The notes beneath the pieces are model-generated. The model was not told the DNA's origin, ran no database searches, and was given only the letters and a program-made list of their open reading frames with translations. The translations under genes were made by a program, and so were the position numbers. Shown here piece after piece: positions 1-64,000 of a stretch of DNA of 64,000 bases. The DNA comes from Minisyncoccota bacterium (GTDB lineage: Bacteria; Patescibacteriota; Minisyncoccia; Phycocordibacterales; UBA918), in contig JAWKSP010000003.1 of the NCBI GenBank assembly GCA_041389025.1, positions 4,065-68,064 of the forward strand, in the 5' to 3' direction. How positions within the stretch are numbered: the first letter of the stretch is position 1; the number at the start of each line of letters is the position of its first letter.

Positions 1-62
1 GGTGTTACTTCCTCAGCGATGGTGTGTAGGGCAGGGTGATTTTCCGGCACTAATTTAGTCAT
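1..62 (-). CDS. Partial CDS at the window edge (N-terminus only). Possibly peptide deformylase, reading MTKLVPENHPALHTIAEEVTP on the minus strand.
   Basis: Reverse-complement of 1-62 starts with ATG and reads like the Def N-terminus (pdp.L....a..V). A priA-def arrangement is common. The rest of the gene lies outside the window. Confidence 0.3.
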   Translation of the reverse strand, partial: MTKLVPENHPALHTIAEEVT

Positions 63-105
63 AATTAAACATTATTATTTTCGAAAAATAACACATTTTT
101 ATTAC

Positions 106-2001
106 TTAGACAATACGATTTGGATCAACTTCGATTTTTATATAAGGGGGTAAACTTTTTAGTAATTCAACAAAATTAGTAATTTTCTCACGGTCGCCGG
201 AAAGCCTAAAAAGAGCATAGCGTAAAATCTTATTTTCAGAGGAAAGTGGATTGTTGTAGAAGTGACCATCGTATTTTTGGGTAACTTTTTTTATTAAGTC
301 TTCAGTCTCTTTAACAACGTTTTTATTGCCGGACCAGCTAAGTAAAAAGAAAGTAGAGAAAGAAGGATAGTTTAAACTTTCCCGTAAAGCTAATTCGTCG
401 TGATAAAAACTGTCCAATTGTCCTTGTTTGGCATATCGTAGTAAGTCGTCTGGTTTGGATCTGGTTTGTACTAAAACTTCTTTGTGAGAGATATCACGAA
501 GTTGAAGGAGTAATCTAAAAGTATCTTCATCAGCGCGCCAAGTTGGAATGGTGCGGGTAGCGTCCATAGATATTACGGCACTTAAATTAATACCTTTAAT
601 AGTCAGATAAGGTAAAGTCATTTGAGTACCAACCAAAATCACACCTTTATTGTCATAGAAATCACCGATTATTTTTTTGGCTTTTTGTCTAGTGCTAGCG
701 GTTTGCCCATCAAATAAAATCACTTTGTGGTTGGGAAAAATTTCTTTACATTCATCGTAGACGTGTTGAATTCCAATACCGCGTTGTTTTAATCGCCAAG
801 AACCACAGCTGTCACAAGTGTCAGCTGCTCGAACTCGTCGTCCAGAAGTACTACTAACAAACCAACGTTGTTCGTCACCTTCTTTGTTGTAGGTTCTGAG
901 TAGGGAGTAGGGAGTGTGAGAATCGGGGCAGCGGAAAATATAATTACAATCAACACAGTTTACGACAGGAGCAATTCCTCTTCTAGCTCCATACAAAAAT
1001 ACTCGACCTCTAGCTTCTAAGGTGCTGTTCATGCGTCTTTTTAGTTCTGGTGAAAACAATGCAAAGGGTGTGTTGGGAGTGGATTTATCTTTTTGTTCAA
1101 TAATTGTAAAGGGAGTAGGAAAGGCAATCCGTTTGGTTTCTTGGCTGTGAGTGGTATAAAACTCAAAACGACGTCGATGCTCATCTTCAGCTCGGGGCAA
1201 AATATCACCCATCAATAAGCTTCGACCAGTTACTTTGGCGTGTTTTATGATAGCGGTTCGGTGGTCTAAATAAGGTCGAGTGCGGTTTTTGTATAAGTGA
1301 CTAGCTGACTGTTCAACTATGATTGATAGTAGATCCACTCGGTCTAAGTAAGTGTGTGAGGGGGTGGTAATAATAACTTTAGCTAAGCTGGTATCTTCAA
1401 AAGCTTTATAAGCGGCTTTTCGTTCAGTTTTATTTTGATATGGAGAAAATTTTACAATTCGATCTTCAATACCATGTGATAAATGTTTTTCAGCATATTC
1501 AAGATCAATAGAGTTTGGTACAACAAACATAACTGAACCACGCTTAGCTAAAGTACTTCTGATATGGGTACGATAAGCGACATAGCGTTCTTCTATTCGG
1601 GCCGTAATAACTTGTGGGGTGGAATCTTCTTCGTGGGTAAGGGTGGAGACGGTGGGGTAATTGTATTGACCGTCTTTTACTTCCGGTGGGAGAATTTGAT
1701 AAAGAATGCCTCCTACTGAACTTGGATAAATTTTGGTTAATTCATTGGCGGTTTTACGTAAGCAGTCAGGAATAGTGGTGGTGTCAGCTTGGGTGGGAAG
1801 TTTGCGTAAAGCAAAACCAGCTCCTTTTAAGCTAGTTTTTGAGTCACTGGCAGATTTGGAGTTGGTGACAATTGCTCGATGTTCTTTGCCTCTAATTGGT
1901 ACTTTGATAAAGGTACCGATTGGGTAATCGGTACTACTAAAATAGGACAAAGTATCTAATTTAGTACCTTTGATAAGCGGAATTACCTCAATCACAAACA
2001 T
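106..2001 (-). CDS. priA: Primosomal protein N' (replication restart helicase PriA)
   Basis: 631 aa with a DEAD/DEAH helicase core and the PriA-typical Cys4 zinc-binding insertion (CVDCNYIFRCP...CDSCGS). Confidence 0.85.
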   Translation of the reverse strand: MFVIEVIPLIKGTKLDTLSYFSSTDYPIGTFIKVPIRGKEHRAIVTNSKSASDSKTSLKGAGFALRKLPTQADTTTIPDCLRKTANELTKIYPSSVGGILYQILPPEVKDGQYNYPTVSTLTHEEDSTPQVITARIEERYVAYRTHIRSTLAKRGSVMFVVPNSIDLEYAEKHLSHGIEDRIVKFSPYQNKTERKAAYKAFEDTSLAKVIITTPSHTYLDRVDLLSIIVEQSASHLYKNRTRPYLDHRTAIIKHAKVTGRSLLMGDILPRAEDEHRRRFEFYTTHSQETKRIAFPTPFTIIEQKDKSTPNTPFALFSPELKRRMNSTLEARGRVFLYGARRGIAPVVNCVDCNYIFRCPDSHTPYSLLRTYNKEGDEQRWFVSSTSGRRVRAADTCDSCGSWRLKQRGIGIQHVYDECKEIFPNHKVILFDGQTASTRQKAKKIIGDFYDNKGVILVGTQMTLPYLTIKGINLSAVISMDATRTIPTWRADEDTFRLLLQLRDISHKEVLVQTRSKPDDLLRYAKQGQLDSFYHDELALRESLNYPSFSTFFLLSWSGNKNVVKETEDLIKKVTQKYDGHFYNNPLSSENKILRYALFRLSGDREKITNFVELLKSLPPYIKIEVDPNRIV

Positions 2002-2108
2002 AAAGGGTATTGTACCAAAATCGCAACAAACCGTCAGGTTTGAGATTTTTTAAAATAAGAAATCTCACTTGGGAAAGTGAGATTCTAGTGACTTCATACC
2101 TTATTTAG

Positions 2109-2435
2109 TTATTTTAAAGTATGAAATAAGATTGATTGCCGTATTTCTGATACAAGCAGATCGTCTGTCTTTAAAAAGTAAAATGCGAACAACAAGATGA
2201 TAAATATTTTATTGAGTAGAAAAGCAAAGGCTACCACCTCACTATAATTGTTTGAAATTTTTCTTTTGATAAATATTTCCACACAGTACAAAATCACTGA
2301 TAGCACTGTAATTCCGGGTAATTTTAATACCTCTGACTGTAGATAATAGGACAAATATACCAAGACTGATATTGACATTAGTGATGTTACAAGAAACAAT
2401 ACTTTTTGTTTGCAAACATTATCTTCTCCTATCAA
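2109..2435 (-). CDS. Small hydrophobic hypothetical membrane protein
   Basis: 108-aa ORF with two or three predicted TM helices and no recognisable domain. Confidence 0.35.
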   Translation of the reverse strand: MIGEDNVCKQKVLFLVTSLMSISVLVYLSYYLQSEVLKLPGITVLSVILYCVEIFIKRKISNNYSEVVAFAFLLNKIFIILLFAFYFLKTDDLLVSEIRQSILFHTLK

Positions 2436-2487
2436 GAATGAACAAAAACATTTTTATAATAATATATAAAAAATGTTTTGTCAACTT

Positions 2488-4005
2488 TTAAAATTCATCT
2501 AAATACTTAATTTGAGCGCCGAGCGAAGCGAGGCGCTCTACTAGGTTTTCATAACCACGGTTGATACTGTAGATATTGCGAAGCACACTGTGTCCCTTAG
2601 CGCCAAGCATGGCGATGAGAAGGATGGTGGCCGGTCGTAAGGCTGGGGGACAGATAAGCTCGGCTGGTTTTAAGATAGTCGGACCGTTAATATAGATACG
2701 ATGTGGGTCAGCTAGTACTGTATCAGCTCCTAGTTTATCTAACTCGGTAAAATAAATAGCGCGTTTTTCGTAAACCCAGTCGTGAATCAGAGTTTGACCA
2801 GTAGCTTGGGTAGCGATAACGGCAAAGAAAGGTAGGTTATCAATATTTAAGCCAGGATATACTGCCGGATGGATTTTTTCGTGTAAGGCTACTAACTTTG
2901 ATGGTTTGGTAGTTATATCTACTAGCTTAGTGACACCATTATGGCTAAAGTAAGGTTTTGATTTTTTGTATTGGAAACCCATTTTTTCTAATTTTAGAAG
3001 CTCTAGTTCAAGAAATTCAATTGGACAACGAGTTATAGTAATGGCTGAGTTGGTTACAATGGCGGTAGCTAAGAAAAACATACTGTCAGTTGGATCTTCT
3101 GATAATGTGTATTCAATATCTTTTTTTATATTTTTAACTCCGGTTACTTTAAGAGTGGTAGTTCCAATACCTTCAATTTTGACTCCTAAAAGTTGTAGGA
3201 AACCACAAACTTCTTGCACCATGTAGTTGGCGGTAGCATACTTAATAGTGGTGGTTTCCGGCCGGCCGGCGGCGGCAAAAAGAGCGTTTTCGGTGACAGT
3301 GTCTCCTGATTCATAAAGAATTATCTCGCCGGCCGGCCGGCTTTTTGTTTCGACTTTAAAGGAGTCATCAGTGGTTTTTATATGGACACCAAAATTTTCT
3401 AAGGCGTAAAAATGAGGTTTAACCGTACGGCTGCCGAGTTTACAGCCTCCAGATTGTGGTAATGAGAAAGAGATGAGTTGGTGAATAAGTGGCCCTATGA
3501 ACATTACAATACTACGAGTGCGTTTAGCAGCTTCAACATCTATTTTTGTTAGAGAAAGTTTTTTGGGTGGAGTGATTTTAATTGAGTTGTCTTGCCATTC
3601 TACTTTTACACCAATACTTTCCAGTACTTCGATAATACGATGCACTTCTTCGATACGTGGCATACGGTGCAGGGTAGTGGTACCTTGATTTAAGAGACTG
3701 GCACAAAGTAAAGCCACAGCACCGTTTTTGGAGGTATTGGTTTCAATTTTGCCTTTTAGTTTATGTCCACCTTCTATTTCTACATTTACAGTACCAGGGG
3801 AAAGGGTGATGAGGTTTTTGCCCAATGCCTTACTAATTCGTTTTAGCATGTCAGCACTTAGGTTTTGTTTACCGCTCTCGATACGAGCGACGGCACTTTG
3901 AGTGGTGTTTAGTAATTTTGCTAAGTCGGTTTGGGTTAAACCTTTGGTTTCTCTTAGGTCGGCAATTTTGTTTCCAATATTTATCATAATGATAGAGTAT
4001 AGCAT
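2488..4005 (-). CDS. murA: UDP-N-acetylglucosamine 1-carboxyvinyltransferase (MurA) carrying an N-terminal XRE-family helix-turn-helix domain
   Basis: Residues 1-65 are a Cro/C1-type HTH (GLTQTDLAKLLNTTQSAVARIESGKQNLS). The remaining ~435 aa align end-to-end with MurA: catalytic Cys loop GGCKLGSRTVKPH and C-terminal RGYENLVERLASLGAQI. Confidence 0.85.
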   Translation of the reverse strand: MLYSIIMINIGNKIADLRETKGLTQTDLAKLLNTTQSAVARIESGKQNLSADMLKRISKALGKNLITLSPGTVNVEIEGGHKLKGKIETNTSKNGAVALLCASLLNQGTTTLHRMPRIEEVHRIIEVLESIGVKVEWQDNSIKITPPKKLSLTKIDVEAAKRTRSIVMFIGPLIHQLISFSLPQSGGCKLGSRTVKPHFYALENFGVHIKTTDDSFKVETKSRPAGEIILYESGDTVTENALFAAAGRPETTTIKYATANYMVQEVCGFLQLLGVKIEGIGTTTLKVTGVKNIKKDIEYTLSEDPTDSMFFLATAIVTNSAITITRCPIEFLELELLKLEKMGFQYKKSKPYFSHNGVTKLVDITTKPSKLVALHEKIHPAVYPGLNIDNLPFFAVIATQATGQTLIHDWVYEKRAIYFTELDKLGADTVLADPHRIYINGPTILKPAELICPPALRPATILLIAMLGAKGHSVLRNIYSINRGYENLVERLASLGAQIKYLDEF

Positions 4006-4015
4006 ATATGCTATA
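3998..4015. promoter_or_regulatory. 18-bp perfect palindrome TATAGCATATATGCTATA overlapping the HTH-murA start codon. Candidate operator.
   Basis: The sequence is its own reverse complement. It sits over the ATG (4003-4005, minus strand) of a gene that itself encodes an XRE HTH domain. Confidence 0.4.
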
Positions 4016-4123
4016 CAGTGCCAAAGATAAATAGTGGATTATAGCTGACGGTAGTCTTAGTGACACCTTAATGATACTTTGTAGTTTTTGGGAAAAGGGG
4101 TACTATAGTGTATCAATATTGAC

Positions 4124-5137
4124 ATGAGTTGGAATTTTACCCCAAAAATTGGAATTGATCTTGGTACGACCAGTATTTTGGTATTTGTCCCTGGGGAAGG
4201 GGTGGTACTTAATGAACCATCGGTGGTAGCCGTATCCGATGATAATAAAGTATTAGCGGTTGGAGCAGAGGCTAAGCGTATGATTGGTCGTACTCCTGAT
4301 ACGATTAGAGCTTATAGACCAATGAAAGACGGAGTAATTGCTGATTATCGAGTGACGGAAGCGATGCTTCGTTATTTTCTTCATAAGTCTTTGGGGAAAT
4401 TTAATATTTTTAAACCAGATGTGATGGTATCGGTGCCGGCTGGGGTAACTTCGACTGAGAGACGGGCGGTGGTAGAAGCGACTATAAAAGCTGGTGCTAA
4501 AAATGCCTATGTGGTAAAAGAACCAATTTTAGCGGCAATTGGTGCCGGTATACCAATTTATGAACCACAAGGACATATGATAATAGATATCGGTGGTGGA
4601 ACTATCGATGTGGCGGTGATTTCCCTAGGTGGAATTGTGGCTTCTAATTCAGTAAAATGTGCCGGTAACCGGATTGATGTAGCAATTGTGGACTATGTAA
4701 AGAAAACTCGTAATTTATCTATTGGTGAAAAGACTGCTGAGGAGATAAAGATAAAAATCGGTTCAGCTTTACCTTTAGAGGAAGAATTGGTGATGGAAAT
4801 AAAAGGTCGTGATGTAGTATCTGGCTTGCCACGAGTAACTGAAATGCGTACTAATGAAGTGGTACGAGCGATAAATCGTGAATTAAGAGAAATGATAAAA
4901 GCGATAAAGGATGTATTTCAAGAAACACCACCAGAATTAGCTTCAGATATTATTGATGGCGGAATAATTATGACTGGAGGTACTTCACAACTAAGAAACT
5001 TTGCCGAATTAGTCAAGCGTCGTACCGGAGTAAAAGCTAAGTTGGCTGACCAAGCCTTGTTTTGTGTGGTAACCGGTACTGGTGTGGCTCTTGAACATTT
5101 AGACACGTACAAACAAACAGTATTAGCTAAAAGATAG
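4124..5137 (+). CDS. Actin-like rod-shape protein MreB paralog (Mbl-like)
   Basis: IGIDLGTTSILVF...NEPSVVAV phosphate-1 motif with the MreB/actin fold throughout. It is a second copy, distinct from the mreBCD-linked mreB at 17910. Confidence 0.85.
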   Translation: MSWNFTPKIGIDLGTTSILVFVPGEGVVLNEPSVVAVSDDNKVLAVGAEAKRMIGRTPDTIRAYRPMKDGVIADYRVTEAMLRYFLHKSLGKFNIFKPDVMVSVPAGVTSTERRAVVEATIKAGAKNAYVVKEPILAAIGAGIPIYEPQGHMIIDIGGGTIDVAVISLGGIVASNSVKCAGNRIDVAIVDYVKKTRNLSIGEKTAEEIKIKIGSALPLEEELVMEIKGRDVVSGLPRVTEMRTNEVVRAINRELREMIKAIKDVFQETPPELASDIIDGGIIMTGGTSQLRNFAELVKRRTGVKAKLADQALFCVVTGTGVALEHLDTYKQTVLAKR

Positions 5138-5187
5138 AGACGGGGATAGTCTAAATAATTTTAGTGTATTTAAGCTAAAATAACCAT

Positions 5188-7929
5188 ATGTCTGAAGGAA
5201 TACCAAAACAATTCACTACTCCGGAGGAGGAGATAGCTTATTTGCGTGAACAAATAGCCAAACGCGAACAAGAGCTTTTAGCCAGAACACCTGAAGTCGA
5301 CCAATCTGATGTAGAAGCAGTTGGAAAACAAGAGATTAGAGAGTACGCTAGTTTTACTCCCAAAATGGTTCTAGAGAAAAATCATCAGCTGAAAGATACT
5401 GCTATTGCTATATCCGCTGAACAAGTCAGTGTCGCGTCTGATCCTGTAGAAGAAATCATGCAAGTTGCGACAGAGAAAGGAATTAAAAATGCTCTAACCG
5501 TTTTAGAAAAAATAGATAATGCTTATTTGGTCGATGAGGTACACCGTCGATTGGTTGAATATATTAAATCAGGAGTAGAGATGCAGGACTTAAAGGAGGG
5601 TACGCCAGCTTGGCATGTTCTTCACATGACTTTGTATGAAGTGACTTTGCCGGAGACAAAGTCAGTTAATGGACGTGAATATCAGTTAGCTGAGCTTATT
5701 GGTATGATGGAGCAGTTGTTTGCTGGCTTGCGAACAATTGGTTCAGAGCAATCACACAATCATTTTGCGATTGAAATTGCGGTGGCTGATAATAGCGACG
5801 ACATTGTTTTTTACGTGGCAATACCAAATAAGTTTGTAACTTTGTTTGAAAAGCAGGTTCTTTCCTTATTTCCGCATGCACAATTAATTCTCCAAGCTCA
5901 CGATTACAATATTTTTGTCGATAATGGTACTACTATTGTGTCTGAGGTTTCTCTTAAAAAACATCCGATTTATCCGGTGAAAACCCACGACAGTTTCGCT
6001 TCTGATCCCTTATCGGTGATTTTAAATGCTTTTTCAAAAATTGAACGAGAAGGTGGTGGAGCAGCGGTGCAAATATTGGTACGCTACCCGCAAAAAGAAT
6101 ACCGTAAAAGCTATGAAGGGGTCATAAAAAATATGCAAAAAGGTATGAAAGCCGGCGATGCCATTTCTCGTAGCTCACTTGGCGGTGAAATAATGGCCTC
6201 ACTGTCTGACTTTGTGTTTAGTAAATCAAACAAAGACGAAAACAAGGAAGTTGACTCAGATAAAATCCAGCTGTTCGGACAAAAAATAAAATCAGATATA
6301 GTGGAGACAAACATCCGTTTGGCGGTATCAGCTAGAGAAATTTCACGAGCAGAAGATATTTTAACCGAAATCGAATCCACTTTTCATCAATTTTCTTTGG
6401 TGGACGGCAACAGTTTTACCTTCAAGCGAGTAAGAGGAGGTTCGTTACGTCAGGCGGAACGACAATTTTCTTTTCGTGAATTTTCCAAGCATATTATCTT
6501 GCCGTTGTCTCTGACAGAGTTGTCTACCGTTATTCATTTACCTGCCAATGGCATCGCTTCTTCACCGCAGTTCAAGCAATCTCATGTAAATACCGCTCCG
6601 GCACCGACCGATATGCCGACCGAAGGTACTCTTCTTGGTATCAACACCCATCGCAATGTAGAGCGAAAAATCTTTATTACCGATGAAGATCGGGTACGAC
6701 ACTTCTATATTATCGGACAGACCGGTACCGGTAAGACATCATTGATGAAAAATATGATTGTGCAGGATATCGAGAGAGGCGATGGGGTGTGTATGATCGA
6801 CCCACACGGCACTGATATCGAGGATGTTTTAAGCGCGGTGCCGAAGGAACGTGAGCAGGATGTGATTTATTTTGATCCGTCACGACTAGATAAGATTGTC
6901 GCCTTAAACATGCTTGAGTATGACACGTCCAAGCCGGAACAAAAAACTTTTGTGGTCAATGAACTTTTTTCCATTTTCCAAAAGCTTTATGGTGGTAATC
7001 CTGAGTCAATGGGCCCAATGTTTGAGCAATATTTTAGAAATGCCACTTTACTAGTAATGGAGGATCCAGATAGTGGTAATACACTGATGGATATATCTCG
7101 GGTGATGGCTGATGCCAAGTACCGCAAAATGAAGTTGTCCAAGGCTACCAATCCGGTGGTGGTGCAATTTTGGAGTGAAATAGCTACCAAAGCCGGTGGT
7201 GAGGCTTCTCTGGAAAATATTGTGCCATATATTGTGTCTAAGTTTGATGTCTTTACCGCCAATGACTACATGCGACCGATTATCGGTCAGCAAAAATCCG
7301 CTTTCAATTTTAGACAAATAATGGACGAACGGAAGATTCTTTTGGTTAATTTATCCAAGGGTCGTTTAGGTGAAATAAATGCCAACCTTATTGGTATGAT
7401 TATTGTCGGAAAGATACTAATGGCGGCTTTGTCCCGGGTAGATGACCAAACTCGTGGCTTCCCACCTTTTTATTTGCATATGGATGAGTTTCAAAACGTA
7501 TCTACCAATTCTATTTCGGCGATTTTGTCTGAGGCTCGAAAATACAAACTCGGCCTTACAATCGCCCATCAATTTATCGCTCAGTTGGAACCGAGTATTA
7601 AAGACGCGGTGTTTGGAAACGTCGGTTCAATGGCTACTTTTCGAGTGGGAGCAGAGGATGCGCAGTTTTTAGAGTCACAATTTTCTCCGGTGTTTGGCGT
7701 AAATGACCTTATTAATATACCTAATTACAATGCGATAGTCAGGATATTAGCAAATGGTACGCCGACCAAGCCTTTTAATTTACGCACCATGCCTCCGGCA
7801 AAACTAGATCCAACCAGAGCAAATGCTCTCATTGACCTCAGTTATAGCCGATATGGACGATCAAGAGAGGAGGTGGAGGCGGAGATATCCGCTAGATATG
7901 CCAAAGAACCACCGGTTGGCTTAACTTGA
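5188..7929 (+). CDS. Large P-loop ATPase with a type IV secretion VirB4/VirD4 (TraC/TraG)-like C-terminal domain
   Basis: Walker A YIIGQTGTGKTSLMKNMI and Walker B-like HMDEFQNV. The C-terminal pattern RKYKLGLTIAHQFIAQL...VFGNVGSMATFRVG matches the T4SS ATPase family. There is no N-terminal TM segment and the N-terminal ~450 aa are unassigned. Confidence 0.55.
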   Translation: MSEGIPKQFTTPEEEIAYLREQIAKREQELLARTPEVDQSDVEAVGKQEIREYASFTPKMVLEKNHQLKDTAIAISAEQVSVASDPVEEIMQVATEKGIKNALTVLEKIDNAYLVDEVHRRLVEYIKSGVEMQDLKEGTPAWHVLHMTLYEVTLPETKSVNGREYQLAELIGMMEQLFAGLRTIGSEQSHNHFAIEIAVADNSDDIVFYVAIPNKFVTLFEKQVLSLFPHAQLILQAHDYNIFVDNGTTIVSEVSLKKHPIYPVKTHDSFASDPLSVILNAFSKIEREGGGAAVQILVRYPQKEYRKSYEGVIKNMQKGMKAGDAISRSSLGGEIMASLSDFVFSKSNKDENKEVDSDKIQLFGQKIKSDIVETNIRLAVSAREISRAEDILTEIESTFHQFSLVDGNSFTFKRVRGGSLRQAERQFSFREFSKHIILPLSLTELSTVIHLPANGIASSPQFKQSHVNTAPAPTDMPTEGTLLGINTHRNVERKIFITDEDRVRHFYIIGQTGTGKTSLMKNMIVQDIERGDGVCMIDPHGTDIEDVLSAVPKEREQDVIYFDPSRLDKIVALNMLEYDTSKPEQKTFVVNELFSIFQKLYGGNPESMGPMFEQYFRNATLLVMEDPDSGNTLMDISRVMADAKYRKMKLSKATNPVVVQFWSEIATKAGGEASLENIVPYIVSKFDVFTANDYMRPIIGQQKSAFNFRQIMDERKILLVNLSKGRLGEINANLIGMIIVGKILMAALSRVDDQTRGFPPFYLHMDEFQNVSTNSISAILSEARKYKLGLTIAHQFIAQLEPSIKDAVFGNVGSMATFRVGAEDAQFLESQFSPVFGVNDLINIPNYNAIVRILANGTPTKPFNLRTMPPAKLDPTRANALIDLSYSRYGRSREEVEAEISARYAKEPPVGLT

Positions 7930-7957
7930 TATGGTAGAATGATAAAAATTTTAACTT

Positions 7958-10900
7958 ATGAGTATGGAGAAATTTGGAGATAATAAAGGAAATAGATCGG
8001 ATGAAATTGTGAATGCTGAAATTATTTCAGAAGGTAGTGGACCAATTGGTTCTGGTGAGAGAAATGTTGTAAATGAAAATAACAGTCAAGAGAATCCAGA
8101 TAAGACTCAAGAAGCCAGCTCAGAAAAAGAGTCAAGTCTAGAAATCGAAGCGGAGCAACTTGATGATTCGGAGCAAGAGTTTGCTGATGCAGAAGGCAGG
8201 TTTAAAGCAATAAAAGACACTGCTGAGAAACTAAAAAGTGCAGTACCAGAAATATATAGTCATTTAAATTCAGCCGATTCAGCTATCAGTGCTTTTAATA
8301 ATATCAGAGAATCTGATGAAAGAATTAGAAAAAATTATATTTCAAGGTATCTTGGTGTTTTAAACCGAGCTATAAAGTCAATCAATGAATTAATTGATGA
8401 GAATAAAGATAAACTAGAGACGCAAGGTGATCAAGATCAGAAAGAGGAAGAAAAGGTTGGGCGGAATAATGATAGAAAATCAGAAAATAGTAAAGAGAAA
8501 AGTTCTCATCAGAAAGGACTGGTGGAGGCTTATGTTAATAAGTTCAATAAAATTTTTACAAAAAAATTTGGTAATTTAGACACCTTGGATAACACTGACC
8601 GTGGAAATCCAAATGGTCTGCCTGAGTATTTGATTAATGCAATAAAGGCTTTTAAAGCAAAAGAGGCTGAGGTTAAAAAATGGATAGCAAACACTGATTC
8701 TACAACCCAAAATTCAATAGTTGGTGTACAAACTTTACAAAATTTTGTAGCCGAATTAAGGGATTTAAAACATGCTACTCATGAAGCGCATACAAGATAC
8801 ACTAGAGAGAAGCTGGGTCTAGATAATTCAAAAGAGAGTGAAGATCTTGAAGTAAAAAAATCAGAAATTATCTCAGGGTTTAGTTCAGTTGAGTCTAAGT
8901 TTGAAAAAATAGCAGGTAATGCTAAAAGTACAGTTTCAAATGAAGATTTTCAGAAACTTAAGCCCGATGCAAGACGTGTTATTGAAGCGGGTAGAAATGC
9001 TATAAAAGAATTTAATGAATTAGCCAAAACCGAACCGACTGAAGAAAACTTAAATCAGCTAGAAGGAAAAAAGAGAGAGTTAGAATCTGTGATTGCCAGT
9101 TTGGCAAAAAAAGTTGGTGAGATGGAAGGAGTAGAAAAAGATACCGATAAAAAAACAGAAGAAGCTAATGAAGCTGAAAATGAAAAAGGGGATAACGGAA
9201 AAGAAAATAATGAAGATGTAAAATCAAAAAGTGATGATACTCGCACTGAAAATAATGGTGTAGTGGTTGATGTAGAAGAAAAACCAAAAGAAGAAATAAG
9301 TGTTGAGAGTGAAGACGTGGTGGCTGATGAAGAGGTTGTTGAAGGTCTGGAGTTAGATGAGGGTGAAAAAAAAGAAGTTGGAACAAACGAAGAAAAAGAT
9401 AATAAAGAAATTTTTCAAGCTGAAAGAAAGGAATGGTATGAAGCTAGGAAAAAATATTATGAAGATAAAAATGCCTACAATGAAGCGGTAGAGAGTTTTT
9501 ATAAAAATAGAAACTGGTTTGGAAAGGTGGCAGATAGCGCTAAAAGTTTTTTTGGCTTAAAACCAAAATTGCCAGAAGGAATTACTAAACTAGAAAATGA
9601 ATTTAAAAAATCTAGAAGCTCGTACGCTCGTGGTTTGGATTCTGTTTTGAAGAAACGGGCTATAGAAAAAAATACAAATTACGCGGGATTTGACGAAAAG
9701 GACAGTGAAGGTAATTCTACTAAAGCTTCAGACAAGATAAAACAGTTGTTTACGCGTAAGTTTGTTTTGCGTCCAAGTAAAGAAATATTGGATTTACAAA
9801 AAACTGAGATTCTAATTGAAGGACAAGTTGAGGCTGTAGGCAGGGTAATGACTAAGTTGAAAGAAAGTAAATGGTATGTACGAGGTGGAATTATAACTGG
9901 TGCGGCAATATTAGGTACAGCTAGTGGAGGTTTGTTGGCTGGAGGTTTGGCGGCGGCAACGGCTGGTTCTCGTATGGCTATTGGAGTTGGATCTGGTGTA
10001 GCTGCTGGTTGGTTGGCTGATAAAGGAATGAGTTTTAGGGTGAATAAAGCCGAAGCAACAGCTAAGGAGCTTATGGAAGGAAGTAATTTTTCAGTAGCTG
10101 ATATTGATAATTATGAAGAGGAGGTAATGCAAGCCTTACGAAAAGCCAAAGCTGCTCAGAGCCAAAGAACCGCTGCTATAGCAACCGCTGGTTTGGCTGG
10201 TGGTTTGGTTGGTGCCTACAACGCTCCTGATTCTATTGCTGGAGTTACGGATGTGACTGAAAAGGTTTCAGGTGGTTCGGGTGGTGTGGTCGGCGATGTT
10301 GTTTCTGGTGAAGAAATTACAAAAAGTATAAAAGAAGTACTGCACAAAATTGATTTAGGGGAAGATATACCTAATGACACCGCTGGTACCGAAACCGGCA
10401 TGGAGGTGGTTGATGATGCTAAAAAAGTAGTCGAAGAAAGCGTAGAACCGTTGACTAAAGAACCTGTAGAAATAATTAATAAATTAAATGTACCAATTTA
10501 TAACTTAAATGAGGTTGGGCAGTTCTATAACCACTTACATAATATTTCTATTACCGGCGCTGAAGGTTTGGAAGTGGATCAGTTGAGTCAAGTGAAGCAG
10601 TTTATACAACTTAAAGCCAACGACATCTTGTCTGGTGAACCGCACATGACGCCGCAAAAACTCGGTGCAGAATTACAGTCGTTACTGGAGAAGAAGTTTG
10701 GTGAAGAAAGTTGGTGGCAAGAGTCACCGATTGATAAGGTGGATATTGGTAATATAACCAAAGTTGGTTATGATTCTTATGTAGACGTTGACTCTTTAAA
10801 TAAAGATACCGCTCCTATAACCATAGAAACTGAAGTGGGAGAAACTGAAAATATTAGTAGCAATATTTACGAAGTGCAAGCCGGTGATAAGCTTTGGACC

Positions 10901-12130
10901 ATCATGGAAGATCAGTATGGTGATATTTTAAATAAACTACCAGAATCTGAGCATAATGAAGTTTTAGCTAAGTTGTTTAACAACGCCAAAACCAATCCGG
11001 AAATTATAGAAGCTCTGGGCTTAAAGGAAGGGGCTAACTTAGATTTGATCTATCCGGATGAAAAAATAAATATTGGTCCACTTGGTGAAGAGTTGAAAAG
11101 AATTATTGAATCAGAAGTGGATGGTCTACCAGTAAAAGGAGTCACTGGTGCGGTCAATATAGAAGCTGACGGACCAAGTGAGAAGATAGCAATTAACTTT
11201 GCTAGAGATGGAGTAGATAATCCATTTGCCACATCTGACACACTTCCAGTGGTTGAAAAAAATACCAACGGAACTGAGTTTATTGGAACAAAGGAAGAAA
11301 TAATACAGTTTGCGGTCAAAACTGGTACTCCAACTGAACTGACTTTAAGGATGAACGAGTTTGTGCAACAAACAGCCTCAGAAATATTGGCAAAAAATCC
11401 AAATATGGATGCAACTTCTTTCAAAAATGCTGTCTGGCAAGCGTTTACTAATGAATTTAAGGCTGAGCTTAATGGTAGCAACCAAATGATTCTGGCTTTT
11501 GAACCAAAGCCGGAAGTTTTTACGTCGCAAGCTACAAACAACATACCTCCACCACCACCCGGTAGTCCTGTTGGTGGAGTGCCACCAGATTTTGCTGGAC
11601 AATCTTCTGGTTCGCAAGAAATACCTCAAGGTCATGTTGAGATGACACAGGGGGTGGTTAATAATGGAATTGATATTAATAATATTAATATGGCTACTTC
11701 GGTAGAAGATTCTAACCTAAATCAAATGAGGGCTGAAATATTTGAAAAACCAGAAAACTTTGAGTCAACCGTCCTCAAATTTGCTGAAACGCACGAAGAT
11801 AATACTAGAAGTATTCTTGATTTTGGAAAGGATAGTGTTTTTGAAGTAGCTGGTGACATGAAAATAAATGACTTGGAACAAATTGTTGATCAGGGTAAGG
11901 AAGCTACTGAATCGTATTTTAACGATAACGGAGTCGATATAAAATACGAAACATTAGTTGCTTGGTTAAATGATTATGTAGATCAAGTTCGTTATGATCC
12001 GGTCAATAATCCAAATGGTTTATTGGTAACAGAAAATACTTCTTTACGTAACTTAGTGGAAAGAGACATCGTTATTTCAGCGTGGATGGAAAAACATAAT
12101 GGATCGGTAGGTAACGTTAATGTAGCTTAG
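7958..12130 (+). CDS. Giant (1390 aa) acidic coiled-coil protein with a central Gly/Ala-rich TM hairpin region, a LysM-like segment and a Pro-rich linker
   Basis: Uninterrupted ORF. E/K-rich coiled-coil N-terminal half. Hydrophobic GGIITGAAILGTASGGLLAGGLAAATAG and AAIATAGLAGGLVGAY segments. YEVQAGDKLWTIMED...IYPDEKINIG is LysM-like. PPPPPGSPVGGVPP linker. Confidence 0.7.
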   Translation: MSMEKFGDNKGNRSDEIVNAEIISEGSGPIGSGERNVVNENNSQENPDKTQEASSEKESSLEIEAEQLDDSEQEFADAEGRFKAIKDTAEKLKSAVPEIYSHLNSADSAISAFNNIRESDERIRKNYISRYLGVLNRAIKSINELIDENKDKLETQGDQDQKEEEKVGRNNDRKSENSKEKSSHQKGLVEAYVNKFNKIFTKKFGNLDTLDNTDRGNPNGLPEYLINAIKAFKAKEAEVKKWIANTDSTTQNSIVGVQTLQNFVAELRDLKHATHEAHTRYTREKLGLDNSKESEDLEVKKSEIISGFSSVESKFEKIAGNAKSTVSNEDFQKLKPDARRVIEAGRNAIKEFNELAKTEPTEENLNQLEGKKRELESVIASLAKKVGEMEGVEKDTDKKTEEANEAENEKGDNGKENNEDVKSKSDDTRTENNGVVVDVEEKPKEEISVESEDVVADEEVVEGLELDEGEKKEVGTNEEKDNKEIFQAERKEWYEARKKYYEDKNAYNEAVESFYKNRNWFGKVADSAKSFFGLKPKLPEGITKLENEFKKSRSSYARGLDSVLKKRAIEKNTNYAGFDEKDSEGNSTKASDKIKQLFTRKFVLRPSKEILDLQKTEILIEGQVEAVGRVMTKLKESKWYVRGGIITGAAILGTASGGLLAGGLAAATAGSRMAIGVGSGVAAGWLADKGMSFRVNKAEATAKELMEGSNFSVADIDNYEEEVMQALRKAKAAQSQRTAAIATAGLAGGLVGAYNAPDSIAGVTDVTEKVSGGSGGVVGDVVSGEEITKSIKEVLHKIDLGEDIPNDTAGTETGMEVVDDAKKVVEESVEPLTKEPVEIINKLNVPIYNLNEVGQFYNHLHNISITGAEGLEVDQLSQVKQFIQLKANDILSGEPHMTPQKLGAELQSLLEKKFGEESWWQESPIDKVDIGNITKVGYDSYVDVDSLNKDTAPITIETEVGETENISSNIYEVQAGDKLWTIMEDQYGDILNKLPESEHNEVLAKLFNNAKTNPEIIEALGLKEGANLDLIYPDEKINIGPLGEELKRIIESEVDGLPVKGVTGAVNIEADGPSEKIAINFARDGVDNPFATSDTLPVVEKNTNGTEFIGTKEEIIQFAVKTGTPTELTLRMNEFVQQTASEILAKNPNMDATSFKNAVWQAFTNEFKAELNGSNQMILAFEPKPEVFTSQATNNIPPPPPGSPVGGVPPDFAGQSSGSQEIPQGHVEMTQGVVNNGIDINNINMATSVEDSNLNQMRAEIFEKPENFESTVLKFAETHEDNTRSILDFGKDSVFEVAGDMKINDLEQIVDQGKEATESYFNDNGVDIKYETLVAWLNDYVDQVRYDPVNNPNGLLVTENTSLRNLVERDIVISAWMEKHNGSVGNVNVA

Positions 12131-12151
12131 TTTATTCGTTAAGACTTTTTT

Positions 12152-12466
12152 ATGATAAATTCATCAGACGAAAATGAAAAAGAATTAGAAGAAAATGAAG
12201 GTGTTCAAGTCGAATTGACGGAAGAAGAGGCGGAGTTTGCCGGAGAGATTGGTGACACTATCTTTGAGAGTGCTTTGATTCGGTATATGGCCGGTGAGTC
12301 TCCGGAAACAGTGGAAGAGTTTGAGACATTTATAAACCTAAACGCCAAAGCGGAGGATTTGCTGGAAAAACTTTATGAAAAATATCCTGAGTTTGGAAAA
12401 ATTCTAGATGAGGAGGCTTTGGCGATGAAAGAAGAGATAGATTCTTTCTCTGATGAAACTAAATAA
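12152..12466 (+). CDS. Small highly acidic hypothetical protein
   Basis: 104 aa, E/D-rich, no known motif, co-directional with the giant gene. Confidence 0.45.
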   Translation: MINSSDENEKELEENEGVQVELTEEEAEFAGEIGDTIFESALIRYMAGESPETVEEFETFINLNAKAEDLLEKLYEKYPEFGKILDEEALAMKEEIDSFSDETK

Positions 12467-12537
12467 AATAGCAAGGCAACAAAACTCACAGGCAGATTGA
12501 TGTTTCTTTTTTTAGATAATGATATTATTGAGGCAAT

Positions 12538-14283
12538 ATGAGCGACAAAAGTTCTTTAACCGTTTTTGATTTTAGTACACAGGCTGGTTTACGATCTGTT
12601 TTGGCAGCCGTTAGACAAAGTGAATTACCAGCTGAAGAGAAAAACCAATTAAAGGATTTAGTTTTACTTTATACTAGTGGTGGAGCTGATGAGTCAGTTC
12701 GTATTACTTTAGAAAAAAAGCTTTCTTTACATCAGTTAAAGCCGGTGGTTAATATTGTAAACAAAGAAAAGGAACAAAAAGTAGAAGAAAAACCAGAACG
12801 AACTCTGTCTTTTGGTAGTTATCGTCCGGTACCGGCCTTTTCTTTGCCGATCATAAAGGACACACCTGTGAAAGAGATCACTACATCTAAAAGAGAAGCA
12901 GAAAAAGATGTGGTTCAACCAAAAGATAATACATCTACAAAATCAGAACCGACTAAATTGGTCTCACAATCACCGGTGGAAGCTGAAAGCAAAGATAAAC
13001 ATAGGATAATTGACGAGGAGGAAGTACCTGAGTCGGTAGAATTAAAAAAAGCGCCGGAAATAAAAGAAAGGACGACTAATGAACTAAAACCAAATATTCT
13101 TACTTCGGTATCAAGATCAGGTTCTCAAGAGGCAGGTGAACCTGTGACTATAAAGGAAGAGCTTAAAATAAAAGAGCCTGTGTCGGTATCATTAGAAAAA
13201 GTTGTTCAGGCTCCACTTGAAACAAATTCTCCAAAGTCTAACCAAAGTCAGTCAATTGATAAATCTGACACAAATTCTAGTTCACCTACTACCACAAAGC
13301 ACTTAAACCGAATTCGTGAAATCAAGTCAATGGTTAATAAGAAGGTTGGCAACCCGGTTAATTTAGTTGATATAAACAACGAAGTTGGTAGAGAGTATAT
13401 GAATGCTTTACTTGAAGCTATGAAGAGCCTTGGTGGTGGACGCTCTGGTGAGTTGGAAAAAGCTATGGAAAGGTTGGAGCAGGCATACTTAGCGGTTGAA
13501 AAAGCTGTTTCTGAAAAGAGTCAACAGGTTTCGAATGATGGTTTTAAAAAAGATTCTGAAGATAAGCTTGGAGCACAATTTCAACCAAAGGAAGTTGATC
13601 AAAGTTTAGAAAATAATTTACCTAAAACTCGGATCGTTGATGAAACCACTATTCCTTATGCTACTGATAATTTAAATAATGAGAAAAACAACAACTCTGA
13701 TGATCGGTGGTTAAATAATAATGAGTCTGAACCAAAAAAATCGGTAGAGCAATCAGTAAAGGTGTCTAAATCAGTGTCTGTGCCAACGTCTGATAAATCA
13801 CAGCCTATTAACACAGAAAATGTACCAAGTCCAAATCAATTTTCGTCGGTTAATTCACCTAGAGTTGCTTCAATTGCTGAGCAAGTAAGAAATCTAACAC
13901 CTGATGACTTACCGAAAACCAAACACACTTCTGCTGAGGCAATGGCAAATCCACTGTATGTACCGGAGGTTGATGACGGATTGGAACAACTTTTGTCTGA
14001 TTGGCCTTTGTTTAAAAAAAGCGGTTTGTTTGGTACTGGGCCAAAAGGTTCAAATCACCCACTTTTTAAGCAAATTTCCGGCTTACAAATACCTATTATT
14101 TTAGCGGGAAGATTTGAAGGTTCAAATCAAGAAATCAGACAAAGTATCACCGACTACATGAATGGTTGGCGTTATGAACAAGGAATTATTTACGATAAGG
14201 GTGAAACTTTTGAAGTTTATCTAAGAAGAGTTATTAAGCATATACTCGATTCACAAAAACAAAAAACTCCAGCTCGTGTATAA
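12538..14283 (+). CDS. Hypothetical protein with a S/K/E-rich low-complexity centre and a conserved-looking C-terminal domain
   Basis: 581-aa ORF. The C-terminal ~110 aa (SGLFGTGPKGSNHPLFKQISGLQIPIILAGRFEG...) are non-repetitive. No match was recognised. Confidence 0.55.
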   Translation: MSDKSSLTVFDFSTQAGLRSVLAAVRQSELPAEEKNQLKDLVLLYTSGGADESVRITLEKKLSLHQLKPVVNIVNKEKEQKVEEKPERTLSFGSYRPVPAFSLPIIKDTPVKEITTSKREAEKDVVQPKDNTSTKSEPTKLVSQSPVEAESKDKHRIIDEEEVPESVELKKAPEIKERTTNELKPNILTSVSRSGSQEAGEPVTIKEELKIKEPVSVSLEKVVQAPLETNSPKSNQSQSIDKSDTNSSSPTTTKHLNRIREIKSMVNKKVGNPVNLVDINNEVGREYMNALLEAMKSLGGGRSGELEKAMERLEQAYLAVEKAVSEKSQQVSNDGFKKDSEDKLGAQFQPKEVDQSLENNLPKTRIVDETTIPYATDNLNNEKNNNSDDRWLNNNESEPKKSVEQSVKVSKSVSVPTSDKSQPINTENVPSPNQFSSVNSPRVASIAEQVRNLTPDDLPKTKHTSAEAMANPLYVPEVDDGLEQLLSDWPLFKKSGLFGTGPKGSNHPLFKQISGLQIPIILAGRFEGSNQEIRQSITDYMNGWRYEQGIIYDKGETFEVYLRRVIKHILDSQKQKTPARV

Positions 14284-14291
14284 TAAGTCTA

Positions 14292-14942
14292 ATGATAACT
14301 TCCCACCATGCTTTTATTTGTTACTCTGATCTAGATAAAGAAGACTGCACTGAACTTTTTATTGATTATGTAAATAGAGATGATCTTGATTATTTCGAAA
14401 TAGAAGTTTTTGGTATTAGAGAAGCAAGGGAACTCATAAACAAAGCTTATCGAAAACCAGTTGCTGGTAAGTATAAAATAATCACTGTTAAAACTACAAA
14501 AATTACTACTGAAGCAGAGCAGGCTATGCTAAAGATTTTAGAAGAACCACCAACTTCGGCTATATTTTTCTTTATCATACCTCCTGATTGTTTTTTATTA
14601 CCGACACTAAGATCTAGATTTTTACTTTATGAACATCAGTTTACAAATGAAGATAACAAGGAAAGGTTTCTTATTAATCAAGAGTTTACAAACTTTGCTG
14701 AAAAAAAATACAAAGAGCGTATGGAAATAGTTACCATAAATATAACTAAAAAAGACGAAAAATGGATTTTTAAAATGAAAGAAGGTTTAACTTTAAGCGT
14801 ATCTAAACTTAAATATAAACTTAAGCCAAGTGTACTAACTAAGCTAAATATGATATTAATGACCTTAAATACTAGAGGTGCTTCCAATAAAATGTTGTTG
14901 GAAGAATTGGCTTTGGTTTTACCGGAAGAAATTAAACTTTAA
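14292..14942 (+). CDS. holB: DNA polymerase III delta-prime (HolB)-like clamp-loader subunit, short form
   Basis: MLKILEEPPTSAIFFFI...LPTLRSRF matches the clamp-loader sensor-1/SRC motifs. There is no Walker A and the protein is only 216 aa. Confidence 0.55.
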   Translation: MITSHHAFICYSDLDKEDCTELFIDYVNRDDLDYFEIEVFGIREARELINKAYRKPVAGKYKIITVKTTKITTEAEQAMLKILEEPPTSAIFFFIIPPDCFLLPTLRSRFLLYEHQFTNEDNKERFLINQEFTNFAEKKYKERMEIVTINITKKDEKWIFKMKEGLTLSVSKLKYKLKPSVLTKLNMILMTLNTRGASNKMLLEELALVLPEEIKL

Positions 14943-14959
14943 TAATTTTATTTAATTTT

Positions 14960-15502
14960 ATGGATTTAGAAACAGAAAAAAAATTAAGAGAAGTAACAGA
15001 ATGGTTAACTAAGGAGTATTCCGGTATTAGAACCGGTCAGGCCAGTGTGGCTTTGCTTGATAACGTGAGTGTAGAGAGTTATGGGGCGAGAGTGCCGGTG
15101 CAACAAGTTGGTTCGATTAGTATTGAGGATGCACGAACCTTGCGAATTGCTCCTTGGGACACAGGCCAAATAGTAGCTCTTGAAAAAGCGATTCAAGAAG
15201 CTGATTTAGGAGTATCTATTGCTACTGATTCAGCTGGAGTCAGAGTGATTTTTCCGGAGCTAACCAGTGAGAGAAGAGTTCAATTGACGAAATTAGCTAA
15301 AAGCAAGCTGGAGGATGCGCGAGTTTCAGTAAAAGCGATTCGTGATGATTTGATGAAGGATATTGATAAACAATTTAAAAATGGTGATTTGGGTGAAGAT
15401 GAAAGGTTTTCATTGCGTGACGGTGTTCAAGAGATGGTTGAAAATACTAATAATAAATTAGAAGCTTTATTTGTAAGTAAAGAGAAAGAGCTTGAAAAAT
15501 AG
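14960..15502 (+). CDS. frr: Ribosome recycling factor
   Basis: 180 aa. LTSERRVQLTKLAKSKLEDARVSVKAIRDD is the classic RRF signature. Confidence 0.9.
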   Translation: MDLETEKKLREVTEWLTKEYSGIRTGQASVALLDNVSVESYGARVPVQQVGSISIEDARTLRIAPWDTGQIVALEKAIQEADLGVSIATDSAGVRVIFPELTSERRVQLTKLAKSKLEDARVSVKAIRDDLMKDIDKQFKNGDLGEDERFSLRDGVQEMVENTNNKLEALFVSKEKELEK

Positions 15503-15514
15503 TGTTATAAATCT

Positions 15515-16615
15515 ATGTCAATTATTTTATTTCTTTTAGTTTTATTTGTTCTTATTTTAGTGCATGAGTGGGGGCATTTTATAATGGCTAAAAAAACTGG
15601 AATGCGGGTGGATGAGTTTGGTATCGGTTTTCCACCAAAGATGTTTGGGATCAAAAAAGGTGAGACCGAATATACTTTCAATGCTTTACCGATTGGTGGT
15701 TTTGTAAGGATATTTGGTGAAAATTTAGAAGCTATTCCAGACAGCGAAGGTGACAAAAGTAGAGCTTTTGGTTCAAGACCCAAATGGGCGCAAGCTGTGG
15801 TTTTGGTGGCAGGAGTTGCTATGAATGTTATTTTTGCTTGGTTTCTGTTTTTTATTGCTTTCACTATTGGTACACCAACTGCGGTAGAGGAATCAAAAGC
15901 TTCTGATGAGGCGGTTTTGTATGTGACTGGGATATTACCGAATAGTCCCTTAGAAGATAAGTTACCGCTTGGTGTCGAGATTACAGAAGTAGCTAGTGGT
16001 GAAGATTTTTTATCAAAACCTACTCCAACCACTTTTTCTGAATTTATTCAAAATCATCCAAATGAATCAGTAAATGTTACTTTCAAAGAGACTACAGATG
16101 ACTATACTACTATTACAGTCGAACCAAAGACTGGTTTGATTCCAAATGATGAGACTAAGGTGGCTGTTGGAGTTTCTTTGGCGATGGTGGAAACGGTTGA
16201 TAGAAGTTTTTTTGAGGCCTTGAGTGATTCTTTCTCAGCTACTATTAATGGTCTTAAAAACATTATAGTTGGTTTGTCAGTCTTGGTAGTTGGAGCTTTT
16301 ACCGGAACTTCTGATTTGTCACAAGTGGCCGGTCCGGTCGGTATCGTTGGTATGGTTGGTGATGCAGCTGAAGTCGGTATAGTCAGTCTGCTTATTTTTA
16401 CCGCGATAATCTCTTTGAATTTAGCGGTTATTAATCTTTTACCAATACCGGCTTTGGACGGAGGTCGTTTGGTGTTTGTGGCAATTGAGGCTGTTACTAA
16501 AAAAGAAATTAACCCAGTTTGGGCAGGACGTGTAAACGCGGTTGGATTTATTTTACTCATGATATTAATGGTGGTGGTGACATATAATGACATTATGCGT
16601 ATAATTACTGGTTAA
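15515..16615 (+). CDS. rseP: RseP-type site-2 zinc metalloprotease (M50)
   Basis: HEWGHFIMAK HExxH motif, multiple TM segments and the LNLAVINLLPIPALDGGRL motif. Confidence 0.85.
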   Translation: MSIILFLLVLFVLILVHEWGHFIMAKKTGMRVDEFGIGFPPKMFGIKKGETEYTFNALPIGGFVRIFGENLEAIPDSEGDKSRAFGSRPKWAQAVVLVAGVAMNVIFAWFLFFIAFTIGTPTAVEESKASDEAVLYVTGILPNSPLEDKLPLGVEITEVASGEDFLSKPTPTTFSEFIQNHPNESVNVTFKETTDDYTTITVEPKTGLIPNDETKVAVGVSLAMVETVDRSFFEALSDSFSATINGLKNIIVGLSVLVVGAFTGTSDLSQVAGPVGIVGMVGDAAEVGIVSLLIFTAIISLNLAVINLLPIPALDGGRLVFVAIEAVTKKEINPVWAGRVNAVGFILLMILMVVVTYNDIMRIITG

Positions 16616-16628
16616 TGAATTTAAAACT

Positions 16629-17894
16629 ATGCGACAGTCAAAATTATTTAACAAAACCAGACGAGAAGCACCGGCAGATGAACAAGCTAAAAATGCCCAG
16701 TTATTAATCAGAGCCGGCTTTGTACATAAGGAAATGGCCGGTGTTTATGCTTATTTACCACTTGGTCTTAGGGTGCTTGAAAAAATCAAAGCTATAGTTA
16801 GAGAAGAAATGGATGCGATTGGTGGCCAAGAATTAATAATGACTTCTCTTCAAAAGAAAGAGTTATGGGAAAGAACCGATCGCTGGGATGATGAGAAAGT
16901 GGACGTATGGTTTAAATCTGAACTTAAAGCTGGTGGTGAAGTTGGTTTTGGTTGGAGTCATGAAGAACCGATTGGTGAAATGGTTAAAAACTACATTGCT
17001 AGTTATAAGGACTTGCCAATTTATGTCTACCAGTTTCAGACCAAGCTTAGAAATGAACTAAGAGCTAAAAGCGGTATTATGCGCGGGCGCGAGTTTGTGA
17101 TGAAAGACTTGTATTCTTTTTGTGTAGACGGAGAAGATCATAATGTTTTTTATAATTCAGTTATCAATGCCTATAATCGGGTATTTGAAAGAGTGGGTAT
17201 TGGTGAAGATACGTTTACTACTTTTGCTTCCGGCGGAGCTTTTACTGAATTTAGTCATGAATTTCAGACTATATGTGACGCTGGCGAAGACTCTATTTTT
17301 ATTAATCGTGACAAAAAAGTTGCTATCAATAGCGAGGTTTTAAATGACGAAACTCTAGCAAAATTGGAAGTAAAAAAAGACGAGTTGGAGGAGGTGAAAA
17401 CGGCTGAGGTTGGCAATATCTTTAACTTTGGTCGGCAAAAAGCTGAGGATATTGGACTTTATTACAAAGATGAAGAGGGAAATGATATTGCGGTTTGGAT
17501 GGGTTCTTATGGAATCGGGATCACTCGATTAATGGGGGTAATAGCGGAAAAGTTTTCTGATGATAAAGGTTTGGTTTGGCCGTCCTCCATTGCTCCTTAT
17601 CAATTACACTTGGTTGGTTTAAATATGGAAGACGGGGCAATTGCTGACTGGGCCACTGGTATTTACATGAATTTGGTAGATAGGGGAAGTGAAGTATTGT
17701 TTGATGATCGTGATCTAAGAGCTGGTGAAAAATTTGCTGATAGTGATCTAATGGGTATTCCTTATCGAGTGGTTTTGAGTAAAAAAGCTAAAGAAGAAGG
17801 TAAATTTGAAGTGGTAAATAGAGCTACTGGAGAAATAAAATATTTGAATGAAGATGAATTGTACGCAGATTTTGATACTAACCTTGATACATAG
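16629..17894 (+). CDS. proS: Prolyl-tRNA synthetase, short form lacking the editing insertion domain
   Basis: ProS N-terminal signature (APADEQAKNAQLLIRAGFVHKEMAGVYAYLPLGLRVLEKI) and class II motifs. The 421-aa length is shorter than canonical bacterial ProS. Confidence 0.85.
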   Translation: MRQSKLFNKTRREAPADEQAKNAQLLIRAGFVHKEMAGVYAYLPLGLRVLEKIKAIVREEMDAIGGQELIMTSLQKKELWERTDRWDDEKVDVWFKSELKAGGEVGFGWSHEEPIGEMVKNYIASYKDLPIYVYQFQTKLRNELRAKSGIMRGREFVMKDLYSFCVDGEDHNVFYNSVINAYNRVFERVGIGEDTFTTFASGGAFTEFSHEFQTICDAGEDSIFINRDKKVAINSEVLNDETLAKLEVKKDELEEVKTAEVGNIFNFGRQKAEDIGLYYKDEEGNDIAVWMGSYGIGITRLMGVIAEKFSDDKGLVWPSSIAPYQLHLVGLNMEDGAIADWATGIYMNLVDRGSEVLFDDRDLRAGEKFADSDLMGIPYRVVLSKKAKEEGKFEVVNRATGEIKYLNEDELYADFDTNLDT

Positions 17895-17909
17895 TACAAT
17901 CTATAACCA

Positions 17910-18983
17910 ATGAATTTTTTTACCAACAAAGTAAATAAACTATTGTCAATGGTGTCAACAGACATGGCGATTGATCTTGGAACAGCCAATATTTTGGTTT
18001 ATGTAAAGGATAAAGGAATTGTTTTAAATGAACCGACAATTGTAGCAATAAATAAGAAGACTGGACAATTGGTCGCAGTTGGGCAAGAAGCAAAATTTAT
18101 GCAAGGTCGCACTCCACAGCATATCGAAGTGATAAGGCCTTTGGTAGATGGGGTAATTTCTGACTTTGAGGTGACAGAAGAAATGCTTGGATATTTAATA
18201 AATAAAGTACAAGGTGATGTTCGTTCTTTTGTGGCTCCACGTATGCTGATTGGTGTTCCTTCGGGAATTACCAATGTAGAAATGCGGGCGGCTCGTGATG
18301 CAGCTAAAAATGCCGGTGCTAGAGACGTGTTCTTGATAGAGGAGCCGATGGCGGCAGCAGTGGGAGCAAAGCTACCTATTAATAAAGCAGCTGGCAATAT
18401 GATTATTGATATTGGTGGCGGTACAACTGATATTGCTGTTATATCTTTAAATGGAATTGTGGTAGCAAAAAATTTACGAACGGCTGGTGACCATCTAAAC
18501 TCAGCGATTGCTTCTTATGTTCGGGATCAATTTAAGGTTTATGTGGGTGATAAGACAGCTGAGGAGGCAAAAATTGCTTTAGCTTCAGTGCGAGAAGGTG
18601 GAGGTGAAAATGAGATGGTGATTCGAGGTCGTGATGTCATGACTGGTCTACCAAGAGAGGTTATTATTACAGCTAATGATGTTAAGGATGCAGTAGCTGG
18701 ACAAATTGATGGTATTATAGAATCGACTAAGGCCGTACTTGAAAAAACTCCACCAGAAGTACTGTCTGATGTTATGCAACGAGGTATACATGTCTGTGGT
18801 GGTGGTGCATTGATACCGGGATTGTCTGGCTTGCTTGAAGAGAACTTGCAGGTACCAGTAATTATTGTACCGGACCCTTTGCGCTCAGTGATTAGAGGGG
18901 CGGGAGTGGTGATCGAGAATTTCGAATCATATGAAGAAATACTTATCGACAACGAGGGGGAATTATCATCTTACTCCACATAA
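17910..18983 (+). CDS. mreB: Rod shape-determining protein MreB
   Basis: MAIDLGTANILVYV...NEPTIVAI motif. It is followed directly by mreC, mreD and pbp2. Confidence 0.9.
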   Translation: MNFFTNKVNKLLSMVSTDMAIDLGTANILVYVKDKGIVLNEPTIVAINKKTGQLVAVGQEAKFMQGRTPQHIEVIRPLVDGVISDFEVTEEMLGYLINKVQGDVRSFVAPRMLIGVPSGITNVEMRAARDAAKNAGARDVFLIEEPMAAAVGAKLPINKAAGNMIIDIGGGTTDIAVISLNGIVVAKNLRTAGDHLNSAIASYVRDQFKVYVGDKTAEEAKIALASVREGGGENEMVIRGRDVMTGLPREVIITANDVKDAVAGQIDGIIESTKAVLEKTPPEVLSDVMQRGIHVCGGGALIPGLSGLLEENLQVPVIIVPDPLRSVIRGAGVVIENFESYEEILIDNEGELSSYST

Positions 18984-19953
18984 ACAAAAAAGACGAAAAC
19001 GGTGGTTAATCCTAGTAATTGTCTTTATAACAGTTGGTTTAGTTTTTCCTTGGTTTATTTCAAAAGTATCTGAGGTGGTAATGTATCCGGTGCATTCGGT
19101 GGTCGGTTGGATAAAAAATTCTGATGATGCAATACCAGTTTATTTACGTTCTCGCAATGAGTTATTGGCTGAAATAGAGCAAATTAAAGCGGAGCAAGAA
19201 ACAAAAAATGGTACTCAACTAACAATCAGAAAGTTATTGGATGAAAATATTGCATTAAGGTTAATGCTTGGAGTTTCTACTTCAACTGATAGAGTGGTGG
19301 CTAAAGTATTATCAAGACCGAATACTTTGGCTTATGATTTTTTACAAGTCGATCAAGGAGAAAAACAAGGAGTGAAAGTAGGGGCGGCTGTTTACTCTGG
19401 TTTGGATTCGGTGGTGGGTGTGGTGGTGCATGTGGCTGAAGAATATTCTTTTGTCGAACTTTTTACATCTCCTGGTTTTCGGTCAACTGCTTTTGTGGTT
19501 GGACCAAATGTATTTAGTACTCTTGAAGGAATGGGAGGTGGTATAGCTAGAGTGCATCTTCCTCAGGGTTTGAGTCTCACGGATGAACAGATTGTATTAT
19601 TGCCTGGGGTGTTTGATGGGGTCTATGGTGAAATTGTGTCGGTGGAGAACCATCCCACTCAACCGGAACAGTATGGTTATGTATCTCCGGCTGTGGCGAT
19701 GAGTAGTTTGTATTTTGTGTCTATTGATAAAAAAGTTATTAGCCTAAAGACTACTGAAGAAATAAAAGACGAGGTAAAGGAGATGGTTAGAGAGAAAACT
19801 CGTTTAGATAAAGATTTTGTTGATGCTATAAATTTTGCTGAGGAAGAATTGGTTGATGACTTTGAGTTGGCTACCACCAGTGCTGACATAGTTGAAGATA
19901 TAGATAATTTAAATATTGAAGAGACCGAAAACAGTTCAGTTACTGATTTATAA
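18931..19953 (+). CDS. mreC: Rod shape-determining protein MreC (the start coordinate is uncertain because the ORF overlaps the mreB 3' end)
   Basis: N-terminal TM segment, a coiled-coil segment and an MreC beta-domain-like region (GLDSVVGVVVHVAEEYSFVELFTSPGFRS). Position is between mreB and mreD. Confidence 0.7.
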   Translation: MKKYLSTTRGNYHLTPHKQKRRKRWLILVIVFITVGLVFPWFISKVSEVVMYPVHSVVGWIKNSDDAIPVYLRSRNELLAEIEQIKAEQETKNGTQLTIRKLLDENIALRLMLGVSTSTDRVVAKVLSRPNTLAYDFLQVDQGEKQGVKVGAAVYSGLDSVVGVVVHVAEEYSFVELFTSPGFRSTAFVVGPNVFSTLEGMGGGIARVHLPQGLSLTDEQIVLLPGVFDGVYGEIVSVENHPTQPEQYGYVSPAVAMSSLYFVSIDKKVISLKTTEEIKDEVKEMVREKTRLDKDFVDAINFAEEELVDDFELATTSADIVEDIDNLNIEETENSSVTDL

Positions 19954-20227
19954 AAATACTATGTTATTAAGAATATTTATATTTTTGTTAATAGCTTCAT
20001 TGTCCATAAGTCCTTGGTATTTTTTTGCTGTCCCTTTTGTTATTTGGTATCTATTTAATTTTTCCGGTTATGAGTTAATTATTTTAGCTATTTTGATTGA
20101 TGGTTATTTTGGAGCTTTCTATAACTTCCCTTACCTTAGTGTTGGTGTTTTAGTAGTGGTTTTTTTGGTTGATTTCATCAAACCATCATTATTGATGTAT
20201 ACTAAAAATAATGAAGTGGTTTCGTAA
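19916..20227 (+). CDS. mreD: MreD-like small polytopic membrane protein
   Basis: 103 aa, entirely hydrophobic, in the mreBCD operon position. Confidence 0.5.
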   Translation: MKRPKTVQLLIYKNTMLLRIFIFLLIASLSISPWYFFAVPFVIWYLFNFSGYELIILAILIDGYFGAFYNFPYLSVGVLVVVFLVDFIKPSLLMYTKNNEVVS

Positions 20228-21953
20228 AAAAAAGAGATCTAATATCGAGTTAGACGAAGTGTTGTTGGATGCTTCAAATTTACTCGGTTTAAATCTCGAT
20301 AAACTTGAAGGAAAAAGAGAGTTGTCGATTTCTAAATACAGCATATATGGTGTTGGAGCAGTTTTTACTTTGGTGGCAGTAGTTTTTTTGTTTAAGGTCT
20401 ATGATCTTCAGGTGGTTAGAGGAGCTGAATTAAGCGCTGTAGCTGAAGCAAATAGTATTGATCGAGATACTATTATTGCTGAGAGAGGAGTTGTTTATGA
20501 CCGGAATAATGAAATGGTAGTTTGGAATGAGGTAGATGAAAGAGGAGTTTATGATTTTCCGATTCGAGCTTACACTGACAGACTTGGTTTGGGACAGGTG
20601 CTTGGTTATGTTAGTTATCCTAAAAAAGACAATCGAGGATTTTATTACCGAACCGAATACATTGGTCGGTCTGGTGTAGAATCAGCCTATGATGAGACTT
20701 TGAAAGGGGTAAACGGACATAAGGTGGTAGCTACTGATGCCTTAAACAACGTTGTTAGTGAGCATGCTTTAGCTAATCCAGAATCGGGTAATGAAATACA
20801 TTTATCAATAGACGCTGAGTTATCTGAGGCAATGTATCAAATAATATCAACCTCTAGTGCGCAAGCTGGTTTTCGTAGTGGGGCGGGAGCAATTATGGAT
20901 GTGAAGACCGGTGAACTTATCGCTCTTACCAGCTTTCCAAGCTATGATCCGGAAATAATGGCTGATGGTTATGAGGTTGATATTATTCAGCAATATAATG
21001 ATGATGAACGACTACCATTTTTAAATAAAGTAGTCAGCGGTGCGTATACACCAGGATCAATTGTAAAACCTTTTGTAGCTTATGCAGCTTTAGCGGAAAA
21101 AGTAATCAGTCCCAATAAAGAGATTTACAGTAATGGTCAAATTGTTATACCAAATCCATATAATCCAAGTAACCCGTCTCGTTTTACTGACTGGCGTGCG
21201 CATGGGTCTATGACGATGCGAGAAGCTATCGCTTTTTCTTCAAATGTATATTTTTATATCGTCGGTGGTGGATTACCAAAAAACGCGGTGCCACAAGCTG
21301 GCGTTACTAGTCCAATGACCGGTCTCGGTATAACCAAGATGGCAAAGTATTACCGTTTGTTTGGACTTGGTTCTTTGACTAATATAAACATTGCTGAAGA
21401 GCAAGCTGGAGTAGTACCAGATCCAGAGTGGAAAAGAAAAGTGTTTGACGATGATTGGCGTTTGGGTGATACCTACTTTACAGCAATCGGACAATTTGGT
21501 TTTTTAGTTACACCAATCCAAATGCTGAGAGCTTATGGTGCTTTGGCAAATGGTGGATATTTATTGTCTCCACATGTTATAAAAGGTAAGCAGGGTGATT
21601 CTGTTAATTTGAATCTAGATTCAGACTATTTACAAATCATACATGAAGGTATGCGAAAAACAGTTAATTATGATGGTGGAACTGCTAGAGCTTTAGAACG
21701 AAAAGATGTGGCGGTGGCTGCTAAGTCTGGTACAGCAGAGATCGGTGCGGGTAACGCCTATGTAAACTCTTGGGCGGCGGGATTTTTCCCTTATGAGGAT
21801 CCTAAGTACGCTTTTATCCTTATGATGGATAGAGCGCCACGTAGTAACGCGCTTGGTGCCACCAGAATTATGGGGGATGTGGTAGAATGGATGTCGAAAA
21901 ACCGACCGGAGTATTTAGGAATCAAAGAAGCCAAAATAAGCGGTGAAGAATAA
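20211..21953 (+). CDS. mrdA: Penicillin-binding protein 2 (elongasome transpeptidase)
   Basis: N-terminal TM segment and the transpeptidase motifs SxxK (GSIVKP), SxN (FSSNVY) and KSG (AKSGTAE). Confidence 0.85.
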   Translation: MKWFRKKKRSNIELDEVLLDASNLLGLNLDKLEGKRELSISKYSIYGVGAVFTLVAVVFLFKVYDLQVVRGAELSAVAEANSIDRDTIIAERGVVYDRNNEMVVWNEVDERGVYDFPIRAYTDRLGLGQVLGYVSYPKKDNRGFYYRTEYIGRSGVESAYDETLKGVNGHKVVATDALNNVVSEHALANPESGNEIHLSIDAELSEAMYQIISTSSAQAGFRSGAGAIMDVKTGELIALTSFPSYDPEIMADGYEVDIIQQYNDDERLPFLNKVVSGAYTPGSIVKPFVAYAALAEKVISPNKEIYSNGQIVIPNPYNPSNPSRFTDWRAHGSMTMREAIAFSSNVYFYIVGGGLPKNAVPQAGVTSPMTGLGITKMAKYYRLFGLGSLTNINIAEEQAGVVPDPEWKRKVFDDDWRLGDTYFTAIGQFGFLVTPIQMLRAYGALANGGYLLSPHVIKGKQGDSVNLNLDSDYLQIIHEGMRKTVNYDGGTARALERKDVAVAAKSGTAEIGAGNAYVNSWAAGFFPYEDPKYAFILMMDRAPRSNALGATRIMGDVVEWMSKNRPEYLGIKEAKISGEE

Positions 21954-22006
21954 AAATTTGACCGACTGGCTTAAGTAAGTATAATTGGGTAAATTTTTTA
22001 AAGCAT

Positions 22007-22477
22007 ATGAACGATACACAAGCATTTTTAACCGCAGAGAAGTTTGAGGAACTAAAAAAGGAACTTGAACATCTAAAAACCGTTAGACGTAAAGAGGTAG
22101 CCGAATCATTAGAATACGCGAGAAGCCTTGGTGACTTATCAGAAAACGCTGAATACCAAGAGGCTCGTGATATGCAAGCGGCGATTGAGGAAAGGATTGG
22201 TTACTTAGAAAAAGTTATAAAAGAGGCTAAAATTGTTGCTCATGAAAAGAAGGGTGGAGTGGTTGGGCTTGGATCAGTAGTTTCTATTCAAAAAGATAAA
22301 GAAAAAGATACTCGTACTTACACTATCGTTGGTTCAGATGAAGCTAATATTCATGAACATAAGCTTTCTTACTTATCACCGCTAGGTGAAGCCTTGATGG
22401 GTAAGAGTAAAGGTGATGACTTTACCTTTGACACTCCGGCTGGGAAGCAGAAGTATAAGGTGCTTAAGGTAGAGTAG
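22007..22477 (+). CDS. greA: Transcription elongation factor GreA
   Basis: 156 aa with the GreA N-terminal coiled coil (GDLSENAEYQEARDMQAAIEERI) and an FKBP-like C-terminal domain. Confidence 0.9.
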   Translation: MNDTQAFLTAEKFEELKKELEHLKTVRRKEVAESLEYARSLGDLSENAEYQEARDMQAAIEERIGYLEKVIKEAKIVAHEKKGGVVGLGSVVSIQKDKEKDTRTYTIVGSDEANIHEHKLSYLSPLGEALMGKSKGDDFTFDTPAGKQKYKVLKVE

Positions 22478-22514
22478 TGATTGAAAAAAATGCACGGCAA
22501 GATCCTGTGCTATG

Positions 22515-22551
22515 AAAAGCGGGACAATCTCTGATTGTCCCGCTTTTCATT
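22515..22551 (+). terminator. Rho-independent terminator after greA
   Basis: aaaagcgggacaat / attgtcccgctttt, a 14-bp stem with a 5-nt loop followed by a T-run. Confidence 0.7.
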
Positions 22552-22582
22552 TTCTACTTTTTCAGCTAAACTGTCTTTTATT

Positions 22583-24076
22583 ATGTCATCACTGGAAGAA
22601 ATTCGCGAGGAGCGTTTGAAAAAGAAAAAAGTCTTAGAAGGAGCCGGAGTTAATCCGTATCCGGCTGAGTGTAGTCGAACTCATGAAATATCCGATATTA
22701 TAAATCACATGGCTGATCTTCTCGAGAGTCAAGCGGTGGTACGTTTGACTGGGAGAGTAATGGCTTTGCGTCGACATGGTGGCTCAGCCTTTATTGATTT
22801 GTTTGATGGTACGACTCGCTTACAATGCTTTATTTCCAGAGATAAGATAGGTGAAGACTCTTATAAACTTTTTATCGATAGTGTAGACATCGGTGACTTC
22901 ATAGAGTGTGTAGGTAGTATGATAACGACCAGACGGGAAACTTACGCTCTTTCTCTTACCGAATGGAAGATGCTCACTAAGTCACTACAAGCTATTCCGT
23001 CAGAGCATTTTGGATTAAAAGACGACGATGAGCGTTATCGAAAGCGTCATTTAGATTTACTGTTAAATGATGAACTGCGAGATTTGTTTATTAAAAAAGC
23101 TCGCTTTTGGCAAACGATTAGAAATTTCATGATTGAACATGGTTTCTTAGAAGTGGAGACTCCTTATCTTGAAGTAACTACCGGCGGAGCAGAGGCTAGA
23201 CCATTTATGACTTATCATAATGATTATGATATGGATGTTTATCTTCGTATTTCAATTGGTGAGCTTTGGCAAAAGCGTCTAATGGCGGCTGGTTATCCCA
23301 AAACTTTTGAAATTGGACGAGCTTTTCGAAACGAAGGTACTAGTCCGGAGCACTTACAAGAGTTTACCAATCTAGAATTCTATTGGGCCTACGCCAATTA
23401 TCGAGATGGTATGAAGTTGGTACGTGAACTTTACCAGAAGATTGGCCTAGAGGTGTTTGGTACTACAAAATTTTCGGCTCATGGACATGAGTTTGATTTA
23501 GCAAATGAATGGGTGGAAATAGATTATGCGGAGGAAGTGGAAAGGCAAACTGGAGTTGATATATTTGTAGCTAGTGAGGAAGAGATAAAAAGTAAACTAG
23601 CTGAATTGAATGTAAAGTATGATGGGGACACAAGAGAAAGGCTGATCGATACTTTGTGGAAGTATTGTCGTAAAAGTATCACTGGACCGGCTTTTCTTAT
23701 TAATCATCCGATTACTGTAGCACCTTTAGCCAAAGCTCGAGCTGACGGAAAAACAGTGGAAATGTTTCAGCCAATAATTGCCGGTAGTGAAGTGGGGCGG
23801 GGATATAGCGAGCTTAATGATCCAATTGATCAAAAACAAAGGTTTGAAATTCAACAACAACTGATTGAACGTGGTGATGATGAGGCTATGATGCCAGACT
23901 GGGAGTTTGTTGAAATGCTTGAGCATGGTATGCCGCCAACTTGTGGTTTTGGTTTTGGTGAACGTTTATTTGCATTTTTAGCTGGGAAACCTATCCGTGA
24001 GACCCAGTTATTTCCGTTAATGAAGCCGAGGGAAAAAGATGTGAGTGAACGCGGTGCTGAAGTAAGTGGAGAATAG
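22583..24076 (+). CDS. lysS: Lysyl-tRNA synthetase (class II). The start is set at an internal ATG downstream of the greA terminator.
   Basis: OB-fold N-terminal domain (RLTGRVMALRRHGGSAFIDL) and class II motifs (FRNEGTSPEHLQEFTNLEFYWAY). The 22535 start given in the track overlaps the terminator hairpin. Confidence 0.9.
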   Translation: MSSLEEIREERLKKKKVLEGAGVNPYPAECSRTHEISDIINHMADLLESQAVVRLTGRVMALRRHGGSAFIDLFDGTTRLQCFISRDKIGEDSYKLFIDSVDIGDFIECVGSMITTRRETYALSLTEWKMLTKSLQAIPSEHFGLKDDDERYRKRHLDLLLNDELRDLFIKKARFWQTIRNFMIEHGFLEVETPYLEVTTGGAEARPFMTYHNDYDMDVYLRISIGELWQKRLMAAGYPKTFEIGRAFRNEGTSPEHLQEFTNLEFYWAYANYRDGMKLVRELYQKIGLEVFGTTKFSAHGHEFDLANEWVEIDYAEEVERQTGVDIFVASEEEIKSKLAELNVKYDGDTRERLIDTLWKYCRKSITGPAFLINHPITVAPLAKARADGKTVEMFQPIIAGSEVGRGYSELNDPIDQKQRFEIQQQLIERGDDEAMMPDWEFVEMLEHGMPPTCGFGFGERLFAFLAGKPIRETQLFPLMKPREKDVSERGAEVSGE

Positions 24077-24091
24077 TTATAGTTGAATATA

Positions 24092-24128
24092 AAAAACCGA
24101 TGGATTTCTTTAGGAATCCATCGGTTTT
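24092..24128 (+). terminator. Rho-independent terminator after lysS
   Basis: aaaaaccgatggatt / aatccatcggttttt hairpin with a T-run. Confidence 0.7.
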
Positions 24129-24189
24129 TGTATACATTTTAGATAGTTTATTAAAGTTATACCCATTTTTTCATACAAAGTAGTTGCTA

Positions 24190-24235
24190 GTGGGATGAAG
24201 TGGTGTAGAATATAGGTGTGGTGGGAGATAGTGGT
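24190..24235 (+). promoter_or_regulatory. Array of GTGG(G/T) boxes with ~10-bp phasing upstream of mraZ. Candidate MraZ operator plus promoter.
   Basis: GTGGG at 24190, GTGGT at 24200, GTGGG at 24221 and GTGGT at 24231, with a TAGAAT -10-like element at about 24206. MraZ is known to bind phased GTGGG repeats in its own promoter. Confidence 0.5.
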
Positions 24236-24264
24236 ATGTTTCTAAAAAATGAAATATACTGAGG

Positions 24265-24330
24265 GAGTGAGTTTCCGAATCCGCCACAACCGTCTCCACA
24301 TTAGGTTGCGGTTGGTTCGGAGACTCACTC
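24265..24330 (+). other. Long imperfect hairpin (17-bp outer stem plus 6-bp inner stem) in the mraZ 5' leader
   Basis: GAGUGAGUUUCCGAAUC pairs with GGUUCGGAGACUCACUC (two G-U wobbles). The inner pair is CAACCG/CGGUUG. There is no trailing U-run, and it ends 14 nt before the mraZ ATG. Confidence 0.45.
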
Positions 24331-24343
24331 AAACTATCGAGTT

Positions 24344-24778
24344 ATGTTAATCGGCGAACACAAGCATACGTTGGATCCCAAGAAAAGGCTGTCCTTACCG
24401 TCTAAATGGCGTAAGGAACTTGGGAAAAAGCTAGTGGTAACCCGAGGACTCGATAACTGTCTCTTTGTATATCCGCTCCGTGAGTGGCAGAAGATCACTG
24501 AAAAAATTGGTCAACTGCCACTCGGACAGGCGGATACAAGAAGTTTCAATCGATTCTTCTTGTCAGGAGCAGTAGAAGTGGAGGTAGATTCAGTTGGACG
24601 TATTCTCGTGCCAGACTTTTTGAAAGATTTTGCGCACCTAGGTACAAGCGTTGTGCTTGCAGGTATACATGATCGTATCGAAATTTGGGATGAGGAAAGA
24701 TGGACTGAGTACAAACGCAAGATTGAAATCGAAGCTGATTCACTTGCTGAAAAACTCGGTGAAATAGGTGTCCTATAA
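24344..24778 (+). CDS. mraZ: Transcriptional regulator MraZ
   Basis: 144 aa, MLIGEHKHTLDPKKRLSLPSKWR with the double SpoVT/AbrB-like MraZ fold. It is the first gene of the dcw cluster. Confidence 0.9.
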   Translation: MLIGEHKHTLDPKKRLSLPSKWRKELGKKLVVTRGLDNCLFVYPLREWQKITEKIGQLPLGQADTRSFNRFFLSGAVEVEVDSVGRILVPDFLKDFAHLGTSVVLAGIHDRIEIWDEERWTEYKRKIEIEADSLAEKLGEIGVL

Positions 24779-24794
24779 AGCTACTAAATTCTGT

Positions 24795-25712
24795 ATGACC
24801 AAACACATTACCGTTTTAGAAGACGAAGCAGTTTCTATCCTAAATTTAAAATCTAATAGCGTGGTGGTAGATGCAACTTATGGCGGTGGCGGTCATGCTC
24901 TAAAAATCTGTCAACAGTTAAGCGAGAAAGGTATTTATATTGGTATAGATATCGATGAGCAAGCTTTTGAAAATAGAAAAACAGAATTAAAACTTACTAA
25001 ACCGACTAAACATCTAATTAACGATAATTTTTCTAACTTTGAGAAAATATTAAGCTCTTTAAATATAAAAAAAGTAGATGCAATATGAGCTGATTTAGGT
25101 TGGAGAACTGATCAGTTCGAACTAGGAGGCAAAGGGTTTTCTTTTGATAAGGAAGAACCATTATTGATGACTTTTGGCGCAACCGATAAATATTTATTTA
25201 CTGCACATGATCTGGTTAATGGTTGGGCGGAAGAGGATATTGCAAATGTCATATATGGCTATGGAGAGGAAAGATACGCTAGGAGGATTGCTAAAGCGAT
25301 TGTTAAACATAGACAAGTAGAACCAATCAAAACTGCTAAAGAACTAACAGAAGTTATCAAAACAGCTGTTCCATTAAGTCGATCAAAAATTAATCCGGCT
25401 ACTAAAACTTTTCAGGCATTAAGGATTGCTGTTAATGATGAATTGTTGATTTTAGAAAAATTTATTGATTCAAGTAGTACCTTTTTGGCTGATGAGGCAG
25501 TGTTAGCCATTATAAGTTTTCATAGTCTTGAAGATAGGATTGTAAAACTGAAATTTAAAGAATTGGCTAATAGTGAAAATTTTTCACTTTTGACAAAAAA
25601 ACCTATTACTGCCACAGAGGATGAATTATTACTAAACAAAAGAGCTCGTAGTGCAAAACTTAGAGCAATAAAAAAGACTGAAAACAAAGATGAAGAAAAA
25701 ATTTTTAAATAA
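24795..25712 (+). pseudogene. rsmH: 16S rRNA m4C1402 methyltransferase RsmH (MraW), interrupted by a single in-frame TGA at 25086-25088 with no frame change
   Basis: The upstream part carries the SAM motif (VVDATYGGGGHA). Downstream, the same frame reads ADLGWRTDQFELGGKGFSF, matching the RsmH DLGVSSxQLDxxxRGFSF motif. The two ORFs are separated only by the TGA. Confidence 0.7.
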
Positions 25713-26001
25713 ATATGATAATTTTATAACACCGACTTGTTTGGTAATACTTTTTTGTGCGGTGATTTTGTATATGTATTTTCTAAGTCTTTCAGTTATG
25801 CATGTGGTAATGCGTAAAGAGGCCTTAAATAATTTAAATGAATTACAAGCAAAAATTGCTAAATTAGAATCCTCCTACATAGAAGCTCAATATCAAATCA
25901 GTAGTAAAGTTTCTACTATTGAAGGTTTTAGTGAGACTAGTAATAAAATATTTGTTAATTTGTCTGATGATAGTTTGGTGCTTAATACCGAGGTGCGGTA
26001 G
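25690..26001 (+). CDS. ftsL: FtsL-like cell division protein
   Basis: 103 aa with one TM segment then a coiled coil, positioned between rsmH and ftsI as in dcw clusters. Confidence 0.5.
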   Translation: MKKKFLNKYDNFITPTCLVILFCAVILYMYFLSLSVMHVVMRKEALNNLNELQAKIAKLESSYIEAQYQISSKVSTIEGFSETSNKIFVNLSDDSLVLNTEVR

Positions 26002-26010
26002 TGTAATGTT

Positions 26011-27726
26011 ATGAGAAAGCAGATGGTGGTTAGGGTTAGAATTATTACCGGAGTGGTTTTGATGTTGGCACTTTTTTTGGTATTGAGACTTTATAATTTG
26101 CAAATAACACAAAGTGAGGCTTATTTAGAGAAGGCTGATCGGCAATATGTCTATACAAAACAAGATTTATATTCACGTGGTTCGATATTTTTTACTACTA
26201 AAGATGGAGAAAAAGTTTCTGCAGCCTCAATCGGTTCTGGTTATTTATTAGCCTTTAACCCTAGTCAGATAGTTGATTCCGGTGATGCTTGTAATAAGCT
26301 TGAGACTTTTTTGAGTATAAGTAAAGACGAATGCAAAAGAAAAGCTACCCTTGAAGGGCGAACTTATGTTGAAATAGAAACAACTTTAACAGAGGAACAG
26401 ATGGAACAAATATCAGATTTGCATATTACTGGTGTGTATTTATATAGAAATCAGTGGCGATATTATCCGGCTAATGATTTATTAGCAAAGACCATCGGTT
26501 TTATTGGTTATACTGATGAGGACGATAAACTTAGAGGTAAGTATGGTCTGGAAAGATATTATGATGAGATCTTATTTCAGGAAAACCAAGTCAGGTCAGT
26601 CAATTTTTTTGCTGAGATTTTTACTAATTTAGGTGATTTGGTTTACAAAAAAGATGAAGAAGAAGATGGTGATATTGTCACCACTATTGAACCAACAGTA
26701 GCTAGGATGTTGGATAATATCTTAAGGGAAACAAATGAAAAATATGACAGTAAAATGACTGGGGCCATAATTATGAATCCGCAGAACGGTGAGATATATG
26801 CTATGGATACTGTGCCGGGATTTAATTTAAATAATCGAGCAGAGGCAACGGTAGAAGATTTTCGTAATCCTTTGGTTGAAGATGTTTATGAATTTGGATC
26901 AACAATAAAAGCGCTCACTATGGCGGCTGGTCTTGATAGTGGAGCGGTCACACCCCACTCAACTTATGATGATAAAGGTTTTGTGACTTTGGATAAATTT
27001 ACTATTAGAAATTTTGACGGCCGTGGTCGTGGGGTGGTTGATATGCAAGAGGTGCTCAATCAATCTTTAAACACCGGGGTGTCCCATGTTGTAAAACAAA
27101 TGGGAAAGGATAAATTTAGGGATTATTTTTTAAGTTTTAAGCTTGGTGGTGAGACAGGGATAGATCAGCCAAACGAAATTTATGGTCTGGTTGAAAACTT
27201 AAATTCACCGCGTGATGTAGAATATGCCACTGCTTCTTTTGGTCAAGGTATTGCACTTACACCGATAGCTGTAACCAGAGCTTTGGCAATTCTGGGTAAT
27301 GGTGGCCATTTGGTTACACCACACATTGCTTCTTCAGTTCAATATAAAGATGGAACAGTCAGAGAAATTCGTTATCCACAAGGGAAGCAAGTAATATCAA
27401 AAGAAACTAGTGAAGAAATATCTCGAATGTTGACGATAGTGGTTGATGAAGCACTGGCTTATGGTGAATATTCTATGCCAAATCACACCATTGGAGCCAA
27501 AACCGGTACGGCGCAGATCGCCAATCCAAACGGTAAAGGTTATTATGAAGATCGTTTTTTGCATTCATTTTTTGGCTATTTTCCAGCTTTTGACCCAAAG
27601 TTCATTGTTTTCATGTATACTGTAGAGCCGAAAGGAGTTAGTTATGCGTCTCAAACTTTAACTGAACCCTTTATGAATATAACCAAGTTTTTAATAAATT
27701 ACTATAATGTTCCACCAGATCGTTAA
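26011..27726 (+). CDS. ftsI: Penicillin-binding protein 3 (FtsI, divisome transpeptidase)
   Basis: N-terminal TM segment and the SxxK (GSTIKA), SxN (SLNTG) and KTG (KTGTAQ) motifs. Confidence 0.85.
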   Translation: MRKQMVVRVRIITGVVLMLALFLVLRLYNLQITQSEAYLEKADRQYVYTKQDLYSRGSIFFTTKDGEKVSAASIGSGYLLAFNPSQIVDSGDACNKLETFLSISKDECKRKATLEGRTYVEIETTLTEEQMEQISDLHITGVYLYRNQWRYYPANDLLAKTIGFIGYTDEDDKLRGKYGLERYYDEILFQENQVRSVNFFAEIFTNLGDLVYKKDEEEDGDIVTTIEPTVARMLDNILRETNEKYDSKMTGAIIMNPQNGEIYAMDTVPGFNLNNRAEATVEDFRNPLVEDVYEFGSTIKALTMAAGLDSGAVTPHSTYDDKGFVTLDKFTIRNFDGRGRGVVDMQEVLNQSLNTGVSHVVKQMGKDKFRDYFLSFKLGGETGIDQPNEIYGLVENLNSPRDVEYATASFGQGIALTPIAVTRALAILGNGGHLVTPHIASSVQYKDGTVREIRYPQGKQVISKETSEEISRMLTIVVDEALAYGEYSMPNHTIGAKTGTAQIANPNGKGYYEDRFLHSFFGYFPAFDPKFIVFMYTVEPKGVSYASQTLTEPFMNITKFLINYYNVPPDR

Positions 27727-27734
27727 ATCAGATT

Positions 27735-29021
27735 ATGAAAGATTTTTTTAAAAAAATAGTAGTTCAAATACTCACTTTAGAAGCTAGAATCGTTTTAAAA
27801 AAACATAAACCAACTATTATTGCTATTACTGGTAGTGTCGGAAAGACTTCCATGAAAGACGCTATTTATAGTATTTTAAAAAATCATTACGTAACTAGAA
27901 AAAGTGAAAAAAGTTTTAATTCAGAAATTGGTATACCTTTAACTGTGCTTGGTTTACCAAATGCTTGGCGAAATCCTTTTTTGTGGCTTAAAAATATTGT
28001 TGACGGTTTCTTTATCGCTTTTTTTAGTAAAGATTATCCAGATTACTTAATTATAGAAGCTGGTATTGATAGACCAAGAGATATGGAACATTTAACTGCT
28101 TGGCTTAAACCACATGTGGTAGTGTTGACTAGATTTCCAGATGTACCGGTTCATGTAGAATATTTTTCTAGTCCAGAGGCGGTAATTGAAGAAAAAATGA
28201 AATTACCACTGGCTTTAGACGCTGACGGAATAGTTATCTATAATCATGATGATGAAAAAATAAAAGAGAAGTTAACAGAAATTAGACATAAAGCAATCGG
28301 TTTTAGTCGTTACTTGGAATCACATTTTACGGCCAGTAAAGATGTTGTTTTTTATAATGATGATGTACCAAGTGGTGTTTCTTTTGTTTTAAAAAACCTC
28401 CAAGAGCAAGTTGAGGTTAAAGTTAACGATGTAGTTGGTCTGCAGTCAGTCTATACGGCCACGGGTGCCATCGCGACCGCTGTGTCATGTGGCGTTTCCT
28501 TGAATGAAGCAGCTAAAGCTATGGTCCATCATGCGTCACCGGCGGGAAGAATGAAGATTGTTAAAGGTATCAAAGGATCAGTTATTATTGATGATACATA
28601 CAATTCGTCTCCGGCAGCTTGTAAACAAGCCCTTATTACTTTAAAGGAAATAAAATATGCCAAAAGAAAGATTGCAGTACTTGGCGATATGTTGGAACTG
28701 GGTCGATTTTCGGCTAACGAACATGAAGCGGTTGGTGAATTAGTAGCTAAAACTGCTGATATTCTGATTACAGTTGGAGTGCGAGCTAGGAGAATTGCTA
28801 AGACTGCTTTGGAAAATGGTCTTACTGATAAAACTGTTTTACAATACGATGATTCGCTTAGAGCTGGTAAAGAGTTACAAAATTATCTTCAGTCCGGAGA
28901 TGTGGTGCTGGTAAAAGGTTCGCAAGGAATTAGGGCAGAAAAGATAGTTGAAGAAATTATGCAAGAACCAGAGAAAGCCGGTGAGTCGTTGGTTAGACAA
29001 GATTCTTTTTGGAAAAATTAA
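27735..29021 (+). CDS. murF: UDP-MurNAc-tripeptide--D-Ala-D-Ala ligase (MurF)
   Basis: Mur ligase P-loop (IIAITGSVGKTSMKDAI) and the MurF-type DDTYNSSP motif. Confidence 0.75.
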   Translation: MKDFFKKIVVQILTLEARIVLKKHKPTIIAITGSVGKTSMKDAIYSILKNHYVTRKSEKSFNSEIGIPLTVLGLPNAWRNPFLWLKNIVDGFFIAFFSKDYPDYLIIEAGIDRPRDMEHLTAWLKPHVVVLTRFPDVPVHVEYFSSPEAVIEEKMKLPLALDADGIVIYNHDDEKIKEKLTEIRHKAIGFSRYLESHFTASKDVVFYNDDVPSGVSFVLKNLQEQVEVKVNDVVGLQSVYTATGAIATAVSCGVSLNEAAKAMVHHASPAGRMKIVKGIKGSVIIDDTYNSSPAACKQALITLKEIKYAKRKIAVLGDMLELGRFSANEHEAVGELVAKTADILITVGVRARRIAKTALENGLTDKTVLQYDDSLRAGKELQNYLQSGDVVLVKGSQGIRAEKIVEEIMQEPEKAGESLVRQDSFWKN

Positions 29022-29077
29022 TTTTAGTGAAAATCAAAGATGACGAAATGGTATTAAATATGATATAGTCAAGCATT

Positions 29078-29392
29078 ATGTTTGGAAAATTAAAACAATT
29101 TGCCCTGAAAAAGGTGCTTGAATCACAACTTAAAAACGTGCCGGAAGAACAAAGAAAAATGATCATGGAGATGATTGAGAAAGACCCAGCTTTGTTTGAA
29201 AAAATTGCCAAAGAAATGCAAGAGGAAATGAAAAAAAATGGCAATAATCAAATGGCCGCTGCTCAGAAAGTTCTGCCAAAGTATCAACAGGAAATTTTGA
29301 CGGTAATGAGTCCAGAAATGCGAGAACAATTAATAAAAATGCAAATGGGGGCTCAAGGACAATTTAATGCGGATGGTTCAATTCGTAAATAA
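29078..29392 (+). CDS. Small K/E/M-rich hypothetical protein
   Basis: 104-aa ORF with its own terminator downstream and no recognised motif. Confidence 0.4.
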   Translation: MFGKLKQFALKKVLESQLKNVPEEQRKMIMEMIEKDPALFEKIAKEMQEEMKKNGNNQMAAAQKVLPKYQQEILTVMSPEMREQLIKMQMGAQGQFNADGSIRK

Positions 29393-29404
29393 ATAGTAAT
29401 CAAC

Positions 29405-29434
29405 AAGACAGTCAATAAATATACTGTCTTTTTG
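29405..29434 (+). terminator. Rho-independent terminator
   Basis: aagacagt / actgtctt stem followed by TTT. Confidence 0.55.
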
Positions 29435-30034
29435 GTTATACTATTAGATATGAATGAAAATAAGAAAATTCTACTTATTTGTGGTCATCCGAACGCTGAC
29501 TCATTAACTGGTGATATGATCAGCTACTATCAACTAGCGGCTGAAGAGGTTGGGTATGATGTGCAACGGGTAAATTTAGGAGAGTTGAATTTTGATCCAG
29601 TTTTACGCAAAGGTTATAAAGAGATACAGTCTTTAGAACCAGATTTGGTTTCTTTACAAGAAAAAATACTATGGGCTGACCATTTGGTAATTGTTTATCC
29701 AAACTGGTGGTGTAGTATGCCGGCCCTGCTTAAGGGTATGTTCGACCGGATCTGGTTACCGGACTTTGCTTTTAGTTTTGTTGATGAAAAAAAGAAAAGA
29801 GAAAAGAAGTTAGAAGGTAGAACAGCACGGGTAATTATTTTATCAGGTTTTGAAACACCGTTTAAAACTTGGTGGAAGTACGGTGATTTTACCAATGAAA
29901 TACAGTACGGAATTTTAGATTTTGCCGGTATCAAGACTAGTGTAACGGCTATGGGTCCGTGTGAGCAAGTGGATGAAAAAAGACGAGAGAAATGGGAAAG
30001 AGAGGTGGCGGAATTGGGTAAAAAAGGTATATAA
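29432..30034 (+). CDS. Flavodoxin-like fold NAD(P)H-dependent oxidoreductase (MdaB/KefG/NQO-type)
   Basis: KKILLICGHPNADSLTGDMIS...HLVIVYPNWWCSMPALLKGMFDRIW matches the Flavodoxin_2 family. Confidence 0.7.
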   Translation: MVILLDMNENKKILLICGHPNADSLTGDMISYYQLAAEEVGYDVQRVNLGELNFDPVLRKGYKEIQSLEPDLVSLQEKILWADHLVIVYPNWWCSMPALLKGMFDRIWLPDFAFSFVDEKKKREKKLEGRTARVIILSGFETPFKTWWKYGDFTNEIQYGILDFAGIKTSVTAMGPCEQVDEKRREKWEREVAELGKKGI

Positions 30035-30057
30035 TAAAAGGTAGAAACAAAACAAAA

Positions 30058-30092
30058 GCAACTTTTTGCCATTGACAAAAAGTTGCTTTTGT
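30058..30092 (+). terminator. Terminator hairpin overlapping a TTGACA -35 box for the downstream lipoprotein gene
   Basis: gcaactttttg / caaaaagttgc 11-bp stem with a T-run. TTGACA is at 30073-30078 inside the right arm. Confidence 0.6.
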
Positions 30093-30142
30093 GATATCAT
30101 ATATTTAAATTTGATTAACATTTTTAGGTCGGGAGGCCCAAA

Positions 30143-30481
30143 ATGAAAAAAGTTCTTTTAGTAATTTTTTTGGTGTCACTGCCATTTTTGACAGGCTGTG
30201 GCCCGTTGCCGTATTACCCTACTAGTGTCCATGGTGGTATCCATGGTGGTGTATACCCTAGTGGAGTTGGGTACGGTAGGGTAGGTTACCCTGCCCACGG
30301 CGACTACCGCCCAATGAGGCGAGGGACGTCATTTAATTTTCCCGAAAGTGTTCAACACTTTCGGGGTAGGGTAAACGCCGTTGGGAATTTTCCAAATCAC
30401 GTCCCTACTCATGTAGGGAGAGATGGAATGTTTAGAAATAAGGGTGGATACACCCTTCCTCCACCGACACCAAGGTGGTAG
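30143..30481 (+). CDS. Gly/Pro/Tyr-rich small lipoprotein
   Basis: Signal peptide with an LTGC lipobox followed by GGIHGGVYPSGVGYGRVGYP repeats. Confidence 0.6.
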   Translation: MKKVLLVIFLVSLPFLTGCGPLPYYPTSVHGGIHGGVYPSGVGYGRVGYPAHGDYRPMRRGTSFNFPESVQHFRGRVNAVGNFPNHVPTHVGRDGMFRNKGGYTLPPPTPRW

Positions 30482-30486
30482 TGGGC

Positions 30487-30520
30487 GCGTTGTGTAAGAG
30501 GTTTTACACAACGCGTTTTA
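30487..30520. terminator. Bidirectional terminator between convergent genes
   Basis: gcgttgtgtaa / ttacacaacgc stem flanked by A/T runs on both sides. Confidence 0.6.
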
Positions 30521-30527
30521 TAAATTT

Positions 30528-31466
30528 CTAATACACCTCCCGTAACATCTTTACATGTTCTTCATAACTGTTAGAACAATGAAAACCACCATACTGATCA
30601 TGAAAATAAAACAGACAGTCGGTTACGCGAGGATTGAGAGCTGCTACCACCGCTTCTGGCGAAGGGTTGGAAATCGGTATTGGTGGCAGACCGGTATTTT
30701 TATAAGTATTAAAAAGTGAGTCGATATACTTATCGTTAGGATTAACTTTAGGCCACCATGTCGGTTCGTACGGGTTGCTACCACGTACGTACTGTAAGGT
30801 AGCGTCGAGCTGTAGCGGCATATCAATAAAAATCCGGTTCCAAATAATTCCTGAAATGTAACGCATGTCATTAAAATCGTAAGCTTCACGTTCTAGCAAG
30901 GAAGCAATGATCAGTGTCTCCTTTAAAGAAACTTTATTGCTTATATCATCACTATAACGAGCGTATATTTCGTTACTGAATTTTTGATTTAAAGTATCAG
31001 CTAAAGTGGTGGGATTGATATCTTTATCTACTACATAGCGACCTGGAAAAAATTTTCCATCAGCTAGAATTGGTTTATTGTTAGTAATTAATTTAGCAAA
31101 CTTTTCTCTTTCTTCTTTTGACCAGTTTAAAATGTCACCAAAATTTTTTATAATTTCTTCTTTTCTTTCACCAGGGTAAATTACTAGAGTACGACTGCGT
31201 GGTGAAGCTAATAATTGATAAAATTTAGTTTGGGTTAAATCGTTTAAAAGTCGATCAAACCATTGTTCGGGACGATAATCATTTTTGGCTAAATTCAAAT
31301 ATTTGTTAGCAAAATTTTCCACTTCAGGATTTTCAATAATTTCTTTTTTGTCCGGATAAACTCCTAAAGGGAAAGGCTCAACATTGATTTTTGTAACCAA
31401 CCGTTCCTTAGGATTAGGATCTTTTTTTATCGTGAAGGTAGAAAAGGTAAATAAAATCAAAAGCAA
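30528..31466 (-). CDS. mltG: Endolytic murein transglycosylase MltG (YceG-like), copy 1
   Basis: LIIASLLEREA...LQLDATLQY...NPYEPTWWP...GLPPIPISNPSPEAVVAALNP are YceG-family motifs. Confidence 0.8.
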   Translation of the reverse strand: MLLILFTFSTFTIKKDPNPKERLVTKINVEPFPLGVYPDKKEIIENPEVENFANKYLNLAKNDYRPEQWFDRLLNDLTQTKFYQLLASPRSRTLVIYPGERKEEIIKNFGDILNWSKEEREKFAKLITNNKPILADGKFFPGRYVVDKDINPTTLADTLNQKFSNEIYARYSDDISNKVSLKETLIIASLLEREAYDFNDMRYISGIIWNRIFIDMPLQLDATLQYVRGSNPYEPTWWPKVNPNDKYIDSLFNTYKNTGLPPIPISNPSPEAVVAALNPRVTDCLFYFHDQYGGFHCSNSYEEHVKMLREVY

Positions 31467-31637
31467 AAAAGCGGTACAAAAACCAAAGTCAGTTTGGCTG
31501 AACGCTTAAATTTTCTGGTGTACCTTTTAGTAATTCCTAATCTTCTGAACTTTCTTGGTAAACGCATGTTTTTATAATTTTACACTATTACCAATAAAAT
31601 TTATTATAGTTGAATAATGGTGTGTTAGTATGTTGTC

Positions 31638-32474
31638 ATGCAAAGAAGTTTCGGACGTGAAATAGCAAGCGTGATCCTTAGAGTTTTTGCGGTGGTGCTT
31701 ACAGTTATTTTAATAATTGTTTCAATTGGGACATGGTATAGCTATGATGGTATTAGTGATGGTTGGTGTAATGTAGCGATATTTCCGATCGAAGGGGTGA
31801 TAGTACCATACAAGGCATATGATCAATTTCCGCTAATAGTTACCCCAAATGCGATTAGGGACTTTATTACACAATCGGAAAACGACTCTTATATACAGGC
31901 AATAATGTTTGAAATAAATTCTCCTGGCGGTACACCGGTAGCATCAGAGCAGATCAGTGAAGCTATAAAGACTTCTACTCTACCGACTTTAAGTTTAATT
32001 GGTGACATTGGAACGTCAGGTGGGTATCTGGCGGCTTCTGCAGCTGATCGGGTAATAGCTTCACCGATGTCTGATGTTGGCAGTATTGGGGTGACCATGT
32101 CCTATACTGAAGAATCAAAGAAGAATGAAGAAGAAGGTGTTACCTTTGTTCAATTGTCAACTGGTGAGTTTAAGGACGCCGGTAATCCAAACAAGCCTTT
32201 AACGGAGGCTGAGCGAACTTTATTTGAAAAAGATTTACAATTGATTCATGATCAATTTGTAAAAGAGGTGGCAGAAAATCGTGGTAAAGAAATTTGGGAA
32301 ATCCAAGCTTTAGCCGATGGTTCAGCGGTGACTGGTGGAGAGGCCTTAGATAAAGGATTGGTTGACCGATTGGGAGGTCGAGAAGTGGCTAGAGAAGAAT
32401 TAGCTAATATGTTGAATTTAAATATCAATGAAGTAACTTTTTGTGAATATCAAGGAAGTTTATTGCCGTTCTAG
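31638..32474 (+). CDS. sppA: Signal peptide peptidase SppA (S49, 36K type)
   Basis: N-terminal TM segment, INSPGGTPVASE...GDIGTSGGYLAASAADRVIASPMSDVGSIGV with a ClpP/crotonase fold. Confidence 0.8.
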   Translation: MQRSFGREIASVILRVFAVVLTVILIIVSIGTWYSYDGISDGWCNVAIFPIEGVIVPYKAYDQFPLIVTPNAIRDFITQSENDSYIQAIMFEINSPGGTPVASEQISEAIKTSTLPTLSLIGDIGTSGGYLAASAADRVIASPMSDVGSIGVTMSYTEESKKNEEEGVTFVQLSTGEFKDAGNPNKPLTEAERTLFEKDLQLIHDQFVKEVAENRGKEIWEIQALADGSAVTGGEALDKGLVDRLGGREVAREELANMLNLNINEVTFCEYQGSLLPF

Positions 32475-32522
32475 GTTTGATTATTTGCTTTGTAATACCT
32501 TGTTTGTTAACATGAGTGTATT

Positions 32523-32750
32523 ATGAAACGTCACTATGTATTCGGGAGTCTTTTTGCCGAACCATCACTGATTGAAGGTGTGGGTAGTGTTGTAGATATT
32601 GGAGCTACAATGCAAAGATATAATGAATCAATGTCTGAAAAAGAAGCTGATATTATTGCTCTAAAAAACGATTGGATGGCTGTCGGTGAAGATCTAGATA
32701 AATCCATTAAAAACTATGAGCAAAAAGAAGAAGAATCAAAAAACAGTTAG
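32523..32750 (+). CDS. Small hypothetical ORF
   Basis: 75 aa. It overlaps the next ORF in another frame and coding is uncertain. Confidence 0.25.
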   Translation: MKRHYVFGSLFAEPSLIEGVGSVVDIGATMQRYNESMSEKEADIIALKNDWMAVGEDLDKSIKNYEQKEEESKNS

Positions 32751-33171
32751 ATCTTTACCTCATTCGTTTAATAATTCTCCAAATGAAAGAGGGGTTGTAG
32801 TTCACAAGCAACACGTAAGGCATTCATTTTCTGGCCCATTACCGCATCCTGATGTGTTACATAGATTTGAAGAAGTTTCGCCTGGAGCGGCGGAAAGGAT
32901 TATAAAAATGGCTGAAGAACAATCTTCACACAGACGTAATCTTGAAAAGAAAGTAATTGAGTCTGATATATATCGTTCAAAATGGGGTCAAATACTTGGT
33001 TTTATAATTGCAATTGTTGGTTTGTCTGTATCGGCTGTAATTGGAGTTTTTGGTAATCCGGTGGCAGGAAGTATTATGGGAACAGGAACAGTTGCTGGAC
33101 TGGTTTGGGTTTTTATGTACGGCAGTCGCCTTAAATCTGAAGAATTAAAAGAAAAAAAAGAAGATTTATAG
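32716..33171 (+). CDS. DUF2335-like membrane protein
   Basis: SGPLPHPDVLHRFEEVSPGAAERII followed by two TM helices. The start codon is uncertain. Confidence 0.5.
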   Translation: MSKKKKNQKTVRSLPHSFNNSPNERGVVVHKQHVRHSFSGPLPHPDVLHRFEEVSPGAAERIIKMAEEQSSHRRNLEKKVIESDIYRSKWGQILGFIIAIVGLSVSAVIGVFGNPVAGSIMGTGTVAGLVWVFMYGSRLKSEELKEKKEDL

Positions 33172-33206
33172 TAAATTTATAATTAAAATGTTACGCTAGC
33201 CACCAT

Positions 33207-34304
33207 ATGTCATTATCTGTTGGAATTGTCGGGTTACCAAATGTTGGTAAATCTACTTTATTTACCGCTCTCACTAAAAACGAGGTGCTGATTGCTAATT
33301 ATCCGTTTGCTACGATTGATCCGTCGGTAGGAGTTGTAGCGGTGCCTGATGGGCGATTGGCGACTTTGTCCGCTATTTCTGGTTCATCAGAAATTATTCC
33401 CGCGGTAGTGGAGTTTGTTGATATTGCTGGGTTGGTGCAAGGAGCTTCAGCGGGTGAAGGACTTGGTAATAAATTTTTGGCAAATATCCGCGAAACCGAT
33501 ATGATTGCGGAAGTGGTGCGTATCTTTGAAGATAGTGATGTACATCACGTGGCAGGAGGAGTGAATCCACTTTCTGATATAGAAGTAATTAACCTCGAAC
33601 TGATTTTGGCTGATGCGGAGACAGTGAGTAAAAGATTGGGAAATGTAGAGCGTGACGCGAAGCGAGGTGACAAGGAGGCGGTAATGGAGAAAGAACTTTT
33701 GGCTAGACTTTTGCCACATCTAGAAGCTGGTAAACTGGCTAACTCGTTTGAAATGTCAGATGATGAAAAAAAGATTGTCAGACACTTGCATCTTTTAACC
33801 ATGAAGCCTTTCTTGTATGTTTGCAACAAAAAGACCGATGCTTTTAACTTGGATGAACAAAATGATGACCGATGGCAAGATCTCTTAAATTTTTTCGAGA
33901 CAACCGGAGCGGAGTATGTGGTGGTGGATGCCGGAATGGAGCATGAACTTCGTGACATGTCAGAAGAAGAAAAGAATGATTTTCGTCGTGAGTATGGTGC
34001 GCAAGATAGTGGGGTAGAGAGTCTGATTCGTGCTTGTTATCACCGACTTGGTCTCATGAGTTACTTCACGACTGGTGAGAAAGAAACCAGAGCTTGGACA
34101 GTACCAATCGGCTCTTTGGGGCCAAAAGCAGCAGCGGCTATCCATACTGACTTTGAGAAAAAATACATCCGGGCGCAAGTAGTGACTTTTGATGATTTAG
34201 TACAGGCAGGCTCGCTCGCTAAAGCTCGTGAACAAGGCAAACTTCGTACTGAAGGGAAGGAGTATGTGGTACAAGATGGAGATGTGATTGAATTTTTGAT
34301 ATAA
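33207..34304 (+). CDS. ychF: Ribosome-binding ATPase YchF (Obg-family)
   Basis: G1 motif GIVGLPNVGKSTLF plus a TGS C-terminal domain. Confidence 0.9.
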   Translation: MSLSVGIVGLPNVGKSTLFTALTKNEVLIANYPFATIDPSVGVVAVPDGRLATLSAISGSSEIIPAVVEFVDIAGLVQGASAGEGLGNKFLANIRETDMIAEVVRIFEDSDVHHVAGGVNPLSDIEVINLELILADAETVSKRLGNVERDAKRGDKEAVMEKELLARLLPHLEAGKLANSFEMSDDEKKIVRHLHLLTMKPFLYVCNKKTDAFNLDEQNDDRWQDLLNFFETTGAEYVVVDAGMEHELRDMSEEEKNDFRREYGAQDSGVESLIRACYHRLGLMSYFTTGEKETRAWTVPIGSLGPKAAAAIHTDFEKKYIRAQVVTFDDLVQAGSLAKAREQGKLRTEGKEYVVQDGDVIEFLI

Positions 34305-34359
34305 GACGATTTATAGATCACTTTACTGGCTCCTTTGCTGTTATACTAAACTAATAATT

Positions 34360-35097
34360 ATGAACACGGAAATTTTGGTATATATACTACTTGGCTTTTC
34401 CTCGTTCTTTTTTGTGGTTGTACCAATGTCGGCGGCGGTGGTTTTAAATCCTTTGTTATCACTTATTGTTGAGCCACATACAGCTATAGGTCTAGTGGCG
34501 TTCTTTTTTATGGTGAATAGTTTGGTAAAAACAATAGTCTTCCGAAAAGATGTTTTGCCGAAATATATAAAAAAGATGTTACCAATATCGATAGTTATGG
34601 CAATGATCGGTACTTATGTTGTCGGTCTTGTTTCATCAATGATGCTACTTGTACTGATATTCATTATGTCAGCTTATTTTCTCCTTAAGAAAATATATGA
34701 AATGTACAATGTACAAGAGAGACGTAAAAATATACATGAACCAACTTTAGTGATAGTAAGTATAATTTCAGGTTTTATGCAGGGTACTGGACTTGGTGCG
34801 GGTGGTGCGTTGCGAAAAGTGTATTTATTGTCTGAAAACATTAGCTTGCAGCAAATGCATGGCACAACATCTCTCATAAGTTTCGTTGTTCTGTCCTTTG
34901 CCTTCCTTGTGCGTCTAGAGACAGAACAACTAACTTTAGATCAAGTAATACCTATTGTATACATTGTTCCAATTATAATAGTTGCTACTTTGTTTGGTAA
35001 AAAAGTCTTGGGAAGGTTGTCTAAAAAGACCGCTGATGTAATAGGTATTATAGCTATGCTTCTAATAACGGTCTTTTTAGGGGTTAGTTTGTTTTAA
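34360..35097 (+). CDS. TSUP (TauE/SafE)-family membrane transporter
   Basis: Seven or eight TM helices with the SGFMQGTGLGAGGALRKVYLL Gly-rich motif typical of DUF81/TSUP. Confidence 0.55.
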   Translation: MNTEILVYILLGFSSFFFVVVPMSAAVVLNPLLSLIVEPHTAIGLVAFFFMVNSLVKTIVFRKDVLPKYIKKMLPISIVMAMIGTYVVGLVSSMMLLVLIFIMSAYFLLKKIYEMYNVQERRKNIHEPTLVIVSIISGFMQGTGLGAGGALRKVYLLSENISLQQMHGTTSLISFVVLSFAFLVRLETEQLTLDQVIPIVYIVPIIIVATLFGKKVLGRLSKKTADVIGIIAMLLITVFLGVSLF

Positions 35098-35104
35098 TCT
35101 CTGC

Positions 35105-35161
35105 ACCGAAGGGAAGGAATACGTGGTGCAGGACGGAGACGTGATTGAGTTTTTGATATAA
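35105..35161 (+). repeat. Orphan duplicate of the last 19 codons plus stop of ychF (TEGKEYVVQDGDVIEFLI*), diverged only at synonymous positions
   Basis: Aligns to 34248-34304 with 7 mismatches, all third-codon-position and synonymous. It has no start codon and lies directly after the TSUP gene stop. Confidence 0.8.
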
Positions 35162-35228
35162 ACCACCTTTTGCTTGACAAAACTATTTAAATATGCTATT
35201 ATTTAAATAGTTCAATCATTGAAAAAAG

Positions 35229-35573
35229 GTGAAAAAAATGGTTATTACTATTAATAAAGAAAAAGATAAAGTTACTTTTTATCTATTAATGTCAATTTTT
35301 GCTTTAACTTTAACCGGTATCTTACTGGTAGGAGCAAATATTTTAGCTTTTATTTTAACCTATTCAGGTCCATTCTTGATCCTGGCTTTGATTTTTGCAT
35401 TGCTTCGTGCGGTGTTTATAGTTAAAGGAAGGGCGGTGAGGAGTAAAAATAAAAAGATGAAATACGGAAAATTGGCAAATAGATTTGGTCTTTTATCTAA
35501 GGTATCGCTATACATAACCTTAGCTTTGGTTTCTGTAGCATTGATCCTTACACTTTTTGATTTCATTTTTTAG
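35229..35573 (+). CDS. Small membrane protein (3 TM)
   Basis: 114-aa hydrophobic ORF followed by two terminators. Confidence 0.4.
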   Translation: MKKMVITINKEKDKVTFYLLMSIFALTLTGILLVGANILAFILTYSGPFLILALIFALLRAVFIVKGRAVRSKNKKMKYGKLANRFGLLSKVSLYITLALVSVALILTLFDFIF

Positions 35574-35595
35574 TTTTAGTCCTTTAATCGGGAGA

Positions 35596-35644
35596 GTGCT
35601 ATCTTATACATATCTAGTATGTGCACTAAGATAGCGCTTTTTTA
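35596..35644 (+). terminator. Rho-independent terminator (12-bp stem, large loop)
   Basis: agtgctatctta / taagatagcgct followed by TTTTTT. Confidence 0.55.
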
Positions 35645-35660
35645 ATACTTCATATTACAA

Positions 35661-35696
35661 AAACCTCGCAAATAATTTGCGAGGTTTGTTTTTTTT
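35661..35696 (+). terminator. Rho-independent terminator
   Basis: aaacctcgcaaa-taat-ttgcgaggttt followed by T8. Confidence 0.7.
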
Positions 35697-35780
35697 ATAT
35701 TGTCTAGTAATGGTTAGCAAATTTATGTTACTCTATGATTAAGCGACTTAGTGTTCATTAAATTTTAGAGGAGGTTTATT

Positions 35781-35969
35781 ATGCCGTTACCTTCGGTTGA
35801 GTTAGTGCTCTTAATCTCGTTAATTCTTATAGGAATTATACTTTGGTTTTTTAGGTCAAAACCAAAACCTTGCCCATATTGTAAAAGTATCGAAACTGAA
35901 GTTATACAGCGTAACGAGAGAAGGTGGATTTTGTATTGTAGGGATTGTAGTAAAAGCAGTGGTTTGTAA
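35781..35969 (+). CDS. Small membrane-anchored zinc-ribbon protein
   Basis: Strong SD (agaggagg). One TM segment then CPYC...18...CRDC. Confidence 0.45.
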   Translation: MPLPSVELVLLISLILIGIILWFFRSKPKPCPYCKSIETEVIQRNERRWILYCRDCSKSSGL

Positions 35970-36115
35970 AAAGTATCTGTTCATTAACTAAAAAATAACC
36001 CCGACTACTTTGTAAAGTGTCGGGGTTTCTGATGTGATGTCTATGTTTTAGACTTTGGGATTATAATATATTTTATTTATTTTCGTCAAATTAAGAGGGT
36101 TTTTGGTTTGAAAGT

Positions 36116-36385
36116 TTAACTCAAGTTACTCGGAGGATTCATTTTTTGAACTGGGCTGATTACATTTGGATTCCATTCGGCGGTTATTTCACCATGTTCT
36201 TTTTCGAATTCGGCTAGTTGGTGGGTAAGGTACTGCTTTAGTCTTTTGGCGTGCTGTGGGGTGAGTGAATAAATAGTGCCTTGGTTGCCTGAGCTTAGAG
36301 CCATCACGAAATATTCTGGGGTAAATCCGACATTAATGCTCTCACAAAATAACTTTGGGGCTTTTTTCAAATCTTCTGGTTTCAT
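36116..36385 (-). CDS. DUF3467-like small protein
   Basis: NVGFTPEYFVMALSSGNQGTIYSLTPQHAKRL resembles the DUF3467 pattern. Confidence 0.45.
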   Translation of the reverse strand: MKPEDLKKAPKLFCESINVGFTPEYFVMALSSGNQGTIYSLTPQHAKRLKQYLTHQLAEFEKEHGEITAEWNPNVISPVQKMNPPSNLS

Positions 36386-36573
36386 ATAAATCCATTATCT
36401 CATAAAATTAAGTAAAACAAAAAACAAAAATATGACCTTAGGGGGGGGAGGTTACGACGGAAAATGTTGTCTCTCGGTTATTTTCTGTATAAATTAATTA
36501 GCACAGGTATCAGTTTTTAAAGTTACAAACAAAATCTTGAATTAGTGTTATTTCTTTAGGTTATAATAACGGC

Positions 36574-37713
36574 ATGGAAAAAGAAGATGATCTTACTTCA
36601 GATAAATATAAAACCTACAGCATAAAAGAGAGTGCTGAGGAAGAGTTGATGTCTGCGCAAAAGTCTTTGTTAAAAGTAGTTTTGTTTTTTGTTACTCTTT
36701 CTTTTATTTCTTTTGCTTTAGTTCGGGAAATTGAAGTGTTCGTACTCCCTTTTATTATAGTGATGCTACTTTTTATATTTTATCTCATAAATACTTTTTT
36801 AATTTATTGGGATAGAAGAAGAAAATTCTGGGATATAGTAGCTTCGATTCATGATTGGGATTTGGGTTTTAAGTTTGAAAATGAAGCCAATTTTCTTTTC
36901 GGTAAAGGAAAAACTTTCTCTGCCAATTACATTAACGGTAAGTTTGCTGATGCTGGATTTCATATTTTTGAATTAGTTGGAAGAAGATCTCCGTTTACAG
37001 CTTTTGTTTTTGAATTGGACAAGAAATTTCCCCATTGTTATCTAGATAGAAAAGATAATAAATACAGTAGGACAAATGAGTTGATACCACTAACAACTAT
37101 CCCACCTCAGTTTGCTAAGTTTTATGAGCTCCATGTTCCAAAGAAGTATGAGATTGAATTGTTGCAAATATTTAACATAAACACTTTAGCCTACTTGCTT
37201 GATAGTAATACGAATTATGATGTTGAGTTATATGAAAATAAATTAATTATCATACATAAACATCGTTTTGATTCGGTAGAAGAATTCGAAATTGAAATAC
37301 AAAAAGTTGAAAAACTTTATAATCAAATGAAAGGAGATTTAAAGACTTTTAGTTACTCTAAGATTGGTGACTTATCTCCTATGTTGGATGAGGTGAAAGT
37401 AGATCAATATAAGAGGTTGTATGGATTGAAAAAGGTAATATTTTCTTTTATATCTTCTATTATTTTTGATAGTAGAGTAACAAATGAAAAGTTGCTAAAA
37501 CTTACACGATACTTTTTACTAATACAAATAATAATTTTTATAATAATTACTTTGTTGTTTTTATTAGCTATTTTTATCGAACCTTCTTTTTTTGACTATA
37601 ACATTACTTTACCCTTTATAATTTTAATAGGCGTCCTTGCTTATATTTCACTTATTCTTAAGTCATGGTATGAGATAAGGACTTCCAAAAGATATAAGCA
37701 TTTGACCAAATAG
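36574..37713 (+). CDS. Hypothetical polytopic membrane protein
   Basis: 379 aa with TM segments at both ends and a soluble middle. No motif was recognised. Confidence 0.5.
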   Translation: MEKEDDLTSDKYKTYSIKESAEEELMSAQKSLLKVVLFFVTLSFISFALVREIEVFVLPFIIVMLLFIFYLINTFLIYWDRRRKFWDIVASIHDWDLGFKFENEANFLFGKGKTFSANYINGKFADAGFHIFELVGRRSPFTAFVFELDKKFPHCYLDRKDNKYSRTNELIPLTTIPPQFAKFYELHVPKKYEIELLQIFNINTLAYLLDSNTNYDVELYENKLIIIHKHRFDSVEEFEIEIQKVEKLYNQMKGDLKTFSYSKIGDLSPMLDEVKVDQYKRLYGLKKVIFSFISSIIFDSRVTNEKLLKLTRYFLLIQIIIFIIITLLFLLAIFIEPSFFDYNITLPFIILIGVLAYISLILKSWYEIRTSKRYKHLTK

Positions 37714-37765
37714 CATTTTCCACATTCTACAAATTTATGGCATACTGTCATTTGTAAATAAGCTT

Positions 37766-40700
37766 ATGCATAAAAAATTTGATTCAAGCGCCATTGAGAA
37801 AAAGTGGCAGGAAATTTGGGAAGAGGAGGGGATTTATAATGTTGGCGCGCGTGATACCAGTAAAGAGAAAGAATACGTGCTGATCGAGTTTCCTTATCCG
37901 TCTGGGAATCTCCATATAGGACACTGGTATACATATGCAGTGCCTGATATTTATGTGCGTTACCAAAGAATGAATGGCAAGCAAGTCTTGTTCCCGATGG
38001 GGTTTGATGCTTTTGGGTTGCCGGCGGAAAACGCGGCTATTAAGCGGGGACTGGATCCAAAAGGTTGGACTAATGACAACATTGCTTACATGAAAAACCA
38101 GCTGAAGAGCATGGGTAACGCTTTTTCTTGGGATAAAACTACGAGCTCGACCGACCCTGAATACTACAAATGGACCCAGTGGATGTTTACGCAATTTTTT
38201 GAAAACGGGATTGCTTACCGTGGTAAGGGGGTGGTTAACTGGTGTCCAGGGTGTAACACAGTGATTGCTAACGAGCAGGTGGTGGCTGGGAAAGATGGAG
38301 ACGAGTGTGAACGCTGTGGACACAAGATTGAAAAGAAAGAAATGCCACAGTGGATGCTAAAGATCACTGAGTACGCCGACAGACTGGTAGATGACTTGGA
38401 TGAAATTGATTGGCCGGAGCATATCAAAGAAGCGCAAAGGCAGTGGATTGGCAGAAGTAAAGGAGCGGAGATTGATTTTAAACTAAACCTACCGACTTAC
38501 AGCGGACAAGTGCTGTTTGCTTCCAATAATAAAGGAAAGTTGGCGCGTATGCGGAAGCTGGTCGCTGAGACTAGTTTGGATATAACTCTTATCTCATTAG
38601 AAGAAGCGGGAATTACTGATACTGAAGTTGTGGAAGACGAGAACGACTTGGCTTTAAACGCCAAGAAGAAAGCTTTGCACTTTGCTAAGCAGACTGACTT
38701 GCCGGTCTTGGCGGACGACACGGGTTTTTTTGTGGCCGGTGAAGAGCTTGATCCGGTGACGGTAAAGCGGAATGCTTTGGCTGGTATAGATGAAAAGACT
38801 CTTACGATAGAAGAGGTGGGAGAAAAGATGGTGGTGTATTATGCAGAGATTGCAAAAAAACACGGTGGAGAAGTGGAAGCAGAATGGAAGAATGCCCTTT
38901 GCTTAGTGATGGATGGACAAGTATATATGTCAGAAGGGGTACGGCCGGTGATTTTGACTGATGAAGCTGTCGGAAACTATGATCCATATCTGCCGGTGCG
39001 GGCTTTGTATAAAGCCAAAGCGACCGGTAAGCATGCTTTGACTCATAATGAAGAAGAGGAGCTAATGGAACTTCAGCCTATCACTGACGCGATTGAAAGA
39101 GTGTTTGAGCCGAAAGTAACTGTCTTTACCACTCGGCCTGACACTCTTTATGGAGCGACTTATATGGTATTGGCACCAGAACATGCTCTAGTAGAGAAAA
39201 ATAAAGATAGGATTGAAAACTGGAGTGAGGTAGAAGCTTACATAAAGCAAACTAAGCAAAAAGACGAGCAGGACAGACTAGATAACACCAAAGAAAAGAC
39301 CGGAGTGAAGCTCGAGGGGATTATGGCGACCAATCCAGCCAGTGGCGAAGAAATACCAGTCTACATTGCTGACTATGTACTCGGTGGCTACGGTACCGGA
39401 GCTATCATGGCGGTACCGGCGCATGATGAGCGAGACTTTGCTTTTTCTTACAAATATAAAATTTCTAAACCGAAAGAGGTTATAAATATTCAAAAAGAAA
39501 TCAACGAAAAAGTTTTGAATCGTGGAAATGGTGTAGGTGTTGTTCATTGGGATCCTGAGATGATACAAATAACAGATTTGAATACTGGAAAAATATTGGG
39601 ATTTAAGTATAGGTTAGGTGATGTAAGTTGTCATACTTGTTACGGTAAATTAATAAACTCCGCTGAATTTGACGGTATGAACTCCGAAGAAGCAAAATTA
39701 GCTATTACCGAAAAAGTGGGTGGACGGATGACAAATACCTACCGTTTGCGCGATTGGTCTATTGGTCGACAGCGTTATTGGGGGGTACCAATCCCGATTG
39801 TATATGACTCGAGTGGAAAAGCACATGTAGTACCAAAAGAGCATTTACCGTGGACTTTGCCTGAAGATGTGGACTTTACCCCAACTGGTGAGCCACCACT
39901 GGCTAAGAGTGAAGCTTTGAAAAAAAGAACCGAAGAAATCTTTGGTAAAGGTTGGACACCGGAAGTGGAGACTATGGATACGTTTGTGGATTCGTCTTGG
40001 TATTTCTTGCGCTACTTGGATAATAAGAACGATGACGAGCTGTCGTCTTTAGAAAGACAGAAAGAGTGGATGCCGATCGATCTATATTTTGGTGGAGCGG
40101 AGCATACCACTATGCACCTGCTGTACTCACGTTTTTGGCAGAAAGCTTTGTATGACCTAGAGTTGGTGACTGAAAAAGAACCGTACAAGAGGCGAGTGAA
40201 TCGTGGGCTTATCCTTGGTCCCGATGGTAACAAGATGAGTAAGAGTAAAGGAAATGTGATTGATCCGGATGAGCAAGTAGCTAGAGTGGGAGCTGATACG
40301 GTCAAGATGTACCTAGCTTTTATGGGGCCGTATGAGGGAGCTAATTATCCGTTCGATTTAGGGGGAATTGCTGGTATTAGGCGCTTCTTGGAGCGAGTTT
40401 ATGGACTTGATGATCATGTCAAAGACGAAGAAGATGAGAAAACTACCAAACTTCTGCATAAAACTATCAAGAAAGTAAGAGAGGATATTGAGAATTACAA
40501 GTTCAATACCGCGATTAGTGCCATGATGGTGTTTGTAAATCACACTGAAAAGTCTGGTTTGACTAAAGATTCCTACCTGGCTTTCCTTAGACTTATGGCT
40601 CCATTTGCACCGCATGTGACGGATGAGTTGTGGCGACCGGAAGGGAAAGGACAGTCAGTACATATAGATAGTTACCCGGTAGCTGACGAAAAGTTGATGG

Positions 40701-40897
40701 TGGATGATGAGGTGACTCTAGGGGTGCAGATTAACGGCAAGCTCCGCGGTCAGGTGACGATTTCTCCAACGGCTAGTGAAGAAGAAGCTAGAAAAGCGGT
40801 AGAAAGTAATGAGGATCTACAAAAACACTTGGCTGATAAAGAAATTGTTAAATTCATTTATGTGCCAAAGAGGATTGTTAACATAGTGGTGAAGTAG
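37766..40897 (+). CDS. leuS: Leucyl-tRNA synthetase carrying a ~210-aa Ham1/RdgB (ITPase)-like domain inserted just upstream of the CP1 editing domain
   Basis: HIGH (NLHIGHWYTY) and KMSKS (GNKMSKSKGN) motifs. Canonical WIGRS.G.EI.F and TVFTTRPDT flank residues ~241-449, which contain VLFASNNKGKL, LPVLADDTGF and GNYDPY matching RdgB/ITPA motifs. Confidence 0.9.
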   Translation: MHKKFDSSAIEKKWQEIWEEEGIYNVGARDTSKEKEYVLIEFPYPSGNLHIGHWYTYAVPDIYVRYQRMNGKQVLFPMGFDAFGLPAENAAIKRGLDPKGWTNDNIAYMKNQLKSMGNAFSWDKTTSSTDPEYYKWTQWMFTQFFENGIAYRGKGVVNWCPGCNTVIANEQVVAGKDGDECERCGHKIEKKEMPQWMLKITEYADRLVDDLDEIDWPEHIKEAQRQWIGRSKGAEIDFKLNLPTYSGQVLFASNNKGKLARMRKLVAETSLDITLISLEEAGITDTEVVEDENDLALNAKKKALHFAKQTDLPVLADDTGFFVAGEELDPVTVKRNALAGIDEKTLTIEEVGEKMVVYYAEIAKKHGGEVEAEWKNALCLVMDGQVYMSEGVRPVILTDEAVGNYDPYLPVRALYKAKATGKHALTHNEEEELMELQPITDAIERVFEPKVTVFTTRPDTLYGATYMVLAPEHALVEKNKDRIENWSEVEAYIKQTKQKDEQDRLDNTKEKTGVKLEGIMATNPASGEEIPVYIADYVLGGYGTGAIMAVPAHDERDFAFSYKYKISKPKEVINIQKEINEKVLNRGNGVGVVHWDPEMIQITDLNTGKILGFKYRLGDVSCHTCYGKLINSAEFDGMNSEEAKLAITEKVGGRMTNTYRLRDWSIGRQRYWGVPIPIVYDSSGKAHVVPKEHLPWTLPEDVDFTPTGEPPLAKSEALKKRTEEIFGKGWTPEVETMDTFVDSSWYFLRYLDNKNDDELSSLERQKEWMPIDLYFGGAEHTTMHLLYSRFWQKALYDLELVTEKEPYKRRVNRGLILGPDGNKMSKSKGNVIDPDEQVARVGADTVKMYLAFMGPYEGANYPFDLGGIAGIRRFLERVYGLDDHVKDEEDEKTTKLLHKTIKKVREDIENYKFNTAISAMMVFVNHTEKSGLTKDSYLAFLRLMAPFAPHVTDELWRPEGKGQSVHIDSYPVADEKLMVDDEVTLGVQINGKLRGQVTISPTASEEEARKAVESNEDLQKHLADKEIVKFIYVPKRIVNIVVK

Positions 40898-40924
40898 TAA
40901 TGGTAAGTGTCAGGACAGAAAAGT

Positions 40925-40953
40925 TTGACCTTTTTGTGTAGTCATGTTATAAG
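40925..40953 (+). promoter_or_regulatory. Sigma70-like promoter (TTGACC, 17-nt spacer, TATAAG)
   Basis: Consensus-like boxes about 45 nt upstream of the 40996 ORF. Confidence 0.45.
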
Positions 40954-40995
40954 TTAAAGTGAAATTTTAAGGAATTCACAAAAATAAACAAAAAT

Positions 40996-42018
40996 ATGAT
41001 TTCATTTAAACCAAAACAAATAACCAAAGCCCTACTCGGTGTTTTACCAGAGCGGGCGGCTGATGTTTTGACTAAGCGTTATGGCCTAAATACCGAAGGC
41101 CAAACCTCTACTTTGGAGGCAATTGGTCAATCATATGGTATTACCAGAGAACGAGTACGTCAGATTGAGAATTACGGTATTCAATCAATTCAACGTTCAG
41201 AAGAATATAAAAAACATTATGATCTGTTTATAGAAATGCAGAGTTTAATTGATAAGTTGGGTGGAGGAATGATTGCTGAAAATGTCTTACTTGATGAATT
41301 GACTAACGATCCAATTATCAGAAATCATATTTATTTTTTGTTAGTAGTGGGTGATCCTTTCTATCGCGGAAAAGAAAATTCTGATTACACACACCGTTGG
41401 TTTGTGGAAAGAAAAGTGGCTGATAATGTTGAAAAGGCTCTTAAAAAAGTTCAATCAACTTTAAGTACTGACGAACTAATTACTGAGCAAGAAATATTAA
41501 ACCGTTTTCGTGAGCATTTGGCTGAGGTTGGTCAAGATGATGAAAATGTACTACGACGTTGGCTTTTGATTTCAAAACAAATTGGTCGTAACCCGCTAGG
41601 AGATTGGGGGTTAGTCAGTAGCCCAAATGTTCGAGTGAAAGGTATCCGTGACTATGCTTATCTAGCGGTGAAGCGTCATGGTTCACCAATGCACTTTAAA
41701 GAAGTGGCTGAGTCTATTCAAAATCTATTTGGACACAAAGCTCATATAGCTACAACTCACAATGAACTAATAAAAGATAAACGTTTTGTTTTAGTTGGTC
41801 GTGGTCTTTATGCTTTGACTGAATGGGGCTATACTGCTGGTGTTGTCAAAGATGTGCTTCGTGAAATCTTGGCTGAGGAAGGTCCTTTAACTCGTGATGA
41901 ACTTATAGATAAAGTACGAAAAGAAAGGTATGTAAAGGATAATACAATCGTGGTAAATCTGCAGGATGTTAATCTTTTTAAACGATTAGCCAATGGAACT
42001 TATACTTTGGCTGAGTAA
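40996..42018 (+). CDS. Sigma-70 region-4 (HTH) domain protein with a C-terminal domain of unknown function
   Basis: The N-terminus TLEAIGQSYGITRERVRQIENYGIQSI is a sigma-70 r4 signature. Sigma regions 2 and 3 were not detected. Confidence 0.6.
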   Translation: MISFKPKQITKALLGVLPERAADVLTKRYGLNTEGQTSTLEAIGQSYGITRERVRQIENYGIQSIQRSEEYKKHYDLFIEMQSLIDKLGGGMIAENVLLDELTNDPIIRNHIYFLLVVGDPFYRGKENSDYTHRWFVERKVADNVEKALKKVQSTLSTDELITEQEILNRFREHLAEVGQDDENVLRRWLLISKQIGRNPLGDWGLVSSPNVRVKGIRDYAYLAVKRHGSPMHFKEVAESIQNLFGHKAHIATTHNELIKDKRFVLVGRGLYALTEWGYTAGVVKDVLREILAEEGPLTRDELIDKVRKERYVKDNTIVVNLQDVNLFKRLANGTYTLAE

Positions 42019-42034
42019 AATTGCAAGAATTTAA

Positions 42035-42077
42035 AAACAACACTCACAGACTGGTCTGTGAGTGTTGTTTTTTTGTA
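42035..42077 (+). terminator. Rho-independent terminator
   Basis: aacaacactcacagac / gtctgtgagtgttgtt 16-bp stem followed by T7. Confidence 0.75.
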
Positions 42078-42094
42078 GTACAATAACAAAACAA

Positions 42095-43423
42095 ATGTCA
42101 GATTTATTTGGATCAATATTTCACTCCATTGCCGGACCACTTTTGGTGTTTATAGGTTTTTTTGTGATGTATAAAGCAATGGGTGTTTTTGGGGTAGATT
42201 TTTCACCGATCGCTTCTATTGCTTTAGCCCTTACTCCTATTTGGTTGCCACTTACTCTCTTCTATATTACTTACGACCGTTGGATGTGGTATGTGCGACT
42301 AAAATTTACTATTGATAATGGTCGTACCACTTTAAGGCTTCATTTACCACAAGAGGTTTTAAAATCACCGGAAGCCATGGAGAGTGTCTTTACACACATT
42401 CACAATGTACAAACTCCTGATAATTTAATGCAGTCATACATAGATGGTAAACATCCGCTAATCTTTAGTTTTGAGTTGGTTTCAATCGGAGGTGAGATTC
42501 GTTTTTATATAAATGTACCAACCAAAAAAACTAAAAATGCTGTTGAGGCTCAGTTGTATGCTCAGTACCCAGGGATTGAGATTGTTGAGGAACAGTTTGA
42601 TTACACTGATGAAGTAACTTGGAATCCGGATAAGTATGAAATGATGGTTTTTCATATGGGCAAAAAAGAAAATGAAGTTTTACCAATTAAGACTTATATT
42701 GATTTTGGCTTGGACAAAATGCCTAAAGAAGAAGAAAAATTTGAGCCGATGGCAGCTATGATCGAGCAAATTTCTAAAATAAAACCATACGAAAGGGTTT
42801 GGGTACAATTTTTAGTGGTTCCACATACTAAAAAAGCTTTTAAAAACGGTTATTTGGTTTATAAAAAACCAACTTGGGAAGGGGCGGCGCAGGCAGAGGT
42901 GGAAAAAATAATGAAACGCGACAAAAAAACAACTACCGACCAAGATACCGGCGAAAAACAAACCAATCTAACTCCGCTGGAAAGAGAAAAGGTGACGGCT
43001 ATAGAAAGAAATGTTGGAAAATATGCTTACGAAACAACAATAAGATGGGTGTATATAACTGAGACTGGTAAATTCGATGGTGACATTATTGGGCCGATTA
43101 TCCGTACTTTTGCTCAGTATGACATCATGAATAGAAACGGAGTAGGGGTTCGCTGGAGAACTGATTTTAATTATAATTTTATCTCCGATCCTTCTGGCAG
43201 AAAGAAAGCTTACTGGAAAAAAGAAGAATTGATGGATTATAAATTACGTGAATATAATATACGTGATAAAAGAGATTATGCTGACAAACCAAAAGTTATG
43301 TCGGCCGAGGAATTGGCGACGATGTTTCATATTCCCGGTAGTACAGTGATAACTCCGTCAATGCCTCGTATCACTTCCACTCGCAAGGAAGCTCCGAGTA
43401 ATCTACCGGTTGGTAATTGGTAA
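42095..43423 (+). CDS. Membrane-anchored hypothetical protein
   Basis: Two N-terminal TM helices then a ~350-aa soluble domain ending ELATMFHIPGS. The start is set downstream of the terminator. Confidence 0.5.
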   Translation: MSDLFGSIFHSIAGPLLVFIGFFVMYKAMGVFGVDFSPIASIALALTPIWLPLTLFYITYDRWMWYVRLKFTIDNGRTTLRLHLPQEVLKSPEAMESVFTHIHNVQTPDNLMQSYIDGKHPLIFSFELVSIGGEIRFYINVPTKKTKNAVEAQLYAQYPGIEIVEEQFDYTDEVTWNPDKYEMMVFHMGKKENEVLPIKTYIDFGLDKMPKEEEKFEPMAAMIEQISKIKPYERVWVQFLVVPHTKKAFKNGYLVYKKPTWEGAAQAEVEKIMKRDKKTTTDQDTGEKQTNLTPLEREKVTAIERNVGKYAYETTIRWVYITETGKFDGDIIGPIIRTFAQYDIMNRNGVGVRWRTDFNYNFISDPSGRKKAYWKKEELMDYKLREYNIRDKRDYADKPKVMSAEELATMFHIPGSTVITPSMPRITSTRKEAPSNLPVGNW

Positions 43424-43493
43424 TACCGTAAGACCATCGAGGCTTACTTAGTAAACCAAAACTTCATGTTATACTTATAACTCTTAGCAATTT

Positions 43494-44522
43494 ATGGAAG
43501 ATGAATTTATAATCGAAAATCCGTCTGAGACTGATAATTCGTTTTTCAATAAAGAAAAAAATAGCCAAAAAGTGGGTAAGCGAAAATTTTTTTTGACCAC
43601 TTTCTTTCTTTTGATAATTTTTAGTGTCATTTTTATCTACTACTTATTATTACCACCAAAAACTTTTCCGATTAACAGTGAAGTGGAGATTATAAGTGGT
43701 GCGACAGTGGAAGATGTGGCGGAGTTAATGAAAGAAAAGGGTTTTGTTCGATCAAAATCTATTTTTTACCTATATTTTGTTCTATTTGAGGACGCCACAA
43801 CTATTAAAGCCAGTATTTATGCTTTCTCTGAACCTTTAACGGTGCCAAATCTAGCTTCTGAATTAACTCTTGGTAATTATTCCCATAATTTAATAAAATT
43901 TACCCATATTGAAGGGGAGACGGTGGAGGAAATGGCTGTGCATGCTACTGAGGTTTTGCCAAATTTTAACCCTGATAATTTTGTTGATAAAGCAAAAGAT
44001 TTAGAGGGAAAATTATTTCCCGATACTTATATGGTGCCGGTTACCTACAATGAAGAAGAGTTGTTAAATTTACTTTTACAGACTTTTGATGAGAAATTAG
44101 AACCATTAAAAGAAAAAATTGATGATCATAATTTATCCTTAGATCAAATCATCATTCTTGCTTCTATTTTGGAACGTGAGGCTAATAGTGGTGAAAGTAT
44201 GGGTATGGTTTCTGGTATTTTACAGAACCGTATGAGGATTGGTATGCCATTACAGGCTGATGCATCGATTGGTTATGTATTAGATAAACCTTTATCACAG
44301 TTAACCGCCGAAGATTTAAAAATAGAATCTCCTTATAATACTTATTTAAATGTTGGTCTGCCTCCAACACCAATTGGCAATCCTGGTTTAGAGGCTATCA
44401 CTGCTGTACTTGAACCAACAGAGACAGAGTATTTATTTTATATTACTGGTGATGATGGTAATTTTTATTATGCAAAAACTTTTGAAGAACATAAAAGAAA
44501 TATTGCTAATCACTTGCGCTAG
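43494..44522 (+). CDS. mltG: Endolytic murein transglycosylase MltG (YceG-like), copy 2
   Basis: ILASILEREA...LQADASIGY...SPYNTYLNVGLPPTPIGNPGLEAITAVLEP. Signal-anchor at the N-terminus. Confidence 0.8.
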   Translation: MEDEFIIENPSETDNSFFNKEKNSQKVGKRKFFLTTFFLLIIFSVIFIYYLLLPPKTFPINSEVEIISGATVEDVAELMKEKGFVRSKSIFYLYFVLFEDATTIKASIYAFSEPLTVPNLASELTLGNYSHNLIKFTHIEGETVEEMAVHATEVLPNFNPDNFVDKAKDLEGKLFPDTYMVPVTYNEEELLNLLLQTFDEKLEPLKEKIDDHNLSLDQIIILASILEREANSGESMGMVSGILQNRMRIGMPLQADASIGYVLDKPLSQLTAEDLKIESPYNTYLNVGLPPTPIGNPGLEAITAVLEPTETEYLFYITGDDGNFYYAKTFEEHKRNIANHLR

Positions 44523-44530
44523 GTGATGGT

Positions 44531-44603
44531 GTTTGAGGGAAATTAGAGCGTTTTGGGTTTTTGCTTGGGGGGCTCTAAACCAAAACGCTCTAATTTCCTC
44601 AAA
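44531..44603. repeat. Long inverted repeat (25/26-bp arms, one bulge) with a 22-nt loop and no U-run
   Basis: gtttgagggaaattagagcgttttgg ... ccaaaacgctctaatttcctcaaac, located between mltG-2 and mnmA. Confidence 0.7.
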
Positions 44604-44656
44604 CTGTAGACTATAGACGAATTAGATTTTCTTTGTTAGCGTGTAGTGTTATTACT

Positions 44657-45721
44657 ATGGATAAGAAAAGAAAAGTATTTGTTGGACTATCCGGTGGAGT
44701 GGATTCATCGGTAGCCGCTTTACGTCTTATAGAACAAGGTTATGATGTAACCGGTGTTTTTATTAAAGTTTGGCATCCGGATTTTTTAGTTTGTAATTGG
44801 GAAGAAGAAAGACTTTCTGCTATGCGGGTAGCTGCGCATCTCGATATACCGTTTCTTACTTGTGATGCTGAAGCTCGGTATCGTGATGATGTGGCACAAT
44901 ATTTTATATCAGAATATGTGGCGGGAAGAACTCCAAATCCAGATGTAATGTGTAATAGACATATAAAGTTCGGGTCATTTGTTGATTTTGCTAAAGCTCA
45001 TAAAGCCGATTTTATAGCAACCGGACATTATGCACGAAGAATTGACAAAAACGGCAAAGCGCAACTCTGCCGTGGTATAGACAAGGGTAAAGACCAATCT
45101 TACTTTTTGTGGACTCTTACCAAAGAACAACTAGAATACACTTTGCTTCCGGTTGGTGATTCTGAAAAAGAGGTAATCAGAAAAGAAGCAACTAGCGCCG
45201 GTTTGCCAACTGCTACAAAAAAAGACAGTCAGGGAGTTTGTTTTTTGGGCCATATAGATATTCCTGATTTTATTTCACATTTTACCGAACTAAAGGAAGG
45301 AAATGTTTTAAACGAGACAGGAGAAGTAATTGGTAAACATCGGGGGGCGGTTGTCTACACCTTGGGGCAAAGACACGGTTTTGTTGTTGATACTAAAGAT
45401 GATCAACGTTCGGTTTATTATGTGAAAGCTAAGAATATAGATAAAAATACTATTACGGTTAGTACTGATAAACCAGTTTTAGAAAAAACAAATACATTAC
45501 TTTTAATAAATACTGTTTTAAGAGAAGATCTGATTGTGGGGGAAAAAGTACAAGCTCAGACCAGATATCGACAAGAACCGTTTGTGGTTGAGGTAACTAA
45601 TTTTAAAGATAATAAACAAATTGAATTGAAGCCAGAAGATGATATTGAAGCAGTAGCTAAAGGTCAGTCTTGTGTATTATATAAAGATAATCTTTGTCTC
45701 GGAGGTGGTATTATAGCTTAA
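44657..45721 (+). CDS. mnmA: tRNA-specific 2-thiouridylase MnmA
   Basis: PP-loop VFVGLSGGVDSSVAA, catalytic Cys residues and an OB-fold-like C-terminus. Confidence 0.9.
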   Translation: MDKKRKVFVGLSGGVDSSVAALRLIEQGYDVTGVFIKVWHPDFLVCNWEEERLSAMRVAAHLDIPFLTCDAEARYRDDVAQYFISEYVAGRTPNPDVMCNRHIKFGSFVDFAKAHKADFIATGHYARRIDKNGKAQLCRGIDKGKDQSYFLWTLTKEQLEYTLLPVGDSEKEVIRKEATSAGLPTATKKDSQGVCFLGHIDIPDFISHFTELKEGNVLNETGEVIGKHRGAVVYTLGQRHGFVVDTKDDQRSVYYVKAKNIDKNTITVSTDKPVLEKTNTLLLINTVLREDLIVGEKVQAQTRYRQEPFVVEVTNFKDNKQIELKPEDDIEAVAKGQSCVLYKDNLCLGGGIIA

Positions 45722-46554
45722 TGTCGATAAAAATAACTAAAGCTGATGGTAGTACTGAATATTTCAAAGTAGAAAAATTGCGTCGCTCATTACGTCGTTC
45801 CGGAGCTGGAAATGATGAGGTAAAAATGGTGGTTGATAAAATCATGGGAGAAATCTATGAGGGAATGCGGACTCAAGAAATATATCGTCGTGCATTTGAG
45901 TTATTGCGAACCGATGAAAAAAGGTCGGTAGCTGCCAGATATTCTTTACGTCGAGCTTTATTTAGTTTAGGGCCAACCGGATTTCCGTTTGAAAGGTTTT
46001 TGGCAAGGTTGTTTGAATATGACGGTTACAACATAAGAACCGGTATCACTATTCATGGTCGGTGTGCACCGCATGAGCTGGATGTAGCTGCTTATCATGA
46101 TACACACAGCTTTGTTGGCGAGGCTAAATTCCACGCAAGACCAGGCATAAAAACTGATTTGCAAGTAGTGATGTATTCCTACGCCAGACTTTTAGATTTA
46201 CAAGAGAAATCCATTTGTAACGAGGCAGTTTGCGGTATAAAAGAATTTTGGTTGGTAACAAATACAAAATTCACTTCTACAGCCGAAAGATATGGTGAAT
46301 GTGTGGGAGTAAAAATGCTCAGTTGGGATTATCCACGACGTGACAACCTACACGATCGTATCCAGCGAGCTAAGATTTATCCAATTACTGTCATACAGGG
46401 TTTGTCTATGAGTCAGATCACTACTCTTATCAGTCACGATATTATAATTTGCAGTGATTTATTAAAAAAGCCACATATATTGAGTAGCTTACACATATCT
46501 AGCAATAAAAAAGAGAGGGTAATGCAGGAAGTAGAAGAGATCTGTGGTAAATAG
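45721..46554 (+). CDS. ATP-cone domain fused to an Mrr-like (PD-(D/E)xK) restriction-endonuclease-fold domain
   Basis: N-terminal ATP-cone (IKITKADGSTEYFKVEKLRRSLRRSG). The middle region has an Mrr_cat-like ELDVAAY...GEAKFH D/E-x-K motif. Confidence 0.55.
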   Translation: MSIKITKADGSTEYFKVEKLRRSLRRSGAGNDEVKMVVDKIMGEIYEGMRTQEIYRRAFELLRTDEKRSVAARYSLRRALFSLGPTGFPFERFLARLFEYDGYNIRTGITIHGRCAPHELDVAAYHDTHSFVGEAKFHARPGIKTDLQVVMYSYARLLDLQEKSICNEAVCGIKEFWLVTNTKFTSTAERYGECVGVKMLSWDYPRRDNLHDRIQRAKIYPITVIQGLSMSQITTLISHDIIICSDLLKKPHILSSLHISSNKKERVMQEVEEICGK

Positions 46555-46600
46555 GCGTTTAAAATTCATTTCTTGTCAAGATTAAGCCTGTTTTGTCATG

Positions 46601-46609
46601 TGCTATAAT
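46601..46609 (+). promoter_or_regulatory. Extended -10 promoter element TGCTATAAT
   Basis: TGnTATAAT about 40 nt upstream of the ATG at 46650. Confidence 0.4.
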
Positions 46610-46649
46610 TCAGACATTACTATATTCATTCAGAAAATCAAAAAGTAAC

Positions 46650-47228
46650 ATGACAGAAGAAAAGCAAGAAGGACAAAAAACAGTAGTTTCATTTATCGTT
46701 GGTCTACTAATTGGTGGGCTTTTGGTGTGGGCCTTTTCCGGTCCAAGTACTGAAGCTCCAGATGAGAAAATGGACGATGAAAAAGAACAAACGGAAGACA
46801 AAGAAGATAATAGTTCAAATGTAGATGAATCAAAAACTAGTGTTGACGGAGATGCGATGTCGGCTAGTGTAACAAAATCAGTTACTACTAAAAAAGACGA
46901 ACCAAAATTATCAGTAGGTGACGGTAAGGTGGTGGTAAACGACCAACCAGCTTCTGCTTCAATCAAGATGGAAAGTGCCACCTATCCGGTTAGTGAAGGT
47001 TGGATTGGAGTACGTGAGTACAACAATGGTCAGCTTGGCTATATTTTGGGAGTGGTACGCTTTAGTGAAGAGCAGGGATTGGTACCAAGTGACATAATAT
47101 TACAACGAAGTACAACTGCTGGAAGAGAATATGCGGTGGTAGTATATGAAGAAAACGGCGATCGTTCTTTCAATTTAGCTGATGATAAGCAAATTGATAC
47201 TATCTTTGCTACTTTCAAGGCTGAGTAA
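46650..47228 (+). CDS. Membrane-anchored acidic hypothetical protein
   Basis: N-terminal TM segment (VVSFIVGLLIGGLLVWAF), an acidic linker and a C-terminal beta-rich domain. Confidence 0.5.
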   Translation: MTEEKQEGQKTVVSFIVGLLIGGLLVWAFSGPSTEAPDEKMDDEKEQTEDKEDNSSNVDESKTSVDGDAMSASVTKSVTTKKDEPKLSVGDGKVVVNDQPASASIKMESATYPVSEGWIGVREYNNGQLGYILGVVRFSEEQGLVPSDIILQRSTTAGREYAVVVYEENGDRSFNLADDKQIDTIFATFKAE

Positions 47229-47254
47229 GATTAACTAGGTCTTAGAATTTAAAG

Positions 47255-47296
47255 AAAATAGCGGTTGGCTAAAGCCAACCGCTATTTTCTTTTAAG
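47255..47296 (+). terminator. Rho-independent terminator
   Basis: gaaaatagcggttggc-taaa-gccaaccgctattttc followed by TTTT. Confidence 0.8.
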
Positions 47297-47337
47297 CTTG
47301 CAGTAACCGTATAACAATAAACTTACTTGCAACGCTA

Positions 47338-47366
47338 TTGACTAAAAGTCAATTTAATGTTATATA
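47338..47366 (+). promoter_or_regulatory. Sigma70-like promoter (TTGACT, 17-nt spacer, TATATA)
   Basis: Consensus-like spacing upstream of the 47420 ORF. A GGAGG SD lies 8 nt before the ATG. Confidence 0.5.
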
Positions 47367-47419
47367 TTAGGTCGAAGTAGAGTTGTTTCTAAACCGCTAA
47401 TTACCTTTGGAGGTAAGTA

Positions 47420-47824
47420 ATGGAAAAAAATCAAAAGCCAAAAAAAACAGCCTTTGAACGGATTAAAGGGTTGAAATTTTTCAAAAAATCCAAAATATGC
47501 TTTGTTCTTAAACCTAAGAACAGAGAGTATTTTGAAAAATTATTTGAATTTCTTAAGCCTAAACAAAAAAAAGAAATTTTAGCTGAGATGTCGAAATTTG
47601 AGGCAACTACCGGCGAATGGAAGTTTCTGGCTGAAAAATTTAAAAGCGAGCACTTAAAAAAATTTGCTTTTAAAATGTTTAAGGAAGTGGCTGCAGAAGC
47701 TATTACCGAAGTTTCTGTTGAGATTGATCAGTTTGTTGATCGTATTGATTTAGGTGACCCTGAAGAAAGAAAAGTGAATTTTTTCAATAAGTTTTTTGCC
47801 AGAATGAAAAAAAAGTCAGCTTAA
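47420..47824 (+). CDS. Small lysine-rich hypothetical protein
   Basis: 134 aa with a strong SD and no recognised motif. Confidence 0.5.
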   Translation: MEKNQKPKKTAFERIKGLKFFKKSKICFVLKPKNREYFEKLFEFLKPKQKKEILAEMSKFEATTGEWKFLAEKFKSEHLKKFAFKMFKEVAAEAITEVSVEIDQFVDRIDLGDPEERKVNFFNKFFARMKKKSA

Positions 47825-47845
47825 TCAACTTAACGTTTGGCTCAA

Positions 47846-47888
47846 AATCCCATACATCAAATACAGCATGATGTATGGGAGTTTTTAT
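47846..47888 (+). terminator. Rho-independent terminator
   Basis: tcccatacat / atgtatggga stem followed by TTTTT. Confidence 0.6.
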
Positions 47889-47918
47889 TATATTAAAGCA
47901 AAATGTTATACAGCCTAT

Positions 47919-48707
47919 ATGGCAGAATTTAAAAAACGGTATAATCCCAATCGAAATTTTGATTGGAACTATGGTGGGGCTAACTGGAAGTTATCTCGCT
48001 CAAAAATTGAATTATTTACCGAGTGTCCGCGGTGTTTTTATTTGGATAACAAACTAGGCACAGCTCGTCCGCGTGGACCGGCTTTTACCCTAAACGTAGC
48101 AGTAGATGAATTATTCAAAAAAGAATTTGACGCTTATCGAGAAAGAGGAGAGAAGCACCCGCTTATTCTTGAAAATAAAATAGACGCCGTACCGTTCAAG
48201 CATGAAAAAATGGACGAATGGCGTGATAATTTTACTGGTATTACTTATAAGCATGAACCGACTGGTTTTATAGTGTCTGGTGCGGTAGATGATATTTGGG
48301 TAAAACCAGATGGTAGCTTGATTGTGGTTGATTATAAAGCTACTTCAAAAGAAGGGAAGATAGAAACTTTAAGTGACAGTGCGTGGGAAGATTCATACAA
48401 AAGACAGATGGGAGTCTATCAGTGGTTGTTGGAGAAAAATGGCTTTGTGGTAGATAAAACCGGCTATTTTGTCTATGCCAACGCTTTAAAAGACGGGGAT
48501 AGTTTTGACGATACTTTGGTATTTGAAACTACTCTAGTGCCTTGTGAGGGAGAAAACGACTGGATAGAAGAAACTTTGCGAAAAATTAAAACAGTTTTGG
48601 ATAGTGGTGATATACCACCGAGTGGTCAAGACTGTGAGTATTGTCCATACCGTGAGGCAGCTGGAAAAAAACTATTAGCAATACATCATGCCAACAAGAA
48701 AAAATAA
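47919..48707 (+). CDS. PD-(D/E)XK nuclease of the Cas4/RecB-like family with an Fe-S-type Cys cluster
   Basis: N-terminal CPRC, core D...VVDYK motif and C-terminal CEYCPY, i.e. the Cas4/AddB-nuclease Cys arrangement. No cas genes are nearby. Confidence 0.6.
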   Translation: MAEFKKRYNPNRNFDWNYGGANWKLSRSKIELFTECPRCFYLDNKLGTARPRGPAFTLNVAVDELFKKEFDAYRERGEKHPLILENKIDAVPFKHEKMDEWRDNFTGITYKHEPTGFIVSGAVDDIWVKPDGSLIVVDYKATSKEGKIETLSDSAWEDSYKRQMGVYQWLLEKNGFVVDKTGYFVYANALKDGDSFDDTLVFETTLVPCEGENDWIEETLRKIKTVLDSGDIPPSGQDCEYCPYREAAGKKLLAIHHANKKK

Positions 48708-48969
48708 AGAAACAGATAATTTTAAAGAAAAAGTGCGCGGGGTAGTGCGTAAAATTCCGGCCGGTCAGACTAAGTCATATGCTGAGGTGGCACGTCTGGC
48801 GGGACACCCTAAGGCTTATCGAGCAGTAGCCAATATAATGGCCGCTAATCATGATTCAACAGTGCCTTGTCATCGGGTAATTAAAAGTGACGGTAGTGTT
48901 GGTGGTTATAATGGTGGTGGACCGACAGCAAAATTGAAAAAATTATTAGAAGAGGGTTGGTTACCCTAA
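48688..48969 (+). CDS. Methylated-DNA-protein-cysteine methyltransferase DNA-binding domain protein (Ogt C-terminal domain only)
   Basis: The PCHRV active-site motif with the Cys retained, and an HTH AEVARLAGHPKAYRAVANI. Confidence 0.75.
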   Translation: MPTRKNKETDNFKEKVRGVVRKIPAGQTKSYAEVARLAGHPKAYRAVANIMAANHDSTVPCHRVIKSDGSVGGYNGGGPTAKLKKLLEEGWLP

Positions 48970-49023
48970 TTGAGGCAAAAGATTATTCACTAAACTGGAT
49001 TAGGGTGGTAAACTAGAGATGTT

Positions 49024-49623
49024 ATGTACTCCTATCGAATAGAGCAAGCGGTGCGGGCGGCTTCTGTGCTTCATAAAGATCAGTTACGAAAAGGCTCTAT
49101 GCCTTTTCCGTATATTACTCACTTGATAGCCACTGCTTTTACTTTACTTGATTACACTGATGATGAGGATGTGGTGATAGCGGCCTTGCTACATGATACT
49201 TTAGAGGACACTGACTACACAATTGATGAGTTGCAAGAAGATTTTGGTGGTAGGGTTAGGGAGATTGTGGAAGCGGTAACCGAACCAAAATATAAAGGTG
49301 AACATAAGTTAAATTGGCGGGAAAAGAAAGATACTTATGTAAAGCAATTGAAACACGCTCCACAAGAAGCCCTTCTGGTGGCGGCAGCCGATAAGATTCA
49401 TAATTTTCGTACGATTGTAGAAGATTATACCGACGACTATAACCGTTATGTGCAAGATTTCGGTAATAATTTTGAAGATAGATTAGAAGTCTATCAAGAT
49501 ATTTCTGACGTAATAAATAATCGCTTGCATAGTCCGATTAAAGATGAATTTAATCATGTTTTCGAACAGTTTAAAAATTTTTTACAGGATATAATTGACA
49601 CCGATGAGGTTATCTATGATTAA
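49024..49623 (+). CDS. HD-domain phosphohydrolase (RelA/SpoT-type HD, small alarmone hydrolase-like)
   Basis: H...HD...LHDTLEDT motif arrangement typical of the (p)ppGpp hydrolase HD domain. No synthetase domain is present. Confidence 0.7.
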   Translation: MYSYRIEQAVRAASVLHKDQLRKGSMPFPYITHLIATAFTLLDYTDDEDVVIAALLHDTLEDTDYTIDELQEDFGGRVREIVEAVTEPKYKGEHKLNWREKKDTYVKQLKHAPQEALLVAAADKIHNFRTIVEDYTDDYNRYVQDFGNNFEDRLEVYQDISDVINNRLHSPIKDEFNHVFEQFKNFLQDIIDTDEVIYD

Positions 49624-50908
49624 GCATAAAGATTTTAATTTTATAAAAACAGTACAAGATATAAGTGAGTATAGTCTAAAAACAAATCGTCTCACGGTAT
49701 TGTATAAACACATTCCTGATACTGGGGTAATAACCAGTAATATTGTGTATTTAGCTGGAGCTCGTGACGAACTTATAGGTGAAACAGGAGTGGCACATAT
49801 GCTAGAACATATGGTTTTTAAACCAACCAAGTACGATAAAGAACGTGGTTTAAAGGATTCGGGAGCCATGAACTTTGAACGAAATACCGGCTCGGTTTTA
49901 AATGCTAATACTTGGAAGGATCGAACTTGCTATTATTTTTCGTATCGGAAGGAAAATTTTTCCAGAGTCTTACAAATTGAAGCTGAAAGGATGCAGGATG
50001 TTTTGCTTATTGATGAAGAATTTAAACCAGAACGTACAAATGTACTTAGTGAGTATGATATGTATAACGGTGAGCCGGAGTTTGCACTTTCGGTCGCTAT
50101 GGTTGGTACTGCTTACCATTCACATCCATACGGTCATGAGACAATTGGTTTTCGTGAGGATATTGAACGTTATACCACTGAAAAATTACAGCGTTTTTAC
50201 AAACGTTTTTATAGTCCAAATAACGCTACTCTAATAGTGGTTGGTGATATAGATGAAAAGTCTGTTTTGGATAAGGTAGCTGATTTGTTTAAAAATATAG
50301 CACCTGATCCAACGGTAGAAGATAGACCGGTAACGGTAGAACCAAAACAGGAAGGGGTAAGAAGGGTGGAGGTGGTACGTGCTGGTAATACCAATATCCT
50401 AGCCATTGGAGTTAAACATGGAGGATTTCCAACTAAAAATTGGTTTGAGACGATGCTTACTTTTAAGATGTTGGCAGGTGGAGCTGACAGTCTTTTTGGT
50501 AAACATTTGGTTGACACAGGATTGGCTTCAGCTGTGTCTTTTATGCAAGAGCCTACCAAGGATGAGAATTTAGGTATTATTTACATAACCTTAGCTGGTA
50601 AAACAAAGTCAGAAAAAATCGAAGAAAAAGTTCTACAGCTAATAAAAAATATTGACCAAAAGTGGCTTAAAAAACGCTTGAAAACTACAGTAGCAAAAGC
50701 TATCAGTAGTGAACTTTACGGTCGTGATAGTAGCTTAGATATTGCCGGAGAAATGACTGAGTATATTGCTTCTGGAGATTGGTCGACCTACTTTAAGACT
50801 AAAGAATTGTTAAGTAAAATTACTGTAAAAGACATTGAAAAAAATATTCAAGAATTATTTACTGAAACCAAGATGACGATTGGAAATTATAAAAGCTTCA
50901 AACAATAA
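49616..50908 (+). CDS. M16-family zinc peptidase (active subunit with HxxEH)
   Basis: HMLEHM inverted zincin motif and M16 N- and C-domains. Confidence 0.8.
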   Translation: MIKHKDFNFIKTVQDISEYSLKTNRLTVLYKHIPDTGVITSNIVYLAGARDELIGETGVAHMLEHMVFKPTKYDKERGLKDSGAMNFERNTGSVLNANTWKDRTCYYFSYRKENFSRVLQIEAERMQDVLLIDEEFKPERTNVLSEYDMYNGEPEFALSVAMVGTAYHSHPYGHETIGFREDIERYTTEKLQRFYKRFYSPNNATLIVVGDIDEKSVLDKVADLFKNIAPDPTVEDRPVTVEPKQEGVRRVEVVRAGNTNILAIGVKHGGFPTKNWFETMLTFKMLAGGADSLFGKHLVDTGLASAVSFMQEPTKDENLGIIYITLAGKTKSEKIEEKVLQLIKNIDQKWLKKRLKTTVAKAISSELYGRDSSLDIAGEMTEYIASGDWSTYFKTKELLSKITVKDIEKNIQELFTETKMTIGNYKSFKQ

Positions 50909-50912
50909 AATT

Positions 50913-52199
50913 ATGGAAATCAAAACTACAGATTACGATAACTTCAAATGCAGTGTTGTAGCCAAAGATACACCAGTAGTTTCTGTTATCATAACCGCTG
51001 ATTTACACGCCAGTAACTCACCACAAAACACTTTAGTTGGTGAACTTTTGACTGACTTATTGTTGGCTGGAGCTGGAAAATACAGTCGAGATGATTTTTT
51101 GCAGGCGGTAGCGGCTTTAGGTTCAAGTATAAACGTCTCGTTTAGTCAAGGACGACTGACTATTTCGTTAAAGTCATTAGCAGAGAATCTCTCTAAGACT
51201 TTAAAACTATTAGAAGTAGCTATCACAAATCCAACTTTTTCAACTTCCGAATACAAGCGAGCCACAAAGACTGTTAAAAATTCTTTAGAATTATATAAAG
51301 AAGAAGCGCGTACTTTGGCGGAAGATGCTTTAAAACGGTCTTTTTACGGAGAAACTGACCGACATTATCGGTATGAGCCGGTCGATTTAATTAAAGCATT
51401 AAATAAAATAAAATTAACTGATATAAAGAGTCTGCATAAAAGTTTTTTGACCACTTTTTGGTTTGTAAGTATCGGCGGTAACAAAAAATCAGTTAAAACT
51501 ACTTTGAGCTTATTTAAAAGACTAAAGAAGAAACCAGTTGTACCAAAAACAAATATGGCAATCGCTGTTTTAGCGGAAAAGAGTAAGAAGTCTAAAGTTT
51601 TAGTTGAGTTAGTGTCGAGTAAACAAAACGTAGAATTTTCTATTGGCGGGCATTTGCCTTTTGTTTTGGGGGATAAAGATTTTATGGCTTTTACCTTTGG
51701 TTTGACGGTTTTAGGTAAGTGGGGAGGGTTTGCTGGTCGATTAATGAGTACAGTACGAGAAAAAGAAGGACTTACTTATACAATCTATGCTCGAACAGAA
51801 GGTGTATCGAAAACTGAAACTGGCTATTGGCGGATTCTGACTTTTTTCGCACCAAAAGATGCGGTAACAGGAGTAAAATCAACTTTACGTGAAATTAAAA
51901 AAATTTATCAAGAAGGAATTACAGAAGAAGAGTGGGGTAGATTTAAAGAAATTTTAAAGACTGGAGAAGCTTTAAGTTATGATTCTTTAGCTGGAACAGT
52001 CAGTTTGGTGCATAGTGCTTTAGTATCAGGTATAGATTACGAAGAGTACAAAAAATATCAAAAAATGCTTTATGAGGTTTCAAGAGAGGATATAAATAAA
52101 ACCTTAAAACAATATCTGCTTCCAGAAAATGTTGTTATAAGTGCTGCCGGACCGATTGATAAGAAATTGGAAAAAGAGTTAAAGATGGTAATAAAATAA
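50913..52199 (+). CDS. M16-family peptidase partner subunit (no zinc motif)
   Basis: M16 fold similarity without HxxEH. This is the typical pairing downstream of the active subunit. Confidence 0.65.
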   Translation: MEIKTTDYDNFKCSVVAKDTPVVSVIITADLHASNSPQNTLVGELLTDLLLAGAGKYSRDDFLQAVAALGSSINVSFSQGRLTISLKSLAENLSKTLKLLEVAITNPTFSTSEYKRATKTVKNSLELYKEEARTLAEDALKRSFYGETDRHYRYEPVDLIKALNKIKLTDIKSLHKSFLTTFWFVSIGGNKKSVKTTLSLFKRLKKKPVVPKTNMAIAVLAEKSKKSKVLVELVSSKQNVEFSIGGHLPFVLGDKDFMAFTFGLTVLGKWGGFAGRLMSTVREKEGLTYTIYARTEGVSKTETGYWRILTFFAPKDAVTGVKSTLREIKKIYQEGITEEEWGRFKEILKTGEALSYDSLAGTVSLVHSALVSGIDYEEYKKYQKMLYEVSREDINKTLKQYLLPENVVISAAGPIDKKLEKELKMVIK

Positions 52200-52302
52200 A
52201 ACATCACTAGATGTATTTATAAATCAACAATATATAAAGTGTTAAAAAGATTTATCTGTTATTTCATATGTTAAAATTTTAAGGTGGCTATATAGAAATA
52301 TT

Positions 52303-52539
52303 ATGATAAAAGAAGAGAGTGGTTTTAAAATATCTTATGCTTTGTCCTTAGCTTTGCAACTAGGTTTTTTAATAGCTTCTTCCATCGTTGGTTTTTTAGG
52401 AATAGGTCTTTGGTTGGATAGTGTTTTTGAAACTGGGCCAACGTTCTTGTTGCTCGGACTTGTATTGGGTGTTGTGACTAGTGTATATGAATCGTATTCT
52501 TTAATGAAGCCTTTTACTAAAGTTAAGAATAAAAAATAA
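52303..52539 (+). CDS. Small membrane protein preceding atpB (AtpI/AtpZ-like)
   Basis: 78 aa with 2 TM helices, located at the head of the atp operon. Confidence 0.4.
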   Translation: MIKEESGFKISYALSLALQLGFLIASSIVGFLGIGLWLDSVFETGPTFLLLGLVLGVVTSVYESYSLMKPFTKVKNKK

Positions 52540-52541
52540 TT

Positions 52542-53279
52542 GTGTTAGATATAAATCTTCAGGCTGAGTACGTCATTGATCTATTCGGTTTTTACGTAAC
52601 CAATACTTTCTTAACCACTCTTGTAGCCAGTTTTCTTTTAATATTTTTAGCTACAACACTTTATGCTTACAGAGATAACAAAAAAAACTTTTTTGTAAAA
52701 AGTTGGCAGATAACTATTTACGAACTCTTGAAGCTGACCGACTATGTGACTGGTGATAGAAAGTTATCCAAAAAAATATTTCCAATTGTTGCAACTTTAT
52801 TTCTTTTTGTTTTTGTTACTAATCTAATCGCACTTATACCAGGTTTTTTGGGCTCTTTTTACGTTGATATAAATGATGAACATTTATCTTTATTTAGGTC
52901 CCCAAACAGTGATCTTACTACCACTTCAGCTTTAGCTATAATTGCTGTCTTTTCTATACAATATTTTTCAGTAAAGATGATAGGGTTAGCTAATTATATA
53001 AAAAAGTTCTTTAATTTAAGTGGATTTTTACCTTTTATTTTAGGCTTATTTGAAGCTATGTCTGAATTACTACGTATTTTGTCATTCTCATTTAGACTTT
53101 TTGGTAATGTTTTTGCCGGAGAAGTTTTGTTGACTGTAATTCTTTTTATAACACCTTTAATATTACCAGTACCATTTATGGTGTTGGAGGTTTTTGTTAG
53201 TGTTATTCAAGCCTTTATATTTTGTATACTTACTCTTACTTTTATCAGGCTTAGTGTTTCAAAGCATTTAGTAGGATAA
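52542..53279 (+). CDS. atpB: F0 ATP synthase subunit a
   Basis: Conserved SFSFRLFGNVFAGEVLL (essential Arg) near the C-terminus. Polytopic. Confidence 0.85.
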   Translation: MLDINLQAEYVIDLFGFYVTNTFLTTLVASFLLIFLATTLYAYRDNKKNFFVKSWQITIYELLKLTDYVTGDRKLSKKIFPIVATLFLFVFVTNLIALIPGFLGSFYVDINDEHLSLFRSPNSDLTTTSALAIIAVFSIQYFSVKMIGLANYIKKFFNLSGFLPFILGLFEAMSELLRILSFSFRLFGNVFAGEVLLTVILFITPLILPVPFMVLEVFVSVIQAFIFCILTLTFIRLSVSKHLVG

Positions 53280-53340
53280 CTTTTAAAAATCAGAATAACA
53301 CTTTGTTATACTAATCGTGTAGAGAAGTAAGATAGTTTTT

Positions 53341-53556
53341 ATGACACAAGATCCATCAGCGTTCACTATGGCAATCGGAGCTATTGGCCCCGCTCTTGCT
53401 ATTGGTATGATTGGAGCCGCCGCTCTCTTAGCAATGGCTAGAAATCCAGAAATTTCCGACAAGATTCAGGTAGCAATGATAATCGCCATTGCTTTTGCTG
53501 AGGCTATAGCAATTTATGTATTAGTAATAGCCTTAATACAAAAATTTGTTGGTTAA
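53341..53556 (+). CDS. atpE: F0 ATP synthase subunit c
   Basis: 71-aa hairpin with a GxGxGxG N-terminal helix (AIGPALAIGMIGAAA) and a carboxylate in the C-terminal helix. Confidence 0.85.
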   Translation: MTQDPSAFTMAIGAIGPALAIGMIGAAALLAMARNPEISDKIQVAMIIAIAFAEAIAIYVLVIALIQKFVG

Positions 53557-53601
53557 AATCAATCTACTGTCCGTTTACGTGAGACTTAGTGCATCTTTAT
53601 T

Positions 53602-53970
53602 ATGCATTTGCTAGGTACTTTAGGAATAAATATATGGCTTTTAATTGCGCAAATTATAAACTTTGCGCTTTTGTTGTGGATAATGAATAAGTTAATTTAT
53701 AAACCTTTAATCAATCGAATCGAAAAAGATGAGGCTATTATCGATAAAGCCCTTAAAACTGAAGCCGCTTTAGTTGAAAAAGAAAAAAAACTAGAACAAA
53801 AGCAAAAGCGTTATGAAACTAAGTTTAAAAATAAAGCAAAATTAATAATTTCAGAAGCTGAAGAAATAGCTGAAGAAATAAAAAAGACAGCCAAGGAAGA
53901 AGCGGAGCAAGAAAAGTCATCGGTATTAGCACAAATTCATCAGCGTTTACGTGAAGTTGATAGACTATGA
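53602..53970 (+). CDS. atpF: F0 ATP synthase subunit b (short)
   Basis: One TM segment and a long K/E-rich helix. At 122 aa it is shorter than typical b subunits. Confidence 0.7.
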   Translation: MHLLGTLGINIWLLIAQIINFALLLWIMNKLIYKPLINRIEKDEAIIDKALKTEAALVEKEKKLEQKQKRYETKFKNKAKLIISEAEEIAEEIKKTAKEEAEQEKSSVLAQIHQRLREVDRL

Positions 53971-55425
53971 AAGACAGTGTGTCTAAAATTGGAAAAATAG
54001 TTTCTTTTTATGCTGGGGTGGCTAGCATAAAGGGTTTAAAAAATGTTTTTGTACATGAGGTTTTGAATGATGAAAATAACCAGCCAGCGGCAGTTGTGAT
54101 TGGTTTTGATAACGAATACGTGGAAGCACTTTTTGTAGATGAAAATTTTGATATAACCAAACCTGTATATGCTTCCGGTAAACCGTTCTCCATTTCGGTT
54201 TCTGATGCTTGGTTGGGTCGAGTGGTGGACGGGTTTGGTCGTTCGATTGATGGTTTTGCTCCGATTCCCGAGGGTAAAGAAATGTCAGTTTTTCTTCAGG
54301 CACCACCATTGATTCATAGAAAACCAATTACCAGACCGTTGATTACCGGAATTAAGATAATAGATGCTACCTTGCCTCTAGGCCGTGGTCAAAGAGAGTT
54401 AATTATCGGTGATAGAAAACTAGGTAAAACTACTTTAGCTACTGATGTGGTTTTAAATCAAAAAAAATCCAAAGATCCAGTTTATTGTGTTTATGTTTTA
54501 TGTGGACAAAGAACAGCAAAATTAGTTAATTTAAAAAAGCAACTAGAAAAAAACAATGCTACTACCTATACTATCGTCATAGCTGCTTTAGCGAGTGATT
54601 CTTATTTATCACAATATTTGGCTCCTTTTGTGGGTTGTACTATAGCTGAACATTTTCGTAATACTGGTCGTGATTCTTTGGTTGTTTATGATGATTTGTC
54701 AAAACATTCTAAGGTTTATAGAGACGTGTCACTTATTTTAAGACGTGTACCTGGTCGCGAGACTTACCCTGGAGATATATTTGCTTTACATGCTACTTTA
54801 CTTGAACGAGCGGCTCAATTATCGGATGATCAAAGTGGAGGTTCTTTGACGGCTTTACCGATAGTTGAAACTTTAGAGGGTGATATTACCGCTTTTATAC
54901 CAACTAACATTATATCGATTACCGATGGTCAGATTTATTTAGAAAAAGGGCTGTTTAGAAAGAAATATTTACCAGCGGTAAATATTGGTTTGTCGGTTTC
55001 AAGAGTAGGAGCGGTAGTGCAACCGCCGGTATTAAAATCTGTTCTGGGTGGAATTCGTTTAATTTTAGCTCAACACAAAGAGTTACAAAAGTTGTCTCAA
55101 CTTGAGACTGTGGTCAGTGAAGCTGCTAAAACAAATATTCATCGTGGAGATTTACTTTTAAAAATTTTAACTCAACCAAAACATACTTTGGTTACTTTTC
55201 CTGAACAAACTATTTTATTTTATGCAGTTGAAAGTGGTTTTTTTGATGATTTGTCTGAAAATGAGTGGTTAGATTTTATGCATTTTTTCCTCAGTTTATT
55301 AAGGAGTCGTTATCAGAAGGTCTTACAAAGTATAGCTTTAGGAGTTTTTGATGATAAATCAAAAATGAAAGTTAAAGCCATCGTTGATGATTTTAAATCA
55401 GAGTTTATAGTGCAAAAGAAACAAT

Positions 55426-55448
<23 letters not shown>
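53967..55448 (+). CDS. atpA: F1 ATP synthase alpha subunit
   Basis: GRGQRELIIGDRKLGKTT Walker A in the alpha context, with alpha-type N- and C-terminal domains. Confidence 0.85.
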
Positions 55449-57631
<2,183 letters not shown>

Positions 57632-57635
<4 letters not shown>

Positions 57636-57865
57636 AATGCTCTATCTCCAAATTAAAGACTACAACAATCATTGACGATGTTTTTAATGTTACAGTTCCA
57701 ACTTCAACTGGAGAAATAAACATCAGATCAAACCATGCTGAATATTACGGGGTTACAGTAACAGGTAACGTATTGGTGATAAAAAATGATCAAACCAAAC
57801 AAACTTTCGGTATAGATTCAGGGATTTGCATGGTAAAAGATAACGAAATTTTGATTATTCAATAA
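57632..57865 (+). CDS. atpC: F1 ATP synthase epsilon subunit, beta-sandwich domain only
   Basis: 77 aa in the operon-terminal position with an epsilon-N-domain-like pattern. The C-terminal helical hairpin is absent. Confidence 0.55.
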
Positions 57866-57895
57866 GATATGTGTTCATTATTTATGCTACCTAGA

Positions 57896-57966
57896 TTGAC
57901 AGACTAATCTAAGAAGTGTATTTAAACTACATTTGCTATTGACATTTTAGTAAAAAAGTGTATAAC
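57896..57966 (+). promoter_or_regulatory. Two tandem sigma70-like promoters (TTGACA-17-TATTTA and TTGACA-16-TATAAC)
   Basis: Both have a TTGACA -35 and share an aagtgtat spacer/-10 context upstream of the 58023 ORF. Confidence 0.45.
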
Positions 57967-58022
57967 ATTTAAGAATTTGTAATTTGATTTTCAGATAAAA
58001 CTTTTAAAAAAGGAGGCTGAAA

Positions 58023-58496
58023 ATGCCAATGTTCATGTTTGAAATCGTGCAATCTGTCAAAGGTTCTCCTAATCCATCAGTTTATGATGAAGGATTGTCG
58101 TATACACCAGAACTTAGCGGAGCAGCTATGGTTGTTTACTGGGAATTTTTAAACGAAGAGGTTGCCAAAAAACACATAATAATAACAGATCATATAACCG
58201 AAAAAATTCCAGCTAGTGATAATCCTATTTGGTCTAAATACAGACAACTTGGTTCTGGTCTTGATATTTTTTATATCAAGCAACTGACTCCAGAAGAGGA
58301 GCTTGAGGTCAAAATGGCCATGGCTCGGGTGTTGTATAAAATGTATTTTGAGCTACTAGATCAGGAAACATTTGAAAGATTAACCGGACTAACGGTTAGT
58401 GTGGAAACATTGACGGAGCCAACAGCGCGAGAAAAAGGCCTTTTTTATAAAGAAATAAATGAAATAGTAGCTGAGGAATTTTACTGTGCTGTATAG
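58023..58496 (+). CDS. Hypothetical protein
   Basis: 157 aa with a strong SD (aaaggaggctgaaaATG), followed by a terminator. No motif was recognised. Confidence 0.5.
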   Translation: MPMFMFEIVQSVKGSPNPSVYDEGLSYTPELSGAAMVVYWEFLNEEVAKKHIIITDHITEKIPASDNPIWSKYRQLGSGLDIFYIKQLTPEEELEVKMAMARVLYKMYFELLDQETFERLTGLTVSVETLTEPTAREKGLFYKEINEIVAEEFYCAV

Positions 58497-58516
58497 GTAG
58501 TGAAATTCCTTAGTTA

Positions 58517-58559
58517 AACCGATATTGCGTTACTTAGTCACACAATATCGGTTTTTTTT
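58517..58559 (+). terminator. Rho-independent terminator
   Basis: aaccgatattg / caatatcggtt stem followed by T8. Confidence 0.75.
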
Positions 58560-58564
58560 GTTTC

Positions 58565-58632
58565 AATCCTCGCAAAATTGCCTTATTTAGTATAGTATAA
58601 TTTGGTTTTAGACACTTACGTAGTATTTTATA
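58565..58632 (+). repeat. Left copy of a 68-bp imperfect direct repeat carrying promoter-like boxes (TTGCCT...TATAAT)
   Basis: aatcctcgcaaaattgccttatttagtatagtataatttggttttagaca...gtattttata. About 85% identical to 61804-61872. Both copies start right after a terminator T-run. Confidence 0.8.
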
Positions 58633-58659
58633 CAAAAGTTTTATTGATACACCATAATG

Positions 58660-58688
58660 TTGACTTATAAGCAAATATATATTATATT
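58660..58688 (+). promoter_or_regulatory. Sigma70-like promoter (TTGACT, 17-nt spacer, TATATT)
   Basis: Consensus boxes about 85 nt upstream of the 58771 ORF. Confidence 0.45.
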
Positions 58689-58703
58689 CGCGTGAGTAGG
58701 TTA

Positions 58704-58740
58704 AAGCCTTTTTCGAAAGGTTTTGTTATTTTTTGTTTTT
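58704..58740 (+). other. Leader hairpin plus U-rich tract (terminator/attenuator-like) in the 5' UTR of the 58771 gene
   Basis: AAGCCUUU-UUCG-AAAGGUUU (8 bp, one G-U) followed by uguuauuuuuuguuuuuu. It lies between the promoter and the SD. Confidence 0.4.
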
Positions 58741-58770
58741 TGAATTGTAATTACTTATTAGGAGATTGAG

Positions 58771-59391
58771 ATGAGTTCAAAATCATCGCAACAAAAAAAT
58801 GTTAAAGTCAAAATTCTGATTCGTGGAATTTACCCAATACTTATGAATCCAGCTACGGAAGAGCTATTAAACCAACTTCCCGGAGCAGGTATATCGGCGG
58901 GGGCAAAGAAACCGAATAAAGACAGGACTCGTGAAGAGATTGCGGAAAGTCGAGTGATTCGAGATAAGAAGACAAAGAAAGTCGGTATTCCTGTCGAGTA
59001 CATGTATTCTTGTCTTAAGGAGGCGGGTCGTCATGTAATCTTTGAGGGTAAGAAGAAGATTTCTACCGCTGATTCTACTTTATTGTTTTCGTTTATGTCT
59101 ATTGACGAGCAATTTTTTCCGTTTATTGATCAAGATAGCGGTTATGAAATAGATGTTAGACGCGGAGTTAATCGTACCACCAAAGGCGCACAAGCAATCG
59201 TGCGTCCAAGGTTCGATACTTGGGCTTTTTACCTTACTATTGAGGTCGACACCAATGAAATCAATCTGGAAAAAGTCCGTATGGTGTTTGATCAGGCTGG
59301 TAAGAAAATTGGCTTGGCGGATTTTCGCCCTACCTGTAATGGGCCTTTTGGTCGGTTTGTGGTGGAAGAATGGAAAGAGATAAGTGCATAA
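58771..59391 (+). CDS. Hypothetical 206-aa basic protein; weak resemblance to a RAMP/Cas6-like Gly-rich C-terminal loop
   Basis: SD aggag. N-terminal beta-strand-like VKVKILIRGIYPILMNP. C-terminal IGLADFRPTCNGPFGRFVV Gly-rich segment. The Cas6/RAMP resemblance is an unverified guess. No confident homology. Confidence 0.5.
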   Translation: MSSKSSQQKNVKVKILIRGIYPILMNPATEELLNQLPGAGISAGAKKPNKDRTREEIAESRVIRDKKTKKVGIPVEYMYSCLKEAGRHVIFEGKKKISTADSTLLFSFMSIDEQFFPFIDQDSGYEIDVRRGVNRTTKGAQAIVRPRFDTWAFYLTIEVDTNEINLEKVRMVFDQAGKKIGLADFRPTCNGPFGRFVVEEWKEISA

Positions 59392-59468
59392 GGTGCTGTA
59401 CTGTACGGTACTGACCTGTGCGGTACGGTAAAGTAATCTGAAGTACTCTAGTCAACTCTTTTCTAAGG

Positions 59469-59559
59469 AGCTCGGTCCCTGTGAAGTCCAACTTCACAAA
59501 CCGAGCTATGTTCCGAGGATGTGTATCCTCGCTGATGATTCCGAAAGGATGAAAACAGA
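59469..59559 (+). ncRNA. Structured module A: 16-bp bipartite hairpin, AUGUUC linker, 6-bp hairpin (loop UGUGUA), CUGAUGA, 3-bp GAAA-tetraloop hairpin, GAAA
   Basis: AGCUCGGU...UGUGAAGU-CCA-ACUUCACA...ACCGAGCU. Then CGAGGA-UGUGUA-UCCUCG CUGAUGA U-UCC-GAAA-GGA-U GAAA ACAGA. Confidence 0.55.
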
Positions 59560-59636
59560 ATCATATAATGTATAGGCTCTCTCGTGAGGCGTACTGTCTG
59601 GTACTGCTTTGTACCGAATTGTCCCGTGAAGTGCGG

Positions 59637-59724
59637 ATCCGTGTCCCTGTGCTTCTGCATAAACACGGATAGCTCTCAAGGTGTGTACCTTGACTGATGA
59701 TCCTAAAAAGGTGAAAGTAAAAGA
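59637..59724 (+). ncRNA. Structured module B: diverged copy with compensatory changes in both small helices
   Basis: AUCCGUGU...ACACGGAU hairpin, AGCUC linker, UCAAGG-UGUGUA-CCUUGA CUGAUGA U-CCU-AAAA-AGG-U GAAA GUAAAAGA. Both small helices covary relative to module A. Confidence 0.55.
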
Positions 59725-59805
59725 AATTCACACAGTCTCGTATTTTAAGCTTTTGACCTGTTTAGATGCGTGTACAGCCGTGAAGACTAGTATTCTCTTC
59801 TTTGG

Positions 59806-59908
59806 AGTCTGGTCCCTTTAAGTTATATTCATAAAATATAACTTAAAAACCAGACTATGTTCCGAGGATGTGTATCCTCGCTGATGATTCCGAAAGGATG
59901 AAAACAGA
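59806..59908 (+). ncRNA. Structured module C: the 3' 52 nt are identical to module A, while the upstream hairpin has a different, fully compensated sequence
   Basis: AGUCUGGU/ACCAGACU outer stem (A has AGCUCGGU/ACCGAGCU). The inner stem is 12 bp, UUAAGUUAUAUU/AAUAUAACUUAA, unrelated to A's. The AUGUUC...GAAAACAGA core is then identical. Confidence 0.55.
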
Positions 59909-59950
59909 GGTATTTTGAAAATCAAATATTCTCAAAACAGGAGAGAAATT

Positions 59951-61738
59951 ATGAAACATCTTGCTCAATTTTTTCCGTTTGAGCGTTATCCGTCAATGAC
60001 AGATAATCAAGAAGCAGCCTTTAATTTTCTGGATAGTAATCAAAATGGTGGTATTATCGAAGCTCCTACCGGTACTGGTAAGACATCAATCGGTTATACT
60101 TGGCTGTCTTCATTCAAAGGAACTCGTTTCTATTTGGTGCCAAATAAAACTTTGGTACAGCAAGTAGTAGCGATGTTTCCCGATACTAAACCAATGTACG
60201 GACGTAACGAACATTCGTGTCTGTATTACAAGGATCGTGATTTAAGAGCTGATGAGGTGCCTTGTTCGTTATTGCGTAATTGTCCTCATAGGGTACTTGA
60301 AAGTGGTGAAACATATAGTCCTGGTTCAACTCCTTGCCCGTATTTGAAACAAAAGTACGAGGCTGGTTTGGGTGGGGGTATTATAGTTGCTACTTACGCT
60401 TTTTATTTTTACTCTGTTTTTCTGTTAAGACAGTTTACACCGACAGCTGTAGTAGTAGATGAGGCGCATTCGATTGCTAGAAGTATACGAGCAACTCTAG
60501 AATTTCGTATTACTGACCGTAAGCTTGTTTCTATTATTAAAACGCTAAAATCAGTAAAAGCAAAACAGGCTGGATTGATGGAAAAGTTTTTAAGTGAAAT
60601 GAAACTTGTTGTAAAAAAGCGTTCGCCTGGCAAGAGAACCTCAGATTCTATATTGTCGTACGATGAAATTGAACGTCTACTTAAGTGTCTTAACAGCATG
60701 GATATCAAAGAAATACGCAATGACATTAATAATGCTGTTCGTAAGTCTATTATCAGTCCGGTAGATGATTTTGAGATGTTAAAACAGTTAGACGTTATAA
60801 CTCGTGAACTTTATCGATATGTTAAGTCTTTAGGGTTTTCCCTGCCGCCTAAGCAAGAAAAAAGTAAAAAAAGACTTAATCCACTCGCTTTTACTTATGC
60901 CTTTTGGACAAGGAAAAAAGAGGGTGACGGTAGTGTTTGCTGTGAACTTATTGTGAAGGATCATTTTGTAGCTGGTCTTATAAAAGCTATGCTTCCAGCG
61001 AACTGTCTGGCGTGTTCTGCAACTATTGTTGATCCTAAAATGCTTTCATTTGAAACTGGAATTGAGGGTAAGTTTTTATCCTTGGGTTCAGGTTTTGATA
61101 ATGAAAAAACAGCGGTATTAATGCCAACAGATACACCAAATCTGGCGGTTAAAGAGCGGAATAAAAAAGATGTTACTAAGGCAATACGTCTTATGGTTAG
61201 GTCTGCTAAAGATTTAGCTCATGAAAACAAGCGTTCAGTTATTTTAGTTGTGTCTGAACTGGAGAGGCAAAAGGTATTGAAGTTTGCCACAGAAGAAGGT
61301 TTGACAGTAGTGTCTAACAATGAGAAGGAGAGTGCCAGACAAGCAATTTCACGCTTTGTTCAAGGAGAGGGGATGTGTTTGGTAGGTACTGTTGCTAATT
61401 ATGGTCAGGGTATAGATTTACCTGATGGTATGGCACCGGTCATTTTCTATTTTCGTCCAGCCTACCCTAATCCCAATGATCCGCAAACTGTATTTGAAGA
61501 AAATAGATACGGTAACGCGAGATGGGGTATATGGAATTGGCGAGTTATGATCGATCTCTTACAAGTACGAGGAAGAAACGTTCGTTCTGTAAGTGATAAA
61601 GGTGTAACAATACTGGTATCACAACAGTTTAGGCGGTTTGCCCGCACAGCTCTTCCAGAATGGCTTAGACCAGCCTATGTTAACGATAAAAATTTTGCTG
61701 AATGTTTATCTGAGGCAAAAAGAATAATTGATAGTTAG
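59951..61738 (+). CDS. XPD/DinG (Rad3)-family Fe-S cluster DNA helicase
   Basis: Walker A IIEAPTGTGKTS, DEAH-type VVVDEAHS, a four-Cys cluster between them (CLYY...C...C...C) and the helicase C-terminal_2 motifs (VGTVANYGQGIDLPD...GR..R). Confidence 0.75.
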   Translation: MKHLAQFFPFERYPSMTDNQEAAFNFLDSNQNGGIIEAPTGTGKTSIGYTWLSSFKGTRFYLVPNKTLVQQVVAMFPDTKPMYGRNEHSCLYYKDRDLRADEVPCSLLRNCPHRVLESGETYSPGSTPCPYLKQKYEAGLGGGIIVATYAFYFYSVFLLRQFTPTAVVVDEAHSIARSIRATLEFRITDRKLVSIIKTLKSVKAKQAGLMEKFLSEMKLVVKKRSPGKRTSDSILSYDEIERLLKCLNSMDIKEIRNDINNAVRKSIISPVDDFEMLKQLDVITRELYRYVKSLGFSLPPKQEKSKKRLNPLAFTYAFWTRKKEGDGSVCCELIVKDHFVAGLIKAMLPANCLACSATIVDPKMLSFETGIEGKFLSLGSGFDNEKTAVLMPTDTPNLAVKERNKKDVTKAIRLMVRSAKDLAHENKRSVILVVSELERQKVLKFATEEGLTVVSNNEKESARQAISRFVQGEGMCLVGTVANYGQGIDLPDGMAPVIFYFRPAYPNPNDPQTVFEENRYGNARWGIWNWRVMIDLLQVRGRNVRSVSDKGVTILVSQQFRRFARTALPEWLRPAYVNDKNFAECLSEAKRIIDS

Positions 61739-61767
61739 TTGTAAAATTTAAGATAACTTTATCTTGA

Positions 61768-61802
61768 ATGGCAAGGAGTTTTTAACTCCTTGCCATTTTT
61801 TA
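61768..61802 (+). terminator. Rho-independent terminator after the helicase gene
   Basis: atggcaaggagtt-ttt-aactccttgccat followed by T6. Confidence 0.8.
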
Positions 61803-61803
61803 T

Positions 61804-61872
61804 AATCCTCGCAAAATTACTTTATTTAGTATAGTATAATTTGGTTTTAAACAACCTAAGTGGTATTTTATA
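61804..61872 (+). repeat. Right copy of the 68-bp direct repeat, abutting the alaS start codon
   Basis: aatcctcgcaaaattactttatttagtatagtataatttggttttaaaca...gtattttata. The alaS ATG is 10 nt downstream. Confidence 0.8.
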
Positions 61873-61881
61873 TTTGAAATT

Positions 61882-63828
61882 ATGAGTGGGAACGAAATCA
61901 GACAAAAATATTTGGAATTTATGGAGAAAAATGGTCACGCGGTCATACCGTCGGCTGCTTTGGTGCCCGAGAATGACCCAACTACGCTGTTTACCGGTAG
62001 TGGGATGCAGCCTTTGATTCCGTATTTGCAGGGTGAGGCGCACCCCAACGGGGTGCGCCTCACGGACTCTCAAAAATGTTTCCGCGCCAATGATATCGAA
62101 GAAGTGGGAGACAACCGTCACACTACTTTTTTTGAAATGCTTGGTAACTGGTCTTTGGGTGATTATTTTAAAAAAGAACAGTTGCGGTGGTTTTTTACCT
62201 ACCTAGTAGACGAGGTTGGACTTGATCCAGAGCGTATCTACGTCACTGTGTTTGCGGGAGACGAGAGTCTGGGTATTCCGGCTGATGAAGAATCGGTGGC
62301 TATTTGGCAAAAATTATTTAAAGAAAAGGGAATTGAAGCCAAAGCGGTGCATGTTGGGAGTGAAGAAGCAGGTTATGAGCTTGGTATGCAAGGTGGGCGT
62401 ATTTTCTACTATGACGCTGGTAAAAACTGGTGGAGTCGTTCTGGTACACCAGATAAGATGCCGGTAGGAGAGATTGGGGGTCCTGACAGTGAGGTTTTTT
62501 ATGATTTTGGTCCAGAATATGCCACTCATCCTGATTATAAGGATAAAGCGCCACATCCAAACAGTGACTCAGGACAGTTTGTGGAAATCGGCAACTCGGT
62601 CTTCATGGAGTATGTGAAGCAGGAAGATGGTAGTTTTACTAAGTTACCACAGCGTAATGTTGATTTTGGTGGCGGCTTAGAGCGTATTGCGGCGGCTAAA
62701 AATAACGACCCAGATATATTTAAGATAGATTTGCTGTGGAATGTGGTAGAAAAAATAGAAAATTTATCTAAGCGTACATACAAAGATAACTTAGTGGCTT
62801 TTCGAGTAATTACTGATCATATTCGGGGAGCAGTTTTTTTGATTGCCGATGGTGTCTTGCCCAGCAATACTGATCAAGGTTATTTTGTACGTCGTCTTTT
62901 ACGTCGCTCAGTCCGTTTTGCCGATCAGTTAGCGGTGCCGGCGGGGAAGTTTGCTGAGTTGGCAGCTGGAGTAATTGATACTTATGGTGAACATTATCCA
63001 GCCCTTAAGACTAAGGAAAAGGAGATTGAGTCAGTAATTGCTAAAGAAGAAGAGCAATTTAGAAGTACTTTAGAAAGTGGTCTGAAGCAGTTTAATAAAA
63101 TTTCCTTACAGGTACACGTGACTTCCAAGGAGGTTGATGGGAAGAAGGTGATCGATAAAAGTGTAGCACCAGTGGCAAAAAAAGCGATTAGTGCACAAAA
63201 TGCTTTTGATCTATACACTACTTATGGTTTTCCGATTGAACTCACCGAGGAGATTGCGACAGAGAAAGGCTTGGTGGTGGATCGAGTTGGTTTTGAAAAA
63301 TTGATGTTAGAACATAGAGATAAATCACGCGTTGGAGCCGAACAGAAATTTAAAGGAGGCTTGGCTGATCATTCAGAAAAGGTAGTGCAGTATCATACGG
63401 TTACTCACTTGCTGTTAGCTGGTCTCCGCAAGGAACTTGGTGATCATGTGCATCAAGCCGGCTCAAATATCACTGGTGAGCGCTTACGCTTTGATTTTAC
63501 GCACCCTGATAAGGTTCCTCGTGAGGTTTTGGATAAGGTAGAGGAGTATGTTAACAATGCCATTAAAATTGGTGGGGAAGTAACAATTGAAATGTTACCA
63601 AAGGAGGTGGCACAAGCCGATAAGACTATCGAAGCTAGTTTTTGGGAGCGATATCCGGATGAAGTTAAAGTTTATACTATCAAAGGAGCTGATAATACAG
63701 TGTTTTCTAAGGAGTTATGTGGCGGACCACACGTGAAAAGATTGGCAGAAATTTCTGGAAATTTTAGGATAACAAAAGAAGAATCTTCCTCGGCTGGAGT
63801 GAGAAGAGTTAAGGCGGTTTTGGAGTGA
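61882..63828 (+). CDS. alaS: Alanyl-tRNA synthetase (catalytic, tRNA-recognition and editing domains; no C-Ala domain)
   Basis: Class II catalytic core, editing-domain HxxxH (HTVTHLL) and CGGPHV zinc motifs. It ends at 648 aa. Confidence 0.9.
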   Translation: MSGNEIRQKYLEFMEKNGHAVIPSAALVPENDPTTLFTGSGMQPLIPYLQGEAHPNGVRLTDSQKCFRANDIEEVGDNRHTTFFEMLGNWSLGDYFKKEQLRWFFTYLVDEVGLDPERIYVTVFAGDESLGIPADEESVAIWQKLFKEKGIEAKAVHVGSEEAGYELGMQGGRIFYYDAGKNWWSRSGTPDKMPVGEIGGPDSEVFYDFGPEYATHPDYKDKAPHPNSDSGQFVEIGNSVFMEYVKQEDGSFTKLPQRNVDFGGGLERIAAAKNNDPDIFKIDLLWNVVEKIENLSKRTYKDNLVAFRVITDHIRGAVFLIADGVLPSNTDQGYFVRRLLRRSVRFADQLAVPAGKFAELAAGVIDTYGEHYPALKTKEKEIESVIAKEEEQFRSTLESGLKQFNKISLQVHVTSKEVDGKKVIDKSVAPVAKKAISAQNAFDLYTTYGFPIELTEEIATEKGLVVDRVGFEKLMLEHRDKSRVGAEQKFKGGLADHSEKVVQYHTVTHLLLAGLRKELGDHVHQAGSNITGERLRFDFTHPDKVPREVLDKVEEYVNNAIKIGGEVTIEMLPKEVAQADKTIEASFWERYPDEVKVYTIKGADNTVFSKELCGGPHVKRLAEISGNFRITKEESSSAGVRRVKAVLE

Positions 63829-63833
63829 TGGAT

Positions 63834-63898
63834 AGTGGGTGGATAGTATAAAATGGCCGCGGGCTTTGCCCGCGGCCATTTTATACTATCCACCCACT
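63834..63898. terminator. 31-bp perfect inverted repeat with a GC-rich core (bidirectional terminator-like), 3' of alaS
   Basis: agtgggtggatagtataaaatggccgcgggc-ttt-gcccgcggccattttatactatccacccact. Confidence 0.6.
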
Positions 63899-63939
63899 AA
63901 ATTTATTAAAATTCTAAATTTTAGTATAATAAAGCCACT

Positions 63940-64000
63940 ATGGCTCTTTTTTCTTCGGAAGACGAAACAAAATACGGAGTGATTATAGATATTGGGTCGG
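63940..64000 (+). CDS. 5' end of a downstream ORF (MALFSSEDETKYGVIIDIGS...), possibly an actin-like-fold ATPase
   Basis: ATG at 63940 in frame to the window end. The VIIDIGS phosphate-1-like motif is only a weak hint. Confidence 0.25.
   Translation, partial: MALFSSEDETKYGVIIDIGS

Follow-up and report, generated by a model that had tools for sequence, protein, structure and literature searches.

The stretch of DNA analysed here (64 kb, hereafter the window) encodes a MurA protein that carries an XRE-type helix-turn-helix (HTH) domain at its N-terminus. We propose that this protein is a bifunctional enzyme and autorepressor, derived from a captured XRE cassette, and we assign a probability of about 75% to this reading, in which DNA binding and the response to ligands are inferred from sequence comparison and have not been shown. 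MurA catalyzes the committed step of peptidoglycan synthesis and is the target of fosfomycin. If MurA does carry a repressor domain of its own, this step would be controlled in a new and very compact way.

The HTH-murA coding sequence spans positions 2488–3987 on the reverse strand and encodes 499 residues followed by a stop codon; the protein matches an NCBI entry exactly (P0001). Its last 434 residues (aa 66–499; 2491–3792, reverse strand) form a complete MurA domain with the EPSP-synthase fold. The Pfam EPSP_synthase profile (PF00275) aligns to aa 78–492 over profile positions 2–417 of 417 (E = 5e-46), the NCBIfam model NF006873/PRK09369 (MurA) is passed with a score of 309.9 against a cut-off of 297, and full-length alignments were obtained with 33 solved MurA chains, the best being 5ujs (E = 1e-51). 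The MurA equivalog TIGR01072 is not reached (302.7 bits against a cut-off of 392.7); the protein belongs to a divergent Patescibacteria branch. The catalytic cysteine (codon 3442–3444) is located in a GGC-K-LGSR loop, and residues K87, N88, C182, R187, D383, R451, and R477 are equivalent to K22, N23, C115, R120, D305, R371, and R397 in E. coli numbering. Two overlapping alignments show the same catalytic pattern, one in 88 of 99 sequences and the other in 115 of 127. Judged by these features, the domain resembles a catalytically competent MurA, for which enolpyruvyl transfer activity is inferred. HTH-murA is the sole murA of the window, and neither a second murA nor a second XRE HTH was found within these 64 kb, the only part of the genome searched.

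The N-terminal domain (aa 1–59; 3811–3987, reverse strand) is an XRE/Cro-C1 HTH, matched by Pfam HTH_3 (PF01381) at aa 14–65 (E = 2e-15, 56.8 bits against a cut-off of 23) and also by HTH_31 and HTH_19. In the AF2 monomer model of the whole protein (pLDDT 84.9), its helices are found at residues 4–14, 19–26, 30–37, and 45–55, and solved structural relatives of the domain include HigA, 434 repressor, and C.AhdI. The recognition helix, T28-T29-Q30-S31-A-V-A-R-I-E-S-G, is invariant in 31 relatives. The Pfam matches to both domains and the presence of the catalytic residues confirm the first-pass annotation, which had described an HTH fused to a MurA with its active-site cysteine retained. A near-invariant linker, GKNLITLSPG (aa 56–65; 3793–3822, reverse strand), lies between the two domains and is modeled as a low-confidence coil (pLDDT below 50 for residues 61–64); a role in dimerization or docking is only inferred. 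MurA is classically a monomer, and neither a dimer interface nor the orientation of the HTH can be read from the single-chain model. An assignment as an XRE antitoxin of a type II toxin–antitoxin system (HigA/HipB/Y4mF) was rejected, as no toxin gene adjoins HTH-murA and the antitoxin models remain below their cut-offs (TIGR03070, 44 against 71.65; HigA, 20.7 against 47.7).

Related MurA proteins also carry the HTH, a point on which the first-pass annotation had proposed a check. Both domains are present in all 120 of the best database relatives, and 78 of 80 species-representative loci encode the fusion, which spans Paceibacteria and extends to Doudnabacteria. HTH-MurA appears to be the norm in much of the Candidate Phyla Radiation, whose members have minimal genomes and few recognizable regulators. 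It is hardly credible that an assembly error or a frameshift has created the fusion artificially, or that translation starts further upstream to give a protein of 505 residues. No evidence supports an artefact, and it was excluded by the continuous open reading frame found in hundreds of independent Patescibacteria assemblies from NCBI, JGI, ENA, and Logan. The gene fusion is considered genuine and ancient.

The longer protein corresponds to the longest open reading frame at the locus (2488–4005, reverse strand), whose first ATG (4003–4005, reverse strand) is in frame. Entries of 505–506 residues result where gene callers choose the equivalent start, as a minority do. Most homologues, however, are called at 499 residues. 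In many relatives an in-frame stop codon separates the upstream ATG from the true start, and many have stops 6–27 nt 5′ of the Met7 equivalent; the upstream ATG of relatives is either out of frame or followed by such stops. Furthermore, a promoter scan places ATG 4005–4003 between the −35 and −10 elements, and this position, together with the stops in relatives, rules it out as a start. By these comparisons the functional start codon is ATG 3987–3985, the Met7 that the first-pass annotation had offered as an alternative.

This assignment changes the meaning of the palindrome, which had been described as a perfect 18-bp repeat across the start codon. The palindrome is indeed perfect and unique in the window, but the 18-mer TATAGCATATATGCTATA (3998–4015) extends to a perfect 20-mer, GTATAGCATATATGCTATAC (3997–4016), with a core of ATAGC-N6-GCTAT at 3999–4014. 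As the real start is ATG 3987, it is not a start-codon structure and is instead read as a promoter operator that covers the spacer and the extended −10, although no binding data are available. The 18-mer has no other match in the 64 kb even when three mismatches are allowed (0.01 expected by chance). The further copies for which a search had been suggested were not found in this part of the genome: no additional ATAGC-N6-GCTAT with one arm mismatch is present in the window, the four loose matches being non-palindromic.

The promoter comprises a −35-like hexamer TTGGCA (4019–4024, reverse strand), a 17-nt spacer, and the extended −10 TGcTATACT (3996–4004, reverse strand; TATACT preceded by TG), which coincides with the right arm of the palindrome and is followed after 8 nt by ATG 3987. 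By eye, relatives do not share the −35 hexamer, and the main contribution therefore probably comes from the extended −10. Because the ATG lies only 8 nt after the −10, the mRNA is inferred to be leaderless, which seems to be usual in this genome; a Shine–Dalgarno-like motif was detected in only 6 of the 42 genes of the window. As the palindrome precedes the inferred transcription start and lacks a T-tract, a reading as an RNA hairpin or terminator was set aside. In several genes of the window, a TAnnnT-like box can be seen by eye a few nucleotides 5′ of the ATG. The scan also returned a second promoter-like site, GTGTCA-17-TATAAT (4038–4066, reverse strand), in extra intergenic sequence, and this site was not seen by eye in the upstream regions of the relatives compared.

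The divergent neighbour of HTH-murA is mreB (4124–5137, forward strand; Pfam MreB_Mbl, E = 6e-127), and this synteny is kept in the relatives inspected. The other neighbours are an open reading frame of 108 residues without a Pfam match and then one of 631 residues.

Among relatives, the 320 nt preceding fused genes yielded 68 palindromes, whereas only 8 loose matches, all without ATAGC arms, occurred in the remainder of 548 kb; no other copies were found within 3 kb on either side of 80 related genes. The arms ATAGC/GCTAT are kept upstream of nearly all fused genes, whereas the flanks are not, and the information content is limited to ATAGC..TATGCTATAnT, of which TATGCTATAnT is conserved over 60 loci. 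With its right arm doubling as the extended −10, the palindrome could be a promoter feature alone, for instance a bidirectional murA/mreB promoter in which two extended −10 elements stand back to back, without any repressor, and in a few relatives the symmetry appears by eye to reach TATACT on both strands. We consider this very unlikely. Conservation of the left arm is not accompanied by that of a −10 on the opposite strand, where the final T of the element is not kept among relatives, and mreB has a promoter-like site of its own closer to its start, with a conserved TTGTAG...TACTAT (by eye). At other genes the 18-mer occurs in two different registers relative to TTGACA, which argues that it is not merely a promoter element, and it is absent from the functional promoters of murA genes without an HTH.

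Two such HTH-less loci (L059 and L064), nested separately within the fused clade, lack both the HTH and the palindrome, yet they retain the mreB–murA neighbourhood, as do the other loci read; L059 also retains a downstream open reading frame of 630 residues. These loci bear on the possibility that the HTH is a protein–protein module like that of RodZ, tethering MurA to MreB, and that the palindrome is unrelated. The HTH of RodZ binds MreB, and the resemblance is real in that both proteins have an XRE-like N-terminal HTH in a context of cell-wall morphogenesis, here beside a conserved divergent mreB. However, the synteny survives where the HTH does not, and the RodZ-type HTH_25 is not among the Pfam matches of HTH-MurA, which are HTH_3, HTH_31, and HTH_19. 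Unlike RodZ, HTH-MurA has no transmembrane segment, MurA following the HTH directly, and its conserved operator points to DNA binding. The catalytically dead paralogues described below adjoin murA–murB and not mreB. A tethering role would also leave unexplained the conservation of the palindrome, its loss together with the HTH, and its covariation with the recognition helix, and we regard it as highly improbable.

The covariation concerns both arms of the palindrome. ATAGC arms pair with a TTQS helix at 61 loci and in the Doudnabacteria locus L206, while ATATC/ATCTC arms, a symmetric change, pair with a TSQS helix at 17 loci and in L201, L204, and L205. The correspondence between helix and operator is not one-to-one, since L202 combines ATAAC arms with the TSQS helix of the ATATC group, and it is partly confounded by phylogeny.

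The 18-mer is not restricted to murA. Exact copies sit at the promoters of unrelated small XRE and Gp49-toxin/XRE operons, and the genes adjoining them encode HTH_3 and Gp49 proteins from Patescibacteria. Among 120 metagenome loci that contain the exact 18-mer, an XRE HTH that fits the MurA-HTH profile is encoded no more than 1 kb downstream of it in 77, and only two such HTHs occur elsewhere in 674 kb. The small XRE proteins share with HTH-MurA this very 18-mer and a close helix, T-K/T-Q-S-x-I-x-R-x-E-x-G. The fold of the HTH and a palindrome of 16–20 bp over the −10 are likewise common to HTH-MurA and the autoregulating XRE proteins HigA, HipB, 434 repressor/Cro, and C.AhdI; unlike the antitoxins among them, HTH-MurA has no toxin partner, and its HTH is covalently joined to a 434-residue enzyme.

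Identical operators at free-standing XRE genes raise the possibility that the palindrome serves a separate trans-acting XRE protein, for example of the antitoxin type with the same helix, the fused HTH having another role or being vestigial. Such a protein could bind the murA operator if it were co-resident, and a competitor encoded outside the window cannot be excluded. Against this, the 64-kb window contains no other HTH of this type, and two independent lineages lost the fused HTH and the palindrome together, which is unexpected for a factor acting in trans. The fused recognition helix, moreover, is invariant in close relatives, remains recognizable in relatives only 33–40% identical overall, and covaries with the arms. 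We therefore judge a trans-acting regulator unlikely. Conservation, co-loss, covariation, the shared 18-mer at XRE operons, and the palindromes of the dead paralogues together indicate that the palindrome is the cognate operator of the fused HTH, with binding itself inferred. By inference, this operator/HTH pair is the one through which small XRE genes and Gp49-toxin/XRE operons of other Patescibacteria regulate themselves, and murA most likely captured it as a ready-made self-repressing XRE cassette. Autoregulation and the capture of a regulator, both raised in the first-pass annotation, thus gain support: the palindrome precedes nearly all fused genes and is absent where the HTH is absent, and free-standing XRE genes of other Patescibacteria have this 18-mer as their promoter palindrome. 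The case would show the recruitment of a toxin–antitoxin-type self-repressing XRE cassette to a housekeeping enzyme.

In the proposed mechanism, the two HTHs of a dimer would bind the half-sites ATAGC and GCTAT, 11 bp apart from centre to centre. As the palindrome would cover the spacer and the extended −10 of the protein's own promoter, its occupancy would block RNA polymerase, and the protein would hold down the level of this first committed enzyme of peptidoglycan synthesis by negative autoregulation. If the HTH binds this palindrome, as the comparative evidence suggests, the enzyme probably limits its own production. There are no experimental data on DNA binding, expression, enzyme activity, or the transcription start. 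It is conceivable, although speculative, that the open or closed ligand state of the MurA domain (UDP-GlcNAc, PEP, UDP-MurNAc) tunes DNA binding. The protein/operator pair is well defined (a 20-bp site and a 60-residue domain) and lends itself to tests in E. coli, for which the organism itself need not be cultured. Nature also provides controls, namely the HTH-less orthologues without an operator and the catalytically dead paralogues at separate mur operons.

Bifunctional enzyme-repressors, or trigger enzymes, include the group II biotin protein ligase BirA, PutA, NadR, and the archaeal RbkR (PMC5397151, PMC4016012). HTH-MurA meets their architecture, with a DNA-binding domain and an intact enzyme in one polypeptide and an operator at its own promoter; in these known cases, too, the operator lies at the promoter of their own or own-pathway genes. 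The HTH-less MurA variants in related organisms recall the distinction between group I and group II biotin protein ligases. HTH-MurA differs in combining an enzyme of the EPSP-synthase fold with an XRE/Cro-type DNA-binding domain. It also departs from trigger enzymes in that no target other than its own promoter has yet been seen, a dependence of binding on ligands is unproven, and dead paralogues are apparent regulators of separate mur operons. No description of an HTH-MurA fusion was found in open-access papers and bioRxiv, which is not proof of its absence, and the operator 16-mer occurs in no paper of the same literature.

To our knowledge, the known mechanisms of MurA control, feedback inhibition by UDP-MurNAc among them, act after translation and through separate proteins. 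In other bacteria, MurA is controlled by ReoM/ReoY–ClpCP proteolysis under a PASTA kinase (PMC7286690, PMC8959180) and by direct inhibition of the enzyme under PASTA-kinase signalling (PMC12077105). HTH-MurA shares their control point, namely how much of the enzyme for this first committed step is present or how active it is, but in contrast to these post-translational systems the control would be transcriptional and built-in.

More tentatively, and with somewhat less than even confidence, HTH-MurA proteins may constitute a Patescibacteria-wide family of one-component regulators that use the MurA fold itself as the sensor. In genomes like this one, the working enzyme would read its ligands and repress its own leaderless promoter; in others, a duplicated and catalytically dead HTH-MurA would have become a dedicated repressor of divergent operons of murA, murB, and mur ligases. 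If true, enzyme and pseudoenzyme sensor would form a natural series that gates the entry into peptidoglycan synthesis, in organisms where the control systems of other bacteria may be missing. The dead paralogues (P0130, P0133, and P0271-275) are without the GGC loop, R120, R371, and R397; they have lost the PEP/Cys loop and keep the HTH, the MurA fold, D305, and the operator. They provide only indirect support for the speculative tuning of DNA binding by the ligand state of the MurA domain. Additional clusters with a dead active site (P0144, P0148, P0211, and P0216) and the HTH-less P0122 lie outside the loci compared. The genes of the dead paralogues are divergent to an unfused murA with intact catalytic residues, accompanied by murB or mur ligases, and they apparently regulate the divergent murA–murB operons. 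A palindrome of the same type lies in the 25–70-nt gap between the dead paralogues and the unfused mur operons.

The longest open reading frame encoding both domains (2488..4005, minus strand, 505 aa) contains an XRE-type HTH_3 domain at aa 14–65 (Pfam, E 2e-15) followed by EPSP_synthase at aa 78–492, with the whole profile covered (E 5e-46). This agrees with the first-pass annotation, which described an XRE HTH joined to a complete MurA with its active-site Cys retained. Equivalents of C115 (E. coli numbering) and of K22, N23, R120, D305, R371, and R397 are all present, and solved MurA structures align end to end with the MurA part (5ujs, E 1e-51). In NCBIfam, the protein scores above the cut-off of the MurA subfamily model PRK09369 and below that of the stricter equivalog TIGR01072. 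The AlphaFold2 model (pLDDT 84.9) contains four N-terminal helices (residues 4–14, 19–26, 30–37, and 45–55), a low-confidence linker (56–65), and the MurA fold from residue 66 onward.

The murA coding region also contains a GC-only inverted repeat with perfect 14-nt arms, CCGGCCGGCCGGCG (3258–3271) and CGCCGGCCGGCCGG (3327–3340), spaced by 55 nt in a genome of 37% GC. Its RNA would fold with −41 kcal/mol (z −4.5). Both sites of GGCCGGCC in the 64 kb lie inside this repeat (0.12 expected). The repeat is unconserved, with any GGCCGGCC in just 6 of 80 related loci.

Both Pfam domains are found in 120/120 best matches from a collection of 5.8 billion proteins, and an identical 499-aa protein from a Candidatus Paceibacterota MAG is on deposit. 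A one-genome-per-species scan yielded 80 loci with 57–85% identity, including genomes labelled Nomura-, Kaiser-, and Taylorbacteria; in 78 of these the match starts at query residue 1–4 and includes the HTH. A second search with a distant member as query located the same architecture in genomes labelled Lipton-, Colwell-, and Doudnabacteria, and fused representatives extend down to 33% identity in a library clustered at 50% identity. This spread among independent relatives excludes an assembly or frameshift artefact merging a separate HTH gene with murA, the case that would have refuted the first reading. Judged by these comparisons, the fusion is real and widespread, while public annotations name the proteins plainly "MurA".

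Gene calls for most homologues give 499 aa, matching a start at Met7 (ATG 3987), which had been allowed as a possibility, and many related loci have an in-frame stop 6–27 nt upstream of the equivalent ATG. A promoter scan places a −35 element TTGGCA at 4024–4019 and a −10 element TATACT, preceded by TG, at 4001–3996 (both minus strand), separated by a 17-nt spacer. ATG 4005 lies within this spacer, and the 505-aa start is thus refuted. Since ATG 3987 is only 8 nt past the −10 element, the mRNA should be leaderless. This would fit the genome: SD-like motifs precede only 6 of 42 window ORFs of at least 150 aa, and TAnnnT-like boxes are seen by eye a few nt upstream of the ATG in several, suggesting that leaderless mRNAs may be common.

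The 18-mer TATAGCATATATGCTATA at 3998–4015 is indeed a perfect palindrome and extends to a perfect 20-mer (3997–4016). It had been placed across the start codon; given that its ATG 4005 belongs to the spacer, the predicted promoter makes it a promoter element or operator, not a start-codon structure. No other copy exists in the 64-kb window, even with up to three mismatches (0.01 expected). Palindromes with complementary 5-nt arms (ATAGC-N6-GCTAT or variants) occur 68 times within 320 nt upstream of fused genes; elsewhere in 548 kb there are eight loose matches, none with ATAGC arms. Across 60 loci the information profile is flat but for ATAGC..TATGCTATAnT. The palindrome covers the spacer and extended −10 element, and could be read purely as a promoter feature. 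Against this, conservation is asymmetric: the left arm is conserved, yet no conserved −10 T is found on the opposite strand.

Two relatives, L059 and L064, encode MurA proteins 76–77% identical to the window protein that lack the HTH, and the palindrome is also gone. A neighbour-joining tree built on the MurA part places them separately within the fused clade, which implies independent losses. A trans-acting XRE protein using the palindrome would not explain this co-loss, and the window contains no such gene. Both loci still have mreB divergent to murA; in L059 the downstream 630-aa ORF is preserved as well. This retained mreB synteny without the HTH, and the absence of an HTH_25 match in the fused HTH, argue against a RodZ-like MreB tether. 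Furthermore, the two arms change symmetrically with the recognition helix: 61 loci combine ATAGC/GCTAT arms with T-T-Q-S, as does the Doudnabacteria locus L206, and 17 combine ATATC or ATCTC arms with T-S-Q-S, as do L201, L204, and L205. This covariation is partly confounded by phylogeny and has one exception (L202, ATAAC arms). Five independent lines, though none from DNA-binding data, lead us to infer that the fused HTH has this palindrome as its cognate operator; the autoregulation proposed at first pass gains comparative support from three of them, the conservation upstream of fused genes, the loss with the HTH, and arms that change with the helix. The other two are recurrence of the 18-mer at unrelated genes and degenerate HTH-MurA paralogues, both described below.

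In the window, about 55 extra nt (4038–4095, by eye against upstream regions of relatives) separate the mreB promoter region from the operator and contain another promoter-like site, GTGTCA-17-TATAAT. Most such relatives have only about 10–15 nt between the operator and the conserved −35 region of mreB, and there the operator might act on mreB too. An outer 13-nt inverted repeat (3973–3985/4026–4038, 92% complementary) encloses the operator and its promoter; codons 1–5 form the right arm, and extra intergenic sequence absent from the relatives examined forms the left. The repeat could be chance.

Scanning metagenomes for the exact 18-mer returned at least 120 loci. Among the 120 listed, just 25 have HTH-murA downstream. 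Most others carry the 18-mer in the promoter of either a Gp49-toxin/XRE operon or a gene for an XRE protein of ~95 aa with helix TKQSVISRLE, and those proteins that the source names are annotated as belonging to Gottesmanbacteria and "Patescibacteria group". When the MurA HTHs are made into a profile, 77 of the 120 loci show an XRE HTH no more than 1 kb downstream of the palindrome, against only two elsewhere in 674 kb. At these genes the palindrome is set in either of two registers against TTGACA, 15 nt (35 loci) or 4 nt (9 loci), which also speaks against a promoter-only reading and indicates, in the absence of binding data, conservation as a binding site rather than a fixed promoter part. 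Sharing of this operator points to murA having captured a self-repressing XRE cassette of the sort found in toxin–antitoxin modules, in line with the captured regulator first envisaged.

The Gp49 of these operons is HigB-like. Two 18-mer copies lie 33 nt apart in L160 and 1 kb apart in L158, and DnaA-box-like TTATCCACA/TGTGGATAA flank palindrome promoters of Gp49/XRE operons on several unrelated contigs (L082, L119, L122, L171, L179, L180, L189).

Distant fused clusters (P0130, P0133, P0134, P0271-275, P0144, P0148, P0211, P0216) keep the HTH and lack the GGC catalytic loop, R120, R371, and R397. Such paralogues are encoded in L201 (10001–11518), L202 (10001–11536), L204 (6001–7503), and L205 (3498–5003). 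In 4/4 distinct loci examined, the degenerate gene is divergent to an operon of unfused murA (437–450 aa, catalytic loop intact) with murB and/or mur ligases; downstream of the degenerate gene lies ddl or a Mur ligase gene. The 25–70-nt gap contains a same-type palindrome (ATATCAT..ATGATAT-type) 8–10 nt upstream of the ATG. With this arrangement, and without binding data, the architecture looks like a regulator of mur genes, and the paralogues resemble pseudoenzymes that regulate the mur cluster. D305 is mostly kept while Cys/PEP-side residues are lost, which, speculatively, would suit a UDP-sugar sensor.

As read from sequence, an intact-looking MurA carries an XRE HTH, and the palindrome covers spacer and extended −10 element of its own putative leaderless promoter. 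We infer that HTH-MurA, as a dimer, would occupy both half-sites, 11 bp apart, with one HTH each and block RNA polymerase, giving negative feedback on the amount of MurA. Dimerisation may be helped by the conserved linker GKNLITLSPG, and the open/closed, ligand-bound state of MurA could, speculatively, tune repression. Comparative support is unusually strong; DNA binding, enzyme activity, and ligand control are inferred only.

To our knowledge, control of MurA known so far is post-translational. HTH-MurA differs from control via ReoM/ClpCP (PMC7286690) and from inhibition of the enzyme under PASTA-kinase signalling (PMC12077105), both acting after translation. We propose that it functions as a bifunctional enzyme-repressor like group II BirA, PutA, NadR, and archaeal RbkR (PMC5397151, PMC4016012), and it also resembles autoregulating XRE antitoxins. 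The fusion was not found described in open-access literature or bioRxiv, nor by operator sequence, and is a real, conserved, apparently undescribed variant of this theme.

Just past the murA stop, an AT-rich hairpin (2442–2484; 11-bp perfect stem 2445–2455/2469–2479) overlaps a strong promoter-like TTGACA-17-TATTAT (minus strand) ahead of two ORFs without Pfam match, of 108 aa (2109–2435) and 631 aa (106–2001, with Cys-x2-Cys motifs). Downstream of mreB lie a 913-aa ORF (5188–7929) with weak matches to HerA/DUF87 and TrwB-type coupling-protein ATPases, and a 1390-aa ORF (7958–12130) whose N-terminal part is acidic and of low complexity.

What the first reader, a model, noticed from the sequence alone, without database searches (positions are those of the whole stretch)
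5188..14283. T4SS-type ATPase followed by a giant coiled-coil, TM and LysM-like protein and two low-complexity proteins
The 913-aa ORF carries a VirB4/VirD4-type P-loop domain (Walker A, DEF, RKY..LTIAHQ..L...VFGNVGS). It is immediately followed by a 1390-aa acidic coiled-coil protein with internal Gly/Ala-rich membrane hairpins, a LysM-like peptidoglycan-binding segment and a PPPPPG linker. Next come a 104-aa acidic protein and a 581-aa S/K/E-rich protein. This resembles the minimal, poorly characterised T4SS- or conjugation-like loci of small-genome bacteria. The giant protein could act as a combined channel, cell-wall anchor or effector. No relaxase, VirB6 or VirB8-11 homologues are recognisable here.
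Basis: partly seen in the sequence, partly recalled or inferred. Interest (0 to 1): 0.6.

Follow-up and report, generated by a model that had tools for sequence, protein, structure and literature searches.

The report
Chromosomal coupling-protein ATPase with unknown partners
A core chromosomal gene cluster of an ultra-small (Patescibacteria) bacterium pairs a conjugation-type "coupling protein" ATPase with three uncharacterised partner proteins, which suggests a DNA-transfer motor kept for a housekeeping job that is still unknown.

Summary
The window is core chromosome of a Candidatus Paceibacterota genome, not a mobile element.

- **ATPase (913 aa).** It belongs to the VirD4/TraG/TrwB coupling-protein (T4CP) clade. 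It has a soluble DUF8128 domain and, in place of the usual N-terminal membrane helix, a fused about 135-aa module that is a separate upstream gene in other Patescibacteria. Distant full-length relatives in Bacillus and Streptomycetaceae plasmids sit in true conjugation modules.
- **Conservation.** The protein is about 70% identical across relatives, as conserved as the housekeeping genes around it. The order MreB, ATPase, giant, small protein, 581-aa protein, HolB, RRF, RseP is fixed.
- **Giant protein.** It is a real, fast-evolving ORF with an acidic heptad-rich N-terminal half, three conserved Gly/Ala-zipper membrane-like segments and an expanded LysM-like module.
- **104-aa protein.** It is a DUF5663 relative.
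- **581-aa protein.** It has three highly conserved helical domains joined by disordered linkers, and no known fold.

A large protein plus DUF5663 also accompanies the ATPase, in a different gene order, in other Patescibacteria lineages.

Best reading: an exapted T4CP motor tethered to the envelope by dedicated partners. The substrate is unknown. This is a new variant of a known kind.

The parts
4124..5137 (+). MreB paralogue. It is the conserved upstream neighbour of the module (context, possibly co-transcribed).
   Evidence: Pfam MreB_Mbl 5.7e-127. It lies directly upstream of the ATPase in L003, L007 and L087, and two genes away in L001.
5188..7929 (+). 913-aa ATPase of the T4CP clade with the architecture N-module, DUF8128, nucleotide-binding domain.
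   Evidence: It is about 70% identical over its full length to more than 100 clusters from Paceibacterota, Nomurabacteria and Kaiserbacteria.
5188..5592 (+). N-terminal soluble helical module (aa 1-135). It is homologous to a separate gene of about 140 aa found upstream of the ATPase in other Patescibacteria.
   Evidence: hhalign probability 96%, E 2.1e-9. An HMM of the separate proteins hits aa about 15-130 of nearly all full-length ATPases of the two Paceibacteria-type clades, and the upstream gene in 21 other loci. There is no hydrophobic segment.
5620..6597 (+). DUF8128 alpha/beta domain (aa about 145-470).
   Evidence: PF26449 is precomputed for the homologues. AF2 pLDDT is mostly 75-95 over aa about 170-450. 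The domain is shared with Bacillus plasmid and phage relatives.
6625..7902 (+). P-loop nucleotide-binding domain with a helical insert. Walker A is at 6715-6738, Walker B (MDEF) at 7480-7491 and RKY..AHQ at 7537-7572.
   Evidence: TrwB_AAD_bind 26.2 bits (cut-off 20.5) and DUF87 28.9 bits (cut-off 23.2). Helices at aa 583-715 lie between Walker A and Walker B in the model.
7958..12130 (+). 1390-aa fast-evolving partner protein (the 'giant').
   Evidence: Positional homologues of 635-1423 aa follow the ATPase in L001, L003, L005, L007 and L087. No family hit was found in Pfam, NCBIfam, PHROGs or PADLOC.
7958..9877 (+). Acidic N-terminal half with heptad periodicity, presumed cytoplasmic.
   Evidence: Heptad windows occur only here. 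There are weak SMC and DUF7310 coiled-coil hits. There is no signal peptide-like N-terminus.
9884..10228 (+). Three Gly/Ala small-xxx-small segments (aa 643-671, 672-687, 738-754) around a highly conserved amphipathic helix. These are putative membrane helices.
   Evidence: Kyte-Doolittle maxima are 1.5 here and 1.65-1.88 in positional homologues. Basic residues flank the presumed cytoplasmic sides. This is the best conserved part against P0241. A simple Hessa-type sum is about +3 kcal/mol, so the segments are marginal.
10850..11092 (+). Expanded LysM-like module (aa 965-1045).
   Evidence: Profile A5 against PDB: LytE LysM 7.5e-7, and both halves of the SafA LysM. Pfam LysM matches 3 of 7 members. 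NCBIfam LysM protein 0.041. The module is also present in two large partner proteins of another lineage, in L058 and L061.
11546..11563 (+). PPPPPG linker.
11720..12082 (+). C-terminal domain (aa about 1255-1375). It is the only part shared with the short 635-aa version in L001.
   Evidence: BLASTP E 2e-5 to L001 and weaker to L003.
12152..12466 (+). 104-aa acidic helical protein, a DUF5663 relative.
   Evidence: 47% identical to the L003 92-aa protein. hhalign against the DUF5663-type proteins that sit next to ATPases of other lineages: probability 96%, E 2.7e-9. One of those hits Pfam DUF5663 at 2e-5. The family is found beside the ATPase in 16 loci, the window included.
12538..14283 (+). 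581-aa protein with three conserved helical domains (aa 1-102, 250-337, 468-578) joined by disordered Pro/Ser/Lys/Glu-rich linkers.
   Evidence: 449 homologues, none with a Pfam domain. The C-terminal domain is close to invariant. AF2 pLDDT is about 90 in the three domains and below 50 in the linkers. No structural match was found (best E 0.24). The domains occur only in loci with the window-type ATPase.
14292..14942 (+). HolB (DNA polymerase III delta'). It is a recurrent downstream neighbour (context).
   Evidence: Pfam DNA_pol3_delta2 4.7e-13. It follows the module in all window-type loci. It also lies immediately to three genes downstream of the ATPase in six loci of other lineages.

Best explanation
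The cluster is a vertically inherited, chromosomal module built around a type IV coupling protein (T4CP)-derived ATPase that Patescibacteria have kept for a cellular function rather than for conjugation.

Shown:
- The ATPase has intact Walker A and Walker B motifs and belongs by sequence to the VirD4/TraG/TrwB clade.
- It carries the DUF8128 domain shared with T4CPs of monoderm plasmids.
- In this Paceibacteria lineage the usual N-terminal membrane helix is replaced by a fused soluble module, which is a separate upstream gene in other lineages.
- A large partner protein and a DUF5663 protein travel with the ATPase across lineages.

Inferred mechanism:
- By analogy with TrwB, the ATPase forms a ring at the inner face of the membrane.
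- Because it has lost its own anchor, it is tethered through its N-module, the small acidic DUF5663 protein and the three-domain 581-aa scaffold. These bind the long cytoplasmic coiled-coil half of the giant protein.
- The giant protein crosses the membrane with three Gly/Ala-zipper helices. Its outer half is fixed to peptidoglycan by an expanded LysM-like module.
- ATP hydrolysis drives a polymer across or to the membrane. DNA is the most likely substrate, as for characterised relatives; protein is possible.
- The polymer passes either through the partner protein itself or by hand-over to the separately encoded VirB4-type system.

Approximate confidence by step: ATPase identity 0.9; the four genes forming one functional module 0.7; membrane and peptidoglycan tethering by the giant protein 0.5; DNA as substrate 0.3.
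For: - **Family.** Pfam across 38 diverse members gives TrwB_AAD_bind 37/38, TraG-D_C 37/38 and T4SS-DNA_transf 17/38 (best 1e-15). Against PDB sequences the profile gives TrwB 2.9e-7 and DotL 4.8e-5. Fold hits are VirB4/TrwK 5e-10, Cag-beta 6.6e-6, TrwB 5.5e-5 and DotL 1.4e-4.
- **True T4CP relatives.** The full-length relative in a B. subtilis plasmid (23% identity over 705 aa, E 2e-35) lies next to a Replic_Relax gene, TcpE and a VirB4-like AAA_10 ATPase. The Embleya plasmid has PrgI, VirB4-like, this family, Replic_Relax, NlpC/P60 in that order.
- **Core, not mobile.** Synteny is identical in L001, L003, L007 and L087. ATPase identity is 70-74%, against MreB 84-90%, MurA 75-85%, PriA 56-67%, RRF 61-67% and HolB 36-42%. 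GC content and skew are uniform.
- **Functional linkage.** The N-module is fused here and is a separate gene elsewhere. The large protein, DUF5663, N-module gene and ATPase occur in that order in L058, L061 and L068, and as ATPase, large protein, DUF5663 in L038, L040, L050 and here. The neighbourhood survives rearrangement.
- **Anchor.** Other-lineage ATPases have a strong N-terminal TM helix (Kyte-Doolittle 2-3.7), while the window type has none.
- **Giant protein topology.** See, and LysM.
- **Literature.** 5,713 VirD4-type homologues were found in 2,918 Patescibacteria genomes, and only 148 were near virB4. The authors raise exaptation (PMC12102498).
Against: - No experiment and no interaction evidence exists. 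Apart from the N-module fusion, partner roles rest on gene neighbourhood only.
- The Gly/Ala segments of the window protein are only marginally hydrophobic (Kyte-Doolittle 1.5; simple insertion energy about +3 kcal/mol).
- The L001 version of the large protein (635 aa) lacks both these segments and the LysM-like module, and that locus has no DUF5663 gene.
- The LysM-like profile finds only group members plus two of the other-lineage large proteins.
- A paralogous ATPase clade of about 50% identity lies between Map and NDK without any of these partners, so the ATPase can evidently work without them.
- The ATPase model is only moderate (pLDDT 68.9, pTM 0.49).
- The t4cp homologue of the one genetically tested Patescibacterium was reported as non-essential (PMC12102498).
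Confidence: 0.5

Rival explanations
1. The ATPase is simply the coupling protein of the Patescibacteria VirB4-type T4SS, which is encoded elsewhere (reported near dnaA/dnaN). The giant, DUF5663 and 581-aa proteins are adaptors or translocated substrates of that system.
For: It is a T4CP-family ATPase. T4CP genes are often far from virB4, and most Patescibacteria classes carry a VirB4 system (PMC12102498). Small acidic proteins next to T4CPs commonly act as adaptors or regulators; this comes from my own knowledge of IcmS/IcmW-DotL and CagZ-Cag-beta, and the 8dol structure is listed.
Against: The presence of VirB4 in this genome could not be checked. The window ATPase has no membrane anchor. About two T4CP homologues occur per genome, against a smaller number of virB4 genes (2,474), according to the paper. 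The t4cp was dispensable where the T4SS was essential.
Confidence: 0.2
2. It is a chromosome-handling DNA pump, FtsK-like in segregation or division or linked to replication, acting with the MreB-based envelope machinery.
For: The module lies between two MreB genes and next to MreC, PBP2, FtsI and MurE. HolB follows it here and lies within three genes downstream of the ATPase in six loci of other lineages. PriA is upstream. T4CPs and FtsK are sister families within the FtsK-HerA superfamily (established knowledge).
Against: FtsK_SpoIIIE scores below threshold (16.4 bits against 24). There is no gamma domain and there are no FtsK-type membrane segments. At least one Patescibacterium (TM7x) has a gene annotated ftsK (PMC10768705). 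Small CPR genomes are so dense that housekeeping neighbours are weak evidence. The paralogous clade sits in a different context.
Confidence: 0.12
3. The neighbours are functionally unrelated. The giant protein is an independent, fast-evolving surface or adhesion protein, and the 581-aa protein is an unrelated scaffold that merely shares an operon-dense region with the ATPase.
For: The giant protein is only 25-34% identical between genomes in which the ATPase is 70-80% identical, and it varies from 635 to 1423 aa. L001 lacks the membrane-like and LysM parts and the DUF5663 gene. The 581-aa family is restricted to one clade.
Against: The large protein plus DUF5663 pair recurs beside the ATPase in distant lineages in a different gene order. 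The LysM-like module links the large proteins of two lineages. The N-module fusion shows that at least one neighbour became part of the ATPase.
Confidence: 0.12
4. The locus is part of a mobile conjugative or integrative element, or a minimal T4SS.
For: Homologous full-length ATPases are T4CPs in Bacillus and Embleya conjugation modules and occur in Bacillus phages next to Replic_Relax genes.
Against: No relaxase, integrase, VirB4, VirB6 or VirB8 was found among about 40 ORFs scanned over the 64 kb. The chromosomal position is fixed among core genes in several genomes. Composition is uniform. Conservation is at housekeeping level.
Confidence: 0.03
5. It is an anti-phage defence ATPase system (HerA/mad8-like).
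For: PADLOC mad8 4e-11 and weak HerA models, on the P-loop domain only.
Against: The hits cover only the generic ATPase core. The partners have no defence-family hits. Universal, syntenic, single-site conservation is unlike defence islands.
Confidence: 0.03

Closest known systems
Type IV coupling proteins (VirD4/TraG/TraD/TrwB/DotL), especially the DUF87/DUF8128-type T4CPs of monoderm plasmids such as B. subtilis NZ_CP032854 and Embleya NZ_CP108778
   Same: The P-loop domain has a helical insert and the TraG-D_C region. The DUF8128 domain is shared over about 700 aa with the plasmid proteins. Relatives in other Patescibacteria lineages keep an N-terminal membrane helix.
   Different: There is no membrane anchor in the window protein, no adjacent relaxase or mating-pair genes, and the location is the core chromosome. 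It is far below NCBIfam TraD/VirD4 cut-offs (55.6 bits against 366). It has its own partner set.
Orphan VirD4-type homologues of Patescibacteria (Quinonero-Coronel et al. 2025, PMC12102498)
   Same: Almost certainly the same proteins. They are abundant, encoded away from virB4, and exaptation was suggested.
   Different: Nothing retrieved from that paper (term searches and its concluding section), and no paper found by full-text search for DUF8128 or DUF5663, describes the features worked out here. These are the domain architecture, the N-module fusion, the two syntenic paralogue clades, and the conserved large/LysM-like, DUF5663 and 581-aa partners.
VirB4/TrwK ATPases
   Same: They are the best Foldseek matches over about 800 columns (E 5e-10), suggesting a similar two-domain build with an N-terminal alpha/beta domain and a C-terminal ATPase.
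   Different: TM-scores are only 0.26-0.29. Pfam AAA_10 matches 6 of 38 members, and CagE_TrbE_VirB is not among the 25 most-matched families listed. There is no VirB3 partner.
FtsK/SpoIIIE DNA translocases
   Same: Same superfamily; membrane-associated ring motors; cell-envelope gene neighbourhood.
   Different: Below the Pfam threshold, no gamma domain, and no polytopic N-terminus.
Firmicute type VII secretion (EssC, EsaA, about 100-aa WXG100 substrates). This is an analogy only, from my own knowledge.
   Same: An FtsK-HerA-superfamily ATPase encoded with a large membrane protein that has a long extracellular part and with a helical acidic protein of about 100 aa.
   Different: No homology was detected and the small protein has no WXG motif. 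The comparison was not tested further.
Bacillus phage proteins SPO1 gp27.4, phage G gp156 and phrog_5156
   Same: Full-length DUF8128 plus ATPase architecture: phrog_5156 6.5e-83, and BFVD Foldseek 1e-29 over 843 columns.
   Different: About 22% identity. The phage gene is followed by a Replic_Relax gene. Its function is also unknown.

Membership tests
T4CP (VirD4/TraG/TrwB) | FtsK-HerA-type P-loop domain with Walker A and Walker B | tested here: met
   GQTGTGKT at aa 510-517 and MDEF at 765-768. DUF87 28.9 bits, above the 23.2 cut-off.
T4CP (VirD4/TraG/TrwB) | All-alpha domain inserted in the nucleotide-binding domain, and the TraG/TraD C-terminal region | tested here: met
   TrwB_AAD_bind 26.2 bits (cut-off 20.5). 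The family matches TrwB_AAD_bind and TraG-D_C in 37 of 38 members. Helices at aa 583-715 lie between the Walker motifs in the model.
T4CP (VirD4/TraG/TrwB) | N-terminal transmembrane anchor | tested here: not met
   There is no hydrophobic segment in the first 150 aa of the window-type proteins (maximum Kyte-Doolittle below 1). Shorter relatives in other lineages have one strong helix.
T4CP (VirD4/TraG/TrwB) | Genetic association with a relaxase and/or VirB4-type mating-pair genes | tested here: not met
   None was found among about 40 ORFs of the 64-kb window. The feature is met in the plasmid relatives. The rest of the genome is not available.
T4CP (VirD4/TraG/TrwB) | Score above curated equivalog or subfamily thresholds (NCBIfam TraD/VirD4 models) | tested here: not met
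   TIGR03743 55.6 bits against 366; CD1115-type VirD4 32.6 bits against 250.
VirB4 | AAA_10 / CagE_TrbE_VirB signature, and fold of the N- and C-terminal domains | tested here: inconclusive
   Best fold hits are TrwK (E 5e-10), but TM-scores are 0.26-0.29. AAA_10 matches only 6 of 38 family members and not the window protein.
FtsK/SpoIIIE | FtsK_SpoIIIE domain above threshold, gamma domain, polytopic N-terminus | tested here: not met
   16.4 bits against 24. It matches 9 of 38 members weakly. There is no gamma-domain hit and there are no N-terminal membrane segments.
DUF8128 (PF26449) | Match to the Pfam model | not testable with these tools
   The model is absent from the local Pfam copy. PF26449 is precomputed for nearly all close homologues but not for the 100%-identical database entry P0001.
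DUF5663 (PF18908), 104-aa protein | Match to the family profile | tested here: inconclusive
   There is no direct Pfam hit for the window protein. Profile-profile match to neighbours that do hit DUF5663: probability 96%, E 2.7e-9.
LysM (PF01476), giant protein aa 965-1045 | beta-alpha-alpha-beta module of about 44 aa with the Y.V..GDTLW.I and LIYPGQ.L.I motifs | tested here: inconclusive
   Both motif halves are present but separated by about 30 extra residues. The profile hits the LytE and SafA LysM, and Pfam LysM matches 3 of 7 positional homologues but not the window sequence itself.

The most novel reading that the evidence does not exclude
The module is a previously unrecognised, vertically inherited envelope-spanning translocation machine specific to Patescibacteria and independent of the VirB4 system. 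A T4CP-derived ring motor would dock on a Gly-zipper, LysM-anchored conduit protein through DUF5663 and 581-aa adaptors. It would carry out an essential housekeeping transport, for example import of host-derived nucleic acid. The paralogous clade's neighbourhood of NDK, a beta-CASP nuclease and a SLOG protein hints at nucleotide salvage.
Probability: 0.2. Interest if true: 0.8.

Novelty: new variant of a known kind. Interest (0 to 1): 0.55.

Why it matters
Patescibacteria make up a large share of bacterial diversity. They cannot make nucleotides and depend on host cells, yet how they move macromolecules across their envelope is largely unknown.

A conjugation-type motor fixed in the core genome, conserved at housekeeping level and tied to three unannotated partner families, is a concrete and testable candidate for such a function. 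It also gives a first functional context to DUF8128, DUF5663 and a family of at least 449 database clusters with no annotation. Finally, it documents how a mobile-element ATPase can be domesticated through loss of its anchor, fusion with a neighbour gene and duplication into two fixed chromosomal sites.

Tried and rejected
- **Giant protein homologues.** The database search returned only one hit, probably because low-complexity words saturated the candidate list. Positional homologues from fetched loci were used instead.
- **581-aa protein.** A profile against PDB sequences and a Foldseek search of its model gave nothing significant. Its three domain HMMs found nothing outside the window-type loci. 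The small GtrA-like membrane protein downstream of some other-lineage ATPases is unrelated to it.
- **Partner annotation.** Pfam on the N-module proteins, DUF8128, the giant C-terminal domain and other-lineage large proteins gave no informative hit.
- **RNA and repeats.** Rfam and tRNA scans found no RNA genes in the window. Promoter and terminator scans were not above shuffles. Tandem repeats were negligible.
- **Extending the contig.** Exact-protein look-ups for window proteins failed because they are not on record. I therefore could not test for VirB4, FtsK or the paralogous ATPase in the same genome.
- **Literature.** Full-text searches for DUF8128, DUF5663 and a Patescibacteria FtsK/MreB link found nothing.
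- **Rejected readings.** Mobile element, defence system and canonical FtsK were rejected for the reasons given under the rival explanations.
- **Proteobacterial plasmid hits.** Hits with 33% identity to the ATPase domain alone sit in CHAT/TPR contexts. They were not pursued.

Full report
**Observation**

The four ORFs lie exactly where stated: 5188-7929 (913 aa), 7958-12130 (1390 aa), 12152-12466 (104 aa) and 12538-14283 (581 aa). All are on the + strand with gaps of 8-71 bp.

All quoted motifs are present:
- Walker A GQTGTGKT at aa 510-517.
- MDEF at aa 765-768.
- RKYKLGLTIAHQ...VFGNVGS at aa 784-814.
- PPPPPG at giant aa 1197-1202.
- The Gly/Ala-rich segments and the YEVQAGDKLW...LIYPDEKINIG stretch.

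Composition agrees with the description. The giant protein has net charge -89. The small protein is 26% Glu. The 581-aa protein is rich in S, K and E.

The giant ORF is real. It has no meaningful tandem repeats. It is 34% identical end to end to a 1423-aa protein at the same position in a related genome.

**Genomic setting**

The ATPase and the 581-aa protein are 100% identical to entries from a Candidatus Paceibacterota MAG.

The window is core chromosome:
- Upstream of the four genes: PriA-like, HTH-MurA and MreB.
- Downstream: HolB, RRF, RseP, a class II aminoacyl-tRNA synthetase, MreB, MreC, PBP2, GreA, LysRS, FtsI and MurE.
- Further on: LeuRS, MnmA and an ATP synthase subunit.

GC content and GC skew are uniform, and almost every gene is on the + strand. 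No relaxase, integrase, VirB4, VirB6 or VirB8 was seen among about 40 ORFs scanned.

The same order (MreB, ATPase, large protein, about 95-aa protein, about 530-610-aa protein, HolB, RRF, RseP) recurs in several related genomes. In L001 two extra genes are inserted and the small protein is missing.

Identity of the window proteins to those genomes:

| Protein | Identity |
|---|---|
| ATPase | 70-74% |
| MreB | 84-90% |
| MurA | 75-85% |
| PriA | 56-67% |
| RRF | 61-67% |
| HolB | 36-42% |
| 581-aa protein | about 41-43% overall, much higher in its C-terminal domain |
| Small protein | 38-49% |
| Giant protein | 25-29% |

The ATPase therefore evolves like a housekeeping protein. The module is vertically inherited.

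**The ATPase**

For the window protein alone the family signals are weak. DUF87 and TrwB_AAD_bind are just above their Pfam cut-offs. NCBIfam TraD models are hit only around the Walker A region and far below their cut-offs.

An exhaustive search shows a very large family: 21,061 representatives at E <= 1e-3 and 5,306 at E <= 1e-30.

Across 38 diverse members the picture is clear:
- TrwB_AAD_bind matches 37 of 38.
- TraG-D_C matches 37 of 38.
- T4SS-DNA_transf matches 17 of 38 (best 1e-15).
- AAA_10, the VirB4 type, matches only 6 of 38.
- FtsK_SpoIIIE matches 9 of 38 weakly.

A profile of these members finds TrwB (2.9e-7) and DotL (4.8e-5) as the only meaningful solved relatives.

The AlphaFold model is moderate (pLDDT 68.9), with a confident aa about 170-450 region. 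Its matches are VirB4/TrwK (E 5e-10 over about 800 columns, but TM-score only 0.26-0.29), HerA, Cag-beta/VirD4, TrwB and DotL. By sequence it is in the T4CP clade. Its two-domain build may resemble VirB4, but that point is unresolved.

**Relatives outside Patescibacteria**

Outside Patescibacteria, the same DUF8128 plus ATPase architecture occurs in mobile elements:
- Bacillus plasmids, annotated as "DUF87 domain-containing protein".
- Streptomycetaceae plasmids.
- Archaeal plasmids.
- Bacillus phages, including SPO1 gp27.4 and phage G gp156. phrog_5156 matches at 6.5e-83 and BFVD Foldseek gives 1e-29.

In a B. subtilis plasmid the homologue (23% identity over 705 aa, E 2e-35) is followed by a Replic_Relax gene, conjugal transfer genes, TcpE and a VirB4-like AAA_10 ATPase. 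In an Embleya plasmid the order is PrgI, VirB4-like, this family, Replic_Relax, NlpC/P60. SPO1 gp27.4 is also followed by a Replic_Relax gene. In mobile elements of monoderms this family therefore occupies the T4CP position.

**Three contexts within Patescibacteria**

A scan of species-representative genomes returned 80 loci. Almost all record titles are Patescibacteria-type or unclassified MAGs, some with evidently wrong bin labels. I analysed these with my own scripts, together with the four relatives' loci fetched earlier. They fall into three contexts.

- **Window type (about 70% identity).** This has the synteny described above.
- **Full-length paralogue clade (about 50% identity).** It lies between Map (end of the SecY-Adk-Map operon) and NDK, followed by a beta-CASP nuclease and a SLOG protein. 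It has none of the three partners.
- **Shorter proteins (about 800-850 aa, about 45% identity).** By record title these come from other lineages such as Moranii-, Uhr-, Falkow-, Komeili- and Portnoybacteria. They begin with one strongly hydrophobic helix (Kyte-Doolittle 2-3.7). They are usually preceded by a separate gene of about 140 aa.

That separate protein is homologous to aa about 15-130 of the window ATPase (hhalign probability 96%, E 2.1e-9; its HMM hits the N-terminus of nearly all proteins of the first two types). In the Paceibacteria-type proteins the membrane helix has therefore been replaced by a fused copy of a former neighbour. This is a Rosetta-stone argument for a physical interaction.

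Some long database members combine a membrane helix, DUF8128, the ATPase and a Pro/Ala-rich disordered tail of more than 600 aa.

**The partners**

*The 104-aa protein.* It is 47% identical to its positional homologue. At profile level it matches about 100-aa proteins beside ATPases of the other lineages (probability 96%, E 2.7e-9). One of those hits Pfam DUF5663. Such a protein lies next to the ATPase in 16 loci, the window included. It always adjoins a large unannotated protein. The order is either large, DUF5663, N-module gene, ATPase, or ATPase, large, DUF5663. Conservation of the neighbourhood despite rearrangement argues for function.

*The large proteins.* They share a plan:
- A long charged N-terminal part.
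- A central cluster of one to three Gly/Ala-rich hydrophobic segments flanked by basic residues, around a conserved amphipathic helix.
- A variable C-terminal half.

In the window protein these segments have Kyte-Doolittle maxima near 1.5, against 1.65-1.88 in homologues. They are full of small-xxx-small motifs, but a simple insertion-energy sum is unfavourable at about +3 kcal/mol. Charge distribution fits an N-in, three-helix, C-out topology. This is inference.

The LysM-like segment is supported at profile level (LytE LysM 7.5e-7; both halves of the SafA LysM; Pfam LysM in 3 of 7 members). It carries an insertion of about 30 residues. It links the window-type large proteins to two of the other-lineage ones.

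There is a counter-example. The L001 protein (635 aa) retains only the C-terminal domain, and that locus lacks DUF5663.

*The 581-aa protein.* Its family has at least 449 clusters and no Pfam domain. It has three conserved helical domains (aa 1-102, 250-337 and an almost invariant 468-578) separated by disordered linkers. It has no sequence or fold match. It is restricted to window-type loci.

**Interpretation**

It is a domesticated T4CP-type motor with lineage-specific partners.

This fits the report of 5,713 VirD4-type homologues in 2,918 Patescibacteria genomes, of which only 148 were near virB4. Those authors raised exaptation, and the t4cp was dispensable in the one strain tested genetically (PMC12102498). 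No paper in the library mentions DUF8128 or DUF5663.

The mechanism I favour:
- A ring ATPase sits at the membrane, tethered through its fused N-module, DUF5663 and the 581-aa scaffold to the cytoplasmic half of the giant protein.
- The giant protein spans the membrane and is fixed to peptidoglycan.
- The motor moves a polymer, most probably DNA.
- It works either alone or by feeding the VirB4 system.

Only the ATPase identity, the fusion and the conserved neighbourhood are shown. The rest is inferred.

**Rivals**

- A plain in-trans coupling protein for the VirB4 system.
- An FtsK-like chromosome role. The recurrent HolB neighbour and the MreB context favour this. Domain content and an annotated ftsK in TM7x (PMC10768705) count against it.
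- Unrelated neighbours.
- A mobile element.
- A defence system, for which the only evidence is generic ATPase-core hits.

**Limits**

The rest of the genome could not be reached. Whether VirB4, FtsK and the paralogous ATPase are present in the same organism is therefore unknown.

No transmembrane-topology predictor or complex predictor was available.

Noticed in passing
window 2488-4005 (-): MurA (EPSP_synthase fold, 5.5e-46) carries an N-terminal XRE-type helix-turn-helix (HTH_3, 2.2e-15). The same fusion is present in L001, L003 and L087. A DNA-binding domain on a peptidoglycan-precursor enzyme is unusual.
   Followed up: partly
window 37766-40897 (+): The 1043-aa LeuRS contains a Ham1p_like (ITP/XTP pyrophosphatase family) segment at aa 249-325 (6.2e-12) inside the synthetase.
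   Followed up: no
window 4124-5137 and 17910-18983 (+): Two MreB paralogues, about 41% identical by the comparison with L004, bracket the module. Only the second is followed by MreC and PBP2. The first is the fixed upstream neighbour of the ATPase.
   Followed up: partly
loci L011-L046 (e.g. L025 3644-16187): A paralogous full-length ATPase clade of about 50% identity sits between Map and NDK at the end of the SecY-Adk-Map operon. In about 19 loci it is followed by a small unknown protein, a beta-CASP nuclease and a SLOG protein. This is a nucleotide-metabolism-flavoured neighbourhood.
   Followed up: partly
L086 (SPO1) 4743-8280; L085 (B. subtilis plasmid) 7806-11365; L089 (Embleya plasmid) 5584-9102: In phage SPO1, a Bacillus plasmid and an Embleya plasmid, the DUF8128-type ATPase is immediately followed by a Replic_Relax (PF13814) gene. 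This is a recurrent pair that suggests a DNA-processing partner. It is absent from the Patescibacteria module.
   Followed up: partly
window 106-2001 (-) and 14292-14942 (+): The PriA-like protein (631 aa) has no Pfam hit and scores far below the NCBIfam PriA cut-offs. HolB is only 216 aa. Both look like strongly reduced replication proteins.
   Followed up: no
window 1-64000: There is no tRNA (ARAGORN) and no Rfam family at gathering threshold in 64 kb. Nearly all genes are on the + strand, and GC skew is positive throughout.
   Followed up: yes
proteins P0289, P0290, P0299 (family members from the representative search): Some family members are 1400-2000 aa: membrane helix, DUF8128, ATPase, then a Pro/Ala-rich disordered tail of more than 600 aa ending in a conserved ...GEVY(V/I)DE.GNV..G motif.
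   Followed up: no
window 30528-31466 (-) and 43494-44522 (+); 40996-42018 (+): There are two YceG/MltG paralogues. There is also a protein combining sigma-70 region 4, HARE-HTH and DUF3320.
   Followed up: no
L088 (Bradyrhizobium plasmid) 6095-8221: Proteobacterial plasmid proteins share 33% identity with the ATPase domain alone and sit among CHAT and TPR proteins. This is a conflict-system-like context unrelated to conjugation.
   Followed up: no

Follow-up and report, generated by a model that had tools for sequence, protein, structure and literature searches.

The 3′ end of ychF occurs twice in the stretch of DNA analysed here (the window, 64,000 nucleotides in full), and the question raised by this locus is why an intact gene for a conserved ATPase should be followed, beyond a single transporter gene, by a second and silently diverged copy of its own last codons. 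In the reading that we favour, at a probability of roughly 0.6, att-like recombination would have docked a small mobile cassette at the ychF 3′ end, the two copies being the left and right (attL- and attR-like) junctions of this cassette. It is very probable that the two copies delimit a cassette exchanged horizontally at a recurrent hotspot, the end of ychF, and there is about an even chance that a dedicated site-specific recombinase would perform the exchange.

Table 1. Features of the ychF-leuS interval in the window.
Feature	Position	Strand	Basis
ychF, redox-regulated ATPase YchF, 365 aa, intact; target (anchor) gene	33207..34304	+	ORF
Copy A, functional ychF 3′ end, attL-like	34239..34304 (core 34248-34304)	+	GC3; 88% to L082
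Cassette body: 55-nt spacer (34305-34359) and TauE/SafE (TSUP) ORF (34360-35097)	34305..35095	+	
Copy B, non-coding copy of the ychF end, attR-like	35096..35161 (core 35105-35161)	+	
Next expression unit, possibly an older cassette	35162..35700	+	
Conserved 89-aa gene, weak DUF3467 match	36116..36385	-	tblastn synteny, gene tables, Pfam
leuS, conserved outer boundary of the ychF-leuS variable interval	37766..40897	+	

Pairwise comparison of the two cores established that the final 18 sense codons and the stop codon of ychF recur in copy B with 8 differences over 57 nt, located at offsets 2, 14, 17, 23, 26, 29, 35 and 44, and that both copies translate to TEGKEYVVQDGDVIEFLI*. The original prediction was correct in describing a diverged duplicate of the ychF end at this position, but had counted 7 differences and taken the segment for 19 codons plus stop; its observation that all differences are silent third-position changes holds for 8 of 8 in the 57-nt core, each of them a transition. 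A match at 49 or more of 57 positions has a probability of ~1e-19 per offset pair and ~4e-10 over all pairs in the window, and the probability of 8 out of 8 changes being silent, given random transitions, is ~1.5e-4. The repeat is real and not a product of chance, and its 8 silent differences indicate that each copy stems from a functional ychF allele. With weaker similarity included, the repeat covers a full 66 nt, the extra 9 nt being less similar and non-silent (KLR versus NLC) and overlapping, in copy B, the TAA stop of the TSUP ORF; in both copies similarity stops precisely at the stop codon, and the longest exact match between them is 12 nt. The last 21 nt of the repeat occur three times in the window at up to 3 mismatches, as compared to 0.05 expected, the third occurrence (30972-30992) lying within the YceG gene on the opposite strand and probably being due to chance. 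Codon usage favours, rather than settles, copy A as the native end: GC3 is 0.33 in copy A, 0.37 in the whole of ychF and 0.67 in copy B, a value matched by only 2% of 18-codon windows of ychF, and copy B, which looks foreign, gains G or C at 7 of the 8 differing sites. In the window, copy B may thus be mostly the cassette's own site and copy A mostly native. Copy B lies in the +1 frame relative to TSUP without a start codon, and no tRNA, tmRNA or other RNA family was found between the copies using Rfam and ARAGORN.

YchF homologues are 73-100% identical with Pfam matches to MMR_HSR1 and YchF-GTPase_C, and the TSUP ORF, the only gene of the cassette, matches Pfam TauE (E = 1.5e-20). Upstream of ychF lie genes for a DUF2335 protein, a 75-aa ORF and SppA. 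Downstream, 12 nt past copy B, a promoter-like TTGACA-17-TATTAT at 35174-35202 opens the next expression unit, which encodes a 114-aa membrane ORF (35229-35573; no Pfam match), ends in a terminator-like hairpin (35661-35687) and has no recognisable repeat copy after it. The 89-aa gene follows ychF directly in relatives with an empty site and so marks the far side of the variable interval, and ychF-leuS synteny holds in most Paceibacteria loci. At an empty site the ychF end would run directly into ACCACCTTTTGCTTGACA, and in a circle or tandem form GACGATTTATAGATCAC would follow the TSUP end and copy B.

The metagenome-assembled genome L082 has the same order of ychF, spacer, TSUP and copy B as the window, with identities of 84-87% for ychF, 88% for copy A, 100% for the spacer, 99.3% for TSUP and 86% for copy B. 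The 793 nt that follow ychF and run through the end of TSUP (34305-35097) are 99.4% identical with 5 mismatches, while past copy B there is no homology between the two, the next expression unit of the window being unrelated to the L082 sequence. A cassette 99.4% identical between flanks of 84-88% has been shared recently as a discrete unit, and, judged from these identities, the cassette is such a unit. The comparison with related genomes showed that the TSUP cassette is absent after ychF in L179, L180, L002 and L005, where the site is empty or otherwise filled, L179 (92% aa) and L180 (90% aa) being closer ychF relatives. The protein search lists, in addition, a 1.09-Mb contig that encodes the TSUP and YchF proteins of L082. 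In L083-86, ychF, spacer and TSUP (75% aa) are present without copy B, placing TSUP after ychF in a third lineage, and no flanking repeats were found around TSUP homologues elsewhere (after MscS in L087, an ABC-3 permease in L091 and HU in L093). The first 12 nt of copy B, AATCTCTGCACC, are linked to the cassette. The two copies of L082 are nearly identical to each other (55/57) and share GGC/GGT states missing from both window copies, its copy B carrying in addition a Tyr-to-His change, and the cassette common to the window and L082 travels with neither repeat copy. Conservative exchange predicts that one copy travels with the cassette, so that an added gene conversion in L082 is required, and the shared states suggest that a conversion-like process does seem to have homogenised its two copies. 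Mosaic analysis found the tail alleles of window copy A, window copy B and L082 to be equidistant, with no clear crossover point.

The same layout at the ychF end recurs in related uncultured Patescibacteria. When each locus was searched with the final 33 nt of its own ychF, 11 downstream same-strand matches were obtained as compared to 0 in three control compartments (strand and upstream) of ~700 kb each. Direct downstream copies of the ychF end were present at 11 of 84 Patescibacteria-type loci versus 0 of 73 loci of other bacteria, in a sample that was not random, L181 and L182 having been located via their Fic protein and L082 via its TSUP protein. The cargo varies, with a Fic gene in L018, L181 and L182 and small ORFs elsewhere, and ychF is intact also in L018, L082, L181 and L182, an apparent split of the gene in L044 being due to a run of N. 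L022 has three copies and L181 has six between ychF and leuS, within 4 kb, its long copies carrying 1- and 3-nt deletions. The segments between copies range from ~150 nt without a clear gene to ~1.2 kb with one gene, and many units are complete promoter-ORF-terminator modules, in which consensus promoters directly follow site copies (the promoter-like sequence noted above in the window; 861-889 and 2371-2399 in L181); terminator hairpins and minus-strand cassettes occur in the arrays. A hairpin precedes some downstream copies, not all, and a module of hairpin plus short copy (88-92% identical) is found behind three unrelated ORFs. The same cassettes hold different array positions in different genomes, and cassette 1 of L019 is 82% identical to cassette 3 of L181 at the nucleotide level versus 73% for the ychF genes of those hosts. 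The Fic cassette is as diverged as the ychF of its hosts, which shows that not every cassette moved recently. L183 and L184, a within-species pair with the same YchF protein, differ at a variable spot 213 nt downstream of ychF that has no repeat and is therefore uninformative on mechanism. The ychF-end site is a lineage-wide cassette hotspot in Paceibacteria.

The composition of the copies bears on how they arose. Downstream copies are specific to the host in their last 15 nt (0/20000 permutations; 8/5040 for the short copies alone), whereas no such specificity is seen in their first 15 nt (p = 0.75 and 1.0). The short copies comprise 33 nt, ~70% identical to the host ychF end, and their first 15 nt match across hosts at 11.6/15 positions versus 8.8/15 to their own ychF. 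Their left boundary, GAAGAYGG, is constant in at least six independent short copies, across which cassette-type sequence gives way to host-type sequence within the same few bases. On these alignments the downstream copies are hybrid, the right arm tracking the host ychF and the left arm a cassette family, and TAA or TAG is kept at the stop position in 18 of 19 of them. Comparison of L182 with L018 shows the displacement of one end by another: the old end GAGTTTAGGATTTAG now lies beyond cassette 1, beside Fic, and ychF of L182 ends with the new GAGTTTAGAATCTAG, which demonstrates that the cassette on its arrival supplied a fresh terminus for ychF and displaced the former one. Insertion into the 3′ end of ychF, a conserved gene, together with the supply of a second end, as originally proposed, is therefore supported by this replacement together with the discrete exchanged unit, the empty sites and the other cargo in Paceibacteria.

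In the mechanism that we propose, the docking site in Paceibacteria would be the final 33-66 nt of ychF, and a cassette, here the 55-nt spacer and one TauE/TSUP transporter gene immediately after the ychF stop, would carry a ychF-end look-alike at its own 3′ side and recombine with the ychF end. Because the last codons are re-supplied, ychF would stay intact; the cassette would land beside it, a hybrid copy of the site would remain on the far side, and repeated events would push older cassettes outward, giving rise to rows between ychF and leuS. As no recombinase gene was found nearby, we infer the enzyme step, namely exchange by a site-specific recombinase that would be encoded elsewhere in the genome. 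Searches with jackhmmer, using XerD, lambda Int, Cre, Hin and gamma-delta resolvase as seeds, found no tyrosine or serine recombinase gene in the window or within 5-6 kb of ychF at ~85 Patescibacteria loci, the only matches being in non-Patescibacteria loci, and no integrase family was among the best 25 of the 87 Pfam families matched by cargo ORFs. No autonomous element with a ychF-like site was found in the IMG/VR, phage and plasmid collections: three pattern scans of IMG/VR returned either nothing or no more than two full-length ychF genes, both from high-G+C hosts, and BLAST with the ychF end returned nothing from phages and only chromosomal ychF ends from plasmids. A pneumococcus prophage site was considered as precedent for a ychF attB and set aside, as it lies upstream of ychF and is not comparable. 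A Xer/dif site, which is a 28-bp sequence with two inverted arms located at the replication terminus, was likewise rejected, since GC skew is positive throughout the window with no switch and the ychF end shows no inverted arms of the dif type; in CP060229, a complete genome of 995 kb, ychF is found at 875-888 kb. A dif-like ATAA-N6-TTAT at the junction of copy A and the cassette was dropped because it is missing at other junctions. Nor does the repeat resemble a transposon target-site duplication, which consists of identical repeats of the recipient's own target, usually 2-15 bp long, as compared to the 57-66 nt found here, and to which the 8 silent differences between copies A and B, despite a cassette only 0.6% from that of L082, and the short-copy left arms, which are not host-derived, are foreign.

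Among the other explanations, it is rather unlikely that the arrays result from ordinary homologous recombination of taken-up related DNA, with ychF and an existing downstream end copy as arms and no dedicated recombinase, the first downstream copy having arisen by homology-facilitated illegitimate recombination, in which the last 33-66 nt of the recipient stayed behind as a scar. Such a process is consistent with the lack of a recombinase gene beside any array, with silent-only differences, as expected of two orthologous alleles, and with a ychF-leuS interval that is variable even without repeats; a double crossover with its right arm in the tail would also yield hybrid copies, and the conservation of the ychF end across phyla (87.5% to a Neisseria and 87.8% to a Subdoligranulum sequence at the nucleotide level) makes it the best available homology. 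RecA-type exchange normally needs far more than 33 nt at ~70% identity, however, and the short copies are far below this requirement. Illegitimate joins should moreover scatter along the 1.1-kb gene, as opposed to the fixed GAAGAYGG boundary, and the high identity between the window and L082 ends no more than 12 nt from the ychF stop, where flanking ychF should have been dragged along.

Local tandem duplication of the ychF end and its neighbour gene, followed by divergence, deletion and conversion with no mobility involved, is very improbable and largely refuted. Conversion or recent duplication does occur, as the shared derived states of the two L082 copies indicate, and the third lineage with TSUP after ychF could be so explained, but a free copy B should change at all codon positions and not only at silent ones, its third positions are G/C-richer in a genome of 37% G+C, the cassette retains 99.4% identity between two genomes with 14% divergence in ychF, the same cassettes are found at different array positions and short-copy left arms are common across hosts. 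Gene conversion, offered originally as an alternative, is not the origin of the repeat, even if it seems present in L082. Even less probable is the retention of copy B for a function, either as a C-terminal extension of TSUP via a +1 shift or as a promoter element. Copy B does lie in the +1 frame of TSUP, immediately behind TTT TAA T, which looks slippery, and in the window it has kept its coding potential; TGATATAA is similar to an extended -10, a strong promoter-like site follows 12 nt further on, and the stop triplet is retained in nearly all copies; elsewhere, however, copies follow terminator hairpins or opposite-strand genes and are contiguous with no ORF, on which ground a +1 frameshift from TSUP into copy B was rejected. 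The copy of L082 has its Tyr-to-His change and the long copies of L181 their deletions, the downstream gene of the window has a full promoter of its own, and a promoter role would not keep 57 nt silent-only. Least credible is an assembly artefact in which the ychF ends of two strains were stitched around the TSUP gene, as the original prediction had also envisaged. The source is a metagenome-assembled genome, and the Logan contig L001, an independent assembly identical at 100% over 34271-35399 and spanning both cassette junctions, starts inside copy A and leaves the join of the ychF body and copy A uncovered; this contig nevertheless reproduces both junctions exactly, an identical cassette is contained in the sequencing run SRR28338157, the 12-nt longest exact match is too short to mislead a k-mer assembler, and L082 and nine further loci from unrelated samples share the architecture, such that a chimera is for practical purposes refuted by L001 and L082.

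Docking by att-like recombination, the reading that we retain, has partial parallels in known systems. The e14 element and phage 21 integrate in the 3′ end of E. coli icd and supply a replacement end with mostly silent differences, which is the same footprint as that of copies A and B, but both are complete prophage-type elements, each encoding an integrase, and they form no mini-cassette arrays. Chromosomal integrons combine an attI anchor, single-gene cassettes in a row, attC sites, which are imperfect palindromes with RYYYAAC...GTTRRRY cores, and IntI, a tyrosine recombinase whose gene adjoins the anchor. The ychF arrays similarly have a fixed anchor and a row of single-gene cassettes, each ending in a recombination site, with the hairpin plus short-copy sites after unrelated ORFs being much like Vibrio VCRs and the same cassettes appearing in different orders in different genomes. 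Here, in contrast, an essential-type gene provides the anchor with its coding end, no intI was found beside it with the XerD, lambda Int and Cre seeds in the window and the Patescibacteria loci, the copies are direct coding-sequence mimics with no internal palindrome and no GTTRRRY core, and the cassettes, where those of integrons are mostly promoterless, in one orientation and expressed from Pc, come with promoters and terminators of their own and lie in either orientation. CIMEs and microCIMEs are integrative elements that have decayed but retain att sites, and they are stacked in tandem at the 3′ ends of rpmG, rpsI, fda and rplL of Streptococcus salivarius; they fall into gene-carrying and gene-less (130-220 bp) size classes, and streptococcal CIMEs adjoin ICEs/IMEs that encode an integrase and are thought to be their source (PMC7563491). 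The ychF cassettes are likewise small, of two size classes and accreted in tandem beside an intact housekeeping gene, whose 3′ end forms the direct repeats (66 nt in the window, and at ten further loci, with 0 matches in controls), and they share hybrid junctions and the lack of integrase, recombination and transfer genes. They differ in being promoter-ORF-terminator units with up to six sites in 4 kb, and in that no integrase-bearing partner element on the same att site was found in ~85 ychF loci, the window, IMG/VR, phages and plasmids; ychF as target and Patescibacteria as host phylum are both new for elements of this type. Tycheposons of Prochlorococcus target tRNA and tmRNA genes and carry genes for a tyrosine recombinase and for replication (bioRxiv 10.1101/2020.12.28.424599). 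They resemble the ychF arrays in their streamlined genomes with few classical mobile elements, in repeated integration at one site with older arrivals pushed outward, and in the partial target-gene copies scattered through the island as remnants, the differences here being a protein-gene target and units without mobility genes.

Gene gain and exchange in Patescibacteria are poorly understood, owing to tiny genomes with very few recognised mobile elements, and a docking site at the terminus of a universal gene would offer a concrete way for genes to flow that is open to testing, its cargo being single-gene cassettes (for a transporter, a Fic protein and many small unknown proteins) that recur in different genomes and different orders. 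It is possible, if still doubtful, that Paceibacteria (CPR) possess an undescribed integron-like gene-capture platform, in which the ychF coding end would be the fixed docking site for promoter-gene-terminator cassettes that end in a ychF-end mimic and are shuffled by a recombinase encoded elsewhere; if true, it would count among the chief ways in which these very small genomes acquire genes. The ychF-leuS interval across metagenome-assembled genomes could then be used as a catalogue of mobile accessory genes and the 33-nt site as a probe for the missing recombinase, and short ychF "pseudogene" fragments would be annotated as junction sites and not as products of decay.

The end of ychF recurs directly after the TSUP gene of the window, and the arrangement is an example, holding a single cassette, of a cassette site anchored at ychF that recurs across Paceibacteria. 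The functional 3′ end of ychF (copy A) and a non-coding repeat of it (copy B) enclose a cassette of spacer and TauE/TSUP ORF (see table), as the original prediction had it, although the repeat comprises 18 codons plus stop rather than 19, and the silent third-position differences between the copies number eight rather than seven. All eight are synonymous transitions (probability of eight silent changes ~1.5e-4), and such a match is expected ~4e-10 times by chance over all offset pairs in the window. In each copy the likeness goes no further than the stop codon, where it breaks off precisely, while the extra 5′ part of the extended repeat, which overlaps the TSUP stop codon, is weaker and includes non-silent differences. 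Seven of the eight differences raise G+C in copy B, whose GC3 of 0.67 is reached in 2% of ychF windows, whereas copy A (0.33) resembles the whole gene (0.37); codon usage thus suggests that copy A is native-like, and copy B looks foreign. The tail alleles of window copy A, window copy B and the related MAG locus L082 are equidistant, and their three-way comparison gives no crossover point.

Assembly error, including the chimeric assembly of two strains considered originally, is contradicted by several observations. The longest exact match between copies A and B is 12 nt; a contig assembled independently in Logan (SRR28338157) matches window 34271-35399 at 100% identity and therefore covers both cassette junctions; the same ychF-spacer-TSUP-copy layout is present in L082 (GCA_020632175.1, Ca. 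Nomurabacteria), and the footprint recurs at other loci.

Features of the ychF cassette in the window and their nucleotide identity to L082
Feature	Window position	Description	Identity to L082
ychF	33207-34304	intact, 365 aa	84-87%
ychF-end repeat core, copy A	34248-34304	last 18 codons + stop	88%
ychF-end repeat core, copy B	35105-35161	last 18 codons + stop	86%
ychF-end repeat, extended	34239-34304 / 35096-35161	66 nt	
Spacer	between ychF stop and TSUP ORF	55 nt	100%
TauE/SafE (TSUP) ORF	34360-35097	245 aa, Pfam E = 1.5e-20	99.3%, 5 mismatches
Spacer + TSUP		793 nt	99.4%
Region beyond copy B			unrelated

The closest ychF genes all reside in Patescibacteria/Paceibacteria MAGs. Comparison with L082 shows that the cassette forms a distinct unit of recent sharing, and that the opening 12 nt of copy B (AATCTCYGCACC; 11/12 identical) belong with it. 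Inspection of relatives for a TSUP gene after ychF, as had been proposed, found none in L180 (ychF 90% aa identical), with an 89-aa gene directly after ychF, in L179 (92%), with a minus-strand spermine-synthase gene, or in L002 and L005, where the site is empty. A third lineage, L083-86 (ychF 89% aa, TSUP 75% aa), has ychF-spacer-TSUP and lacks the second copy, and no flanking repeats were found around TSUP homologues (52-74% identity) in other contexts. The proposed composition check returned a host-like GC3 of 0.32 for TSUP, and any donor was therefore probably a related organism. A conservative exchange predicts that one arm travels with the cassette, whereas between the window and L082 both ychF-end copies are less conserved than the cassette. 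Gene conversion between the two L082 copies may have occurred, since these are identical at 55/57 positions and share GGC/GGT states missing from both window copies. Their sole differences are TAC versus CAT in one codon (L082 8758-8760); two changes in L082 convert GTAC into CATG, which is odd for so short a divergence time.

Each fetched ychF locus was scanned for the final 33 nt of the ychF that it contains (at least 23/33 matches), giving 11 hits downstream on the same strand and none downstream on the other strand or upstream on either strand (~700 kb each). Positive loci comprised 11 of 84 Patescibacteria-type loci, three of them reached via cargo homologues and not by random sampling, versus 0 of 73 from other bacteria; L133, L114 and L025 are weaker candidates. 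In L018 a Fic-family gene lies between the ychF end and a second copy of 57-66 nt, while L013, L019, L035, L044 and L120 have inserts of 150-740 nt followed by 27-33-nt copies. L022 contains three copies of the ychF end, L182 has the order ychF, small ORF with hairpin and short copy, Fic, copy, and L181 carries six copies between ychF and leuS, which set apart units with small ORFs, with Fic and with a membrane ORF on the minus strand. Many units open with a consensus promoter only a few bases beyond the site copy and close with a terminator hairpin, most cargo lacks a Pfam match, and TAA or TAG is kept at the stop position in 18 of 19 downstream copies.

The same cassettes occupy different array positions in different genomes: the Fic cassette holds the first place in L018 but the second in both L181 and L182, and an MKYTI... 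ORF that leads the array in L019 comes third in that of L181 (82% nt identity versus 73% for ychF). Similarly, a module of hairpin and short copy (88-92% identical) follows three unrelated ORFs in hosts whose ychF genes are ~78% identical. The last 15 nt of the 19 downstream copies are closest to the ychF end of their own host (0/20000 label permutations), also for the 11 short copies alone (8/5040 exact permutations), among hosts whose YchF proteins are only 62-89% identical in the pairs measured. No host specificity was found for the first 15 nt (p = 0.75 for all 19; 1.0 for short copies), which in short copies are more alike across hosts (11.6/15) than to their own ychF (8.8/15); the downstream copies are thus hybrids. 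In the related loci L018 and L182 (ychF 84% nt), Fic directly follows a ychF end ...GAGTTTAGGATTTAA in the former, and an additional cassette separates ychF from Fic in the latter. The incoming cassette in L182 thus brought a new gene end and displaced the old one, because the copy adjoining Fic still reads GAGTTTAGGATTTAG and ychF itself ends GAGTTTAGAATCTAG. Divergence of the Fic cassette equals that of its hosts, and some cassettes are therefore old residents.

This attL/attR pattern is that of conservative recombination between the chromosomal site and a look-alike on incoming DNA, with exchange some 15-20 nt before the ychF stop, for which we infer an enzymatic step. Neither the 64-kb window nor the vicinity of ychF in any of the Patescibacteria loci contains a detectable tyrosine or serine recombinase gene, as searched with seed sequences that picked up recombinases in Firmicutes and elsewhere. 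Searches of IMG/VR and of phage and plasmid collections found no element with a ychF-like site. Since the locus is not at a replication terminus, a mechanism of the Xer/dif type is unlikely. Homologous or illegitimate recombination without a dedicated enzyme would account for the missing integrase and the silent-only differences, but fits poorly with sites of only 33 nt and ~70% identity, a left boundary fixed at GAAGAYGG and identity ending within 12 nt of the ychF stop. Local duplication followed by drift is contradicted by the silent-only differences, the G/C-richness of copy B and the contrast with L082 (99.4% for the cassette, 86% for ychF), and translation or promoter activity of copy B by the setting of copies at other loci. 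Insertion at the gene's 3′ end by DNA bringing its own copy of that end, the main interpretation offered originally, holds in view of the discrete cassette, the recurrent footprint and the displaced end in L182.

Elsewhere in the window, the final 21 nt of ychF match at a third place (30972-30992, plus strand; GTTACTGAATTTTTGATTTAA, 3 mismatches; 0.05 expected by chance), which is probably fortuitous and sits within a minus-strand YceG/MltG-like coding sequence. Beyond copy B, the strong promoter (TTGACA-17-TATTAT) of a 114-aa membrane ORF is overlapped by an imperfect inverted repeat of 26 nt (35168-35225; 77% complementary, 6-nt gap) that looks operator-like.

The conserved order is sppA, ychF, a variable stretch, the 89-aa gene (minus strand), a variable stretch and leuS, the ychF-leuS interval being hypervariable (219 ORFs of at least 80 aa in 128 clusters, whose Pfam domains are highly varied). 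The interval also varies in a second way, without repeats, in another species, where L183 (6312-6675) and L184 (6313-6769) differ over 360-460 nt despite identical YchF proteins; the segment starts ~213 nt after ychF at a TTGACA promoter, with no ychF-end repeat. The sppA-ychF stretch (window 32523-33206: 75-aa ORF, DUF2335 ORF, intergenic) also varies among relatives, L179 having ParA-like genes there, L180 a Pro_CA_2 gene and L083 an additional 2-Hacid_dh gene. The upstream side may also have been exchanged, because this stretch is 92-100% identical to L082 and the adjoining ychF only 84-87%. In leuS (window 37766-40897), an insert of ~208 aa (residues ~242-450) immediately ahead of the editing-domain match contains a domain of the Ham1/ITPase type (Pfam Ham1p_like, residues 249-325, E = 6e-12); it is shared with L082 and wholly missing in relatives such as L002 and L005, where tblastn joins residue 241 to ~450. 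The ychF neighbourhood draws integrating elements in other phyla too, on its 5′ side, as tyrosine integrase genes lie immediately upstream of ychF in three unrelated non-Patescibacteria (L098 8807-10087, L055 1-1251, L155 2-829), echoing a published pneumococcal prophage site upstream of ychF.

In E. coli icd, the elements e14 and phage 21 leave the same footprint of silent differences as that of the ychF copies. Our literature searches found no description of the ychF 3′ end as an attachment site, and nothing relevant on integrons or attachment sites in connection with Patescibacteria. In behaviour the arrays resemble the cassette rows of integrons, yet they fail every defining integron feature tested. 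The closest described analogues are two. One is the CIMEs and microCIMEs of Streptococcus salivarius, which form stacks at the 3′ ends of the genes rpmG, rpsI, fda and rplL, are att-flanked, lack recombination genes and include gene-carrying (1.2-13 kb) and gene-free (130-220 bp) classes (PMC7563491). The other is the tycheposon islands of Prochlorococcus, where successive integrations at a single tRNA site move earlier elements outward, with partial copies of the tRNA left behind (bioRxiv 10.1101/2020.12.28.424599). The ychF cassette site therefore belongs to a known kind, the att-flanked insertion at a gene's 3′ end; what is new is the lack of a linked recombinase, the target gene ychF, the host phylum and the miniature, self-contained cassettes.
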